From Blasia pusilla (taxonomy: Eukaryota): a stretch of DNA of 64,000 nucleotides. The stretch lies in contig CM114271.1 in assembly GCA_050084515.1 (NCBI GenBank), forward strand, positions 5,208,001 through 5,272,000. Reading direction: 5' to 3'. The notes beneath the pieces were generated by a model that was not told where the DNA came from, did no database searches, and worked only from the letters and a program-made list of their open reading frames with translations. Positions 1 through 64,000 of the stretch are shown one piece after another. How positions within the stretch are numbered: position 1 is the stretch's first letter; the number at the start of each line of letters is the position of its first letter. Both the position numbers and the translations under genes were made by a program.

Positions 1-1740
1 ATGCTACACCTGACATAGAGGGTCGCTCCACCGCAACACCCTCATCCACCTCAAAGACGTGCAAGAATAACACCCCACGTTCACACAACGTGGCTGCTAG
101 CTGAAATACAAGAGCTAAGTCAACTCCTAAAGCCATCAGCTCCATGGCCGAAAACAATGGGGATCCCAATATTGAAGTTGCCATCCGCAATACTGCAATG
201 GATGCTGCATCCGTGTCTACTACACGTGATGTAGATGCCTCAGTCCCCACTGTCCGCTCAATAGGTTGCGTAGGAACCATGGATGGAGTCTTAAGCACCT
301 CAGACAATAAGAATGACTGGGGAAGCCTACCCTGCCTCCCAGCCTCACCCCTCTGTGGGTCCAACTCCACAGTAGCACCACTTGGCTCTGACGCTCGAGT
401 GGCTCCTCTCGTAACTACAGCTGATGCCTCAACGTGTGTTTCACTCGCCATATAAGAGAGATCATCCCCTCCATAAGAGGTGGAAGCCCCTGCTCCCGAA
501 CCTGATCTATGCTGGATACCAACCATAGTAGCCAACTTCTGCTCCAACTGCTCAATCCTGGCAGCCATAGCTAACTCTGTCGTAGTGGTAGGCTCTCCAA
601 CCACTGGTCCACCTCTACCACCCCTACCACCTCGGCCTCTCGGAGCTACTCCACTACGGCCGCGGCCTGATCTCAACTCTGGATGAAGATCAAAGCAACG
701 CTCTCGAGGATGACCTGGTCTCCCGCGATGATCACATTGAGTTGGGGCCGACTAAGGCCCATCCTCCAAAGTCCGTCTCCCATCCTCTTGGGGACAAAAC
801 TTCCTAACATGATCACCTCCACATGCGCAACATGACTGTCCTTGCTGCCGGGCAGCAAATGGAGGAAATAGTCTCTGCGCAAGTGTCCCTCTAGGACCTG
901 ACTGTGGTCGTGTGTACCCCCCACGACTCCCACTACTACTACCACCACCACTACTACGAGACTGTGAGGTGGGCTGCTGAACACGAGAAGTAGTGGTTGT
1001 ATCCCTACTGAATGCGGATGTCACCACTCTCTCCTTCACCATGTCAAGCTCAATCTTCTTAGATAGAGCAAACACATGGGTCAATGTGGGTGAATCATCA
1101 CTCATAAGAGTAGCATCACGTACCCTGCGGCGGAACTCTCTGTCCAAGATCCCATACCTAAACTGGTACCTCCATGGGTACCTCCACTGGTATCCCCACT
1201 CCGGCTTGTACTCGTACCACTCAACGTCGGACTGACTAGCATAGTAGGAGCACTACTACCAATACCACCATGGGTGATAGACACATAGCCTGGAGACCAA
1301 TATTGTCTCCATGCCTCAATCTCAGCAATATGGTCCTTCCTAAACTCATGGTAATCATCCATGGTTGGTCCCTCCAAGTGCTGAAACAACCCCTTCCAAG
1401 CCAACAAGGGTGTAAACAACGTGGCGTTCCGCAACATCTGCATATCACACCACGTATCAAACTCCTGCATGAAGTCCTCCAACTCAATGGTACCCACTGC
1501 ACCCGAGTATCGTCGTGGGCCCTTCGTGGCCCCATATATCCCGTCCATGTCCCAAATCAATGGAGCTGCAACACTCGATAATAACGTGGAAGACTCGGTG
1601 TTTGGAACACCCTCGTCCTCCTCTTCATCAACAATCGGAAGTGGAAAAGGTAGTGGATACCTAAATCCACTCCGTGTGAAACCACCACCGTCCGCACCAC
1701 GGTCCCCAACCAGACCATCCGACAGCTCCGTGATGACCAA
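1..1740 (-). pseudogene. gag region of element A (two zinc knuckles, RGG tract), interrupted by stops and a deletion
   Basis: ORFs 1102-1740 and 752-1147 (-): RYSGAVGTIELEDFMQEFDTWCD and CCACGGDHVRKFC, followed by a second CDH-GRPGH-C knuckle, matching gag of element C. Confidence 0.8.
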
Positions 1741-2344
1741 CGCCGATGCCGCACCACCACCAAATTACCACCACTAAGTAACCAAGTGACGTCGATGTCG
1801 CTATACTATTCTAGCTCTACTAGCTATTGGTGTAGGCAAGCTAACCTGTCATCACCACAAGAAGCCTCCCACGGTCTACTGGTCATCACTCCAGCCTCAC
1901 TACCGCTAGCACACAGGAGTAACACTACTCTGGAAATCAACGTCAACCCTAACAATGGGCGTGCAAGCAACACGCTTTAGATCGGGCGATCTAAAGCGTG
2001 TTGGAAAGCTCTCAGCAAGGTGCTTCTTTCCCAACCAACCACGCACCAGATTCACACCTCCAACATAGGCCACAAGCCACGAACATCCACGGCTGAGTAC
2101 ACAATCAGCCCTAACCAGATCCTACTGATCCACAATCGAAGCTACCATCGATCTACGTCAGTTCTTTGAGTGAAATCCGTGAAAGACCTACTGTCATAAA
2201 ACACGTATAGAATCACATACAATTGAGCCAAACCCACTCCACGATGGGAGAATCTAGGTTGAAGCTTGCGGGAAACACCATAACCAAGAGCTCTACTCAC
2301 TACCAAGGCTAACTCCCAACGCAACAGGCTCAACTCAAAGAACT
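1..2344 (-). mobile_element. Element A: 5' part of a DNMT-bearing Gypsy-like retrotransposon (subfamily 2, same as element C); runs off the left edge of the window
   Basis: Base 1 onward (atgctacacctgacatagagggtcgc) matches 54861 onward. Colinear with 54861-58490 apart from two internal deletions. Contains gag, the self-priming PBS (2159-2171) and a truncated repeat A (2172-2344). Confidence 0.93.
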
Positions 2345-5300
2345 AAGGCGATGGACCTTAACTGCTTGACATGGATCCTCAACTTGGGAGTGGCTCAACA
2401 GCGTTGTATGAGATCGCAACAGATCACAACGTTGTGTTGGTGAGCCCCATGCCTACCGAGACGGTGGAGGCAGTGGCTGGGGGCGACACCCGAGGAGATC
2501 TACACACCAGGAAACATTGGGAGAGACACCCTTGGACTTCTTGGGATGTTTTGCAGGTATGCCAGGAGATGATAGCCACAACATCAAGCGTGGTTTCGAG
2601 CACTCCACGTGGAGGAGATCAGAGTTTGCAGTTGGCTGTAGGAGAGCGGCCGAGTGTTGTTGTTCGAGACGGGGTGCACCATAGCAACCACCGATATCCG
2701 CGCCGGAGAGTCCTACCGTAGTCACGATGGAGACTTGGGAGCCAGATATGGGCCCTAAGTTGATAGGAGGAGAGCGGCGCCAAATACATTAGTTCCTCAG
2801 GAGTTATAGAAGCTGCTTTGTGTTTAACATGGAGGATTTGGGTACGTTGAAGGGACCGGGGATCCGCATTGAGTTGTCGAGTGATATGCCGATCTTCCGC
2901 CGACCCTACAGGTATAGTGATATGGAGAGGGCTCTGATTCAGAGTAGGAGCCAGGACTTGGTCAGAGCAGGACTAGTGGAGATGTTGCATGGGGCGTATG
3001 CATCTGCCACTATTATGCCCGCCAAGAAGGATATGCATGGCAAATGGACAGATAGGCAGATGTGTGGGGATTACCGACCTATCAATCGGCAGACGAAGTC
3101 CGATAGGTATGCCATGCCCACCCCTGAGGAGATCTTTGATGCAATTAGTCACGCAAAGGTCTTCAGTTCGTTGGATTTGCGGGTTGGATACCATCAGCTG
3201 CCTATCAGATTGGAGGATAGGCAGAAGATGGCATTTTGGGGCATTGATCCTCACGGGAAGGATTGTTTGTACCAATGGCGGTTCTTACCATTTGGGTTAA
3301 AGAACGCCCTGGATGAGTTTAAGAGGGTCATGGATAGGATCTTGGCAAGTCTAGATTTTGCTAGGTTTTATATTGATGTCATCGTAGTCTTTAGCGCCAC
3401 GATTGGGGAGCATGAGCGACATCTAGAGGAGGTGTTTCGACGATTGCAATTACATGGGCTGAAGCTACATTCAGGCAAGTGCAAGTTCTTCTACGACCAG
3501 ATTGAGAACATGGGTCATACGATATACCCATGGGGCCTTGGTGTTCAACACACAAAGGTAAAAGCTATCTCACGCATTCCACACCCTACAGATGTGAGCC
3601 GTGTTTGCGTATTCATGGGATTGGCGAACTTCTATCGACGATACGTCAAGGGATTCAGTTCGATTGCGAAGCCGCTGATCTTGCTGACCAAGGTGGATCA
3701 CGAGTGGCACAGGGGGGATGAGCAGGAGTGAGCATTTCAATTGCTCAAAGATAGGTTGACGTCCGCGCCCACTTGAGGAGACCGATCAGGGGGTGCCCTT
3801 TCCAATTGCACACAGATTGGAGCATGTTGGGGCTTGGAGCGGTGCTCACCCAGCATGATGATGAGGGTAGAGAGTTTGTGGTGGCTTACGCTAGCCGCTC
3901 GAACAACGCTGCAGAGGTGAAGTACAGCTCATATGAGGGTGAGTGCTTGGTTGCGGTGTGGGCTGTCACGCATTTCAGGTGTTACTTATTCGGCAACCCT
4001 TTTACCATCATCACTAATCATCAACCACTGAAGTGGTTGATGGAGTCCGACAAGCTTACAGGGAAGCTTGCGAGTGGGGCTCTGTTGTTGCAGGGGTATG
4101 ATTTTCACGTGGTTCATAGACCTGGGACGCTCAACTAGGATGCACATGGGTTGAGTCGTAACGCATACCCGAGTAATCGAGATGCGACTAGAGCTCGATG
4201 GCAGAGAGAGTGATGAGGAGTCGGTGCCAGGATGGCACGCGTCAGCCTATTTAGGCATGTTGGTGATGGAGAGCCAGAGTGTGGAGACTTCGATGGCGAG
4301 GTCTAGTGGAGAGTCTTTGGATCCCGAGGCCAGTGAGGACACGACAAGTAGCCGAGATATTCATGATGATGGAGTAATCTTGGAGTACCTTCGTACTGGG
4401 AGCGTTGCAAGCACCGTGGATGCTAGAGAGCGGGATCGAATCCTAGAGTGGCCCAGACGGTTCCGTTGGGAGGGGATAGATATTTTGAGGGTTTGGGAGG
4501 ATGGCAGAGTAGGCGTAGTGCCGCATCCTTTGCAGAGAGCACGACTAGTGCAGCATGCCCACGAGGAGGTGGGTCACTTTGGGGTGAAGCGGACGTACAG
4601 CTTGCTCTAGATTCAGTATTGTTGGCGAAGCATGCAGACTGGCGTTCAGCACTTTGTTGCCAGGTGCATGGTGTGTGATCGCGTCGAGCATCGTTCAATG
4701 CTCCGACTCCACAGTTGCATCCATTACCGATCATGGGCTTAGGATATAGATGATGTTTGGATTTTGCAGGATCTTTGCCTTTGACGGAGCGTCACAGTCG
4801 TTATGTGTTGGTGACGGTCGAGCACTTCTCGAAGTGAATCGAGTTGGTTGCATTTCCTGACAAAGCGAGTGAGGGAGTAGCTTATGCCTTCCTTGACAGA
4901 GTGTTGAGTCATTATGGCGCACTGGCTGAGGTGTTGACAGAACAGAGTACCGAGTTTCGCGGTGAGTTCCAAGCCTTGTGTGATCAGGCGCTAATCGACC
5001 ACCACACGACTTCGCGAGATCATCTCGAGGCGGATGGATTAGCGGAGAGAGTTGTGCAGACGGTGAAGAGGGGTTTACGCAAGTATGGCTTGCAGAGAGG
5101 TCACCTAGGAGATTGGGACCTCCAGTTTCCATGGTTGGCGAAGGGATATAGATTCAGAAGGCAGACATCCTTAGCGTCTTTTTCACCGTACTTGCTACTT
5201 TATTGCCGAGAGCCAGATTTACCTGCGGCCATTCGTCGAGATGCTGGTGAGGTGGTGGACCTTGATGACCCAGATGTATGGGTGCGAGCATATTCTCAGA

Positions 5301-5789
5301 GGGCTGAGTTATTTCGGAGAGTGATGCCCATGACGTTCGAGAACTTGGCGATTGCACAGCATCGGGATATGTTGAGGTATGCGACTATTCGGGGTGGTGG
5401 TTATCGACCAACTTTCCGGAGGTTTCATCAGGGAGATTATGTCTACTTGTAGCATACGGCACCGACGACGTTGGATGTGACTGCAGGGCGCACTATTCTG
5501 GGAGTGCGTGACATTTTTGCCATCGGGTGTTCTCTTGCTGGAGGGAATGATATGGAAGGACCATGTGCGTAATTGTGCACCATGTCACCTTCCTAATATT
5601 GATGGTACAGTAGATCCGAGCTTAGCAGCAGTTCCTGCAGGCTTGCGTTGTATGTTGTGTGGTTCTGCCCGTGGTGCGGCCATGATGCTAGTCTGTGATG
5701 GGTGTTCGAGAGAATGGCATATGGCATGTTTGACGCCACCTTTCACTAGGGTTTCTCAGGGATGATGGATGTGTCTCAGATGTCCATAG
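2345..5789 (+). pseudogene. pol of element B: DNMT tail, RT (~2820-3730), RNase H (~3773-4138), integrase (~4550-5620), PHD finger (5649-5783)
   Basis: RT: RQMCGDYRPIN, SSLDLRVGYHQL, FLPFGLKNA, FYIDVIVVFS. RNase H: FQLHTDWSMLGLGAVLTQ, YSSYEGECL. Integrase: HEEVGHFG, ADGLAERVVQTVK. PHD: CMLC...LVCDGC...WHMACLTPP...WMCLRC. Multiple stops and frameshifts. Confidence 0.92.
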
Positions 5790-5960
5790 AGTAGGTAGTT
5801 CTACATTCCGACTTGTGTTTGTGACATGGATGCCAAGAAGGCGACTAACGATGGGGCCACATGAGCACCCGGCCTTCTTACTCTTAGCGTCTGAGAGATG
5901 TATGTCATGGTAGGTAGGAATATATGGCTATCTGGAGTTAGAGGGACCTAACCACTAGTT

Positions 5961-5970
5961 AGGGGGGCGA
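5961..5970 (+). promoter_or_regulatory. Polypurine tract (AGGGGGGCGA) of element B
   Basis: Directly precedes repeat B1. The identical 10-mer precedes B1 of element C on the minus strand (49465-49474). Confidence 0.8.
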
Positions 5971-6740
5971 TTGGAGATATTTTGGTACTTCTTGTCTCGT
6001 TGTTTGGATGCCATGAGTTAGCATGGGATCATGCGTGTTTGTGTGTGTGTTCGGTGACAGCGATGTATGTTATGTAACGATGTGTATGCGCACGACAGCT
6101 GTCACGTCTTTTAGGATAGATCGGTGAGATCTAATAGAGCCCCTTCGTGAGTAGTAGAGGACACGCTCAACAAGTCGCGGATGACCTGCTGAAGCCCCGG
6201 AAAACCTGAGAGAGCAGGTTTCCCCTTCGTTTCGGCTCATTTGGAGCCATATTGAGGAACTTACTATTTTAGGTAAGTACCATTTTGAATATATGATCGA
6301 CTTTCTATTTTTGGTAAGTGGTCCTTGACCTCCTACATCAGGTCAAGAGCCAAGAAGGTGACTTGGGAGAATAGATTACCATGGAGAGAGCTTGGGAGAG
6401 GGAAGGGGTATACCTCAAGGAGAGAGAGCTTGAGAGCTCATTCTCTCTTTGTTGAACCTCTTGGCATGAGGCGGCGGAGCTATGGTACCTTGCCTTGTGA
6501 ATGTAACCCAAGCATCTCATTATGAGAGTGAATTTGATTTGACATGAGAGAGAGTGCACAACTTTGAGAGCTATGGTGTGAGATGGTGGAGAGAGAGATT
6601 GGATCTTACTTTATTGGAGATATTTTGGTACTTCTTGTCTCGTTGTTTGGATGCCATGAGTTAGCATGGGATCATGCGTGTTTGTGTATGTGTTTGATGA
6701 CAACGATGTATATTGTGTAGCGATGTGTATGCGCACGACA
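5971..6740 (+). repeat. Split terminal repeats of element B: B1 5971-6097, A2 6100-6613, B2 6614-6740
   Basis: B1 and B2 are 127-bp direct repeats (ttggagatattttgg...gcgcacgaca). A2 is homologous to 44660-45175, the 5' end of element D. Confidence 0.92.
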
Positions 6741-9700
6741 TAATCATAATGTATTACATGCTACATAGAGAGAGGTGGAGATATCATCTTCTTGGCATAA
6801 TGAGGGATACAATCCCCATCCTAAAATCAAAATGATAAAGTCGAAAGTGGGAATTATGATCCCTAAAACATTAGCTTTGATTCTATAAAAATGCCTTGTA
6901 TTGAGATTTAGTCAAAGACCAAGAGAAATCAAAACAATCACTACCAAAATATGGGAATATGAAGGCACAAGAGCATCGTTTCTATTAAATCCATTGCCGT
7001 AAGGATGGATTGAATTCTAATAAGATTTATGGAGAACTAATTCCTTTCCGACAACCTTGATTTCTTATCTTGCCCACCATCTTAGCATACAAATTGTTCT
7101 TTTCCAAATGACTCTTTTGTATCATGGGGCTGGAGATATTGTGAGGAAGGACAAAGTTGGAGACCAAAACCATTAAAAAGGGAACGAAGAGACCTAGAGA
7201 ATTCTTTCCCTACACAATTGGTTAATTCCCTAGTAGTTGTATAGGAAGACAACACAAATTTTGGAGTGAATCTAAAACACTCAAATTTTTTGGAGACTTC
7301 AAATTCCCACCAAACATATGAGGCACTCGGGCAATCCATCAAGCAACGTAACGAATGAATCAAATCAAATGTCCCACGCAACAATAATTTTTCAGGAGAG
7401 TAGAAGTTATCACGACTCAGAAGAGCCATTGAAGCCTTGGAGAACACCGGAACAAGCATCAAAATTTTCTAAGGAAACAAGAAGCTATCAAAATCTTCCA
7501 AGGAAACAAGAATCCAACCTCAATGATGAAATCCTCCTTAGGCCAAAATTATTAACTCCCTTGCACGCACCAAAATCTTGAACATAAAGTTAATTGATTC
7601 AACTTGAATTTGAGAGACGAGACGAGCCAACTGCCAAATGAACTAGTCCTTAAAGTAGTAGATTCCTTTCTCGGTGCATACGACAAACTTCAAAAATCCA
7701 TTGCGCAATGCAACCTCACAAATTTTATGCAAGGTATTTTAGTTCAACGAAAACATCCCCAAGGAAAATTCTTTCCGATTGGTTCCATGGCTAGCCTCCA
7801 AATTCTTCTCCCTTTCCAATACCACAGGGTTTGTCTTCGAGACGTATGAAAAGTCACAATTTAGTGGAATCTATATTACTATTGCAAAGTGCCCCCTTCA
7901 TTTTTCAAACACCTCTCTTGCGCATATATGACAATTTCAGCCGCTCATGTTTTGGCATGTATCCTTCATAATTTAGAGTAAATTATGAGATTAGTCAATT
8001 TATGGTTTGGTTTGGAGTCCGTTTGTAGATTTCAAAAAAAATCTCTACAATATGTGAAAAAATGAATAAGGACCGAGAGATCAAGCTTAACCCAAACAAA
8101 AGAAGTCTTTTTGGGGTTTTAAAGAGGAGAAAAAAATTTGAAAGGACCTTTTTTTTGGCTTCTCCCACACACAAAACTCAAGCAGAAACTTCCGACAACA
8201 ATTATGATGACCCTATCGAATAAAAAACCAAGGTGTTCATTTTTAGAAGATGTATTTTAGATATTTTTATGGAAAACCTTCTTTAATTTTTTAACACGTC
8301 TGATTTAAAGGCCACATTTGGATGGCAAGAAAAAAATCGGAGAATATCAAAATTTGTGACCATATGCATTTGGACTCTAAACGAAAGGAGTGGTGCAAGC
8401 GTTTACATCGGGGAGTGTTAGAGACGAGGGGCAGAAGAGGACTCACATGGAAACGAAACTAACATGGCTCTTGCAGTTTCATGCACCCAATATCTCCATA
8501 TGTGCGATCGGTGATGATGAATGATATGTGCGATCGGTGATGCTGAATGTCGGCAGTGTACTGGAAAAGTGATGAATCATTCTCCTGGTAGGAAGACGAT
8601 ATCGGTCTTGAGCGCGTTGGATTTCCCCCTCAACGATTGAATCCGCAGGAGACTTCTCCACTGACTTCGGTCGATTAAAGTCCGCCCTCGCACTTATCAT
8701 TTCGTTCCGACACCCTCACAGTCGAGATTGCAGCTTAGCCTTTTTGTGACTTCTACAGCGAAATTCGAGATCGGTGAGAATCTGATGCCATGTTCTTCGT
8801 CAATCTGGAAATGGGGCTGCTTCCATTGACGCACTGTAGTGAAGAGCGGCTTGCCATGTTCCCCGGAAAGCTGTCAATTACGCTGTTTCATTGACTCACG
8901 CACTCACTGTGCTACTGTAGGCGCTACCATGAAGGAGGGAAGGATCAGAGAAGAGCTATGGGATCATCATAGACCACTATCTCTCCAAGTTGGTGAAGCA
9001 ATCGAAACGATGCCTGACTTCTGCTGTAAGCAGGATTAGGATCGGAGATTGACTGTAAGAGCACATTGATCTGTTCTGCTGTCTAGATGTACCGGCCGAA
9101 ACTCTACTGGGGAGGACTCGCTAGAAAGGGAGGGTTCCAAGAAAGGGCAAACTTGAGGAAGGAAGAATCAAACCAAACAAATCCTAAGTGAGTGGAGCGT
9201 CTCTCATCACTAGTGGTCCAATTGCGATTCCCTCTGCCAATCCAATCAATGCCTCCCTCCTACCAGCTACGGGTGCATTGCAACCGCCGAAATTGAACTG
9301 CCGAGAACTTGCTAGAAAAGAACGATCCCAATATGAGGATCGAAATTCTGCCATTGATTACTAGCTAGAACGATACAGACGGGACACACTTGATGTGATT
9401 AAGAGGGGTGGATTTCTCATCTGCTGGTGAAGGTGGAGTAGAGAATATGTATGTGTCGTAGAAAGAAAACAACGACACGAACCATAACGTGTAAGTCTAG
9501 ACAAATGTGGTGGTTCAACTCGCTACCAATCCTCGGCGCGTAGCTTGACCTCAAAGATTTTATGCATGGATAGAGAAGAATCGGTCCGAGGTGATTGCAG
9601 GACACATGATGACGGAAGATACAAACTGGACAAGTTTACTTGTTCCCCGACACTAAGACGTGGTTTAGAGCGGAATGTTACTCATCACCACTCCCCCAGG

Positions 9701-11315
9701 TACGATCTCCTGAATCATAGAAACGATGCCTCTCTCGACAGCAATGTCCGAAATTCTACTTCTAAGGAATGGCCAGAAAATGAATGGCAAAAGGGACAAA
9801 CACAACACACATGACAAACCTGATCTTGTTCAGGTGAGGTAATTCTCGTCTGCTGGTGAATGTAGGTCTTCGAAAGGTGACAACGGACAGGAACAGATTC
9901 GTACCAGTCTTAAAACAGGGACAACGACAAATGCATCGGTATCTCCAGTCGGAACATCCTCCGATCCTAGTAGGCTGCAGAATGTACCCCATTGAAACGT
10001 GAGGCAGCCTCCGAAGTGAGGACAGAAATTGATACGTACAAATTTGGCAAATGTGGTGGTTAAAGCTCACGGATGTTGACTTAGAAAAAGACTTGCTGCC
10101 TACACAACCTCCCCGATGTACGAGCATACGATTACAAGGACGTAATCTTTTTCCTGTATTCTCTCTACGGCGTACATTAGAGAGGTGTGCACCTCCCTCC
10201 TTCTGGCTGCCGAGAAAGACGAAATAATTGAACAAGTTCATGGCACATCCACGGCAAAGAGAGTTGAACTGCAAGATCTGCAGCTGGAGTTGCGTGGACA
10301 GTAAAGCTACAGTACGTTCCTGAGTGACGATCACGCCGAGGGCAAAGCCGCAGGTGTCGTAACCTAAGCCCTGCGATCGGCACCAGAAAAGTGTCTGCAC
10401 ACACTGGTTTCTTGCAGGATGAGGATCGGGATGTGCAGATGGGACGATACGATAGTCTTCTTCTTCGTGTTCGCCATACCGATAGGGAAAGTCGGTCGGT
10501 ACAAGACAATCAATCCACCCTTCTACACCTTTGTGGCCTTCATTAATAACTAGCCCTCAGAAGGTGCTTGAAACCCTACCAAACCCCTACAGGATAGGGA
10601 GGGACGACCGTCGACTCGGCGACGTCGCGACGAGTGCTGAAATGAGAAGAGAGTACTCAGCAATTGTCAAGTACTAACCAGTACTAATCAATTCGAATCC
10701 CAGGCTCTCGTCGAGCCGTTGATACAACAACTTTCTCTCTCTCATTCAATCAATCACTTAAGACAGGTTTTCAATGCGAACAATAGAAATCGAGAGCAGA
10801 GAAGAGGAATCGTGCGCGGCCAGGACTGGCATGGGCCCAGTATGGTACGGTATTCGATCGGAAGTAAGAGCACAGCCAAGCGTAGTAAGACCTTGGAAAT
10901 GTGAGCTACTTCTTTTCGCACAGCACTGACTATCCGACATCATGGAACCAAAAGCTCCGGAAAAGAAAGCAGCCTCGAGCTCTTGTTGGACCGGCTTTGG
11001 TTGATAACTGCCTGCCATGGCAGACCCTTGCAGGCGAGTAGAGTTCGGCATCCACAGGAAGAGGGGAGCGAGAGAGATCCTTTACTGCTGATCCAGGAAA
11101 CGCAATGATTCGAACTACATTATCGTAATGGACTGGCTCGCGTGAGTTCTCGTAGTCTGTACGATGTCAATCCTACGGCGAGTAAGTGCGTCGACTATCC
11201 CAGCGCCTTCAACTACACAAGGGCTCCTCGTGATAGGAGCCATTTAAAGAGTGGGCCTGAAAAACAATGGACGGGAAGTGATAAATGAGCAGATTTTGTA
11301 GTGCCAACTAGTAAG

Positions 11316-14300
11316 TTTGGGAGAGATGATTGGGAATGAAAAAAGAAATATTAAACATAAATAGAAAATAGGCTGGGAGACCCATCACGAAAGCATAGAG
11401 AGCCAAAAAACCCCCAAGGCCAAAACCGGCCCCGAAGAGATAGAAGGGGCCCACCCCCCTAACGACCAAAATCACCAACAGCAGATACAATATCAACAAT
11501 ACCTAGAGAATTATGGTTATTGCTAAGTGGGCCTCTAGCATTGGCGTCTCGAACCCGCCAGAAAAGCCCATTTGCCTGGGCACGGTGCAAAGCTATGGAG
11601 ATCCGTTGCTTCCAATAAAATATCGGAGTGGCTAGAGACAACCCATTTCTCGACTAGAGATGATAGGCGCAATCCGTAAGGAACGAGTCAAACCTCTCCC
11701 CCATAGCCCCGTACATCTCAATGGCTAGGGGGATAAATCTCGATGTCCATCATGAAGTCGACTATAAATGTGGGTCTTCTTGACCGACGCCGCCGCTCCT
11801 TGTAGCAATCTCCCTTGTGCCACCACTTGGGCTCGTACCGCCTCCCACATAGGATCCGTTACTACAACATCCGCTACCACCACCTCAGACTCCCGTGTCA
11901 TGTAGAGATTAGCACGGATAAGGGAATCTCGCATGGAGTAGTGCCTCTCTCTCTATACATGGAAACCACTCTCCCGAGCAATAGAGAACATAATATCTTG
12001 CACTGTATCGTGAGTGGCTATCCTCTCATCCCAACTAGACACCGTGCCAAATGCACACCAAGTGGATCCAGACTCCGGCAACACTCGCAATGTGTGGAAC
12101 CAACCACCGATGGATGGGGCAGGCCAAGTCGGAACCGCATCGCTGTAGTGTAGGTAAGTGGTGGATGCGGAAAGTTGGGATGAGAGGACGAGCCCCCACC
12201 CATGATCCTGCCCCCTTTCTGGAGCAAGAGCGAATACGGGCCCGAATCTCCATGGGGATATTCCCATCCGGCATAGTAGCTCTGAACAATGCATCAATGT
12301 GGGCTTCCATCATAGAAGATTGGAGCCTAGACTGTCGGGAGGTAACTAGGGAAGAGAGAGTGGGAAGAATTGCTATAGCCTCAATGAGTCTCTATAAGCT
12401 ATGAGTGAAGACTGAAGTGGGAACAGACCGTCCTCAACCTGGGAAACGTATTGTAAAAGTAGCGTTCTATCCCCAACCAAAAATTGGGAGCAAAGGAGGG
12501 GTGCTACAGTGGCCCAACTCCCTAAAAAAGCCAAAGACGCCACTAACTCGGTCGCTATAAGACCTACTCTACCAAAGGCAATCGGCCAAGAAGCCTGTCT
12601 ACGAGCTAACTCCCCCGCGGGGCACTCTAAGGAGCCGGGTCCTAGAAGATCCCCAAACGCCTGCATGATCTTTCTATCAAAGGATCTATATAAGGAAGAA
12701 ATATGGCTAGACGTTCACACGGTTCTACACAGATAACCAGGTCTACGAGCAAAACATGACGAGAGAATTCCATAACCTACTTGAGGGTCACCAATCCTCG
12801 TGAGATCGTCGACGTGGAGAAGATCCTTGGTAAGATCTGCCACCACAAAACTCGATACAAAGTCTTGGCTCCCGAGTGGGACTCCCAAAACGTGAAGCCC
12901 TCCAACAGGTGTCAAAAAACCGTCGGATAAATGAATATCAGCCGGCAATCATGATGGAGACCAAGCCTTGCACTTTCCCACCTTCACCGCGAGGCCAACA
13001 CTGCGAACTGTGCTGAAAAGTGCTAAAATGTAGGAACAACCAGGTCTCCACAGCCAACAATGTGAGTAAAATCTGCCAACGAAGGGAAAATGCAACCCGG
13101 AAAAGCCTCCACCGTAGAAAGAACCTCTCGATAATGAGCCAAAGCAAACAATGCACCATCCAAGGGATCACATTCACAAGTCTCGGTAGCAGACTCCAAA
13201 ACCGTGACCTCCTCCTCAAACCTACCGTGGTGAAAATAGAGGGCGAGGGAGCCCCATAAAAATCCTGCACGAAGGGAATCAGGCTCGCAATAGGACCCCC
13301 TACGTCTCTCAGCTCCGTGAAAATAGCTGCCAAAGACACTAAGTTGAAGGCATTCTCCACATCAGCTTGGAAAACCACCCTTCCATGATGTATATCCAAA
13401 CAAGCCCTCAAACCTGAGGCTCCCGCCTCTTAACCCGCTGGCATGGCAAATCCAAACTGGTGCGGACTCAGATGTGATTGGAAAGCCTCATGGAATTGCA
13501 AAGCGATAGTGTGACTTACCAACCGCAAGAGCACCTCACCTATGGCAATCGGACAGATCCCTCCACCCTCCTTCGGCAACGCCAAAAGTTGTCCCGCTCC
13601 CAATACCTGGGCTACTGCTGTTGGCACTCTCCCTTGAGCTAGGTGAGAGGCAACCTGAAGCAACTCGAAAAAGCCGCTAGTAGAGTCCTCAGGGGGAAAG
13701 CAATCACGAAGGTGTTCGTACATCATATCAGATAATCCTACGGCTGCTATCCTAGAGGAACATCCGAGTGCCTTTTGCAAAGAGGGAAGGGTCTAGGCAT
13801 AAAGTCGTGTCAGGATGGAAGTCACGTACAAAAGTTGGAATGTCCACGCTAGACGAGGATGTAGCATCCAGAGTGCGTTGGTGGTAACAGCGGAAGGAGG
13901 ACCCATATCCATAGGGTGGAGTGCATGAGCCGCTCGCGAGTACTCCCTAGCTTGTCCAAGTGTCCTACATCGTCGCAATCTGGCTGCTACAAGATCATCC
14001 ATGGGGAAACCAAGTGAAGTGCTACCTCTGGCATATGCCATGAACTCCCTCAGCACAGACTCCCAATCGCCTCCTTGAAAGCGCCGCAATCGGACCACAA
14101 CCTCTCTATGGCCAGCTTTCCATCCTTGGGTATAGCGAAGACACCATCGTGGAAGGAGAAGTAGTAGATACCATAAGAGCTCATACATAGGATCAAGCGC
14201 GTTCCTAGATAGAGGAAGGAGGAAAGTCTGGCGAAGCTCATCCCGAATGGCATGGGGGATCCTATGAAAAAACCTCGAGCAGGGTAAACGGGTCTCAAAG

Positions 14301-15408
14301 AGACCTGTGATGCTGCCAAGGTGGGACCTCAACCACTCCCATGCCTTGGGAGGGGGCGATGATGCATGAAGCACCGGTGAGCATCCATGATCGACAAGAG
14401 GAACCACCCATCCAAATCTATCAAAGTCAGGTAGTTTAGCCGCTAAGTGCTTCCGAATTCCTGAACGAGTGAAGAATTCGTGACAACAAGGGCATTTTGT
14501 ATCCCGACTAGATGATCCACGGGCCCCTACGTGAGGGGCCGATGCGGGTTGAGGCATGGACACCGCTCACCAAGAAGAGAACATGACCTCCTCCATCAAA
14601 CTCGAGAGACAACCCCCGCCAGAATCCACCCCACAACCCCCATTCGAACTAGCACTAATGGTAATCGGCTCTCTTCTCGTCCACGGTAATGCTCTCCCTA
14701 GTATGAACTCTCATCTACCATCTTCACCTAGGTCTTATGGCCCAATCCTTTCCCAAAAAATGTAAAGATAGTATGGAGGTACTAATGATATGGAAAGAGA
14801 ATAGACGAAATCGAAGAAAAATAGATGGGAATAGATGTCTACCTAAGGGTGGGATAACGGAGAAAAACATGGGTCAAACGTGATCGAGAAACATGCGAGG
14901 CTACACGTTAAGGACATAGAGAAAAAGGGTGGTGTGGAAGAACAACATGAGTTGTCTTGGAAACATTCATGACATGACAACAAAATAAGACAACAAAGAG
15001 GACCCTAATAACTACATGAGAAACCCTAAAAAATCAGGAATCTAAAAAAAAAAAAATAAAACGAAAAATAATTCACTATAAGATTGACACCGTGGATCAA
15101 AACGTAGAGAAGATCGATATCTCCGTTTCAGTATAACACATGACGCCCCTCCATCCTCCTTCACTCTGTGAAAAACTCCCTCCCCACCGCCTCCTCACCG
15201 TCCCTCTGCCGCCTCCGTAGTTGCCCTCCCCGTCCCGTAACCCCAAGAGATGAGAGCTTGAACTGAGCCCGGTTCCTTCATCGCCCAACGAGGCTAGGAT
15301 CGATGATTAGACTGGACATTGTAGAGTAGTACCACACGAGGTAGATCTCTCGTGTAAGTTCTCTCTGAGGGGAAGAATACTCCACGTCCGAAGACTCACA
15401 TATGGAAG
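11316..15408 (-). mobile_element. Decayed non-LTR retrotransposon with restriction-like endonuclease (CRE-like clade)
   Basis: N-terminal C2H2-like KCPCCHEFFTRSGIRKHL (~14500). RT motifs LLALPKEGGGICPIAIGEVLLRLV and FQADVENAFN. C-terminal C-x-C...HLARC...ATHDTV knuckle, VVADVVVTDP and QRISIALHRAQA (RLE). Candidate 9-bp TSD ACTAGTAAG at 11307-11315 and 15409-15417. Many frameshifts. Confidence 0.82.
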
Positions 15409-15825
15409 ACTAGTAAGGTGCCCGCGCGATGTGCAGAAAATAAAAAAAAGGTTTAATAGCCCATAAAAGGACTAATGTTGGGGCACATAAATTCAATTTT
15501 TTCTTGCTGCCCGTAGCATATGAAACATTTTCTTGTTGTCCAGTTGCCACATGTCAAGCTGAGATGTGTTTGCAAATCAAGAATACACTCTCCCATAATA
15601 AGATAAATAAGGTGTTCGTGCGATGCACGGGAAATAAAAAAATGTTTGAAGAGTTAGTGTATAGCCTGTGAAGGGGAGGATTGATGATGCTCCACAAAAA
15701 TTCAAATTTTTTTCTTATTGCCCGTAGTATGTGAAACATTTTCTTCTTGCCTAATTGCCATGTGTCAAGTAGAGAGATGTTTGCAAATCAAGAACACACT
15801 CTCCTATAATAACATAGATGATAAA
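15409..15825 (-). mobile_element. Helitron-like 3' terminus followed by an ~200-bp tandem duplication
   Basis: The minus strand reads ...GC-rich imperfect hairpin-GCACCTTACTAG|T, matching the Helitron 3' end pattern. 15414-15607 is repeated, diverged, at 15608-15825, whose hairpin is cgtgcgatgcacg. Confidence 0.45.
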
Positions 15826-15984
15826 ATGAAATTAGTGGACACACGTTGAATAAACTTCAATCTTGAAAAATATGATAAAACACAAGAAAGATAGATTGAT
15901 TTTTATAATACATCTAACTTGGCTATTAATTTAAGAGAAATTTTCATATATTTTATTTTATTAATTTTTTTTCCTTATGGTGCC

Positions 15985-18900
15985 ATGGCAGATGAGAGCA
16001 CCGTACGGCATGAAGTGGTGCAGTACGAGGGATTCGACAAGGTGTTTATTGTCACCCTGCGTGCGCATCACTTAGTGCTAAGGGTTACAGCCAAGTCGAT
16101 CATCATTGTAGATACCCTCGGCTGCCGTTTGGACCGGGAATGTAATAAGGCATAACAAATCTTCCTCGACTCAAAGAAAATTTCTTTGGTGGATAACACA
16201 TTCGACTATTCCATCAAAGGCTATGATCTCCAATGACCAGAGAAAGATTGCTTGTAGGTGACCATGCAAGAAGTTGCCCATTTTTACCTTCACGAGTATG
16301 ACCTACACTAATAGAATCAGCATTTATAGCGGATGGAATCGACTGATTATGATTGCTAAGTCTCTTATGATTACTAATTGCCTCTGAGGGATAGTGATCT
16401 GACTCAACACTCAAATGGCGTTTTAAATGATACTGACTGATGTAAGGACTATTTCAGAATGTTGGCCTCTAATTATCTGGATTATTCAAACTCTTGATAC
16501 TTATCTCAACAATTTTAGAAGTTGTTCCATATACTTCTTTGCCTATGTCTCATGATCTGAATCGGATGTCTGAGACTTTGAAATGCCACGGCTTTCAATA
16601 CATTCTTGCCATCCTGCGTAGGCCTCTTTGCAAACCACAGCTCTCATGATTTTGGGTTCCAGAGAAGCCATACAGCTGCCACATCTTGGAAGATTTTTGA
16701 ATTCTGATCTCTTTGTAATAAAATCATTTTAAAAAATGAAAAGTTTGTGATTTTTTGCTCTACTTTTTGTTCAATTTTGTAGTTCATTCATTCTATCTTG
16801 ACATTGTGAAGCAGTTTCAATGGTTGTATCTAAGCCATTGAGGTTGTGGTTTTGCAATACATGGAACATTTATCAATTATGCAGCACCTTTGCACTGGAC
16901 CCTATGAGAATGTCTCCAGTACACTGTCTCCATCAAAAAATTGTAGTTTTGATTTGAATCTGTGCTTCTCTAACTGTAGATAGTTAGAGTTGCTAGCTCT
17001 TTGAGTTTGTTTACTTTCCAAACATTTGGGTTGAGACCTGTTGCTACTTTGCAACTTTTTGAAATGATTCCATTCTCCGTGGGCAGATACCTGGGTAGTT
17101 TCCACAGCTAATGGAGGAACCTTAGGTTTCAGCTCCGATATTGTCTCCAAACATCTGACATCTGATAGCTTCTTGATGTCTCTCATGTGTTCTGGACATG
17201 TGAGTTTCGGGAATGAAATGTTTAGAATTCACCAAATGCTTTCATGATTATTCCAGCTTATTCCATGCATGACAGTTGGCATGTGCCCCTTTTGTGAGAC
17301 GTCCAACAATCTCAGGCATACATGGCCCTTAATATTTGCACGGAAGCTTGGGACTGTAGCTGGTTTGAGTTCAGTTACCTCATCAGAAAGGCAAAGGAGT
17401 GGGATTTGGATCTGCATAGTTTGGACGAGTAATATCATAAGTTAAATAATGCTAAGTTCCAAGAAATATATATGAGTTTAAAGGAAGATCTCCAATTGGA
17501 TTTCACGAGAGTTTTGGTGACTTTGAGAGACGGAACGTTTAGTTGGAGTGAGTAAGTTGATTCACTCTATAAGTAAGTCCGTCAAGAGAGGGGGAGGAGG
17601 TTACCAACATTGCCAAGGATGAGACCCTCTTACGATTGAGAAGGAAGAGAAGTCACAGATGTTAAGGATAAGCTGTAATGATAATGTACAATGATGCCAT
17701 TGGATAAATTTGTAAATAGAACGTGAAACGTAACATATTGAAGAGGATGAAAGCTTACAAGTGTGAATCATTTTTCTAGATGTGTATGTCGGGTACACTT
17801 GTTGATGGATATGTTCTCATACTCATTTGGAACTTGAGTTCCAAATGAAATATTTTGCGTTCTGTGATGAATATACGATGAACGTCAAAGATGACGGATG
17901 AATTTTCTCACAGGTTCTAGTACTTGACTCGTGAATGGTGCCACCTCTGTGCTATTAAGCTTGTCAGTTTCATTGGGGTAATGGAAGTAAACACTGATGA
18001 TTAGCGCTCACTAAAACCAAAGGTTTAGGTTTGAAGTTCATCTGACTTGGTAGTGGACATTTGTTCAAAAAAAATGGAAGAATCGGAAGCTAAGTTCAAG
18101 TTATGTGGTTGGAATATAACATCCATGCTATTGGAACTATAGTTGTGAATGCCCTTGAATTCGCTCTTGAAATCCCATTCCGACACTACGAGTACTTCCG
18201 CAGGTCGATCCACTCCTTCTGTGGGCAACTGTAAGGCTAGCGCCAAGAGGATGTTCCAAATACTTGGATGATAGGCAATGGTTTGGATTTCACTTAGAAC
18301 TAGAATTCCGAATGCCTCCCAAAACCAAATTCCATCGGTAGGAGTTATGCCATAGTTGAACCAATTACTTCTGTGGGAAAATGTTTGGGACTTGCCAAGA
18401 GGAACTTTCAAATACAAGGAGGAATCTGGATGATAGCCAGTGGATCTAAGTTTGTTTGGAACTACAGTCGCGAATGCCTCCCGAAACCCCATTCCACCGG
18501 TAGAAGGTGTGTTGTTTTCTAGAACAGCTCCTTCCGTTGGCTACTGTAAGGCTATCGCAAAGAGGAATTTCCAAAATCTTGGAGGATAGGCGGTGGGTGG
18601 GATCTCATTTGGAACTAGAGTTCCGAATGCCTCTTGAAACCCGATTCCATCAGTAGGAGCTGTATGTCATTGCCAAAATACGTCCTTCCGTAGGGAATAT
18701 TTCCAAGAGGACCTTTCAAATACAAAGAGGATAGCATGTGGTTCGGAGTTCATATGGAATTAGAGTTTCCAATCGTAGTTCAATTGTCTCTTCAGATCCC
18801 ATTCTGAGCCCTTTCTAGAAGAGCTCCTTCCGCAGGCTACTATAGGGATATCGCCAAAAGGAATTTCCGGAATCTTGGAGGATAGATGGTGGGTCGGATC

Positions 18901-19230
18901 TCATTTGGAACAAGGACTCCGAATGCCTCCCGAAATCGAATTCCATTGGTAGGAGTTGTATATCAGTGCCAAAACAGGTCCTTATGGCATAAAATATATG
19001 GCTATTGCCAAGAGGACCTTTCAAATACAAGGAGGATAGCCAATGGGTCAAAGTCCATTTGGAACTAGAGCTTTGAATGTTTGTTTAATTGTCTCTTCAC
19101 ATCCCATTCGGAGTCATTTCCGGAATAGCTCCTTCTGTGGGCTATTCTAGGGCTATCGCCACATTGGACTTTCCAAAATCTTGGAGGATAGGCGGTGGGT
19201 CGAAACTAATTTGGAACTAGAGTTATGAAT
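15985..19230 (+). pseudogene. Possible heavily decayed TIR-NB-ARC(-LRR) resistance-gene remnant
   Basis: Weak motif resemblance only: TIR-like start (FDKVFIV...QIFLDSKKISL), a GLPL-like ECWPLII segment at ~16455 and YSMHD at ~17259, followed by a repeat region. No continuous frame. Confidence 0.22.
18230..19230. repeat. Diverged tandem repeat, ~300-bp period (about 3.3 copies) with ~150-bp internal sub-repeat
   Basis: The motif ggctatcgcc...ttccaaaatcttggaggataggc...tttggaactagag recurs at ~18230, ~18545, ~18840 and ~19145. Confidence 0.8.
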
Positions 19231-22200
19231 GATGTTCAATTGGCTCTAAAGATCTGATTTTGTTGGATGGAGCTGATGCGATGCCGGAACAAGTCCTTTT
19301 GCGGACATGTTCCAGTTGTTGTTTGTTTTATCTTCTAGTTTTGGGAGAAGAGGAGGATTTGGGACTTGTTCTTGACTTCCTGCAACCTCATGGAAGACAA
19401 AGACTCACCAAACAAGTGGCCCCCCAACACACTGATTATACTTATTTCCATGCTATATTCATTCGGCCCAATGAATGAACCTTTGCAAAGTGTGTCCTTT
19501 CTCTAATCCATCCATGGTGGCGCGCCACATTCAAACTTTTTTCTCTTCCGTTGTATGTGGGCCGTGAATAATTTAGTTTCATAATTTGTAATGTTTGATT
19601 TCTTGCGGTCACGAGGACTTCAGCCACATCAACACTTCAATTGTGATAACTCACCATACAGTATTCCTCTTGAAGAAGATGAAGGATGGAGGCCTGACAC
19701 CACGAATGCTCGACAAAGACTTTAGACATAATTAGAACTTAAGTTCCATTTTGGAAAATTCTAAACCTAAAAGCATAACCTTCAGTCCATATTTAAATGT
19801 TGCTGAGGTGAAGGAAACCTCGTTTTTCACTTTCCCCAAACAAAGTTGACTAGGCATGGCATGTCACGGCGACCTAATTTAATTCCATGGAATGGCTATT
19901 ATACGTGCACATGTTCATTGCAGAATTGTTGATTAGTGACCCCCGTGCTTGCGAGGATTTTATCATGAATTTTTTTTCCCAAAGGACAGCTACTTGGCTC
20001 CCAATAACAACGTTTTTCCACAAATCAAGAATAAAACTTTTCTCGTGTCAGTTAACACAAGTACATCAGTGACAATATTTGAATGTCCGACCACAAGGAT
20101 GTCTCTGCAAGTTGAGTGTCAGTAAATCAATTGTAAGCCATAGCACGCCGGAGATGTCGAGCCTAATCATTCAATAAACATCAAGAACATTTTATCTCTC
20201 ATGCGTTGATCCTTGGTGGAATAAGAGAGCAAATGGAATGAGTGGAACTGTTGTTGTGAAGAGGATTGTGAATCAGATTAAACAGACTTAAATCCTCATT
20301 TTATTTGGAAGCAAAAATTTGAGGAAATTTGAAATAATGAAGGGTTTAGGAAACCCACAAATATTTTAATTTACCAAGAATGCCAAAATTGGTGTTTTAG
20401 GAGCAAACTTCTTACCACAAAGTATACAATGAACCTTTGGCACAAATGCAGAAGTAGAAGGGTTTCAATGAGAGGAGGTGGGAGGTGCATGAGGTGGTGA
20501 TGGACGACGATGAGGGGGTAAGTAGGTTGGGGAAGGAGGAGGAGGAAGAAGAGGGGAGAGAAGGGTAGAATAGATGGGAGTTGGAAGCAAGGACACAAAT
20601 AAGTATGTGAGGATGGCAAAGTAGTAGGATTCGGTAATAATGGATCAATATTAGGCTCAATAGACGAAAGGAAGAGGGGAGAAGAGGAGAATCTGGAAGA
20701 AATGTAGCGAGTGTAATGGATATATTAGTATGTAGAGAAAAATGGGGAGATCTACAATGATGAGGGGAAGCACGGGGAAAGGTTACAACATTAGGAGCGT
20801 GTGTAAAACCATATAAGCGAGTAGATGGAGTATCCAAATCCATCTCTCATGCCATAGAAGCAAAGGTGGGCAAGTCATCCAAGACAAGGGAACACATATG
20901 AAACGTGATTTTGAGAAAACATGAGGGTAACGACTTAAACAAAAGTAGTGGAATTCGTCCAAAAGACATTCAGATTAAAAGAATAAGATTAGGCAATGAT
21001 GAATTTATGATTGAAAGTTACTTTAATAAATATAAAAAGAAATTGGAAAGGAAGAATGACCTTTACGATATCAAAAGAAGTGGCTCAAGTGTCCTTAAGG
21101 AGATACCAAACGTATGTAGTGGCAAAATAGTTAGGTAAAGAGTTGAAAGAGCAAGGAAGACATTTGAGAGGACTGGACGTAAAACAAAACAGTACAAAAA
21201 AAGAAGACTACGGAGAAGAAAAAAACTAGAAAACCTACTTGGTATGAAAAGAACCAGCTAGTCAAGACGATTGAAACAAGACCAAACATGCCAAAAACCG
21301 ATATTTCAAGAGAAAATTATGAAAGAAATTGAAAACACCAAAAAAGAAGATGTGAGGAGAAAATGAACCACCCAATGATGACTATTGTGAGGGAATGAGA
21401 ATGTAATGTTGGACCCAACTCCTGTCAAAAGATCGAAAAAAAGCACGGAAAAATTTCTTAAACTGATGGCAACCCAGTATCACAATGTAAGAAGAGCATT
21501 ATGTTTCAAACTGCGTTTAAGAATCCATGAGGATATTAAGGAGAGAGTGAAGTCCAAAGAACTCTAGAAAATTCCATCTTAAATGAAAAAAAATTATCCC
21601 AAAATTCAAATTTGAGGAGATGAACAGGGGCAAATTTCTATACGCCATATCAAAACACGGAGCAAAGAGCATCCTAACCACTAATTTTGATGTTGACATA
21701 CTCTCCACACTAGACCTCGACCAGCCCTCCCGAAAGTGAATGCGTCCACTCCGCCCCCATCGCTAAACGACCATCCTTGCAGACGGTTTGGGTTCGGGTA
21801 CACACAGCGAGAGGGCGGGAGCGAGCGAGCGAAAAACCGAATGAATGTGATCCAGGGAGCGAGCGAGCGAGCGAATGAATGAACGACAGAGTGGGGTGGA
21901 TGCGGAAGGTTGTGGGTGCGATCCATTCTTGACCGTGGATGTCCTCCAAGAGGCAAATGGGAGCTCAGATCGCGTCAACAATCGATCGAGCCTTCCCCAC
22001 ACACGAAAAGCAGACACAGAGAGATTGGGGCGTGGCACGGGCATGTTCCTGTCGTTCGATCACGCGTAGAGCGATGTCCCATTTGGACGCCAGCGAAGGC
22101 GTGGACACTCGGCGGGGGCAGCTGGACGCGGCGGTCCCATCTCCAACCTCAAAATCCGAGGGGAGTAAAATCCCTCGCAGGATTTTGTGCTGCTCTGTCG

Positions 22201-25054
22201 CGAGGTATGTATGTATGTGCGTATGTACTTCGCGGTAAGGCTCGGGGAAGGAGGAGGTCTGGACCCGGTTTGTACACATGGGAGGAAAAGGTATCGGCGT
22301 ATCAAAGGATCGCGAGCCCCGAGGAGAACGGACTGGCGAGGCTATGGTGACTCCCGGGGCACAAGCGGACGGGATGAAATAATTCAGGTGCAGCGGCATC
22401 ATCGTCCTCGAGCCCTGACACGACATGGGCAGTCTGAAATCTGTAGCGGGGGGGGGGGAGGATGAGGAGGTTACTTCCTTAATGGGGCTCCGTCGGGGCC
22501 CACAGGAACCCGAGTGGAGTCAATCTAGGATCACATTCAGCTACCAGGAGCAGCAGTTGCGCCGCTTAATAATCCGAGCTATTCACCACAGAGCGCATCC
22601 GCTCTCGACTCTCAACAACCAGCGGCAGTAAGTGTGACCCGCGCTTCCGAAGGGAGCCGAGCCCGCTCTCCGAGAGATGCAAGGAGGCCGACGTTCCACA
22701 ACAGCTAGCGAATTGATAACAGGAAAGGCGTCCGGCTCTTGACTACTTAGCGACTCGCTCGTCCATCGCTACCAACCTCGGAAGGCTTCTTCCTGCACCG
22801 CCCCTGTGCGCAGAAGCATGTCGCCACCGGCCGACACCGTCGCGATTGCGCCTCTCGCGCAGGAGTACTCCCGTTCTGGAAGTGTGTCGGAGGAGCCATG
22901 AGTTAAGTCGAGCATCTGCGGCATCATAAAGGACCTCTCAGTACGCGCCCCGCAGGAGTGATCGGCGTCACGCGTCGTGTATCGACGGGGCCGCTAAAAG
23001 GCGCATGAATTCGTCGCCCACATCGGCTCATGTGAAAGTTGGTGCTCGGCTGCTTTCGCGTGCATCTAAAGTACTACCATCTGCCGGAACGACGAACAGC
23101 GAGACATATGATGAGATGTGTAAGTCGATTCCCTGCAACTCGGTGCGTGTCCGTCCGTTGCATGCCATGTTCTCTTACGCACTACAGGCCACGACCACAT
23201 GGGAGGCTTCTCGTGATTGTTGCGGCTTCAATTGTGTGGATACCTCGTCCTGCATTCACGGGACATGATTTCATGCCTACATTGAGATGCGTGCAACTTG
23301 TTTACTTGGGTAGAGGATGGGAATACCTCGTATCCTCTATTATTGGCATGCCTCTCCCCATCCGTCCGTCGTTCCTCGAGTTCGACATAAACCCTTCAGA
23401 CCATCACAAGACTTGGATGCCGAACCCTGAGGAGAATCGACTGTCAGCTCACGCCGCGGCGCAGGAAACAAGTCACAGCCACAGAAGTCCCGCGGGCAGA
23501 AAGGATCAAAGTATCTTTCTGTGCGAATGCTTGCGGGTAGGACAACTTCATTATCACAGAAAGTAGATGTCATTCAACTGGTACGAACTTTCATGAAAGG
23601 AAACCATTTGAGTAAAAATTTAATTACAAAATCCATGGTGGAATACACGGACAAGTCGCCGAGAGGGTGATCCTTTTCTACATATACCTTCATGAATATT
23701 TCTGTTCGGCAAAGCCCATGTGGACTTGCCCCTTGGCTTTTATCGTGGGACACAGTCCCCGATTTGGAAGTACTTAGGGTAAACTATCTCTTAGGGGAGG
23801 ACATCATTAACTCCTTGAGAATCGGAACGCTACTAGCAGGTCCAGTCAATGACCTCATCAGATACGCCCAAACGCAGAGCCGAAATCTTGATGAGCTGGT
23901 GGGATACTGGATACAGAGGCTTGTGTGGGTCTCGTGCTGAGTATTACTATACAGATCCTTACACCTTTCCGTGTACACTCTCGGTGCCACGCATGGGCAG
24001 AGGAGAAAATTGTCCGGGCAGAAAGCTGCCTTTCTTCCAAAAATTATGGCTGGATGTGCTCTACTAAATGTATCACTCAAGATCTCCTATACTTCAATCG
24101 CGTAACGTAGTTGATTTCAACTACTGTCGTGATAAGCACACTCCTCAGAGCTCCGCTGATGTCCAATGCTCGGAACTTCTTCCCCTGCGGCAAATCCAAT
24201 CCGAGAACCTCTTAAATCCCAAGTTTAAGTCATATCACAGATTCGCTGTGGTATCAGCAAAACCCAAGCCTGACAAAATTTCCCGATGAGGAGAAGCATT
24301 CTGTTACCTGTGCAGAAAGTAGTCCGCCCTGACATTGATAGTAGACATCGGCCAACGTTTCCAAAATTGCTCTGATGGAAAGGTGAAAGACTGGGGTCAT
24401 TCCCATTGCCGGAGAATGAAAATCTGCGGGTAAGGTCACTGTAGGTTATCAAGAAATGTCTGGACGCGGAAGGAAACAACAGACTACAAAGCATTCTCAA
24501 AACGCTACGTCTAGTGCTGCCCCTACGCGGCCACCTTCTTCCCCACATCTTTCATTTCAAAACAACGCCTTGCTATATCTTGTTTGGGCAGGTCTGCCGC
24601 ATGCAGATTTCAGCAACGGACGGGAAAGCATAAGGTTAGTGTCTACCTCATCGAACACGTACGTACGCACATGGTACTCATGACGACCTCTAACAGGTGG
24701 GACGGGGGAATAATAACAATCATAACGGAAAGCTACATTGACTTTATGTGCAGCGAAGCAAGTCGTGAATCAGATTTCCTAGAAGCCCGACTTTCAAAGG
24801 CACGAGGTTAGGAATTCCCCCGAGAATGAAGATAACCATAAAGAAAAAAGAAGTACCTCCTCAATATGTCCCAACACTTTGCAATCTCCCGCCACGTCCT
24901 TGTACAGAAATAGGGACAGCACCTGCGACAGGAGGTGAAACATTTCATCATGCCACTTGCTCCAACTGTCTTGGCCAACACAAGATGTCCACTATAATAT
25001 GTTTCCGAACTGCAAGCACGGTATTCGTCAGACCACTCCTTAGAGATTACATAC

Positions 25055-26060
25055 CTGTAACGTTAGCGAGATTTGCCCAAGCATCTGGCGGAAGGGAATC
25101 GAACTCCATTCCAAGAAGGGGTCCGTCCGTTCGAATAGATCCTCCCAACTGCACTTCCACAGCAGCGATGGCAGCAAGTTCAAGCTCTTTCGCGTCAACC
25201 TTCGCTCTGGGAGCCACGGGCATGGGTCTCTTATAGCCCCGATCCTTTCGGCTGACCAGACTTCCTCTTTTCAAGGAAGCCTTGAAGCCATTCATGTGCA
25301 GATCTTCCGCTTCGCCGAGCTCACTATTTTCCGACTCACTGTCCGTCCTCTCAGTCCGTCTCTCGAAGTTGTGGTGCCCATTGCTATTTTCACCTCCTGG
25401 CGAAAAGTTGGATTGATATGCTCCGTTGGGTATAATCTCCTCCTTTCCGTTTAAAGGCCCTCCCACCCTCTTTCCACTGTTCAATTCCTCCATGAAGTCC
25501 AAATGTGCTTCGCCTCCTTTGTGTCGCATTGCGTAAAATGTCAATTTCACGTCCTCTACGCCATCTTTCCTGTCTTTGTGACGTCGATGCGTGAACCAGA
25601 TCTGCATCTGCTTTTCCGATAAGCCGAGTTGCGCGCTTAGCTTAGCCCGGACTTCCTCAGAAGGATACTTATTTTCTGTGTAAGAAAAGATGGTAATCAG
25701 GAGTCAGCGAAGCCAGCGGCAATCGTAGTAATTGAAGAAGAAATACGACAGAAAATAGAATACGCAGTGCAGAAACCCAGCCACCGGATTGGTCACAACA
25801 AGTAAACCAAAAATCCTGGATCCGATAGGACTAAAAGATTTCATTCACAAAAACCCTCGCGCGACTTGCTTCTAGTAGGGGCTAAGCTTACGTCGTTCCG
25901 ATAGCGAACAACGATGTCCTTCATTTCAGTTCAACTTACCCGCGTACAAACGCTCCAAGAATTCAATCTGAGCAGCACTCTTCTTCCGTCTAGAGGTAGT
26001 CTTCCGCTGAACAGGACTTCCTCCATCCTCATCCATCGAATGCACCTCCATTTGGGACAT
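25055..26060 (-). CDS. Homeobox protein of the RINGLET/RLT (HB-DDT-related) type; exon 1 26060-25940, exon 2 25675-25055; downstream exons unresolved (candidate exon ~24439-24308)
   Basis: ATG in GCCACCATG context. A GT-AG intron joins RRKKSAAQIEFLERLYA|ENKYPSEEVRAKLSAQLGLSEKQMQIWFTHRRHKDRK (homeodomain). The RLT-family motif AIAAVEVQLGGSIRTDGPLLGMEFDSLPPDAW follows, and exon 2 ends at an AG|GTATGT donor. Confidence 0.85.
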
Positions 26061-29000
26061 GGTGGCGTTCGGACGGCAGACGATACGCTCAAAAAATAGC
26101 TCTAGAAGGACGACACGCACGAAACTTCTACGAGTAAGATTGAAGTACAAAGTATGTCACTTTCAACTTTGAGGTCTCTAGGATTCATCGAATGATATGA
26201 CGAAGCGCTACAGGGAAAGAAAAGACAGTAAATGTATGCCACTTAGGTCAGGACGCCCTCAAACGGACTACACATGACTCTCACACGATTAACAATTCAC
26301 ATCTTCCAAACCGCTGAAGAGTCCGACAAACAGAAGATCTACTCTCCGGACATCTGATTGATTCATTGGCGTCGTCACAGCGTTTGCACAATCAACACTA
26401 ATCGTGAGGTGAGGTGAGACAGGAATCCTCCGGTGGAACTCACCAGTAACCCAAAGCCAACTTCAACTCAACTACGGAAGGCGACGGGCTCCGCCACAGC
26501 GATTGCCGAACCAGCGAGGTTGGACGATGTAACCACACGCGACAGAGCGAGAAACGGTGTGCCTCACGGAGGTGGAAAGGCAGGGAGAAAAGAAGATGAC
26601 GAGAAGAAAAGCTGCGTGCATAAGCTGTGAAGGAGAAATAAGTGGACAACAAGAGGCAAGGAAGACGGATGACCAACGCAAGGCGAAGTAAGGCAAGGCT
26701 AGGGCTGCAGAGGAGGCATAAGTATGAGCGTGGACAACTCGACGAAGGAGGACCAGATGAAGAAAGAACTGTATCATGGCAGTAGTAGTTGCACCATGAG
26801 CAAGAGGAGAAACAGGAGAAGATAGGCCAAGGTGGCAGGGCGGGCAGAGGAAGGACGGGCATGGCTGCCAATGAGCGAAGCGCTCGCATCTCTGCATGCG
26901 GTGCTTGCTCCTCTTCCTCCTCCTTCCACTCTTTCTTAACTTTAACTCTCCCTCTCTCGCGCACGTGTGACATTCCCCTCCCGCTTTGGCAAAGATCGGT
27001 TCTGTTTCCTCGAGTTCCATTTGACCGACTGCTTTCCACCCAAACCACGCCGGCCACCCCATCCCATCCCGCCTCTAATCTATGTCTATCCCTATCCGCT
27101 GCCTGCCTGACTCACACTCCCTCTCTCTATGCGTCTCCTGTGTTCATGCCATGCTGCGGCAGTAGCGAAGTGTGCACTCAGGAACGTTTCTCACGGTGTA
27201 CTCCAAAGAACTACGCTCACTTCTCTCGACCTTTCCCTTCCGCTTTTCCATTTCCTCCCTCCTGTACCTACGGTCGTTCGCCAGTCCCTCGCTCTCAACG
27301 CAGTAGCTCCCCACGTTCTACGACGCATACCCCATCCCCATACCTACGCGAACAATACGGAGAATCAATCCCTCTCACCTGCGAGCGACCCGATCCCATC
27401 CGACCTCCTCCGCTCTCACCGACGACCGCCTTGCGACCAGGGACGCGGAGAAAAGTCGAACCAGCCCGCGCTCCCCTTTGGCTGCGAAAGAAAGGACACC
27501 GGGCAACGGGCAGCCCCACCAAAAAAAGCTCCGTAACGTATGCGCAGGAAGGAAGGACGCCAGCCTTTCAAATCGCTTCAAGTTTTGCGTGCGGATCAAT
27601 TTATTTTTTCGCCTTGTTCAACGGTACCCTAGAGTTACTGACTACTGACCATCTTCCTCCCTCCCGCGGATATAGAGGGAGGAGGAGAGGAAGATGTGTC
27701 TTGAGGGATGCGTAACGTAACCCCTACCTCTCTCTTTCCACTCACCAGTGGAAAGAGAGAGGTAGGGGTGGTTTGAACTTTGAGCGGGGGCGGGGGGGAG
27801 TGGGATGTGTGTCTGTTCCCAGGACAGAGTGATAATTGCGAGCGGGCGGCCATGCACCGCGGCCGGAGATGCACCACTGCGCGGTTAGGGCCCCGCTAAA
27901 GATAGAGAGCTTGGCTACGGTCAGGAGGAGGAGGAGACGAGACGGACCGGAAAGGGAAGGGAAGGCCCACGAATTAGAGTGTAATCTAGTTCAGAGGGAT
28001 TCGTTTAGTGTGATAACCGCCAGTTTTATTGGTCTACTGTGTACGCTTGCATTGTAATAATCTGCGCTCTTTAACCGGAAGGATTCTCTGAATCATCGAC
28101 AGTCTCAGAAGAATCGCTGGCTGTCCACCAATAGACGACGGCCTAGACAATCTGACCGACGATTATCCAGATGAGCCTCCCTCCGTTTTGCCGTGATCCA
28201 TGGCTGGGCCCTCGCAACACTTGTATTGAGGAGTTCCGAAGCAAAGAGTACATTCTCTTTCTTTCTTTCTCTCACGCTCGCACAAGGAAATCACGTCCAC
28301 AAATGGTGGTAGACCACTGCACGAATGTTAGCCTGGCCGGGAAGGGAACAAGGCCGAGGCCACCCGACCCGAACCGAGAGGACCAGAAGAGCCAAGGTAG
28401 GCAATAGGTACAGGGAGAAAGAGGGAGTAAATTTGGAGATGACTGACTGACTGGTTGGCTGGCAGGCAGGCAGGCAGGCAGGCCAATCCATGGGAAAGAG
28501 GTGAAGGTGGTTGGAGGAGGAGAGGAGAACCGATCTCACAGGGAATTGTGTGAAGGGTTCTTGGGGATTTGTGTATGGCACAACGTACAGCCCAGCGGTA
28601 GCGGGCATATCTTGATGGGGTGCCAGACAACTCGGGAAGAAATCTCCGGAGCGGATTCCAGTTAATGACCTATTGATGACTAAAGCGAGAGAATGCGTCT
28701 GTGGCTCGAGGCAACCTAAGACTTCTTGGACCTTGCCTTGGGGCCCTCATCAGTAGTCACTTGCACGAGACCCTGTTGATGCAAACAAGATCGACTTGCC
28801 ACACACTGCGATCGCATGGAGTAGGTGGGAAATTATGACTCCACCTTACGACTACGCCTACTAGTGTCCACACTACTCTGCCTCCCTCTCATCGCTCTCA
28901 TCCTGTTCGTCGCTTCACTGAGTGTCTGTCGCGAGACTGTTTTCCAGGTCTGACCTTCCAGAAGAACGACCGTGTTGCATGGCCTGGCATGAAAGGTGTT

Positions 29001-32000
29001 AGCAATAGTGGACAAAGCCAACCGGTAACACACACCGTAAATGAACAAGTCAAAGACGGAGTTGCCACATTGCAGGTAGATTCAAGCCATGCCTAGCTGA
29101 TTAGTTAGACGAGATGATGTGTTGGCGCGCGGGAGGAAGCGTTTGCTTGAGGCTGCAGGACGGATGAGACATTTTTCTTTCTTCTCTCGGTAAGGTGAGA
29201 CGGTGGTACATGCACCGCATACTCATCAAACGGATAACCCACCTCGCGTGTGCGTCTGTTAACATAAAGGGCGAAGCGGGCTTAGGGAGGGGTGTCTCCT
29301 GTTCTATCAAAAGCACATAGCAAAGGTGGATTGACAGGCAAGGGCGTAAATGAACTGTTGTTGGAGGCCCAACCTCGTTCGGTGAATCCAGGTCCAAACA
29401 AAGCCCTTTCCGGTTTCCAGTTTAGAAGACACTAATCTATTGAAAGTAGGGAAAAAAAATTTCTCCAGGATGCGCAGAGAGCGCACCGATGCTAGTCAAT
29501 AAGTGAGTGACTGTTTGGCTTTGTCTGTGTCTCTCTGTCTAGAAGCCTTAGCTCCATGAAGAAGAAAGGCTGGCCGGCGCAGGAGGATGTGACATCTTTC
29601 GTGGGTAGCTGAGCTGGTGTGCACAGGAATCTCTGACCGTGGCCCGATGGCTTGTTCCGGTACCAAGCTTGGGTCCCATGGACCGGCTCTGGACGGCTTC
29701 CTGGTTGCGCGGTGTATGGGCCACGTCTCCTGGTGCATTACGGTTGCTCGGAGAGAGAAGCTAACCTGCCTCGTGGAATCTGTAAATAGATCTGCATGAT
29801 GAGGGATGGGCATCGTGTGGCGGAGCAATGTGATCTTGATGGCGCGAGCTTCTTCCTTTATCCGTCTTTCTAAGAGTTTGTTATCTTCATTTCTTTACAA
29901 CACCGTCGCGCTCAGCGCAAGGCGACCTCGAGGTGCCGTATGCGGCGAATATCCCATCCCGAGAACACAGTCGGAGCTAACACCTAGCTCGCCTCCCAAG
30001 TTTCTCAAGATTCCGCCCGAAGATCTTCGAAAAAGTCGTGGACAGAGATTACTCTGCGTTCGGCTCCACACACCTCCGGGTGACACAGTCCGACATATCC
30101 AGAGGTGGATCGCTTACTGTCGATGCTTTCTCCACCTCGTATCGGTGCCTGGACGACAGGAAGCAAGTAGCACCATTCTACAGTGCAGTGTCTGCAGTGA
30201 CTTCCTTGCAGGACCTTGTGACCGCGCTTACCTACAATGTCCGCACACTGGACAACCACGGGCTTGTTAGCTTCATCGCTAGAGTTCCGCGGGTCGTGAA
30301 CGTGGCGTGAGAAACCGCGAAGCTCCCCTCCCGCCTGTAGGATCCTATTGGAGGAGAGAGCTTTCTCGCAAATCGAACCGCGGTTACGACCAAATGGCAC
30401 CGAACGGATGCGAAGTCCTGTCAACATGAATGCAGTTTGTCAGGAGTGCTAGACAATTTGACTACCGAGATTCTTGAATCGGGCATCTCACCTTCAGGCC
30501 GGTTGTCAATCTAGACCTTTGCAACCTACTGGCACTTTCATAGATGCTTCCCAGACGGTCATGCCAACATTTCTACCGCATTACCGGCTCGCGAGAGCGC
30601 TATTCACGCCTGTGGCACCCTTACACTTCTACCGTGCACTACTGGCTGTGGCCTCCCGGCCGGCCAACCAGCAACCAGGACTTTGCGTCCTGCCTCCTTA
30701 TCTTCCGTAGGCATAGCCCGCTCCGTGGCTGCGCGTTGCGTACAATGTAAGGTCGAAGTTCTACAGTAATGGAGCGTAACCAGTAGTGTCATTATGTTAT
30801 GATCCCCCATTGATTTCGCTTAGACATTTACGACGATGACGTACTCGCACACTTGTGCTCCTGTGCTAAAACCCGCTCCTGCTTTCTTTGTTGCAATTCG
30901 CAGGCCATGCAGATACATACGAATCGTGTCGATTTTATTTAGGCCTACTCACAAGTAGCTCTGCCGCACAGACCTGACGTCGTCCAATCACTCGTCCCAG
31001 TGTATTTTGACCTCTCACACAAACTTGAATGTATGTAGGTCCAAGCAACTTTAACAGAAATAGAGACGTCTGCGACAGGCAAGCGTTAACGACTACAGGG
31101 TTCACTCCTGCGCGCATGGATCCATTCTTCCACAGTCGACGCGCATTCATCCATTCATTCTTCCACAGTCGACTCTCATGATTGGCCAGTATAGCAATAC
31201 CGTGTTATTTGTATCATTTGCTAAACAATTGTAGGAAACTTGCTCTCCGGCGCTCTGGACGATGTTATACACAAGCTCGCTCGCCCTATTAGCACTCTGT
31301 ACATCCCTAAAGCGAGCTACGTGCGTATACGGCCAAATATGTATCCGCAGCATTGAACACAACCCCGATAGACCAGGGCTCGAAATTCCAGCGTGTCCAA
31401 CCGTCCAACAACTTTCAAATTCGGATCTGCGAAGAAAATTACTTTCATCCGAGAAAAAAAATAAGCAGCAGTGCAGTCGTAATCTGCGCCTCCAGATCTT
31501 CTCAACCTTGGGAAAAAGACGGATAGCAACTTACCAACGTGAGATCTGCCCTACGTGAGAGCTGCATTCCCATTCATAGCTTCGCGCCAGATGACCATCA
31601 TGTGCGGAAAGCAGTGGCTCAAAGACCCGGAGACTCTACATGGAAGCAGATTGCTCAACCTTATCACTCCAACGGGACACATCGTGCATCGCTCCCCAAC
31701 GCTTTACGGCGAGTTGTAACCTATCTTCGACCCCTCGCATCCAAATATCCCTTCCGTGTGAAGGACGTAGATCCAAGTCCTCCACGAAAACACAACTCCC
31801 TCGTTCTTTCAACCGGCCCGATGAAATGTCATCATTCTTCAATACCAAATCCAGATCGGGTAATCGCCACCGTAAGGCCCCCCTACTCACGCCTAACCCG
31901 CCACTATTAAAGTAAGCCACTAGGCTCTTTACTTTCCATGCTGCAGACGGGATCAGCGTGACTGTCAACGAAAGTACTGCAGATGAGAGAGGGTTACCGT

Positions 32001-35000
32001 ACGCCAAGCGCCTGTGATTAATAATGCGGGCGGCTATTACGGGTTCACTTCTTTCAAATCCAGCAATTTTACTAAAACCACTGAAAAGTTGTGCCACTCC
32101 CAATGAACCGAAAATTTCCAAACCGATCTGTGGACGGAGGGCGCTTCGTTCGTGCAGCAGCAGATGCGTGCATGATCCATCTGCTGTCTGCACACGATCC
32201 GTAAAAGCTGCAACGAGAAAGAAAGTCCATGAATTCCCCCTGGACCAGTACTTCTCGTCTTCACTGCAGCCTCGCAGTCCATTCTCATAACTCGAAGAAC
32301 GACTTACTGGACGCAGAAAGCATGAGAAAGGAGAAAAGAGATAAGGAGAATAAAGACTACTCGCGCCATTTGGGAACGTTCTTCGCATGCGACTCTAGAA
32401 ACTGCTGCACGGGAGTTTACACGCCTTTTCCTACCGATTTCGAGCTGTTACCCCACCGAGCGGTTCCCGACTCGTCGTCACGAGCGCTTACCCACTCCGC
32501 AATCAATCGCTGCAAGGAGAATTTCGGATACATATGCAGTTGATCTTTCTGATCACAGCAGAGCAAGGCTGCCATGTGGTCTCCTGCTAATGACGGGATC
32601 AAAATTGTTGAAAGGAGTGAGTTGCAAATTTGGAAATACCTTCTTTGCCGATCTTGTGTCTTCTAATGGCCAAAACCTAGAGCTTTCATGTGCCTTTCAG
32701 CATGTGATTCTACTCATTGAGATTTGTGTTAATTTCCAAGCGTTGCCTTGTATGCAAGCAAAGGAGACCATATAGGGGTATCCTAGTTGAAGGATTTTAT
32801 GTGCGCGCATTAGAGAATACTAGTGCATCTCGATCAATCATGAATCCTAGTTCCAAGATGTGTACCGATTCATAAATTTAGATTTATAGAATTTAAGAGT
32901 ATGTTATGTTTATTTTATTATGAAAAAAAATTTCAAAATCGGATAAAAAAACAAATAATATCTTAAGAATACTTTTTTCTTATTTTTAAAAAACTTCAAA
33001 CGAGGATAAGGACTTCAAACTTCATAAGGACATCCCAATAACTTAGAACATCTAGAATTCTCAAAATACTTTATTCATATCTAGATCTAACATATTATCA
33101 TTCATATGTACTACCTCCTCACCTAAAAGCCATAGATCGAGGTCTACTACTAATAATGCCCATATGAGATTGCGTAGATATCCTCTATGTTATCATATCT
33201 ATCTTCTCTGTTATTTACATGATCATAGTTACAGCCCCTACTACAAATGTCTGCAACTCGCTCTAGCATCTCGTAACGGTATCGTATGGTAAAATCAGTC
33301 AGTGTGTAAATTCTTTCCTCATTAAGTGTTAGATAGAGTTTTATTATTATTATGTAAATTAGCCTAGGAAAAGGAAATTTTCATGTTTAAACCTCTTTAT
33401 GGTGTTTCTTTTATACGGGCCCAACTTTAGGAAAAGAGGTAATAAATAAAAGATGATTTTATAAAAGCAAAAGTAGTCTTGGTTGGTGGCTAGGTTAGTT
33501 GGGGTAATTTGGAAAATATCAAGTGGGTAAAAGAGAATATTTTGGAAGAAATAAGAGGAAATCTACTTGTGTCAAAATATGATTGGCTAAGCCTTGAGAG
33601 ATAGTCATGTGGCACAAGATAAGATTAGCTTTATTTCGTACTCTTGTGGATCCCTTGTGAGTATATAAAGAGGAGGGACCTTCAAGGATTCATCACTTTC
33701 TATTTCATATCTTGAGTCTTTCGTGTCACTCTTGAGTGTATGGCTTTGGGATTGCTTGCTCTTCCAATGAGAGTGGATCACCCCTCTTGGGAGAGTAACT
33801 TGACCATGGTCTATTCTTCGAGAGGTTTCTAGAGTGTAGTGTGTGTGTGTGCGTGGAGATGAGAGGCTTGTCATCTTAGAGGAGTTTAGTCATACTAAAA
33901 TAATGAATGTTTTGGCTTGTTATTTTCCCAATGAGAGTGGATTACCCCCCTTGGGAGAGTAATTCCGCCAAAGCCCATTCTTGAGGAGAGTAGAGAATGT
34001 CTGTCAAGCACGAATAGGGGTGGAACACGAGTTGTGCCCGACTTTCCTTTCCTCAATCCTTACCGTGTCAAGATACTCTTTGTAGATAGGCACTGGTTCA
34101 CTCGTTATTTAGTTTATCACTTTGGAGAGGCGTTCATGAATCGGGTCATGCAATCTCCAACTCCGGTGATTCTTCCTATTGTCACATATGGAAGGACATG
34201 GGATTGTAATTTGTATGTCCTTATATAGCGATCTATGGACGTCAATAGGCCTGCACAAGTAGGGTTTAACACTAGTTGTGCTATCTTCCTAGTGTACAAG
34301 CTTAAAGTAGTTTATAGGGATTTTATAGTTAGGAATTTTGGGGTCAGATGCTACCAAGAAGTGATCGCCTCGGCACTTCCATTTGTGATATGTGTCGTGA
34401 GAGAATGGAGAGTATACATACTAATTTTGTATTGAAAAAGGAGAACTTCTTAGAGAGTTAACCTTGCATCAACCACGTCTGCCGTAGCTAGAAGGTCCAC
34501 CCTTACTCGAAGAAAGGCTCTCGACACGACAACGGCACGTCGTCCCCAAACGTAGAGGAGAATGGGGATATTTTTGTATGTGTCCCAATTTGGCCGTTAG
34601 ATTGAACATGTTACTTGGGTGAGCCTTGGGATTCTAACTCCCACCCTACAAGGTTGTGTACGAGAGAGTTCACCGCTAGAGTAGTGTTCCACGAAAAGTG
34701 CTTCGTTCGTTCGTTCGATGAGCTATTGGGGTAGGCCTTCCAAACATATCAAATTGAGTGCCATCACGAGCCGAACACTAGGCAACGATAAGGCATTTCC
34801 ATTTTAATCGGAGCGTTTAGTAGCTTATTGGCTAGTCCCCTCATACCTGAGGTATTGCATTGTCTTCTGCTTCATTTTAGGCACAACAATTATCCTCGTC
34901 ATCATGGTGCTAGTCAAATTCGCGTGGCGGACACTAGAGTCGCTGATTTTCATAGCGAGGGGATTAAGGCACTACGATGTTAGTGTACATGGCGGCGAAA

Positions 35001-35834
35001 AGTAAGGTGTTATTTCATTGATTGCTCAAAAAAATTGTTACTGCTCTTCATTACTCCTCTGAAAATACTCATGTTAGTTTCTATCATCGATCTTTTTTAG
35101 TCTCTTACGTTGCCTCTTGCAAAGGTGCCAACGCTTTCTGTTTCATTGTATTGCAAATATGTAATGTAGAGTGGGTAGGCATCTATCAACATCAGCCATA
35201 GAATGTGATAAATAGTGCTAGGATGAATGCACTCTACTCCGCTGCCCCTACTTCCCTCGAGTGTCCCTTTTCTTTGCAAGATCAAGAAAGAGATGTTTAT
35301 CAACGTCAACCTATTGCAGGCCTAGGCTCGGGTACTTAATGTACACAAGATGCCCCTAATTGTGTCAAAAATGATGGCCCAAATATTGCGGACGCTTAAC
35401 CTGTCATGTTATTTACTTGCGCTCAAGAGACCCAAACAATAAGCATTTAATATTTAATGTAATGTACGCGTATGAAAGTGCAATTCATCTCTATTTGCGC
35501 TTCTCAAGATTAGAACGTTCCCCCTCTCTGTAGATTCATAGTGAACGTCATATTGTTTGCTTCCGAGTTGCCCTCACAGCATACACTTGCTTACGTTCGT
35601 GCACCCCTAGGAATTTCTTCATTCGTTTTCATCTATTGGGGCATCAAAATTGCGTGCAACCTGTAATTCAGAAGTTGCATGTATCGAGTATAAGGTCCCA
35701 TTTGTGGTTACAACCACATCCTACTAGAGCCCATAGACTATTGAAACCTCTTGCTGATTATTTTCTCACAACCCATGAGTTAAATATCTTCATATCTTGA
35801 GTTTAACAACTCAAAGTGCCATTTGATTATTGCA

Positions 35835-43355
<7,521 letters not shown>

Positions 43356-44659
43356 AATTGAGTTGTCCTCAGAAGACCAAGGGTAAGACTCCTACATATA
43401 AATTGCAGTATGATATTGAGATAAGCACGAATTTGAAGGAGATTCTTGAGGAGAGGATTTTGGATGCAAAAATAGAATTTTCTTTGAGGGAAGTCTTGGG
43501 GATAGCCAAACGTGACTCTTTTGTGACTCATATCACAAAAGAAGAAGACGAAGAGCTTGGCCAAGTTTTTGTGAAGAGACTTAACTTACAAGAAGAAGAG
43601 GCGAGAGTAGGAGAAGCTTTAACAAAACAAGGTGAAGAAAGGAAAAATGGTGATTACTATTCTCGATTCTATTGGGCGCGTACAATGACGGAGGCCAGAG
43701 TTCGACTTGGCTCTATCCAAGAGTCAATTTTGGTTCTTGTTGATCATGGTTCAGAAATCAACATCATGTCGCGTATACGATAAAGGGATATGGCCAATTG
43801 ATATGGAGCATGGATGGATACTATGTGCAGCTAACAATAAAAAAGGTGAACTCTATGATGCTTGTCCAACTATCAAAACCCGTATCGAAGATGTGTTGAT
43901 TGAGCAAAATTTCTTTGTTTAGAATGGATTTGCTTATCTTATGATTCTTGGGCAACCTAACATCACAACATCTAGAATGGAGACCAAAGTGATTGATGAT
44001 GGGTCTCATTATGCCAGTATTAGAAGTCAGGATGAAATGAGATCACTTCATAATCTTCATTCATTATTGTACGGGTAGGTCATGAAAGGAATAGGGAGAA
44101 AGTTGAGAGATGGTCCTATGAAGGTAGGGAAAGCGTTTTCTGATTTTTAGTTAGTATTCCAATAAAGCGGATTCCAATAGGATGCACAAGAAAGAAAGAG
44201 TCTTCCGCTAGTACACGAGGAAGAATCATACATGTTTAGTGTGGGTTTTCTCAATGTTTTTCTTCGTGGTCTAGTAGATTCCAAGTGATGAAAGAAATCA
44301 ATGAGAAGAAAAGATTATTTATGGAAAAAAGAAGAAGGGTTTGTTAAAATGTAAGGTTTTATTAGAAGAAGAGTTTAATAGTGGGATGTATGAAGAAGAA
44401 GGTTTTGGAGAGTCTTGAGGAGGTGTTCGCCCAAATCAACAACAATTCGTTGGGTACAAGGGTGATTACAACTCACTCGCGTGAGTTGTATCAAGAAATA
44501 GCAAGATTTATGGAAGGAGAAGATAGATATCGATCTTTGAAAAAAGGGGATTGGCACGAGTTTGAGGCAGAAGAACATCCCATGGAGGCACGAGTGCACA
44601 CCAAGTACAAGACGATGGCTAAGAAGGTGAAACAAATGGCTACTCAACTACTAGAGGGT
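43356..44659 (+). mobile_element. Fragment of an unrelated, older Ty3/Gypsy gag-protease region, interrupted by element D
   Basis: ILDAKIEFSLREVLGIAK, aspartic protease motif LVDHGSEINIMS, and VHTKYKTMAKKVK; degenerate. Confidence 0.7.
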
Positions 44660-45175
44660 TGTCACATTTTTTAGGATAGATCGGTGAGATCTAGTAGATC
44701 GCCTTTGTGAGTAGTGGAGGACACGCTCACAAGGTCGAGGATGACCTTCTGAGGCTCCGGGAAACTTGAGAGAGTAGATTTCCCCTTTGTTTCGGCTCAT
44801 TTGGAGCCATATTGAGGAACTTACTATTTTAAGCAAGTTCTAATTTGAATAGATGATCGACTTTCTATTTTTGGTAAATGGCCCTTGACCTCTTACATCA
44901 GGTCAAGAGCCAAGGAGGTGACTTGGTAGCATAGGTTACCATGGAGAGAGCTTGGGAGAGGGGAGGGGTATACCTCAAGGAGAGAGAGCTTAAGAGCTTA
45001 TTCTCCCTTTGTTGAACCTCTTCGCATAAGGCGGCGGAGCTATGGTCTTGCTTGCCTTGTGTGTATACCCAAGCCTCTTATTAGGAGAGTGAGTTTGGTT
45101 TGACATTGACAGAGACATGTGAGAGTGCACACATGTGAGAACTATGGTGTTGTGAGAGAGATTGCATGTATTTTA
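44660..45175 (+). repeat. Repeat A1 (5' terminal repeat) of element D
   Basis: Homologous over its length to 6100-6613. Not preceded by repeat B. Followed directly by the self-priming PBS (45175-45190). Confidence 0.88.
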
Positions 45176-48100
45176 CAAAGAGAGAATGAGTGAGTGAGAG
45201 AGCTTCATGGGTGAGCTCGCTGGTTGCTTGATGTTTCGTGCAGGTTGGGGGACCGTGCTCCCCGCTTCATGGCTTATGGGAGTGCTTACCGAAGCAAGAG
45301 CCCTGCGAGTTTGCTGTTTTGCTTTGCTGATTTTTTGTACGGGAGAGTGGCACACGGAAGTGCTGGCCAATTTTCAATAGGAATTGAGTATGGGGGCAGA
45401 TTGCTCCATGCTGGTGCTCTCGAAAGCACTATGTAGCTTGCTGATTTGTGTTCTTATAGATTTTATACTTTCGTAGGGAGAAATCAGCGCGGAAGCGCAA
45501 CCAAATTTTGTGTAGGAGAGAGAGACGTTGGGCTTTACGACAGTCCCCGTTGGTTTTTACTGGAATGTTTGATTCAAAATATTTTTTGACGCTATTGTAG
45601 ATCATGAAGCTCTGCACGTTGTGCAACAAACGGTGTGCAATTTGGAGTTGCGAATTAAAAGTTATGTTCCACCCGTTTAGAGCATGGAACGGTATATTAC
45701 AGCATTTAGAGGGGGCACCCATGGACAATTACCATGAGTTCTCCCATAGATATGCCTAGGAGATTGAGGCATGATGACTCTACTATGACCCACACTATGT
45801 GTCATGGATGGAGCGATTCCCAGATGAGGAGGAGGAGTCAGGAGAGGCTACTTCCTTTTCCACTAGTGATGTTTTAGGAGGGGTCACTCGCACTGGAGCA
45901 GTTGCACCATCTAGTCGCGTTCGTCCCATGCTCAACCCCATGGTTGAGTTCTTCGCTGAGTTGAGGACGAGGGGATACGAATGGAGAAGTTACGGAGCAT
46001 CCACGACTTCCAAAGGTGTCCGGGTGAGAGTTTGCGTGAGGCTTACACTCGCTTGCACCGATTGATCAACGTCACTCAAGGGGTGATAGAGGCTTTGGCT
46101 ATCTAGTCATGGTACGCGATGCTGGACTGGACCTTGCGGACACGGGTGCGAGAGGGGGTGCTTCTTATGAACACCTCCTCTACTTTGAGAGATGTTTTTA
46201 GGACCTCCAAGAACATTGAGCACAACATGGCGAAGGAGAGCGCAACCACCATGGGTTCTGGGCGAGAGCAGTCATGATTGCCTGCGCCACGAATGCAACA
46301 ACGTGGACTCCGAGATAGGTCAACTGTGGCACCACAAGCTCAAGGAGAATACTAGGAGGCCGTGCCACAAAGACTTGCACCTTCATATGCGGCTCAACAA
46401 TAGTTGCCTACGATTACTTGTTGGTCATATGGTGGAGCCCACCATCAGCATGATTGCACTCGTGAGGATCCAGGACGTGTGCCTCAGCATGGAGGAGGAG
46501 ATGGCGCTATTCCAAGAGGTTATCAATGTGACTATTGTGAGAGGTATGGTCACATAGGCGCCAAGTGTTTCAGTTTACACCTTGAGTTACCTCCATACCG
46601 AGGGCCAAAGAGGGCACCAGAGCGAGTAGCGGGTCCGGATGGGGCTAGAGATCGTGCACCTGGTGGTCGTGTGGGGGGACAAGGAGCTGGAGTTTCCCGA
46701 TAGGGTGGTGGAGGTGCCCGTGGATGAGGTGAGGTCCCACCACCTGGACGCATCAAGGGGAATGCTAGGCGCGAGGCTGGGATGGTTGCTCAGAAACATC
46801 AGCTACAGGAGCAGATTGCCGCTATGGCATTGAGGTTACCCGATGCTGGATCCATGGCATCGACATCATATGGAGCAGACAGAGATATGGAGGATCTTGG
46901 TGGGATGTGTGGGGTTGCCTAGATGGAGGCCGCCGCAATTGTGATGCATGGAGTAGCTGCAGAGTCGGATCCACAACGAGGGGAAGCCAGGAAATAGACT
47001 AGGCTTCCTCCGTCTTTCACGTTGTCGAAGGTGATGAGGATCCCATCGATGGGTCCTGATCAGAGTTCCCGGAGAGTTGGTAATGTTATTGCTGTGTAGG
47101 CACGGAGGGCAATGGGAGAAACAAGTGTGATGACTCCTATTGTTGATGCTCAAAAAGAGCACATGTCGAGTACGATGTTGGGGGCGGCCACGATGGTGTA
47201 CCGTGCTCCGCTATTTTTTGCTTCCGATTTTATGACATTGGGAGGTACACCTGCCGAGGTATTCCGGTTGGCCGCTATGCTATGTGAGTGTGGAGTTGGA
47301 GTTCTTGTATCACGTTTCGAGGTGATTGCAGAGGAGGTGATGGGCCTGCCCTTGGAGCTGATGCTAGGGCCATCCACGTCAGATTCATGGCAGGTTACAG
47401 CTGCTAGGATGGCAGAGATGCCTGCTAGACTCGCGGTAGAGCATGCCATGGCTTCTCTTGGTGTTGTGTTGATGGATAACCAGGGAGAGGTCTTCCAATT
47501 AGTGAGTCCCGTAGGTAGAGCTTTTAGTCCGCATCGCGTCTTGTTGGATTCAGGAGCGCAATCCCTAATGTTGGGGAAAGCATCATTCAGAGGATAGGGC
47601 TTGACGAGAGCCGATGTGGAGCGTTGTCCATTCCGGATACAGACATCCTTGGGTGGAGCGAGTACCACACAGTATATCACCCGACAGGAGGTTGTGGTGA
47701 GGATTCTTCGGGGACATCCTACAGATGAGTCCGTGGTGCGAGCCAAGGCGATAGTGACAGATGCAAAATCCTATGACGTCTTGGTTGGTGGAGTAGTGTT
47801 ATACCCGATGGGGTTTTCCTTGGATTATTGGGAGGAGTTAGCGTCCTACAGACCAGGATGGCAGTCAGGTGATGGGCGCCTTAGCTCATTACCCGTTCGA
47901 TTCACAAGTGTAGTGATCGAGCAACGGCCAGGAGAGATGGCGACCTTAGCAACATTTTTCCAATCAAATTGGACTCTTACCTCATGAGAACTTCTCGGGG
48001 AGGTTTGTTATTTGGAGCATTTAGCAGTGCCATCACTTGGCCTAGTGATTTGATTGAGGGACATGTCCATGAAGTGGATACTCCCCTTCCTGATATTTCT

Positions 48101-48325
48101 CTGCAGAGGAGTGTAATGGTAGCCACATCAATCTGTGGAGGAGAGGTGCCGCTTTGGGGCTCAACTAAAGAGCTTCCACCCTTAGCCACTGAGCATGTGC
48201 AGACCGCGTGGAGCGAGATGCTTGCACCAGAGTGTGACAAATCAGAGGAACCCCAAGTAGGCAAGAGTGCTGCTATGACCCCTTTGGACACCACCCCGAT
48301 TATGTGGTGCATCCTAGAGAAGGGT

Positions 48326-48897
48326 ATTCGCGTGTTGGATCTCTTTGGAGGGATCAACATTGGGTTAGCTGCTATTTTGCAGGCTAGAGTGCGCGTGCAA
48401 CAGTATCTATATGTGGAGATTGATGATGTTGCGAGGTGCCCTTCACTTCACCATGTGGCGCAGTTACATATCCATTTTTTTTTACTTGTTTTCTGCGTCC
48501 GCCATTCACGGTTACCAAAGTTCCCTACCGAGGGACATTTCATTGTCGGGGGCGCAGGACTTGGAGCGGAAAGGGACCATAGACTTGGTCATTTCTGGTT
48601 GGCCATGTCAGGGCCAATCGAGTGCTGGACGGGGTAGCGGATTAGCTGACTCTCGATCCAAGTTGTTCAAGGAGATGATGCGGATCTTGAACATTTGCTG
48701 GAGCATCAGTCTCATCTTCTAACATACATTCTATAGAGTATATACCAATTTTGGGCGATTTGAGGTCCCGTGTGGTGACAAGTGCACATCAAGTGCGCGC
48801 ATGGATTGGCTTGGCAATTTTGTTGGATGCGGCCATTGTGGGCTCACAAGCATATCGCCGACATCTTTGGTGGACCAACTTGGTACCACACAAGGTG
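48326..48897 (+). pseudogene. N-terminal half of the DNMT3-like C5 cytosine methyltransferase domain of element D
   Basis: IRVLDLFGGINIGL (motif I), YVEID (II), DLVISGWPCQG (IV, catalytic PC) and AYRRHLWWTNL (VIII); frameshifted. Confidence 0.88.
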
Positions 48898-49464
48898 TGT
48901 CGTGCGAATCCACATCGTCATACAACATACATTGCTGACATACCATACTCACATACATACATAACATAGACGAGAGCATCCACAAACACAAGTGTACCAC
49001 AACAGAAATCCGTGAAAGACCTACTGTCATAAAACACGTATACAATCACATACAATCGAGCCAAACCTACTCCACGATGGGAGAATCTAGGTCGAAGCTT
49101 GCGAGAAACACCATAGCCAAGAGCTCTACTCACTACCAAGGCTAACTCCCAACGCAACAGGCTCAACTCAAAGAACTGACTGTTCTTTGAGTGCACTCCA
49201 CCTTATATCCTCCAACCTAAGAGCGGTCCCTACTGGGAAAGTCAACCCCCAACCCTATGTATGAAACCGCATCTCTACCAAGCCACTACGATCCTACATA
49301 AGGAATGGCCTCTACTAGCACACTATACTCTACGACATAATCCGTATGGTCATGACGGTCGTATGCGAATCCACATCGTCATACAACATACATCGCTGAC
49401 ATACCATACTCACATACATACATAACATAGATGAGAGCATCCACAAACACAAGTGTACCACAAC
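48898..49464 (-). repeat. Split 3' terminal repeats of element C: B2 48898-49003, A2 ~49005-49357, B1 ~49358-49464
   Basis: B1 and B2 are ~106-bp direct repeats. A2 matches 58318-58684. PPT at 49465-49474. Confidence 0.92.
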
Positions 49465-49637
49465 TCGCCCCCCTAACTGGCGGTTAGGTCCCTCTAACTC
49501 CCAGGTAGCCCTATACATCTACTACATGCTATACACCTTCTTGGGTGCCCGAATCATAAGGCCGGGTGCTAGGTTGCCCCATCATTAGTCGCACATCTGT
49601 AATCCATATCATGCAAAGATCAAGTCATCTACCTCTC

Positions 49638-52600
49638 CTAAGTACATCGAGGACAAACCCACCTTCCAATAGGAACAACATCCATACGTGGAGTCAAACA
49701 CATCATGTGCCAACCCCTAGAACACCGATCACACACCAACATACGGGTTGCGTTACCAGCAGATCCACACAACATGCACCTCAAGCTAGCACGGATCATG
49801 GCTAAGCTTGGGTCAACAGTACCATCCACATTTGGAAGATGATATGGCGCACAATTACGCACATGGTCCTTCCAAACAACTCCATCACGACCCTCCAACA
49901 TGAGAACTCCGAAGCTAACACCTCGCGCTTTTCGTAAAATAGTGCGGCGTGCCGTCACATCCAACGTTGTCGGTGCAATCTGCTGCAAATAGACATAGTC
50001 CCCCACATGGAACCTACGAATCGATGGTCGATAACCTCCACCCCGAATGGTTGCATACCGCAACGTATCCCTGTGTTGAGCAATGGCAAGATTCTGAAAG
50101 GCTGTTGGCATAACTCTCCGAAAGAGCTCGCCGGCGAGAACACACTCTCATCCACATCTCTGGGTCATCAAGGTTCACCACCTCACTAGACTCCCGACGA
50201 ATTGCTACTGGCAAGTCTGGATCTCGACCGTATAATAGAAAATAAGGTGAGAAGGAAGCCAAGGATGCTTGGCGACTGAACCTATACCCCATGGCTAATC
50301 ATGGCAACTGAATATCCCAGTCTCTAAGATGCCCCTTCTGTAGGCCATACTTACGCAATGCCCTCTTCACTGTCTGAACCACACGCTCAGCCAAACCATC
50401 CGCCTCTGGATGCTCTTGAGACGTGGTCCGATGATCAATCAACGCCTTGTCACACAAGACCTGAAACTCACCCTGAAACTCTATACCCTGGTCGGTCAGC
50501 ACTTCAGCTGGTGCACCAAAATGACTAAGCACTCTATCAAGAAACGCATACGCCGTTCCCTCACTTGCCTTGTCCGGTAATGCCACCAACTCAATCCACT
50601 TGAGAAGTGCTCCACCATCACCAACACATATCGATGATGTAAATCGATACCAACGGTAACGGTCCCGCAAAGTCCACACTCCAACGGTAACCCAACCCCA
50701 TAATAGGCAAGGGGTGTAATTGTGGTGTACGGGCATTGAATGATGCCCTCACTCGGTCACAAACCATACAACGTGACACCAACTGCTGCACCTGAGTATG
50801 CATGCCACGCCACCAATACTGGCCAAGGAGTAAGCTATATGTACGCTTTACCCCAAAATGTCCCAACTCTTCATGGGCATGTCGCACAATGCGCTCTCTT
50901 TGAGCCAAATATGGCACTACTCGTACTCTACCATCCTCCCACACGCGGAGAATATGTGTTCCCTCCAATCGATACCTCTTAGCACGTTGAAGAACACGGT
51001 CTTGCTCCTTGGCACTCACTATGCCTGGCATCCTACTGGTCCGTAGGAACTCCAACACCAACGCATCATTATGAATATCACGCTGATCCGTACCACCATC
51101 TCCAACCTTAGGATCTGAAGGCTGGCCATCTACCCTCTCACTAGAGTAAGATATCATGTGATCCTCCATACTAGAGTCCACCCCAAACCAACATAAAAAG
51201 GCGGATGCATGCCAACCTGGCACCATCTCCTCATCAACCTCGCCATGCCATCTAGCCCCAGTTGTATCCTCTTGGCTAGTACATGGGTTCCTACTCAACC
51301 CATCGGCATCAAAGTTGGCAACTCCAGGTCTATGTACCACCTAGAAGTCATACTCCTGTAAGATAAGAGCCCACCGTGCGAGCTTCCCTGTAAGCTTGTA
51401 AGACTCCATCAACCATTTGAGCGGCTGGTGATCAGTAACAAGGGTAAACTGTGTGCCAAACAAGTAACACCTAAAGTGTGCCACAACCCACACTACTACC
51501 AAGCACTCTCCCTCATATGAACTATAGCGCGACTCCGCTACATTATTCGAACGACTTGCATAGGCCACCACAAACTCCATGTGCTCATCATCATGTTGTG
51601 TCAACACCGCTCCAAGTCCTAACCTACTCCAATCAGTGTGTAACTGAAATGGGCGTCCTCTGATAGGTCTCCTCAAGATAGGCGTCGCCACCAACTGGGC
51701 CTTAAGCTCCACAAAAGGTCTCTCCTTATCATCTCCCCAATGCCACTCTTGATCTGATTTCAGCAATTGGTTCAAAGGCTTTGCCATAGCACTAAATCCC
51801 TTCACATACCTCCGATAGTAGTTCGCCAATCCCATGAATGCTCAAACTCTACTCACATCTACCGGACGCGGAATAAGTACAATAGCCTCCACCTTTGCTT
51901 CCTAAACTCCCAAACCACCTGGATAGATCACATGACCGAAGTACTCAACATCCTCATGGAAGAACTTACACTTTCTTGGATGCAAACGTAGACCATGAGC
52001 TTTCAACCGCTCAAACACCATCTGCAAATGTATCTGATGCTCCTCCACCGTATTACTGAACACCAAGATATCATCAATGTAACACCGAACAAAATCCAAC
52101 CCTGCTAGGATCCTGTCCATCACTCTCTGAAACTGGGCAAGTGCATTCTTCAACCCAAAGGGTAAGAATTTCCACTGGTACAAACAATCCTTGCCATGAG
52201 AGTTGACACCCCAAACTGCTGTCTTGGCCTTGTCACTCTCCCGAATCGGCAATTGATGGTATCCTGCCCGAAGATCCAAAGTACTGAAAATCTTTGCCTG
52301 TCCCACCACATCAAAGATCTCCTCAGGTGTAGGCATGGCATACCTATCGGCCTTGGTTTGCCGATTGATAGGACGGTAATCTCCACACATCCGCCTATCC
52401 GTGTAGTTGCCATGCATATCCTTTTTAGCAGGCATGACAATGGCTAATGCATACTCTCCATGCGACAACTCCACTAATCCAGCCTCCAAAAGGTCCAACG
52501 TCCTACTCTGAATCAGGTCCCTCTCCATATCACTATATTGGTAGGGACGACGGAAGATTGGCGTATCACTAGCCAAATCAATCCGTATACCGGGTCCAAC

Positions 52601-55600
52601 CAGAGAACCCAACTCCTTCATGCTAAAGGCAAAACAACTCCTATAAGCACGTAGGAACTCTGTAAAGCGTCGTTTCTCACCTCCCGTAAGCTTGGGCCCA
52701 AGTAATGGCTCCCAGGTCTCCTCCACTGGCACACTAGAGGGAGAGGACGATGCCATTGGCTGCTACGAAACCCCCTCACAAGATGGTACACCCTTAGCTA
52801 CACCATCATCTGAGCAAATAACTCCTCCACCAGCATGAGCAACCAACTCCACATGCCCAGCCATAACATCCCATTTACTCCAAGGATGCAAAATACTACT
52901 CTCCTCGCCCCCAGCCGATGCCTCTACCGTCCCGGTAGCCATCGAGCTCATTACAAGGGGTGGAAGACCCACAGACATAGTCCGAAGTTGACGGTGCTCG
53001 GCCATACCAAGACTCAAAATCCAAGTCAAACAATTCAGGTCCATGGCTTGACCCAACACATGACGTCGTGAAGCCTCAGAAATAGAAGCAACCGCTGTCA
53101 CACCAGTAGCAAATCCCATCGCACGCTCTCTTTCATCACCGTTAGGCTCCACCAACGGTCGCACATGAGAATCCCATACAAGCCCCGGACCACCTTCTCT
53201 GTAGGCATGTGACGAGGGAAAACTCACAAATGTGGGTAGTGCCATCCTAGGCTGGCCCACACGGTTCACCACTGCCATGGGTGACCGATCAATAACCCTC
53301 ACCACTTGAGAAAGTCGCCCAGTATCCAAGATACTATCCACGGTAAGGCAAGGATCCCGCTGCACTGCATCATATGCTTGACGTAGACCCTCCCTAGGCA
53401 ACAAGTTTGTCCACCACAAGCGTGGACGATGTGCACGCGAGCCAACTCGCGCTGCATCCAACAATACCGCTGGTCCAATCCAAGACCGCACCTCATGAAC
53501 ACTCGCCATCATCCGGGTCCGAGTGTCACCCAACAATGGAACATTCTCCAGAATGTAAGCTGGAGCACGTGCCAGATAAACCTGAAGATGTCGTAACACC
53601 CGTAACATCTCCCAAAACAATCGAGACCTAGGGTCATGTAATCCCTCACCACGACCTGCACGTGTATGACCCTAACATGGCCATCCAACAATCACCAAAT
53701 CCTTAGGACCAACCCTCTCAAGGTCCTACGCCCCCAACAATGCAATGTGTGATGGCAAAGCACGTTGGTACCCACGAATAGTTGATGGCGGCAACAACTC
53801 AGGATATCTCCGCATCAACTGACCAATATGTCGGGATGAGACTCTATGGGCCGTCTCATCTCGCTCCACATACACGTATCTCCACACAGGAATACCGGCC
53901 TCCAACACTGCAGCCAAACCAGTGCTAATCCCACCAAAGAGATCTAACACACAAATGCCCTCCGGCGGATACTGCCATACAATGGGTGTAGTATCCAAAG
54001 CGGATAACCCAACTGGACCAGAAGTAGGAGTCCGCCGTGGGGCCTCCTCTTCCTTGTGAGGTATAACAGCCTCACACCAAGCCTCCTGCACTAGGCGATC
54101 AGCCTCTTGCCGTAGTGCACCGCCTGAACTCCAAAGTGGCACATCCAACGATGAGGATGCCACTGCTGCAAGAATAGGGACCTTCTCTACCTCCTCATGC
54201 GTAGGAGAATCCATAGCAGAAACATTACCCTCCAAAAAGTCTCGTGGCCAAGTGACTACTCCACTAAAACCAGCCACAGATGCTAACACTGTTGGGGAAG
54301 ACCCTCCTGGTCGAGCCCCAGAAATAAATCTCACAAGAACTTGGCTCATACATCCATCCCCGGACTGCCAACTAGGTCTATAAGACGATGTCTTAGTCCA
54401 GTAATCCATCTGAAAACCCATCGGGTACAATACTGCTCCTCCAACTAGTACATCATACGACTCGGCTGATGTGACTACCGCAGATACTCCCGACCGGGAG
54501 CTATCAGTCGCATGATCTGGTCTCAACTGTACAGAAAACTTCTCCCGTGTCATGAATTGAGACCTATCATTGGCTCCTCCAAGTGATGTTTGAATGTGGA
54601 ATGGGCAAGGCTCAAGCTCTGACCTCCGAATACCTAAACCAATACATGCCGCCTTTCCCAACATCAAAGGTTGGGCACCGCAGTCTAACAAGACTCTATC
54701 TGGTCTATACACTTGTCCTGTAGGACTCACCAATCGGAAGATCCCACTCCGGTTGTCCAACATACATACACCAGGTGTAAGCCTCTCACGATCAATGGCT
54801 GGCCGGGCTGGTAATGCATCCATCTTCGCCGCCGCCGCCGCTAAGTAGCACGGGTACTCAATGCTACACCTGACATAGAGGGTCGCTCCACCACAACACC
54901 CTCATTCACCTCAACACGTATAGCAGTAATACCCCCACGTTCACACAACGTGGCTGCTAGCTGAAATACAGGAGCTAAGTCAACTCCTAAAGCCATCGGC
55001 TCCGTGGCGAAAATAATGGGGATCCTAACACCGAAGTTGCCATCCGCAATCTTGCCGATCGATGTCGCATCCGTGTCTACTACACGCGATGTAGATGCCG
55101 AGTCCCCACTGTCGGCTCAATAGGGCGTGAGGAACCATGGATGGAGTCCTAAGCACCTCAAACAACAAGAATGATGGGAAGCCTAGCCGCCTCCCGGCCT
55201 CACCCCTCTGTGGGTCCAACTCACAAGAGCACCACGTGGCTCGACGCTCGAGTGGCTCCTCTCAACCGCATTGATGCCTCAACTTGTCTTTGCACTCGCC
55301 ATATAAGAGAGATCATCCCCTCCATAAGAGGTGGAAGCCCTCGCTCCCGAACCTGATCTATCCGGATACCAACCATAGTAGCCAACTTATGCTCCAATCT
55401 GCTCAATCCTGGCACCATAGTTGACTTTGTCGTAGTGGTAGGGGTAGCCACCGAGGCTCTCCAACCACTAGTCCACCTCTACCACCCCTACCACCTCTAC
55501 CACCTCGGCCTCTCGGAGCTACTCCACCACGGCCGCGGCCTGATCTCAACTCTGGATGAAGATCAAAGCAACGCTCTCGAGGATGACCTGGTCTCCCGCA

Positions 55601-56805
55601 ATGATCACACTGAGTTGGGGCCGACTGAGGCCCATCCTCCAAAGTCCGTCTCCCATCCTCTTGGGGACAAACCTTCCTAACAGGATCACCTCCACATGTC
55701 CAACATGACTGTCCTTGCTGCCAAGTAGCAAATGAAGGCAATGGTCTCTGCGCAAGTGTCCCTCTAGGACCTGACTGAGGTTGTGTATACCCCCCACGAC
55801 TCCCACTACTACTACCACCACCACTACTACGAGACTGTGAGGTGGGCTACTGAACATGAGAAGTAGTAGTTGTATCCCTACTGAATGCGGATATCACCAC
55901 TCTCTCCTTCACCATGTTAAGCTCAATCTTCTCAGATAGAGCAAACACATGGGTCAATGTGGGTGAATCATCACTCATAAGAGAATCATCACGTACCCTA
56001 CGGCGCAAATCTCTGTCCAAGATCCCATACCAAAATCGGATCGCCTGATCCTCGCCACACCCTCGGTAATCGAAATCAAGCGTCGCATACGAGTGTATGC
56101 CTCACGAAGACTCTCACCAGTCTTTCGCTCAAATTCCTGAAGACTCCTCAACTTCTCCGTCTTCACTCCATGATAGTTCTTCTTCAACCTCTTGAAGAAC
56201 TCTGCAACCGGGCTGAACGATGGTGGGGCACTAGTACCTCCACTAGTACCCCCACTAATACCTCCACTGGTACCCCCACTCTGGCTCGTACTCGTACCAC
56301 TCAACGTTGGGCTGGATGGCATAGTAGGAGCACTACTACCAATACCACCATGGGTGATAGACACATAGCTTGGAGACCAATATTGTCTCCATGCCTCAAT
56401 CTCAGCAACATGGTCCTTCCTAAGCTCATGGTAATCATCCATGGGTGGTCCTTCCAAGTGCTAAAACAACCCCTTCCAAGCCAAGAAGGGTGTAAACAAC
56501 ATCTGCATATCACACCACGTATCAAACTCCTACATGAAGTCCTCCAACTCAATGGTGCCCACTACACCCGAATATCGTCGTGGGACCTTCATGGCCCCAT
56601 ATCCACCGTCCATGTCCCAAATCAATGGAGCTGCAACACTCGATAACAACATAGAAGACTCGGTGTTTGGAACACCCTCGTCCTCCTCTTCATCAACCGT
56701 CGGAAGTGGAAAAGGTAGCCGATACCTAAATCCACTCCGTGTGAAACCACCACTGTCCGCACCACGGTCCCCAACCAGACCACCCGACAGCTCCGTGATG
56801 ACCAA
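49638..56805 (-). pseudogene. gag-pol of element C: Gag (~56805-55450), protease (~54685), DNMT (~53960-53010), RT (~52600-51900), RNase H (~51700-51340), integrase (~50900-49800), PHD (~49780-49640)
   Basis: CDHCGRPGH...C; VLLDCGAQ; VLDLFGG; YILENVP; RRMCGDYRPIN; YIDDILVFS; LHTDWS; HEELGHFG...CMVC; WSVDFAGP; VLTDQGIEF; DGLAER; CMLC...CDRC...WHMMCLTP...WVCPRC. Broken by stops and frameshifts. Confidence 0.93.
53010..53960 (-). pseudogene. DNMT3-like C5 cytosine methyltransferase domain within the polyprotein of element C
   Basis: Motifs in canonical, non-permuted order: ICVLDLFGGISTGL (I), YVERD (II), VIVGWPC*G (IV), YILENV (VI), RAHRPRLWWTNL (VIII), ERERAMGFATGVT (IX), RRHVLGQAM (X). Confidence 0.92.
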
Positions 56806-58304
56806 CGCCGATGCCGCACCACCACCAAATTACCACCACCAAATAACCAAGTGACGTCGATGTCGCTATACTATTCTAGCTCTACTAGCTATGGGTGTAG
56901 GCAACCTAACTTGTCATTACCACAAGAAGCCTCCCACGGTCTACTCGTCATCCCTCTAGCCTCACTACCGGTAGCACACAGGAGTAACACTACTCTGGAA
57001 ATCAGCGTCAACCCTAACAATGGGCGCGCAAGCAAGAAGCACCGATGGAGGGGATCCAAACACAGGAAGTCCAACGACAACCCTCCAATCGCAAATGGAA
57101 ATCAAGGTAACATAATCCACCAAACGTGGTGCCCCCTGAATCCACAAAACCCACCACACAATTTTAACGCAATAGCTACTCCGCCGCGGGTCGATGACAT
57201 GCTAGTCGAACTCGCAGCACCTGAAAATATCACCTGCATGGAGAGGCTACACCGTACTATGCGCTAGAGGAACATCAACCAAAAACCTGAGATGCATAAA
57301 GCGCCTAACACATCTCAAAACAGTACCAAATAAGCTACAACAGTGTGTACACTGGCATAGTTAAGAACTCAGCAGTTAAGCGTCCTCCAGGCAGAATAGC
57401 CCAAACATGGATGACCAGTTATGCAACACTCAAATCCCAAATCCTGCAAAAATTCCCTCACGCCCAAGCAAGCAAGCTTGCTTGCTTGCTCCTTGCTCCT
57501 TACTCCGCCTCTCACGCCCGCTCGCCCCGAGCTACCACGAGTTGCCTCGAAGCCTCAAAACGCCGAGACATGCCCCGTTCGCCACGCTTCGCCATGCTTC
57601 GCTATGGAGAGAGGCCCAACCAGGGCGCCCCCAATGGGATAGGCGTCTCCAACAATGAACGAGTCACCAACCAACGAGCCCCTCCAATCCGCTGTCCACC
57701 ATAGCCAGACCTTGAGCTAGTCCGCAAAATTTCGATCAACAATTACTTCACAAATCCGTGACCAAAATCGAATCTGTTTCAACCAGAATTCAATTGACCA
57801 CCATAGCTATCTCTCCACAAAAAATCAGCTACAACCAAGCTCTGTACTCCGAGCTAAAAATCAGACAAACTTGCTGTCCAGAATCGCAAAAATCGCAAAT
57901 CCGACAGCGCTTCCGCCGAGTTTCATGCACGCAGAAATCCGCACCGCTCCACGCACTCAAGCAGATAGCTTCACATCAGATCACAATACAAGTAGCAACA
58001 GGAATCTCTCACCCGATCTGGATGAACTTCAACAGAGCTTCCGCACTCCAAGCTCTCCACATCAGAAAACCGTCGAACACGAACCAGAATCTTCAATCCT
58101 TGATAACTTCCAACTCCCTTGACAAAATCCAACGATCTAAAGCGCGTTGGAAAGCTCTCAGCAAGGCGCTTCTTTCCTAACCAACCACGCATCAGATTCA
58201 TACCTCCAACATAGGCCACAAGCCACAAACATCCACGGCTGAGTACACAATCAGCCCTAACCAGATCCTACTGATCTACAATCGAAGCTACCATCGATCT
58301 ACTC

Positions 58305-58317
58305 CAGTTCTTTGAGT
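58305..58317 (-). promoter_or_regulatory. Putative self-priming primer-binding site (ACTCAAAGAACTG)
   Basis: Lies immediately 3' of A1 and is the exact reverse complement of CAGTTCTTTGAGT at the predicted TSS (58491-58479). Confidence 0.72.
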
Positions 58318-58684
58318 GAAATCCGTGAAAGACCTACTGTCATAAAACACGTATACAATCACATAAAATCGAGCCAAACCCACTCCAGGATGGGAGAATC
58401 TAGGTCGAAGCTTGCGGGAAACACCATAGCCAAGAGCTCTACTCACTACCAAGGCTAACTCCCAACGCAACTGGCTCAACTCAAAGAACTGAAATTTCTT
58501 TGAGTGCACTCCACCTTATATCCTCCAACCTAAGAGCGGGCCCTACTGGGAAAGTTACCCCCAACTGAGTAACCCCCAACCCTATGTATGAAACCGCATC
58601 TCTACCAAGCCACTACGGTCCTACATAAGGAATGGCCTCTACTAGCACACTATACTCTACGACATAATCCGTATGGTCATGACA
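58318..58684 (-). repeat. Repeat A1 (5' terminal repeat) of element C, with TATA box and predicted TSS
   Basis: Matches A2 (49005-49357) apart from a short indel and substitutions. TATAA at 58520-58516, with a TCAGT initiator-like site ~29 nt downstream (58491). Confidence 0.88.
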
Positions 58685-58688
58685 GGTG

Positions 58689-61600
58689 TTGCGGAGGGCA
58701 TATGCAAGAGTGGAGCGCCCCTATGATTTGTTGGTGGATTCTATATTGGATTCGGGCCGTCGATCAGAGGCAATGAGGCTAGATGATCGACCGCCATTGA
58801 CTGTGGTCAAGAGGATTGGTAGGCCACGGGCAGCCTTTCCCACATTGATGAGTTTTCCCGCTTCCTATGCATTCAAGGAGGCCGGACGTGGCTTGGTTTG
58901 GGATGACCAAGTACATAGGTTTGTGGAGCCCAACACTGATGAGCAAGAGTGAGCGATGGGATTCCCCACAGGAGTGATGGCAGTACCGTCACTATCAAAG
59001 GTATCACGAAGTCATGTCTTGGGTTAGGCGATGGACCTGAACTGCTTGACATAGATTTTGAGCTTAGTAGTAGTTGAGCAACATCGTTTGAGGATGCGAC
59101 AGATCACAGCTATTGCGTTGGTGAGCCCCATGCCTACCGAGATGGTTGAGGCAATGGCTGGGGGCGAGACCCGAGGAGATCGACACACCAAGGATGATCG
59201 AGAGAGACACCCTTAGACTTCTTGGGATGTTTTGCAGGTACGCCAGGAGAAGATAGCCACAAGATTGAGCGTGGTTCCGGGTACCGCATATGGATATGAG
59301 AGTTCTATTGTCCGAGACGGGGTTGCACCATAGCAACCACCGACATCCGCGCCGGAGAGCCCTACTGTAGTCACGATGGAGACTTGGGAGTCAGATATGG
59401 GCCCTAAGTTGACAAGAGGAGAGCGGCGTCGGATATACTGGTTCCTTAGGAGTTATAGGAGTTGTTTTGCATTTAGTATCCATGATTTGGACATGCTGAA
59501 GGATCCAAGGATCCGCATTGAGTTTTCGAGTGACACGTCGATCTTTCGACAACCCTATAGGTACAGTGACATGGAGAGGGCTCTGATTCAAAGTAGGAGC
59601 CATGACTTGGTTGGAGCAAGACTAGTGGAGATGTTGCAAGGAGAGTATGCATCTGCCACTGTCATGCCCGCGAAGAAGGATGTGCATGGCAACTAGACGG
59701 ATAGGCGGATGTGTGGAGATTACTGACCTTTCAATCGGCAGATGAAGTCCGATAGGTATGCCATGCCCACCCTTGAGGAGATCTTTGATGCGATTGGGCA
59801 TGCAAAGATCTTCGGTTCATTGGATTTGCGAGCCGGATACCATCAGCTGCCTATCAGATTGGAGGACAAGCAAAAGACGGCATTTTGGGGCATCGATCCT
59901 CACGGAAAGGATTGTTTGTACCAGTGACGGTTCTTACCATTTGGGTTAAAGAACGCCCCGGCTGAGTTTCAGAGGATCATGGATACAATCTTGGCACGTC
60001 TAGATTTTTCTAGGTGTTAAATTGATGACATCGTAGTCCTTAGAACCACGATTGAGGAGCATGAGCGACATCTAGAGGTGGTGTTTTGACGATTGCAGTT
60101 ACATGGGTTGAAGCTACATTCAGGCAAGTGCAAGTTCTTCTACGACCAGATTGAGTATCTGGGTCATATGAAATACCCAGGGGGCCTTGGTGTGCAGAAA
60201 ATGAAGGTAGAGGCTATTTCACGCATTCCACGCCCTATAGATGTGAGTCGAGTTAGTGCATTCATGGGATTGGCGAACTTCTATCAACGATACGTCAAGG
60301 GTTTTAGCTCGATTGCAAAGCTGTTGACCTTGTTGATCAAGGTGGATCAGGACTGCCACAGGGGGAATGAGCAAGAGAGAGCATTTCAGATGCTCAAGGA
60401 CACATTGATGTCCGCGCCCATATTGAGGAGACCGATCAGGGTGCGTCCTTTCCAATTGCATATCGATTGGAGCATATTAGGGCTTGGAGGCGTGCTCACC
60501 CAGCATGACGAAGATGATAGAGACAGATTGATGTCCGCGCCTATATTGAGGAGACCGATCAGGGGACGTCCTTTCTCATTGCATACATATTGGGGCTTGG
60601 AGCCGTGCTCACCCAGCATGACGATGATGGTAGAGAGTTCGTGGTGGCTTACGCTAGTCGCTCGAACAACGCTGTAGAGGCAAAGTATAGCTCGTATGAG
60701 GATGGGTGCTTGGTTTCGGTGTGGGTTGTCACACATTTCAATTGTTATCTATTCAGCAATCCCTTTACCATCATTGCTGATCATCAACCACTTAAGTGGT
60801 TGATGGAGTCCGACAAGCTTACAGAGAAGCTTGCGAGGTGGGCTCTTTTGTTGTAGGAGTATGAGTTCCAAGTGGTGCATAGACCTGGGACGCTCAACCA
60901 GGATGCAGATGGTTTGAGCCATAACCCATGCTCGAATCAGCGAGATGCGAGTGGAGCTCGTTGGCATGGTGAGAGTGATGAGAAGTTGGTGTCAGGATGG
61001 CATGCGTCAGCCTATTTGGGCTTGTTGGCTATGGAGAGCCAGATTGCTGAGACTTCTATGGCGAGGTCTGATGGAGAGTCCTTAGATCTAGAGGTCGGTG
61101 AGGAGACGACATGTGGCCGAGATATTCACGACGATGGAGTGGTCTTGGAGTACCTACGTACTGGTAGCGACGTGAGAACAGTGGATGCTAGAGAGCATGA
61201 TCGGATCCTACAACAAGCCAGACAGTTTCGATGGGAGGGGACACATGTGTTGCGAGTGTGGGAGGATGGTAGAGTGCATGTAGTGCCTCATCCTTCGCAG
61301 AGAGCACGTTTGGTGTGTCATGCCTATGAGGAGTTGGGTCATTTTGGAGTGAAGCGTACGTACAACTTGCTCCAGATTCAATATTGGTGGTGAGGCATGC
61401 AGAGTGACGTTCAGCAGTTTGTTGCCAGATGCATGGTATGTGATCGAGTCCGAGCATCGTTCAATGCTCCGACTCCACAGTTGCATCCAATTTTGATCAT
61501 GGATTTAGGTTATAGATGGAGTTTGGATTTTGCAAGACCTTTGCCTTTGACAGAGCGCCATAGTCATTATGTGTTGGTGCTGGTCGAGCACTTCTCAAAG

Positions 61601-62073
61601 TGGATAGAGTTGGTTGCATTGCCTGACAAAGCAAGTGAGGGAGTAGTGTATGCCTTCCTAGATCGAGTGCTGAGTCATTACGGCGCACCAACTGAGGTGT
61701 TGATAGACCAGGGTAGAGAGTTCCGCGGGGAGTTTCAAGCCTTGTGTGATCAGGCACTGATCAACCACCGCACTACTTCGCAAGATCATCCTGAGGCGGA
61801 TGGACTAGCGGAGCGGTTTGTGCAGACGTTGAAGAGAGGATTACGCAAGTGTGGATTGCAGAGAGGTCACCTAGGAGATTGGGACCTCCTGTTTGCGTGG
61901 TTGGCGATGGGATGCAGATTCAACAAGCAAGCATCCTTAGCGTCTTTCTCACCGTACTTGCTATTGTATGGCCGAGAGCCAAATTTACTTGCGGACATTC
62001 GTCGAGATGTTGGTGAGGTGTTGAACCTTGATGATCCTGACGTATAGATGCGACCATGTGTTCAGAGGGATGA
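58689..62073 (+). pseudogene. Second half of the element D pol: DNMT C-terminus, RT, RNase H, truncated integrase
   Basis: EPNTDEQE*AMGFPTG...HVLG*AMDLNCL; KSDRYAMPT; SLDLRAGYHQL; HAYEELGHFG; WSLDFARP; DGLAERFVQTLK. Contains a ~120-bp tandem duplication at 60404-60636. Confidence 0.9.
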
Positions 62074-63247
62074 TATCTTGTGTCCCGCCAAGAAATCTTC
62101 AAACATGCTAAGATTTCTTCATTGAATTGTTGAGGGTCCTCCTCATAGCTATGGGAGGAATAACTTCATTCCAAAACATATCATATGCAAAGTAAATACT
62201 TGATATTTTTCAATAAGATGTAGAATATCACAATGAGAGAAAGTGCCAAATTCTATATGCTTCCCTACTTAGCTTTTCTTTAGGAAGGGAATTTTAATGC
62301 TAATAATGATGTGTATGTTCACAAAAGAAATATGACCAAGACTTAGTTACTTGCTACTCATATCAAGGTGAATTGTATGCGTAAGTCATACTCCTATAAC
62401 TCTTTGTGGAGTTAGTTAGGGTTTGATATGATCATAGTGTTCACATTTAACCTTTTTGGCCTAGGGCTGAGGGGAAAGAGGTCACGTGTAAGTGATGCTC
62501 CAATGATCTTATAAATAGGTAATTAAACTTCCCGAACATATGCTAGGTAAGAATTTAGCCTCGAGGTTATACTTATTTATGAGTTCTTGTAAGAAGATTT
62601 TGAGTTTGCCATCGAGTGAGTTTGTTTCTATTATCCAAAAAAATTAGTCGAATTTCTATTGTGAATATGTGTCATGGTTTCAGTTTTGTGTTAATACATA
62701 TGTTGAAACACCCTCAAAAGAAACACTTAACTCTTCTCTACAACGGATAGCATGGAATCATCACCAAACTTGGATGACATGCCTTTAAGCAATGGATCAC
62801 AACCAACTTTGGAGGAGATTGTTATCCCCATCTATATTATTATGGTAGAAAGCCCCTTCATTTTGTAAATTCCTCTCCTCTCGACACTTTCAGCCAACAA
62901 GATTATTCATTTCTTAACCAATAAGATTGTTCAAAATTAACTTAAGATGAAAAAAAAACTAATTATAGAAGTCAACAAATAAAATCATTCAAAATTATTG
63001 TAAAATGACACTTGAAATCTATTTTTTTTTAAAACTACCCAAACAAAATTGCCCTAATCAAATGGGGCTTACGTACACTAGTACTCTTCAAACATAACCG
63101 ATCTAATTAAAACGTTTAAATATTCAATATTTAAACGTGGCAAATGCCACGTCTTCCTTATGTGAAGGAGGTACTCCCCACCCCATATTATTATCATGGC
63201 GCAAAAGTTTAAATTGTTCACAAAACCTTACTGCGCGCGTAGCGCAA

Positions 63248-63252
63248 TGACG

Positions 63253-63284
<32 letters not shown>

Positions 63285-63327
63285 TGGAGCCTAAATCCAG
63301 CGCCTTAGACCACTCGGCCAAACCGTC
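63248..63327 (-). tRNA. tRNA-Leu (anticodon UAG)
   Basis: GACGGTTTGGCCGAGTGGTCTAAGGCGCTGGATTTAGGCTCCAGTCCGAAAGGGCGTGGGTTCAAATCCCACAGCCGTCA: acceptor stem, D-loop, anticodon arm CTGGA-TTTAGGC-TCCAG, long variable arm, TTC loop. Confidence 0.96.
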
Positions 63328-64000
63328 TTGATGCCAACGGAAAGAATCTAGTACTATATATTTTAAAGACAGAATGAGGGTAATGTATGGGGAAGTGGAT
63401 CTGAATTTACTCAGTGAGCAGTAGGCGTTTGAAACGTGTTCGTACTGAGTGATTGAGAGAACAATGCCTGCTGTTCTACGTCCCGTTTTGCCAGGGCTTC
63501 CTTCAACAGTTTCAGTTCATCGTCCATCGCCACCATCCTTTCAGAGCATTCGGGAGCGGAGCAGGTGCTTGTGGGGTTACGGCGCATGCGTAGTATCTAT
63601 CCATCTTCTGTTGCAATATTCTGTTGAGGCGGAGAGGATCTTGCTTCTCTGCATCTGGGCTCAGGCTCTACTGAGCGCATTCATGGAGGCGACGCGAGTT
63701 TTCACTAGACTGCCTGCGACATGTGCTCACTGCTCACGTTTCTTGTGCTTTGCATTTGGTGCCATTGTACCTTGTTTACACTTTGGTAGAGAGAAAGTGC
63801 ATCAGATGAGGTCATCGCGTTCAGTTGATTCCCGGCGAGCCATGATTTCAACACGCAAGCTACATTGAGAAGACTTTTCTTCCGTCGCTTTTACTCCTGT
63901 TGGTTGGGATTACAAGACATCTTCCAGACCGGAAAGTAGATAGACAGATATGGATGCCTTCTTGTAAATATTCCTAAATGCGAAGCAAGTTAAGCATGTT

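What the first reader, a model, noticed from the sequence alone, without database searches (positions are those of the whole stretch)
5961..6740. Junction geometry suggests integration from a 2-LTR circle opened at an internal att site
Seen: the PPT abuts the start of B and the PBS abuts the end of A, so reverse transcription should yield LTR = B+A. The A2|B2 junction (ttta|ttggagat, 6613/6614) joins precisely the PBS-proximal end of A to the PPT-proximal start of B, as an LTR-LTR circle junction would. The integrase-type inverted ends lie instead inside the LTR at B1|A2: ...gcacGACA-gc-TGTCac (6097-6100), with a 2-nt spacer. In C this junction is degenerate (49351-49365). Inference: linear BA-internal-BA cDNA circularises, and integrase cuts at one internal CA-nn-TG site, giving A-internal-BAB with a 4-bp TSD. 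That would be an unconventional replication route.
Basis: inference. Interest (0 to 1): 0.8.

Follow-up and report, generated by a model that had tools for sequence, protein, structure and literature searches.

The report
Retrotransposon cut inside its terminal repeat
A very common jumping gene of a moss- or liverwort-like plant joins the two ends of its DNA copy and is cut and inserted at a site in the middle of its end repeat, almost always at the same one of two identical sites, which departs from the textbook route of retroviruses and their relatives.

Summary
Observation confirmed and family-wide. The stretch is the 3' end of a decayed, self-primed Ty3/gypsy element (C5-methyltransferase, RT, RNase H, DDE integrase, PHD) laid out A1-PBS-internal-PPT-B1-GC-A2-B2, with 4-bp target duplications (18 of 18 paired copies, 5 with one mismatch).

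A2|B2 is made anew each cycle from the two cDNA ends. 19 of 50 unbiased junctions deviate, some keeping PBS or PPT remnants; the +A variant shows no tree signal; A and B copies are homogenised within elements. The integrase site CA-nn-TG is internal, with a 2-nt spacer in about 97 of 100.

The predicted reciprocal ABA-internal-B exists, but once against 1,020 normal ends (0:512 and 1:508 in two families). A free, symmetric 2-LTR circle is therefore ruled out; the route is asymmetric. Best guess: integrase engages the left site while RT makes a third, end-to-end jump. No circle was observed.

The layout is already printed for KnitGypsy-Dnmt3 (PMC5890265, a figure legend, no mechanism), and this scan noted it on another genome (e1-7364823). 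I found no mechanism in print.

The parts
5961..5970 (+). Polypurine tract; its last A is shared with the first base of B
   Evidence: same motif before B1 in family C and in distant relatives
5970..6097 (+). B1 (128 bp), ends GACA = right-end integrase site
6094..6103 (+). Internal att palindrome GACA-GC-TGTC; spacer 6098-6099
   Evidence: 2-nt spacer in about 97 of 100 listed (counted by eye); conserved in family C and relatives
6100..6613 (+). A2 (514 bp), starts TGTC = left-end integrase site; holds the promoter-side part and R/U5
   Evidence: RNA depth declines over its last 150 nt
6437..6452 (+). Self-primer sequence (A nt 338-353), complementary to the PBS that follows A1; inferred transcript 5' end
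   Evidence: fold-back fossils L056, L062, L080, L215; the start site itself was not mapped
6613..6614 (+). A2|B2 junction: join of the PBS-proximal and PPT-proximal cDNA ends, made anew each cycle
6613..6740 (+). B2, ends GACA = right end of the integrated element
6741..6744 (+). Right copy of the target duplication (TAAT; left copy TCAT lies upstream of the window)
2346..5800 (+). Decayed pol of this copy: RT, RNase H, integrase, PHD (broken by stops and frameshifts)
   Evidence: RT and zinc-binding hits in the window; RNase H, rve and PHD hits in open frames of sister copies
1..2344 (-). 5' part of a family-C element nested in the finding's element
44660..62073 (+). Second family-1 copy (A1 from 44660, PBS 45175-45190, 3' end missing)
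48898..58684 (-). Complete family-C element A1-PBS-internal-PPT-B1-A2-B2 with CACC target duplication; self-primer match 13 nt; its att (49351-49365) is decayed

Best explanation
SHOWN by comparison of copies: (1) The element is a DDE-integrase Ty3/gypsy whose PBS pairs with a sequence inside A and whose PPT abuts B, so the priming sites define the LTR as B-GC-A. (2) Both A copies and both B copies are re-made from one template each cycle. (3) A2|B2 is formed anew from the two cDNA termini. (4) The integrated ends TG...CA derive from an internal CA-nn-TG site, with a 4-bp target duplication. (5) The site next to A-PBS (left) is used about 1000 times more often than the identical site after the PPT (right). 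INFERRED: RT makes linear BA-internal-BA. After the second strand transfer the left LTR is double-stranded long before the plus strand has crossed about 9 kb, so integrase assembles on the left att first and nicks it after CA; staggered cuts leave the usual 2-nt 5' overhangs. The plus strand, on reaching the end of A, makes a third, end-to-end jump onto the start of B through the shared A, copies B and runs off at the cut. The result is a molecule with normal CA-3'OH ends and the order A-internal-B-GC-A-B, circle-like in topology without needing a free closed circle. The jump is under selection because A-internal-B lacks the second R and cannot replicate. The shown core deserves about 0.9; the confidence given is for the whole path including the RT jump.
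For: Remnants of PBS (2-16 nt) in 6 of 100 listed junctions, +A in 17, +AG in 1 (by eye). PPT remnants in L114 and L142. Of 50 unbiased junctions 31 are exact, 14 are +A, 1 is +AC, 1 has a PPT remnant and 3 are deletions, so 45 of 50 lie within one base. The central A is shared by the PBS and PPT ends in two families whose LTRs do not align. +A has no tree signal (18 changes for 18 cases, shuffled mean 16.0) while the A-end variant 4 nt away has (5 against 13.7, 0 of 2000 shuffles). A1/A2 private shared alleles: 37 in 18 own pairs against 12 in 306 cross pairs. B minor alleles shared 99 of 198 against 35 expected. Reciprocal products 0:512 and 1:508. Three precise B1-GC-B2 junctions with different flanks, the run-off product expected if a template is cut after the spacer. 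One B-A-B-A-B end. Filler in L071 comes from the element itself. Sense RNA depth drops from 120-340 over B1 and A2 to 10-15 at the start of B2 in three runs. HIV integrase can cut a palindromic LTR-LTR junction internally (PMC1905944, abstract); retroviral RTs can clamp and jump at ends (PMC3035444, abstract).
Against: No cDNA, circle or nick was observed; the order of events is inferred. The published clamp needs 2 nt including a C or G, whereas the overlap here is one A. The +A (blunt-type) junctions, microhomology deletions (L245, L251) and a filler that begins like the host telomere repeat TTTAGGG (L114; one case) fit host end-joining equally well. Only 1 of the 3 B1-GC-B2 copies could be paired with an A1 and a target duplication, with one mismatch. 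In the nearest-neighbour test the own B1 was closest to B2 in only 8 of 54 elements (B is short). The RNA reads are 88-95% alike, from other copies and from runs linked only by species label; the transcript start was not seen.
Confidence: 0.45

Rival explanations
1. Closed 2-LTR circle with a biased cut. Host end-joining closes linear BA-internal-BA; integrase, already bound to the left att or steered by a mark such as methylation by the element's own methyltransferase, opens the circle there and integrates it.
For: Junction spectrum with PBS/PPT remnants, blunt-type joins and small deletions resembles retroviral 2-LTR junctions (recalled). One true reciprocal ABA-internal-B is the expected leak. 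A 2-nt spacer turns two 3'-processing cuts into two ready ends. Internal junction cleavage is known for HIV and foamy integrases.
Against: Needs an added source of a 1000-fold bias between sites identical for 128 bp upstream and 514 bp downstream. B1-GC-B2 junctions need the right att cut while the B start is still free. Deletions are few (3 of 50).
Confidence: 0.27
2. Cut first, join last. Integrase cuts the left att of the linear cDNA, holds both pieces, inserts them into the target, and the host then repairs the break between the A end and the B start.
For: Asymmetry comes naturally from the linear molecule. Explains B1-GC-B2, deletions and the telomere-like filler in L114.
Against: Leaves a chromosome break at each insertion, yet target duplications match in 18 of 18 paired copies and no host-derived filler was identified among 50 junctions. 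The 10 of 60 ends without B2 within 1 kb look like tandem, fold-back, nested or truncated copies.
Confidence: 0.18
3. Free, symmetric 2-LTR circle cut at either att at random.
For: The reciprocal product exists once; A-internal-B copies exist.
Against: Predicts about 1:1; found 0:512 and 1:508. In 30 unbiased A|PBS loci none has A-B upstream.
Confidence: 0.03
4. DIRS/PAT-like route: the transcript runs through B2, A2|B2 is inherited, and B1|A2 only templates the ends.
For: Same repeat order as PAT, Ngaro and SymbioDIRS elements; some RNA reads reach B2.
Against: No tyrosine recombinase hit; DDE integrase and 4-bp duplications present. The junction carries PBS/PPT remnants and has no tree signal. 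B1 and B2 do not form separate lineages. RNA falls about tenfold before B2.
Confidence: 0.02
5. The layout is a by-product of nested insertion, recombination after insertion, or misassembly.
For: The window copy is old, broken and nested.
Against: More than 1000 junctions of each kind, two families, and the same order with target duplications in relatives at 55-62% integrase identity.
Confidence: 0.01

Closest known systems
KnitGypsy-Dnmt3 of Klebsormidium nitens / streptophyte Gypsy-DNMT3 (de Mendoza et al. 2018, PMC5890265: passages, one third-part of the text and a supplement search seen, figure not held; bioRxiv 10.64898/2026.05.21.726589: passages)
   Same: Gypsy pol with a C5 methyltransferase; repeats said to be in the DIRS order A-coding-B-A-B; RT-RNase H homologues in K. 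nitens at 43-50% identity.
   Different: The passages seen give no att site, primer, target duplication, PHD or mechanism. I could not compare with the named element's own sequence. The copies here are in a land plant (TTTAGGG telomeres, nearest homologues in liverworts and Sphagnum) and number in the thousands.
Tf1/sushi group and plant Tcn1 chromoviruses (PMC6317226, PMC5341516: passages)
   Same: Ty3/gypsy with self-priming: the PBS pairs with a sequence in the LTR.
   Different: Those have two whole LTRs with terminal att sites and a chromodomain; here split repeats, an internal att, a PHD and a methyltransferase. No tree with Tcn1 references was built.
PAT, Ngaro, VIPER and SymbioDIRS tyrosine-recombinase retrotransposons (PMC7192593, PMC5890265: passages)
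   Same: Split direct repeats A1...B1A2B2; an internal copy of the end-to-end junction; some carry a methylase.
   Different: DDE integrase, TG...CA ends, 4-bp duplication, PBS and PPT; here the junction made anew is A2|B2.
Retroviral 2-LTR circles and internal cleavage of their junction by HIV and foamy integrase (PMC1905944 abstract; PMC1180852 and PMC4372172 listing only; Panganiban and Temin 1984 recalled)
   Same: End-joined cDNA; integrase cutting a palindromic CA-spacer-TG site internally.
   Different: In retroviruses this is a side path and the att site is the end-join. Here att and end-join are separate places, and every normal copy carries the end-join.
IS3/IS911, IS30 and IS21 circle or dimer junctions (recalled, no call)
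   Same: A DDE enzyme acting on abutted inverted ends with a 2-3 nt spacer.
   Different: There the spacer comes from flanking DNA each cycle and no RT is involved; here it is mostly GC or its transitions and is unrelated to the target site.

Membership tests
Ty3/gypsy LTR retrotransposon | Order gag-(PR)-RT-RNase H-integrase | tested here: met
   Pfam RVT_1, RT_RNaseH, Integrase_H2C2, rve and a weak gag hit, in this order; best solved relative Ty3 Gag-Pol, E 1.8e-16. Protease not confirmed by Pfam.
Ty3/gypsy LTR retrotransposon | TG...CA ends with a 4-5 bp target duplication | tested here: met
   18 paired copies: 13 exact, 5 with one mismatch, all 4 bp
Ty3/gypsy LTR retrotransposon | Two whole LTRs whose outer ends are both the cDNA ends and the att sites | tested here: not met
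   Ends are A and B-A-B; the priming sites bound B-GC-A and the att is internal
Gypsy-DNMT3 (KnitGypsy-Dnmt3 kind) | C5 DNA methyltransferase inside pol | tested here: met
   PF00145 above cut-off in three sister-copy frames; homologues in Marchantia, Calypogeia, Riccia and Sphagnum
Gypsy-DNMT3 (KnitGypsy-Dnmt3 kind) | A-coding-B-A-B repeats | tested here: met
   against the legend text
Gypsy-DNMT3 (KnitGypsy-Dnmt3 kind) | Methyltransferase of the Dnmt3 clade and RT monophyletic with KnitGypsy-Dnmt3 | not tested
   No tree built; no K. nitens hit appeared in the two methyltransferase searches; K. nitens RT hits at 43-50%
Tf1/sushi / Tcn1 chromovirus | Self-priming PBS | tested here: met
   13-16 nt complementarity in four families; 0 of 1000 shuffles for each A1
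Tf1/sushi / Tcn1 chromovirus | Chromodomain after the integrase | tested here: not met
   PHD finger instead; no chromo hit
DIRS/PAT/Ngaro | Tyrosine recombinase, no DDE integrase, no target duplication | tested here: not met
   rve integrase and 4-bp duplication present; no recombinase hit in the frames scanned
DIRS/PAT/Ngaro | Split direct repeats | tested here: met
Circle-integrating element | Closed extrachromosomal circle as integration precursor | not testable with these tools
   Only integrated copies and RNA reads were available; the symmetric version fails the reciprocal count

The most novel reading that the evidence does not exclude
A streptophyte-wide Gypsy lineage for which a closed 2-LTR circle is the obligate integration precursor, with the att site moved away from the error-prone cDNA ends, and in which the element's own cytosine methyltransferase marks one of the two identical att palindromes so that integrase opens only the other. 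Hint: the first spacer base is the most variable CHG position in both families (G>A 46% and 41% against CHG means of 13.5% and 6.7%) and is strand-biased; a neutral polymorphism explains this as well. The closed circle alone is about 0.3; with methyl marking, the figure given.
Probability: 0.12. Interest if true: 0.92.

Novelty: new variant of a known kind. Interest (0 to 1): 0.72.

Why it matters
All LTR retroelements are taught to integrate a linear cDNA through att sites at its ends, with 2-LTR circles as dead ends. Here thousands of genomic copies record a route in which the cDNA ends are joined in every normal copy and integrase works at an internal site. That makes the old question of circle-junction integration testable in a natural, transcribed family, and separates end precision from integration. 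It explains an oddity so far noted only in a figure legend, shows convergence on the split-repeat layout of tyrosine-recombinase elements with a different enzyme, and warns that LTR finders and LTR dating will mis-bound these elements in bryophyte genomes.

Tried and rejected
The pattern for A-B-A was flawed (it caught only +A junctions; 2 hits, neither reciprocal) and was redone. The first tree test caught only 28 near-identical copies and its positive control had no signal, so it was uninformative; redone with 67 of 120 loci. The B subfamily regex matched nothing. The B nearest-neighbour test was weak (8 of 54). A direct pattern across the whole of A (B-nn-A-PBS) could not be run, so the reciprocal test used A-B-att patterns and 30 sampled 5' ends. 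A-internal-B and solo A-B copies were rejected as evidence for circles because intra-element recombination yields both; 6 of 17 A-internal-B candidates had no A1 in the range fetched and 2 of 19 were not fetched. 7 of 19 copies had no whole A1 within 10 kb. A target-derived spacer (IS-like) was rejected: spacers are mainly GC, AC, GT or AT and do not match the flanks; spacer variants show no tree signal either, so their origin is open. A tRNA primer was rejected: the PBS does not begin TGG (textbook rule) and matches A. No RNA holder was listed by the index; RNA-seq showed no start pile-up at 6437. 51 of 80 metagenome loci showed no B-A-B pair (short, truncated or none detected), and many of the 29 that did are re-assemblies of the same insertion. 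Ten paper searches found no mechanism for this layout; subscription journals, Repbase and bioRxiv supplements were not searchable, the REM1 paper was not found in the library, and Fig. 4c of PMC5890265 is not held. No earlier notes exist on this genome or sequence.

Full report
Observation. The stretch reads PPT (5961-5970), B1 (5970-6097), GC, A2 (6100-6613), B2 (6613-6740; 121 of 128 bases equal to B1). The window lies in a 390-Mb, 26-contig genome with TTTAGGG telomeres. All 40 scored hits to the stretch hold the whole PPT-B-A-B end. Exact patterns count 1229 A|PBS, 1495 A|B and 1152 B|A junctions, with 0 for the reversed controls. The finding's own A1 lies about 14.3 kb upstream of the window, with a family-C element nested in between.

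What it is. Whole copies are about 10 kb: A1-PBS-internal-PPT-B1-nn-A2-B2. Of 19 copies extended by 10 kb, 12 gave a whole A1; 6 more were paired by position. All 18 have a 4-bp target duplication, 13 exact and 5 with one mismatch. Open frames in sister copies hit RVT_1, RNase H, Integrase_H2C2, rve, PHD and the C5 DNA methylase family; the best solved relative is Ty3 Gag-Pol. Named homologues come from Calypogeia, Marchantia, Riccia, Sphagnum, Closterium and Klebsormidium. Family C, about 72% alike in pol and with LTRs that do not align, has the same layout and att; the window's copy is the only badly decayed one of 30. In 80 heavily redundant metagenome loci, 29 show PPT-B...B pairs, mostly with a GACA-nn-TGTCA-like site at the end of B1; two full-length ones at 62% and 55% integrase identity have A1 and 4-bp duplications.

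Priming. The sequence after A1 is complementary to an internal stretch of A in four families (13-16 nt; 0 of 1000 shuffles each), as in Tf-type self-priming (PMC5341516 and PMC6317226, passages). Four loci join the primer sequence to inverted A, like fossil primer-to-minus-strand junctions, though inversion between the repeats could also give them. In three RNA runs linked by species label, sense reads (88-95% alike, so from other copies) cover B1, the att and A2 at depth 80-340 and fall to 10-15 at the start of B2; in X12, 39 reads leave at 6613 into the PBS. The priming sites therefore define the LTR as B-GC-A, and transcripts mostly end in A2.

A2|B2 is made anew. Among the first 100 of 1495 listed junctions (counted by eye) 17 have an extra A, 6 keep 2-16 nt of PBS, 1 has +AG and 1 a short deletion; two others keep PPT sequence. 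Of 60 ends picked by the att alone, 50 have B2 within 1 kb: 31 exact, 14 +A, 1 +AC, 1 PPT remnant with filler, 3 deletions; the other 10 are tandem, fold-back, nested or truncated. By contrast the att spacer is 2 nt in about 97 of 100 (by eye). On a tree of 67 copies +A needs 18 changes for 18 cases (shuffled mean 16.0) while a variant 4 nt away needs 5 (shuffled 13.7). A1 and A2 share 37 private alleles in 18 own pairs against 12 in 306 cross pairs, including the last 75 nt (4 against 0). B1 minor alleles recur in the own B2 99 of 198 times against 35 expected, although the nearest-neighbour test on B was weak (8 of 54). Retained primer and PPT bits at 2-LTR junctions of retroviruses, and primer retention in Tf1, are recalled, not looked up.

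Which att is cut. A circle of BA-internal-BA has two att sites identical over 128 bp upstream and 514 bp downstream, so random choice gives A-internal-BAB and ABA-internal-B equally. Family 1: 512 PPT-B-att ends against 6 A-B-att hits, of which 5 are chance matches in flanking DNA and 1 a complex tandem. Family C: 508 against 10 hits, of which 8 are chance, 1 is B-A-B-A-B and 1 (L345) is a true A-B-GC-A-PBS-internal-PPT-B with AAGT on both sides. None of 30 sampled 5' ends had A-B upstream; one was a tandem dimer and one carried part of B. A-internal-B copies are roughly 10-15% of ends (rough estimate); 10 of 11 that could be paired have a target duplication, but B1 x B2 recombination would give the same. 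Four B-to-B junctions exist genome-wide, three precisely B1-GC-B2 with different flanks and no microhomology; they fit a cut after the spacer while the B start was still a free end. Only one of the three could be paired with an A1.

Mechanism. Shown: self-priming complementarity, regeneration of both repeats, a fresh end-to-end join, an internal att, and strong asymmetry. Inferred: integrase assembles on the left att because it is the only double-stranded one while the plus strand crosses the internal region; cuts after CA on each strand of CA-GC-TG leave the usual 2-nt 5' overhangs. I rank an RT end-to-end jump through the shared A first (0.45), because 45 of 50 junctions lie within one base, the A is shared in two families, and B1-GC-B2 and B-A-B-A-B are natural run-off and run-on products. 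A host-closed circle with a pre-bound or marked site (0.27) and repair after integration (0.18) remain open. Against my ranking, the published RT clamp needs two bases with a C or G (PMC3035444, abstract), and blunt joins, microhomology deletions and one telomere-like filler suit host repair. Internal cutting of an LTR-LTR palindrome is known for HIV integrase (PMC1905944, abstract).

Known or new. De Mendoza et al. 2018 state in the legend of Fig. 4c that KnitGypsy-Dnmt3 has DIRS-like repeats with Gypsy domains, and define that order as A-coding-B-A-B (PMC5890265, passages, part 3 of the text and a supplement search; the figure is not held). A 2026 preprint mentions streptophyte Gypsy-DNMT3 without structure. 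Split repeats are otherwise described for tyrosine-recombinase elements. Ten searches of the open library found no account of att position, priming or integration route; closed journals, Repbase and bioRxiv supplements could hold one. This scan noted the same layout on another genome (e1-7364823); I had found the paper before seeing that note, and took from it only the word 'permuted' for a search.

Verdict. Real, family-wide and partly known in outline; the route is a new variant of LTR-retrotransposon replication. Interest 0.72.

Noticed in passing
window 1-2344 and 48898-58684: Two separate family-C elements sit in reverse orientation inside two family-1 copies, about 100 bp apart in the same methyltransferase region (family-1 positions about 5746 and 5646); possible target preference.
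   Followed up: partly
window 6098-6099 and family alignments: The first spacer base is G>A in 46% (family 1) and 41% (family C) of copies, far above other CHG sites and above the second base (21%, 7%); no tree signal. Unexplained.
   Followed up: partly
L114 (G000:C1:9236935 region): A2|B2 junction whose filler begins like the host telomere repeat TTTAGGG, followed by a PPT remnant; single case.
   Followed up: partly
L056, L062, L080, L215, L071: Fold-back or inversion structures exactly at the PBS/self-primer pair.
   Followed up: partly
L084, L085, L092, L094, L097, L098, L110: Solo A-B units (about 7 of 30 A|B loci), several with 4-bp duplications; from A1 x A2 recombination or from double cutting of a circle.
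   Followed up: partly
window 60399-60636: Tandem duplication of about 120 bp inside the RNase H region of the second family-1 copy.
   Followed up: no
window 43500-44660: The second family-1 copy is inserted into what looks like another decayed retroelement coding region (protease-like, by eye).
   Followed up: no
window 63248-63327 (-): tRNA-Leu(TAG) gene.
   Followed up: no
window 25050-25703 (-): Homeodomain-encoding frame, probably an exon of a host gene.
   Followed up: no
window 18213-19247: Degenerate tandem repeat array, 65-75% identity between units.
   Followed up: no
L168 (end of G000:C2): Contig C2 ends in a long GCCCAG repeat array rather than a TTTAGGG telomere.
   Followed up: no

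Follow-up and report, generated by a model that had tools for sequence, protein, structure and literature searches.

Split direct repeats are the usual diagnostic of tyrosine-recombinase retroelements and pairs of whole LTRs that of integrase-encoding elements; TOC1 is one element with split direct repeats in DIRS order. The window analysed here, a stretch of 64,000 nucleotides from Blasia pusilla, contains a family that breaks both rules, and it raises the question of how an element with a DDE integrase comes to be inserted with split repeats. Element C occupies positions 48898-58684 on the minus strand. Its 5' end consists of repeat A1 (58318..58684, minus; first bases TGTCATG) with no B upstream, and its 3' end, read on the same strand, of the UG-rich repeat B1 (49364..49465), a B1/A2 junction that is mutated in this copy (49357..49363), repeat A2 (49005..49356) and repeat B2 (48898..49004; last bases CGACA). 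A polypurine tract (PPT), AGGGGGGCG (49466..49474, minus), abuts B1. The two A repeats were 92.9% identical over 368 columns and the two B repeats 98% identical over 101 nt. The termini are TG…CA, and a 4-bp target site duplication (TSD), GGTG on the plus strand (CACC on the minus), is found at 58685..58688 on the 5' side and at 48894..48897 on the 3' side. Two whole identical LTRs were not found at the ends of this insert, which carries A only at the 5' end and B-A-B at the 3' end. The repeat coordinates and the TSD confirmed the proposal of the initial annotation that the integrated unit is A1–coding–PPT–B1–A2–B2.

Element C was found to be nested in the methylase region of a subfamily-1 host, D/E. 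Element D (44660..48897, plus) is the 5' part of this host, with a first repeat that is A only (TGTCAC) and no B upstream of its start at 44660, and element E (58689..62073, plus) is the continuation of D beyond C, truncated near 62073. In tblastx comparisons D 48733-48894 aligned to C 53551-53390, and the next stretch of C, 53386-52952, was matched by E 58689-59123. With 48898-58684 and a single GGTG taken out, colinearity of the host was exact to the base, so that the TSD of C goes beyond a chance match of 4 nt. In runs X1 and X4, which come from different studies, DNA contigs contained joints (48889/48890/48892 to 58684/58685) that skipped exactly C; together with the colinearity of the host, they bear out the claim that the TSD flanks A1 and B2. 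Other joints in X1 (49087/49088 to 58404/58407) were considered as solo copies and rejected, because their placement between A1 and A2 is ambiguous.

The same layout had been claimed for subfamily 1, and this was also found: D starts with A only, and element B, a 5'-truncated subfamily-1 copy (2346..6740, plus), ends in a PPT (5960-5969), B1 (5970-6097), a GC spacer (6098-6099), A2 (6100-6612) and B2 (6613-6740). Both subfamily-1 copies are too incomplete for a TSD comparison: element B has lost its 5' end, and D/E breaks off at about 62073. A C-like 5' part (1..2344, minus) lies against element B in an arrangement like that of C against E, with approximately 535 bp missing across the junction. 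No further copies of either family were found at 6.8-44.6 kb of the window.

The oddity of the layout is the only point in favour of an ordinary LTR element altered by rearrangement or misassembly at the C locus. This explanation has next to no probability and was rejected: the host element and the contigs that skip C in two runs from different studies both bear out the TSD, and the layout recurs in two subfamilies of the window, in six distinct metagenome loci and in a lineage of 44% identity, and is reported for the alga Klebsormidium as well (legend to Fig. 4c of PMC5890265).

The coding region of C, all on the minus strand, begins with a decayed gag-like region (55403..56460), in which CCHC zinc knuckles were seen by eye with no Pfam match. 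It is followed by a protease-like motif and the N-terminal part of a C5-DNA methylase with a motif I-like DLFGGIS (53726..54901), again seen by eye with no Pfam match, and by the C-terminal part of the methylase with an ENV motif (52763..53671). Downstream are a reverse transcriptase (51902..52762; RVT_1, E 3.9e-31), an RNase H (51341..51841; RT_RNaseH, E 2.5e-35), an integrase with an HHCC zinc domain and a DDE core, split by a frameshift (50299..51340; Integrase_H2C2, E 1.3e-16; rve, E 3.1e-7), and a C-terminal PHD finger (49638..50147; PHD, E 1.1e-10). Pol is thus in the Ty3/Gypsy order PR-RT-RNase H-integrase, with the protease recognised by eye only, and the methylase sits between protease and RT. 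The rve match scored 31 bits in this decayed copy, slightly below the cut-off of 32.6; the precomputed domains of the relative P0152 include rve and H2C2. The DNA_methylase Pfam match in C was weak, and the methylase had 241 homologues, many with PF00145. No Pfam match to a tyrosine recombinase was obtained among the 19 ORFs of C on both strands, and no such domain appeared in the precomputed Pfam lists of the 171 homologues listed. These searches supported the annotation of a DDE-type integrase without a tyrosine recombinase; TG…CA ends with a 4-bp duplication are what an integrase of the DDE type produces.

The layout, the TSDs, the second subfamily and the integrase of the initial annotation therefore stood; its statement that the combination was undescribed did not. 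KnitGypsy-Dnmt3 from the green alga Klebsormidium nitens is credited with this combination in the legend to Fig. 4c of de Mendoza et al. 2018 (PMC5890265); it is an element with a Gypsy-type Pol, an internal Dnmt3-type C5 methylase and DIRS-type repeats. Element C likewise has a C5 methylase inside Pol and a DIRS-like repeat order with Gypsy domains. The two are distant, however: K. nitens KFL_000540020 was 38% identical to the window methylase ORF (E 7e-29, methylase ORF only), whereas the nearest named relatives are bryophytes, namely Marchantia polymorpha (66-79%; 82% over a quarter of the query), Calypogeia and Sphagnum. The accessible text of PMC5890265 gives no TSD, termini, PBS/PPT analysis or mechanism for KnitGypsy-Dnmt3. 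In the freely accessible literature nothing on split repeats with a DDE integrase was found beyond that legend, and no mechanism for the combination. PAT-like and Ngaro elements, as described in the accessible part of PMC8969392, have the order A1–internal–B1–A2–B2 with a tyrosine recombinase and no TSD; element C has the repeat order A1…B1A2B2 but differs in its HHCC/DDE integrase, TG…CA ends, 4-bp TSDs and lack of a recombinase domain. Split direct repeat order is combined with Dnmt3 in SymbioDIRS-Dnmt3. The DNA methylase, the nesting of C in D/E and the extent of the LTR, which is discussed below, were absent from the initial annotation.

Relatives were surveyed in 80 metagenome loci. The A…BAB layout was common to C, subfamily 1 of the window, six distinct metagenome copies and the lineage of 44% identity (L079). 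Each of the 17 complete 5' ends from related loci had A only, so that conventional LTRs in most full-length copies, the finding that would have overturned the initial annotation, were not observed: a B-A or A-B-A start occurred in 0/17. These ends all started with T(G/A)TCATGACC, and ACA or ATA closed all 19 listed 3' ends. A perfect 4-bp TSD surrounded A1…B2 in four of five distinct full A…BAB copies (CACC in window C, CATA in L057/L061, TCTC in L063 and AAGG in L076), and in the fifth, L026, three of the four positions matched. In 5/5 loci the B pair was no more diverged than the A pair, which indicates that both pairs are renewed in one cycle. The more distant loci L067, L077, L047 and L070 had no terminal repeats in the available sequence; their ends may lie beyond the contigs.

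The positions of the reverse-transcription signals bear on what constitutes the LTR. In the window elements and 15 loci of the family the PPT, TAGGGGGG(C/T)G, is directly adjacent to B1, and in two more distant loci, L067 and L079, a PPT-like run of G lies before the repeat region. Inspection by eye of the sequence following A1 in C and D showed no tRNA-type primer binding site (PBS). Instead, the sequence directly 3' of A1 is complementary to a stretch within A that lies 27-30 nt 3' of a TATA-like box. In C the putative self-priming PBS, ACTCAAAGAACTG (58305..58317, minus), pairs with a 13-nt segment, CAGTTCTTTGAGT (58479..58491, minus), which is proposed to be the first bases of the transcript; the box TATAAGG (58514..58520, minus), a presumed promoter element, lies approximately 29 nt upstream of this segment. 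The corresponding pairs were ACTCAAAGAACTATGTT / AACATAGTTCTTTGAGT over 17 nt in L074 and L076 and CAAAGAGAGAATGAG / CTCATTCTCTCTTTG in subfamily 1. The pairing covaries between the three lineages and was retained in minimum-energy folds. Exact complementarity of at least 10 nt was present at the expected site in 6/17 5' ends (L002, L046, L054, L074, L076 and window C), a count in which all copies are decayed and from which D was left out, its PBS having been read directly from the sequence. Because the PPT abuts B and the self-priming site abuts A, we read B+A, rather than A, as the reverse-transcribed LTR.

Raw reads of two RNA runs with the same species label as the window, X22 and X23, were also analysed. 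Reads crossing from the end of B to the start of A were found in both (14 in X22 and 11 in X23), as expected if U3 consists of B plus the 5' part of A; no B|A joint was among those listed for the DNA contigs of X1 and X4. Pile-ups at 58523 (X22, 26 molecules) and 58458 (X23, 10 molecules), which may mark either 5' or 3' ends, did not coincide with the start predicted near 58491 and were not counted as evidence. Stranded reads on C ran in the sense direction by the orientation usual for most stranded libraries. C-type elements are transcribed in the sampled organism.

The junctions within the 3' repeat block differed in character. B1|A2 read CA-NN-T(G/A) in six of the seven junctions read, with a spacer of GC in four cases and TC and AT in one each; in L079 it read CA-AC-TA. 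In the relatives of C it took the form CGACA-NN-TGTCATG, a near-palindrome in which two element ends are abutted. At A2|B2, by comparison, the base immediately 5' of the PBS was joined exactly to the one immediately 3' of the PPT; this was so in L026, L057, L061, L076 and element B. The same join, with one mismatch, was present in C, and in L063 it contained a 17-nt insert plus two PPT bases. Since A2|B2 equals the two predicted cDNA ends joined, the insert can be read as a circular permutation.

Going beyond the observed architecture, TSDs, signal positions and junction identities, we propose, with a probability of about 0.55, that C and its relatives belong to a Ty3/Gypsy-type, methylase-carrying KnitGypsy-Dnmt3 lineage that inserts in circularly permuted form. 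Transcription would start within A, approximately 30 nt downstream of the TATA box, and reverse transcription would be primed in a Tf1-like manner at the site abutting A, to give a full-length cDNA B-A–coding–B-A. The cDNA termini would then be joined to form A2|B2, perhaps in a 2-LTR-type circle or by the plus strand jumping from the end of A to the start of B. The DDE integrase would cut at an internal site, the B|A boundary in the LTR (CA-NN-TG), instead of at the cDNA ends, and the integrated copy would have A alone at its 5' end and B-A-B at its 3' end. Integrases of retroviruses can cut internal palindromes at LTR-LTR junctions (PMC1180852 and PMC1905944, accessible text).

Alternatively, the element may replicate by a DIRS-like templated route in which the recombinase has been replaced by an integrase. 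The RNA would run from inside A1 to inside B2, internal B1-A2 would restore both ends, and a linear A…BAB cDNA with TG…CA ends would be integrated directly. Such a route shares its repeat topology with PAT/Ngaro-type elements (PMC8969392, accessible part) and accounts for A…BAB only, never A-B-A…B; the UG-rich B could in addition direct polyadenylation after B2. We nevertheless consider it improbable, as the PPT at B1 and the covarying self-primer site at A1 fix the cDNA ends at the start of B and the end of A, and B2 is followed by host DNA with no primer site. Nor does it require that A2|B2 equal the predicted termini joined, and the two PPT bases in the L063 junction are as from aberrant end-joining.

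The metagenome loci also contained ten further distinct copies that were plain A…B, compared with six distinct B-A-B ends, and one of these A…B copies, L006, had a perfect TACA duplication. These copies would fit a scheme in which most primary insertions are A…B and only a minority A…BAB: the integrase would cut a linear B-A…B-A cDNA at its two internal sites or open a 1-LTR circle, and a 2-LTR form would give A…BAB. This scheme appears unlikely, if somewhat less so than the DIRS-like route. Without R at its 3' end, an A…B copy cannot serve for another round of copying, and deletion between B1 and B2 yields an identical structure with an identical TSD. In addition, A…B was commoner among old copies (path length at least 0.087; 5/6) than in the young clade (3/9; one-sided p = 0.084, with L002, a contig that ends in A2, scored as B-A-B), and the window had no A…B copy. 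The plain A…B copies are thus probably later B1xB2 deletions; if the ten were primary products, the picture of permuted insertion would change.

Besides the lack of a B|A joint among those listed for the DNA contigs, the RNA pile-ups away from the predicted start and the 6/17 count of exact complementarity, two further observations go against the circular permutation. The B1|A2 junction is mutated in C itself. Moreover, a symmetric 2-LTR circle cut at either B|A predicts that A-B-A…B should be as common as A…B-A-B, but A-B-A…B was present at none of the 17 complete 5' ends, compared with seven to eight B-A-B ends (p about 0.004-0.008). The absence of such inserts means that some directional step would be needed.

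Tf1/Sushi and Tcn1 have two ordinary LTRs and a chromodomain, whereas C has permuted LTRs and a C-terminal PHD finger. Both belong to Ty3/Gypsy, and the 5' end of the element's own RNA is predicted to act as primer, with the Tcn1 clade present in mosses (PMC6317226, accessible text); C would resemble them if it self-primes at the putative PBS next to A. In the retroviral 2-LTR circles of foamy virus and, in vitro, HIV-1, the internal site on which integrase acts is a palindromic CA…TG junction (PMC1180852 and PMC1905944, accessible text). There, however, the joining of cDNA ends forms the junction; in the lineage of C the abutted ends are permanent in the LTR and the joined cDNA ends would be A2|B2.

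A broader and more tentative suggestion is that an old streptophyte Gypsy lineage, with members in Klebsormidium, liverworts and mosses, does not integrate linear cDNA ends at all, its integrase using the abutted ends within the LTR once the cDNA termini have been joined. The split repeats would then be a consequence of the position of the attachment site instead of a signature of tyrosine recombinases, and the layout may have arisen independently of, or been exchanged with, DIRS-type elements. The family bears on the reason for the DIRS-type repeat order and provides a natural test of integrase substrate requirements, with an internal, abutted pair of ends in place of DNA termini. LTR finders that seek a terminal repeat pair are expected to call A1 and A2 as LTRs, and classifiers may mislabel the family. 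C-type elements carry a de novo-type DNA methylase together with a PHD finger, and they have relatives in model bryophytes, in which these predictions are testable.

A direct-repeat scan of positions 48000-59500 recovered exactly the repeats that the initial annotation had claimed for C, the minus-strand Gypsy-type element at 48898-58684: repeat A at 58318-58684 and 49005-49356, and repeat B at 49364-49464 and 48903-49003. On the minus strand, C begins with TGTCATG at 58684, where A1 is the sole repeat, and its 3' region runs through the polypurine tract (PPT; 49474-49466, AGGGGGGCG), B1, A2 and B2 to a terminal CGACA at 48898. CACC was present on either flank. Window self-comparison placed C between D (44660-48897) and E (58689-62073), which are two portions of a single plus-strand element; it belongs to a related subfamily (subfamily 1) and shares approximately 74% identity with C in pol. 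In tblastx, D up to 48894 matched C 53390 and E from 58689 matched C 53386; because of this colinearity, deletion of 48898-58684 together with one GGTG rebuilds the host element to the base, which settles the boundaries of C and the 4-bp duplication. Joints that skip C (48889, 48890 or 48892 to 58684 or 58685) were found among the DNA contigs of two runs, each from a separate study (nine contigs in X1, five in X4), and two further X1 contigs joined 48890 to 58694. Some D-type copies must therefore lack the insert. The insertion point lies in the methylase-coding region of the related D/E element (48894-48897 / 58685-58688), so that one methylase-carrying element broke the methylase of another.

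The like layout proposed for subfamily 1 was also borne out, each copy in the window having one end only. D starts at 44660 with TGTCAC and A alone, no repeat B being present upstream, and element B, a 5'-truncated copy at 2346-6740, ends in a PPT (5960-5969), B1 (5970-6097), GC, A2 (6100-6612) and B2 (6613-6740). A C-type part on the minus strand is paired with a subfamily-1 part on the plus strand twice in the window (1-6740 versus 54861-62073), with approximately 535 bp (equivalent to 58491-59025) absent across the junction at the window start. By self-comparison, the C parts of the two pairings shared 90-95.5% identity and the host parts only 84-87%; the pairings could stem from duplication of a composite whose parts diverged unevenly, or from insertion having occurred repeatedly at one site. 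A tandem array of ~150/300-nt units (18201-19231; 18.2-19.2 kb) and a perfect 6-nt microsatellite (38593-38755) had no relation to the C finding.

Pfam matches in C comprised RT, RNase H, the integrase HHCC domain and a PHD finger; this copy is decayed, and its match to the rve core fell slightly below the Pfam cut-off. No tyrosine-recombinase match was obtained in any of the 19 ORFs of C scanned on both strands, in agreement with the earlier reading of a DDE integrase without a tyrosine recombinase. A weak C5 DNA-methylase match was located between the protease region and RT. The PHD finger follows the integrase (49638-50147), where chromoviruses carry a chromodomain, and is a possible chromatin-targeting module. 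Relatives of the methylase ORF included 241 of similar length and 51 longer. Those with a named source came from Marchantia polymorpha (66-79% identity, with 82% in one match spanning one quarter of the query length), Calypogeia, Sphagnum and Riccia and, farther removed, in Closterium (38%) and Klebsormidium nitens (one protein, 38%). P0152, one of the long relatives, combines rve, RVT_1, RNase H, DNA_methylase, H2C2 and PHD.

Loci were drawn from metagenome contigs by a methylase-region profile; of 428 stretches that fitted the patterns, 296 passed confirmation, and the 80 best of these 296 were retained and all scanned with A and B of locus L061. A or B was present in 35 of the 80. A complete 5' A was found at 17 loci (15 distinct flanks), all of which start T(G/A)TCATGACC, and an upstream B or an A-B-A start was seen at none of these 17 ends. 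B-A-B 3' ends were present at seven loci, six of them distinct (L012, L021, L026, L057, which is the same locus as L061, L063 and L076); the L002 contig ends in the A that follows B, and L013 extends only to where B ends. Twelve loci (10 distinct flanks) ended in B only, followed by unrelated sequence. Loci with a cut or incomplete A (L008, L015, L016, L032) or a lone B on the opposite strand (L022, L040) were excluded. The target-site duplications (TSDs) around A1 and B2 in A…BAB copies were identical in C (CACC/CACC, 5'/3' flank), L057 and L061 (CATA/CATA), L063 (TCTC/TCTC) and L076 (AAGG/AAGG), and read AACA/AATA in L026. The L079 lineage, with only 44% identity, likewise has PPT–B1–AC–A2–B2. 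The feature is real and unusual, and it appears to be conserved across streptophytes.

Among A…B copies retaining both ends, L006 had TACA/TACA, and L054 and L035 matched at 3/4 positions. In a tree of 17 copies, in which L002 (contig ending in A2) was scored as B-A-B for the age counts, A…B was found in 5 of 6 old lineages (path length of at least 0.087) versus 3 of 9 in the young clade (one-sided p 0.084). This share by age suggests that A…B copies are probably deletions between B1 and B2; their origin as primary products is possible.

The B1|A2 junction reads CGACA-NN-T(G/A)TCATGACC, with NN being GC in L026, L061, L076 and element B, TC in L057 and AT in L063; it is mutated in C. It consists of the element 3' end and 5' end, head to head about two bases, and is a near-palindrome. 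The A2|B2 junction, ATTTTC|AGTTGTGG in L026, L057, L061 and L076 (one mismatch in L076), joins the base preceding the post-A1 sequence to the base following the PPT. In C this junction departs at one position, and in element B the rule holds with that element's sequences. In L063, A2|B2 (10837-10857) contains two PPT bases and a 17-nt insert that is similar to part of A close by, the type of aberrant joint found at retroviral circle junctions.

The post-A1 sequence is complementary to a segment within A starting 27-30 nt past a TATA-like box. This pairing covaries between lineages: ACTCAAAGAACTG after A1 has the partner CAGTTCTTTGAGT in A in C, ACTCAAAGAACTATGTT has AACATAGTTCTTTGAGT in L074 and L076, and CAAAGAGAGAATGAG has CTCATTCTCTCTTTG in subfamily 1. 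Every copy is decayed, and exact pairing of at least 10 nt at the expected site was present at 6 of the 17 5' ends checked. Folds begun at the presumed first base, a start point of our choosing, retained the pairing (z -3.0 and -2.4). Self-priming Tf1/Sushi elements have the same arrangement, and moss elements of the Tcn1 clade are likewise predicted to self-prime (PMC6317226). In the metagenome family, a second stretch in A complementary to the primer site (PBS), TTCTTTGAGTG, lies at about position 255 of A (L076 ~1931-1945 and relatives); it is not kept in window C.

A mechanism for permuted insertion can be inferred from these features. With the PPT beside B and the putative primer site beside A, the reverse transcription product would be B-A–coding–B-A. 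The inserted form would correspond to this product circularly permuted, with the opening at B|A in the 5' LTR, and A2|B2 would be the two cDNA termini joined. Divergence of the B pair did not exceed that of the A pair in any of five loci, which argues that every cycle renews the A pair as well as the B pair. Cleavage by a DDE integrase after each CA of CA-NN-TG would produce 2-nt overhangs, like ordinary retroviral ends; cutting of internal LTR-LTR palindromes by integrases is reported (PMC1180852 and PMC1905944). Random opening of a 2-LTR circle predicts A-B-A…B to be as frequent as A…B-A-B, but no A-B-A…B was seen (p ~0.004-0.008). A directional step would explain its absence; conjecturally, the plus strand might continue past the end of A into the start of B, with both 3' ends then processed at the nearby site.

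The initial annotation knew of no description of split repeats combined with a DDE integrase; however, the combination is already recorded in the Fig. 4c legend of de Mendoza et al. (2018; PMC5890265), for the K. nitens element KnitGypsy-Dnmt3. In the available parts of that paper no TSD, termini, PBS/PPT analysis or mechanism was seen for this element, its family name was found in no other paper of the literature searched, and further searches gave no additional account of the combination. The layout thus has a single mention in print, which concerns a distant relative. The present analysis adds verification of TSDs and termini, the site of abutted ends within the LTR, the finding that A2|B2 equals the proposed join of the cDNA ends, the putative self-priming signals, A…B derivatives and the presence in bryophyte-like genomes.

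Expression was assessed in two stranded RNA runs (X22 and X23) with the same species label as the window. RNA depth over C was 10-166 per bin, on the strand that is sense in most stranded libraries, and neighbouring D/E bins had a depth of <1 on that same strand. Reads crossed a joint from the B end to the A start (14 in X22, 11 in X23; a second variant, 9 and 4), which is interpreted as the B1|A2 junction in copies that are expressed; this joint was absent among the DNA-contig joints listed, for which the X1 counts are incomplete. Two RNA joints skipped 1007 nt within 50110-51118 (9-nt filler; 16 and 31 reads) and 6498 nt at 50028-56527 (6 and 6 reads); since intron-like ends were absent at both, they are probably expressed deletion derivatives. 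At the conserved PPT region of C (49465-49501), RNA loose ends continued into the subfamily-1 repeat B (42 and 105 reads), indicating that subfamily-1-type copies are transcribed too. Repeat B is strongly UG-rich, with TGTATG and TTGTG runs (48898-49004, 49364-49465; L061 14211-14325), and in this resembles plant far-upstream polyadenylation elements. In the permuted layout B comes after A at the 3' end only, and we speculate that it might there provide a termination signal after A2 but not A1.

Follow-up and report, generated by a model that had tools for sequence, protein, structure and literature searches.

Organization of the locus

The window (the whole 64,000-nt stretch of DNA analyzed here) contains several copies, all of them broken, of a Ty3/Gypsy family whose members encode a DNMT3-like cytosine methyltransferase (DNMT) of their own. 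Copy C, an entire Gypsy-DNMT3 element with all its features on the minus strand (48898-58684), has the domain order gag, protease (PR), DNMT, reverse transcriptase (RT), RNase H (RH), integrase (INT) and PHD finger; repeat A1 and a leader precede the coding part, a stop codon separates DNMT from RT, and a purine-rich stretch and the repeats B1, A2 and B2 follow. It is flanked by a 4-bp target duplication (GGTG on the plus strand, 48894-48897 and 58685-58688). The 5′ terminal repeat A1 (58318-58684) starts with TGTCATGACC in the sense of the element and shares 93.2% identity with A2 across 366 nt. We located the gag region (55403-56613), which is split between frames, by tblastn with the Marchantia proteins P0004 and P0009; its pieces had no Pfam match, and a regular-expression search found one CCHC zinc knuckle in it (55568-55609, CDHCGRPGHPRERC).

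The end of ORF1 in copy C comprises a protease-like part and the DNMT in a single frame (52763-54901). The protease-like LLDCGA (54674-54691) lies upstream in the same frame as the DNMT, at a position where the relatives P0020 and P0054 have an Asp_protease_2 match. The DNMT domain (53010-53960) is followed directly after its frame by RT (51902-52762; RVT_1 PF00078, E 3.9e-31), so that the placement of the methyltransferase between aspartic protease and RT, as proposed in the first-pass annotation, agrees with the layout of this copy. Next come RNase H (51341-51841; RT_RNaseH PF17917, E 2.5e-35) and an integrase with H2C2 zinc finger and DDE core over two overlapping frames (50299-51340; Integrase_H2C2 PF17921, E 1.3e-16; rve PF00665, E 3.1e-7). 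The rve score of 31.0 bits in copy C is slightly below the cut-off of 32.6, and copy D reaches 49.7 bits. By their coordinates, RT, RNase H and DDE integrase thus have the PR-RT-RH-INT order of Ty3/Gypsy elements, and Gag with its CCHC knuckle is likewise present in copy C. A PHD finger (49644-49778; PF00628, E 1.1e-10) forms the C-terminal end of the integrase ORF (piece 49638-50147), and its best PDB matches were the PHD fingers of CHD4, KMT2C/D, DPF2/3, ATXR5 and KDM5. The same module at the integrase C-terminus was found in copy B and in 48 full-length relatives, and we rejected a chromovirus identity on these grounds.

At the 3′ end of copy C, the conserved PPT-like stretch (49465-49480) adjoins repeat B1 (49364-49464) upstream; B1 is 98% identical to B2 over 101 nt. 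A2 (49005-49356) and the terminal B2 (48898-49003, last letters CGACA in element sense) complete the element. This A-coding-B-A-B layout was seen in all four elements with an examinable 3′ end (C, B, L006 and L013), and it differs from the canonical LTR-coding-LTR arrangement despite termini of the form TGTCA...ACA, with TG..CA ends and 4-bp target duplications in both C (CACC) and L006 (TCTC). No primer-binding site was recognized next to A1. A DIRS/Ngaro identity was rejected because of the DDE integrase and the 4-bp duplications, and no recombinase family was found among the ORFs scanned.

Copy D, on the plus strand, is divided by copy C, which was inserted in its DNMT just past motif VIII. 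The left part (44660-48897) holds A1 (44660-45150), gag from 45649, PR at about 47400-47933 and the first half of the DNMT (48017-48897), with a degenerate motif I followed by motifs IV and VI-VIII in an alignment that reaches 48017-48903. The right part (58689-62073) continues with DNMT motifs IX-X (58689-59258), a TAG codon (59331-59333), RT (59340-60194), RH (60590-60868) and INT (60872-62073); 3′ repeats were not found in this part. Copy B, of the same subfamily as D (2346-6740, plus strand), retains the DNMT tail (2346-2681) that the first-pass annotation had placed at 2345, then TAG (2682-2684), RT, RH, INT, a PHD finger (5526-5789) and the 3′ repeats B1 (5970-6097), A2 (6100-6612) and B2 (6613-6740). 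It adjoins copy C′ (1-2344, minus strand), a sister of C at 90-95.5% identity, of which a gag/PR part and a truncated A1 lie in the window and the remainder beyond it.

Every copy in the window is pseudogenized, as had been noted earlier. Copy C has premature TAG stops at 53726-53728 and 53672-53674, the latter right after the catalytic Cys, and frame breaks in RH/INT; copy D is spread over three frames, contains stops and is interrupted by copy C; copy B is truncated and has stops. With no intact copy in the window, nothing at the locus shows activity, and the locus is dead and functionless. The ratio of observed to expected CpG was 0.61-0.76 in the elements against 0.49-0.89 in parts of the surrounding DNA, a depletion no stronger in the elements. 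Elsewhere in the window, a host TALE-homeobox ORF lies at 25047-25703, for which a homologue search found no relatives, and an Rfam search returned tRNA only.

Identity of the methyltransferase domain

All C5 methyltransferase motifs named in the first-pass annotation were recovered in copy C, in one frame (52763-54901, minus strand): motif I (DLFGG, 53930-53944), II (YVERD, 53858-53872), IV (GWPC, then a stop, then G, 53669-53686), VI (ENV, 53540-53548), VIII (RPRLWWTN, 53405-53428), IX (ERAMGF, 53111-53128) and X (RRHVLGQ, 53048-53068). With X placed at the stops, this frame matched the PF00145 profile at E 4.6e-7 and 30.0 bits, above the cut-off of 22, although the match is short, covering only profile positions 63-120 of 324, and the larger unbroken piece of the DNMT alone scored 17.2 bits against the same cut-off. 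Relatives scored higher (P0048, 35.6; P0054, 42.7; P0020, 43.0 bits). The catalytic Cys of PCQ in motif IV and the E and N of ENV in motif VI were invariant in 20 of 20 aligned relatives.

Searching the PDB by phmmer with copy C placed DNMT3A first among 50 (E 2.7e-11), followed by DNMT3B (3e-9) and DNMT3C (2.6e-7); entries of the DRM type matched at 4.8e-5 and 0.033, confined to query residues 313-443 (one half), and M.HaeIII at 0.006. The overall ranking by sequence among solved structures was DNMT3A, 3B, 3C, DRM, bacterial enzymes and DNMT2. For an intact relative (P0002), the AlphaFold model had a core pLDDT mostly above 85, and in a Foldseek comparison of this predicted structure with the PDB the best 50 ranks were all DNMT3A, 3B or 3C (E about 5e-17, TM 0.77-0.82 on the target). 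Among solved structures, the DNMT is closest to DNMT3A in sequence and fold. The domain of copy C aligns collinearly with DNMT3A, while the DRM matches are much weaker and half-length, which bears out the earlier description of an unpermuted DNMT3-like enzyme unlike plant DRM. A DRM identity was rejected because the motif order I, II, IV, VI, VIII, IX, X is not permuted: the DRM methyltransferases of plants, distant DNMT3 relatives from the same host lineage as the Gypsy-DNMT3 elements, have their motif blocks in rearranged order. Host DNMT3 enzymes (animal DNMT3A/3B and plant DNMT3) share the order I to X and the catalytic PC and ENV and give the best match in sequence and fold, but the element DNMT differs from them in having no PWWP, ADD or plant DNMT3 companion domain, in being fused to a retroviral-type protease and Gag, and in its identity of about 20-23% to human DNMT3 by structural alignment.

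Constraint, a conserved stop codon and transcription

The domain sits at an equal position in the two subfamilies represented by C and D, which are about 67-72% identical in DNA, and its description as a heritable component of the element, made in the first-pass annotation, is upheld. Between C and D, pN was 0.28 and pS 0.70 over 335 DNMT codons, so that the proposed comparison of substitution rates between subfamilies gave non-synonymous change far under synonymous change; values elsewhere in the element were similar (RT, 0.20 and 0.63; INT, 0.22 and 0.68). Because synonymous sites are saturated between C and D (pS about 0.7), we relied on the less diverged pairs of C with metagenome copies, in which dS was 0.66-0.83 and omega 0.20-0.33 for the DNMT in 14 of 14. 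The DNMT was under purifying selection during subfamily divergence, with omega about 0.2-0.33. Each of the 14 metagenome copies examined has at least one stop in its DNMT.

A TAG codon directly after the DNMT is found at the same position in C (52763-52765), D, B and all nine metagenome loci that cover the site, and the C-termini of the Marchantia proteins P0048 and P0004 and the Calypogeia protein P0003 fall at this position. From this conservation we conclude that ORF1 is gag-PR-DNMT. The stop is followed by CAG CCA in C and by CAA CCA in D and B; CAR YYA after UAG is the readthrough signal of tobacco mosaic virus, as described in PMC2754532. In 9 of 9 metagenome loci covering the site the context is TAG CAA CCC, with a third codon CCC rather than YYA, and the conservation of CAR CCN after the TAG may simply be that of an encoded Gln-Pro.

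RNA-seq run X24 contributed 4644 reads at 88% identity or more. In 30 of 30 bins, read depth was higher with the first mate on the plus strand (15.7-155.7) than with the first mate on the minus strand (0-12.2); within the DNMT (bins at 52858-54089) the two depths were 54-78 and 0-0.8. Only 98 of the 4644 reads were at least 99% identical to copy C. The reads cover the full element with a strand bias and derive mostly from sister copies of C; the transcripts are 'sense' only on the assumption of the usual stranded library chemistry.

Relatives and hosts

Homologue searches yielded 46 matches of similar length and 23 longer ones, with Marchantia polymorpha, Calypogeia fissa, three Sphagnum species and Closterium as the named sources. 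At E values up to 1e-30 there were 617 cluster representatives, the best 150 of which were all element-borne DNMTs. For the tree, which is unrooted within the element family, 26 of 226 rows with less than 85% profile coverage were removed (including copy D read with X), as were 46 of the remaining 200 that were more than 72% identical to a retained row. Copy C belonged to a clade of 12 rows (SH-aLRT 100) in which every named row comes from a bryophyte (Marchantia, Calypogeia and Sphagnum), and it is 74-79% identical to the bryophyte members as opposed to 39% to Closterium. A second architecture, RT-RH-DNMT-INT-PHD of chlorophytes, was confined in 92 of 92 rows to one supported clade (117 rows, the other 25 being of unknown architecture). 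The Gypsy-DNMT3 kind is common in bryophyte-type land plants and is transcribed.

Alternative explanations and proposed function

Our reading is that the window probably holds decayed copies of a streptophyte Ty3/Gypsy lineage (Gypsy-DNMT3) in which a DNMT3-type de novo C5 methyltransferase is a standing part of the polyprotein. The DNMT of copy D is really divided by an insertion, as would be the case if the DNMT stretches were a host DNMT3 gene split by retrotransposons, or an assembly chimera, and no part of the elements; yet in copy C the intronless DNMT is in the frame of the protease, RT follows in frame, and the whole lies within terminal repeats and a target duplication, in an order that recurs in D, B, nine metagenome loci and many annotated proteins, which leaves that explanation a nearly negligible chance. 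Separate recent captures of a DNMT by C and D, as one-off events, are also very improbable: the position of the domain does vary in the wider family, with RT-RH-DNMT-INT-PHD in chlorophytes, but all rows of that type are in a supported clade apart from the PR-DNMT type, and in C and D the DNMTs occupy the same position, precede the same stop codon and align throughout with pN well under pS. As to the host, the first-pass annotation had taken the window for land-plant DNA, which is plausible on the indirect ground that the nearest named relatives of the element are all bryophytes. Closterium has the same PR-DNMT architecture, as a window from a streptophyte alga might lead one to expect, but copy C groups with Marchantia, Calypogeia and Sphagnum as the only named members of its fully supported clade and is far closer in identity to them than to Closterium, and we consider an algal source quite unlikely.

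If the standing-component reading holds, live copies would make the DNMT at the C-terminal end of a Gag-PR-DNMT product, in amounts that would be Gag-like because the conserved TAG needs readthrough for RT-RH-INT-PHD. The enzyme would be packaged with Gag and then freed by the protease, and it may methylate the new cDNA of the element or its fresh insertion. The integrase-borne PHD finger might direct integration to chromatin with unmodified H3 tails, a reading specificity that we presume from the PDB matches named above. The DNMT could instead be a true component that acts on something else, such as DNA of the host or of rival transposons, or RNA, or that serves mainly to bind DNA or as a structural module, and we hold this to be unlikely, if less so than an algal source. 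If ORF1 ends at the TAG, Gag-PR-DNMT would exist in abundance as a free product that is not bound to stay with the cDNA, and PMC5890265 raises RNA methylation for a LINE-borne DNMT and states that it is unclear what the DNMT does in each family; against this stand the catalytic residues, invariant in 20 of 20 relatives, the predicted fold, which is that of the DNA-methylating DNMT3 enzymes, and the finding in the same paper that a retrotransposon DNMT3 methylates CG sites de novo in yeast. Going beyond the standing-component reading, we propose tentatively, and with more doubt than confidence, that bryophytes and zygnematophytes harbor a live, transcribed Gypsy lineage with a DNMT3-type C-terminal domain of Gag-PR made in Gag-like amounts by virtue of a leaky conserved UAG, a PHD finger on its integrase, and an A-coding-B-A-B layout whose internal ...ACA-NN-TGT... 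junction in the integrated form would point to replication by way of a circle-junction-like intermediate that the DDE integrase uses.

Comparison with known elements

The precedent for DNMT-bearing retrotransposons invoked in the first-pass annotation is real: de Mendoza et al. 2018 (PMC5890265) described KnitGypsy-Dnmt3 of Klebsormidium nitens, and the later name 'Gypsy-DNMT3' of streptophytes comes from bioRxiv 10.64898/2026.05.21.726589. While the observation itself was correct, its novelty had been overstated, given that Gypsy-DNMT3 is already published for streptophytes. KnitGypsy-Dnmt3 and the present elements both have an unpermuted DNMT3-like domain in a Gypsy-type polyprotein, a streptophyte host and A-coding-B-A-B repeats; PMC5890265 gives this layout for KnitGypsy-Dnmt3 (legends to Fig. 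1e and Fig. 4c), and we therefore assign the present elements to that known kind. Purifying selection is common to both as well (Ka/Ks <0.2 for KnitGypsy-Dnmt3 in PMC5890265; about 0.2-0.33 here). They differ in the hosts of the nearest relatives (bryophytes and Closterium here, Klebsormidium there) and in that the present DNMT is placed between PR and RT as the last domain of an ORF1 that terminates in a conserved TAG, whereas the text on KnitGypsy-Dnmt3 speaks only of a 'Pol polyprotein ORF' (PMC5890265). The homologue-search matches included no Klebsormidium proteins, and kinship with KnitGypsy-Dnmt3 is proposed here on the basis of shared architecture. The conserved TAG ending ORF1, the 4-bp target duplications and the strand-biased RNA reads are new details.

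SymbioDIRS-Dnmt3 of Symbiodinium resembles the present elements in its DNMT3-type domain within a retroelement polyprotein and its A-coding-B-A-B repeats (PMC5890265), but it has a tyrosine recombinase where they have target duplications and a DDE integrase that includes an H2C2 finger; KnitGypsy-Dnmt3 and SymbioDIRS-Dnmt3 are treated as unrelated classes in that text. Chromoviruses similarly carry a chromatin-reader module at the C-terminus of a Gypsy integrase, in their case a chromodomain and here a PHD finger. Gypsy elements of chlorophytes (Chromochloris zofingiensis Cz02g39130 and Scenedesmus sp. PABB004 'pol') have a homologous DNMT (about 32-38% identity) and a Gypsy backbone with a PHD finger on the integrase, but their DNMT lies between RNase H and integrase in one long ORF instead of between PR and RT. 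Our literature search found no account of a DNMT-bearing Gypsy in bryophytes or chlorophytes; such sequences may be listed in the supplements of PMC5890265 and PMC12344493.

Why some retrotransposons carry the silencing enzyme of their hosts has been a question since 2018, studied only in Symbiodinium and Klebsormidium, which are hard to manipulate, and a family in bryophytes would move it to a land plant that is genetically tractable and has published methylomes. If the proposal for a live lineage is true, land plants, the genetic model Marchantia among them, would have an active DNA methyltransferase that is encoded by a transposon and may set part of the methylome of its host, a situation undescribed for land plants. 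Many copies in Marchantia polymorpha are annotated as anonymous 'hypothetical proteins', and gene models of bryophyte genomes that resemble DNMT3 may belong to transposons instead of to the methylation machinery of the host.

Domain organization and class of the methyltransferase

Stop-to-stop open reading frames and Pfam scans delineated copy C as a 9.8-kb retrotransposon on the minus strand (48898-58684), with the domain order gag, protease-like (PR-like) segment, DNMT3-like cytosine methyltransferase (DNMT), reverse transcriptase (RT), RNase H (RH), integrase (INT) and PHD finger. On that strand lie a gag CCHC knuckle (55568-55609), the PR-like segment with LLDCGA (54674-54691), RT (51902-52762; Pfam E = 3.9e-31), RNase H (51341-51841; E = 2.5e-35), integrase (50299-51340; H2C2 finger E = 1.3e-16, DDE core at 31.0 bits, slightly below the cut-off of 32.6) and a C-terminal PHD finger (49644-49778; E = 1.1e-10). 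PR and DNMT have one frame in common (52763-54901), which also contains all seven C5 methyltransferase motifs listed in the first-pass annotation, running I, II, IV, VI, VIII, IX, X. Two TAG stops break the PR-DNMT frame (53726-53728 and 53672-53674), the latter being the codon directly after the catalytic Cys of motif IV.

The larger unbroken piece of this DNMT scored 17.2 bits, below the Pfam threshold; the frame with X at stops reached 30.0 bits (cut-off 22), in a match spanning only profile positions 63-120 of 324. With copy C as query, the best match among all PDB sequences was the DNMT3A catalytic domain (E = 2.7e-11), aligned collinearly (query residues 316-536 pair with chain 7-203, and motifs IX-X with 236-268), followed by DNMT3B (3e-9) and DNMT3C (2.6e-7). 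DRM-type entries were weaker (4.8e-5 and 0.033) and aligned over one half only, the expected behavior because DRM is a permuted enzyme; bacterial M.HaeIII and M.HhaI, as well as DNMT2, were weaker still. These matches bear out the initial reading of the domain as DNMT3-like, non-permuted and not DRM. An AlphaFold model of P0002, an intact relative, had a mean pLDDT of 69, most of its core exceeding 85, and in a Foldseek search of PDB its best 50 ranks were all DNMT3A, 3B or 3C (E ~5e-17, TM 0.77-0.82 on target). All 20 aligned relatives keep the PCQ Cys, and likewise both the E and the N of ENV. Sequence and predicted structure together point to a C5 methyltransferase of the DNMT3-like kind, a label that holds among solved structures only.

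Copies and nesting within the window

The other copies were located by tblastn with Marchantia proteins and by self-comparison of the window. Copy D, on the plus strand, has an A repeat at 44660-45150, gag from 45649, and a DNMT that is interrupted after 48897 and continues from 58689; copy C sits antisense within it, directly past motif VIII. Copy B (2346-6740, plus strand), of D's subfamily, has the DNMT tail only, then RT, RNase H, integrase and PHD finger (5526-5789), and adjoins copy C' (1-2344, minus strand), the sister of C. D and B differ from C at approximately 28-33% of DNA positions. Stops or frame breaks occur in every copy, in keeping with the earlier description of all as pseudogenised, and no intact copy was found in the window or among the fetched metagenome DNA.

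A C-type element thus lies antisense in a D-type DNMT twice in the window, as C in D and C' in B (1-2700 compared with 48700-59400). Relative to C/D, 193 nt of A1 are missing at the C'/B junction, as are 342 nt of the D-type element, so the original insertion site is lost. The sequences argue against a simple segmental duplication, because C and C' are 90-95.5% identical whereas B and D are only 84% identical, and they hint at a preferred target. In copy C the leader contains a 1.1-kb stretch (57036-58132) that is missing from C', and since RNA reads cover it at a depth equal to that of adjoining stretches, the difference is probably a deletion in C'.

Selection, decay and a conserved stop

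The DNMT had been proposed to be a heritable component, to be checked by dN/dS between subfamilies. Between C and D, for which dS is saturated, pN and pS were 0.28 and 0.70 in DNMT (335 codons), 0.20 and 0.63 in RT, and 0.22 and 0.68 in integrase. Against 14 metagenome DNA copies, C gave dS of 0.66-0.83 and omega of 0.20-0.33 in all 14 pairs. Omega among these closely related dead copies was 0.42-1.04 in the pairs listed, with a median of 0.58 over 102 pairs with dS >0.1, the higher values being expected from decay after insertion. These comparisons argue that the DNMT is a heritable element component under selection. Each of the 14 metagenome copies carries at least one stop in its DNMT, and premature stops recur among independent copies (copy C and loci L001-L014) at shared alignment positions; the codon after the catalytic Cys has turned to a stop in C, L007, L008 and L012. 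Such recurrent positions look like mutational hot spots.

A different stop closes the gag-PR-DNMT frame, a TAG 63 codons past DNMT after which RT continues in the same frame. Its position is identical in C (TAG CAG CCA), D and B (both TAG CAA CCA), all nine metagenome loci spanning the site read TAG CAA CCC, and the Marchantia proteins P0048 and P0004 and Calypogeia P0003 terminate there. By this shared position, the TAG is ancestral and not a product of decay. In tobacco mosaic virus, the leaky UAG is followed by the signal CAR YYA (PMC2754532); the three window copies match it, whereas the metagenome copies match CAR only. We infer readthrough of the UAG, in which case Gag-PR-DNMT would be the main product and the RT-RH-INT-PHD fusion a lesser one.

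Repeats, termini and the PHD finger

In element sense, copy C carries repeats A1 (58684-58318), B1 (49464-49364), A2 (49356-49005) and B2 (49003-48898), with the coding region between A1 and B1; its A copies are 93.2% and its B copies 98% identical. The same A-coding-B-A-B layout was found in copy B (repeats at 5970-6740) and in metagenome elements L013 (2258-2585 and 10655-11223) and L006 (1768-2074 and 10378-10963). By the legends of Fig. 1e and 4c in PMC5890265, this is the layout of DIRS elements, shared by KnitGypsy-Dnmt3 of Klebsormidium nitens. The elements start with TGTCA and end with ACA, and 4-bp target duplications flank C (CACC) and L006 (TCTC, both in element sense), the only two with both ends readable. 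A conserved purine-rich, PPT-like run stands directly ahead of B1; a search of the element for a primer-binding site found none. In B, L006 and L013 the internal junction of B1 with A2 has the form ACA-NN-TGTCA, which resembles an LTR-LTR circle junction; in C it is less clear.

The best solved matches to the PHD finger were those of CHD4, KMT2C/D, DPF2/3, ATXR5, KDM5A/B, PHF21A and UHRF1, most of which read unmodified H3 tails. As a lead, such reading by the element's finger would be consistent with insertion into silent chromatin and with the mutual nesting.

Transcription and sequencing depth

We sampled about 6% of one RNA-seq run with the same species label as the best-matching DNA run. 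At ≥88% identity to copy C there were 4644 reads (98 at ≥99%, 2516 at 95-99%, 1803 at 90-95% and 227 below 90%), covering 30 of 30 bins, with first-mate depth of 15.7-155.7 on the plus versus 0-12.2 on the minus strand (54-78 versus 0-0.8 in the DNMT bins). Assuming the usual library chemistry, the reads are sense RNA from sister copies and not from copy C itself. Many molecules of the run start at position 58523, which would place RNA 3' ends approximately 160 nt into repeat A if the RNA is minus-strand, as the mate bias suggests. Six RNA reads, together with one contig from a separate run, connect 50028 to 56527 without GT..AG ends; the joint appears to mark a transcribed derivative that has lost most of gag-pol by internal deletion.

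Summed depth in the DNA run, which is not a copy number, was 37,000-50,000 in DNMT bins versus 73,000-119,000 in RT bins; being of the same order, these depths show that the DNMT is not rare among family members. Four 'air metagenome' runs (X11-X14) contain one-fifth to one-quarter of the sampled DNMT words, which is no evidence of habitat.

Relatives and two architectures

A word-index search returned 46 proteins of comparable length plus a further 23 of greater length. The closest (64-77% identity) came from Marchantia polymorpha (many, annotated as 'hypothetical proteins'), Calypogeia fissa (two) and three Sphagnum species, followed by a metagenome-only group (~47-51%), a Closterium relative (39%) and a group at 30-38% that takes in Chromochloris zofingiensis, whose protein has a G-patch match between DNMT and integrase. 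An exhaustive search, with a profile that also contained some flanking columns, gave 617 cluster representatives at E ≤1e-30 and 2915 at 1e-10; further named sources were Scenedesmus sp. PABB004 and three Closterium strains.

Among 224 proteins with a DNMT match, 48 had the order RT-RH-DNMT-INT-PHD, 42 had PR-DNMT and 58 had DNMT alone, the remainder being partial forms of either architecture; Pfam confirmed RT-RH-DNMT-INT-PHD in three long proteins and a protease ahead of DNMT in two. In a quick, unrooted IQ-TREE phylogeny of 154 DNMT domains (LG+G4), all 92 RH-DNMT-INT rows fell together in a supported 117-row clade without any PR-DNMT row, and the 26 PR-DNMT rows formed four groups outside it. 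Copy C belongs to a clade of 12 rows (SH-aLRT 100), the named ones being from Marchantia, Calypogeia and Sphagnum. Judged by the named sources, PR-DNMT-RT is the streptophyte form and RT-RH-DNMT-INT-PHD the chlorophyte form. Four chlorophyte proteins (P0062, P0069, P0065 and P0094) have the homologous DNMT placed after RNase H and ahead of integrase, within a single ORF of 2100-3200 residues that also encodes a PHD finger.

The K. nitens Gypsy element with DNMT3 is described as having conserved catalytic residues, Ka/Ks <0.2 and DIRS-like repeats (PMC5890265), and such elements are attributed to 'streptophytes' (PMC12344493; preprint 10.64898/2026.05.21.726589, 2026). The likeness of the window elements to KnitGypsy-Dnmt3 is one of shared architecture, by its published description. 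A search of the main-text literature gave no account of a bryophyte or chlorophyte DNMT-bearing Gypsy. To the published description of Gypsy-DNMT3 elements, the present family adds hosts of land-plant type, a PR-DNMT-stop-RT layout, a PHD finger, target duplications and transcription.

Other features of the window

An ORF piece on the minus strand (25047-25703) encodes the latter half of a homeodomain of TALE type (PF00046 E = 2.9e-12; Homeobox_KN E = 2.1e-6) and is probably a host gene exon; a homologue search with it found no relatives. Diverged repeats of ~300-315 bp, 69-83% identical, form a tandem-like array at 18201-19247. Just past the truncated 3' side of copy D lies a tRNA-Leu gene (63248-63327, minus strand), detected by Rfam (62 bits) and ARAGORN.
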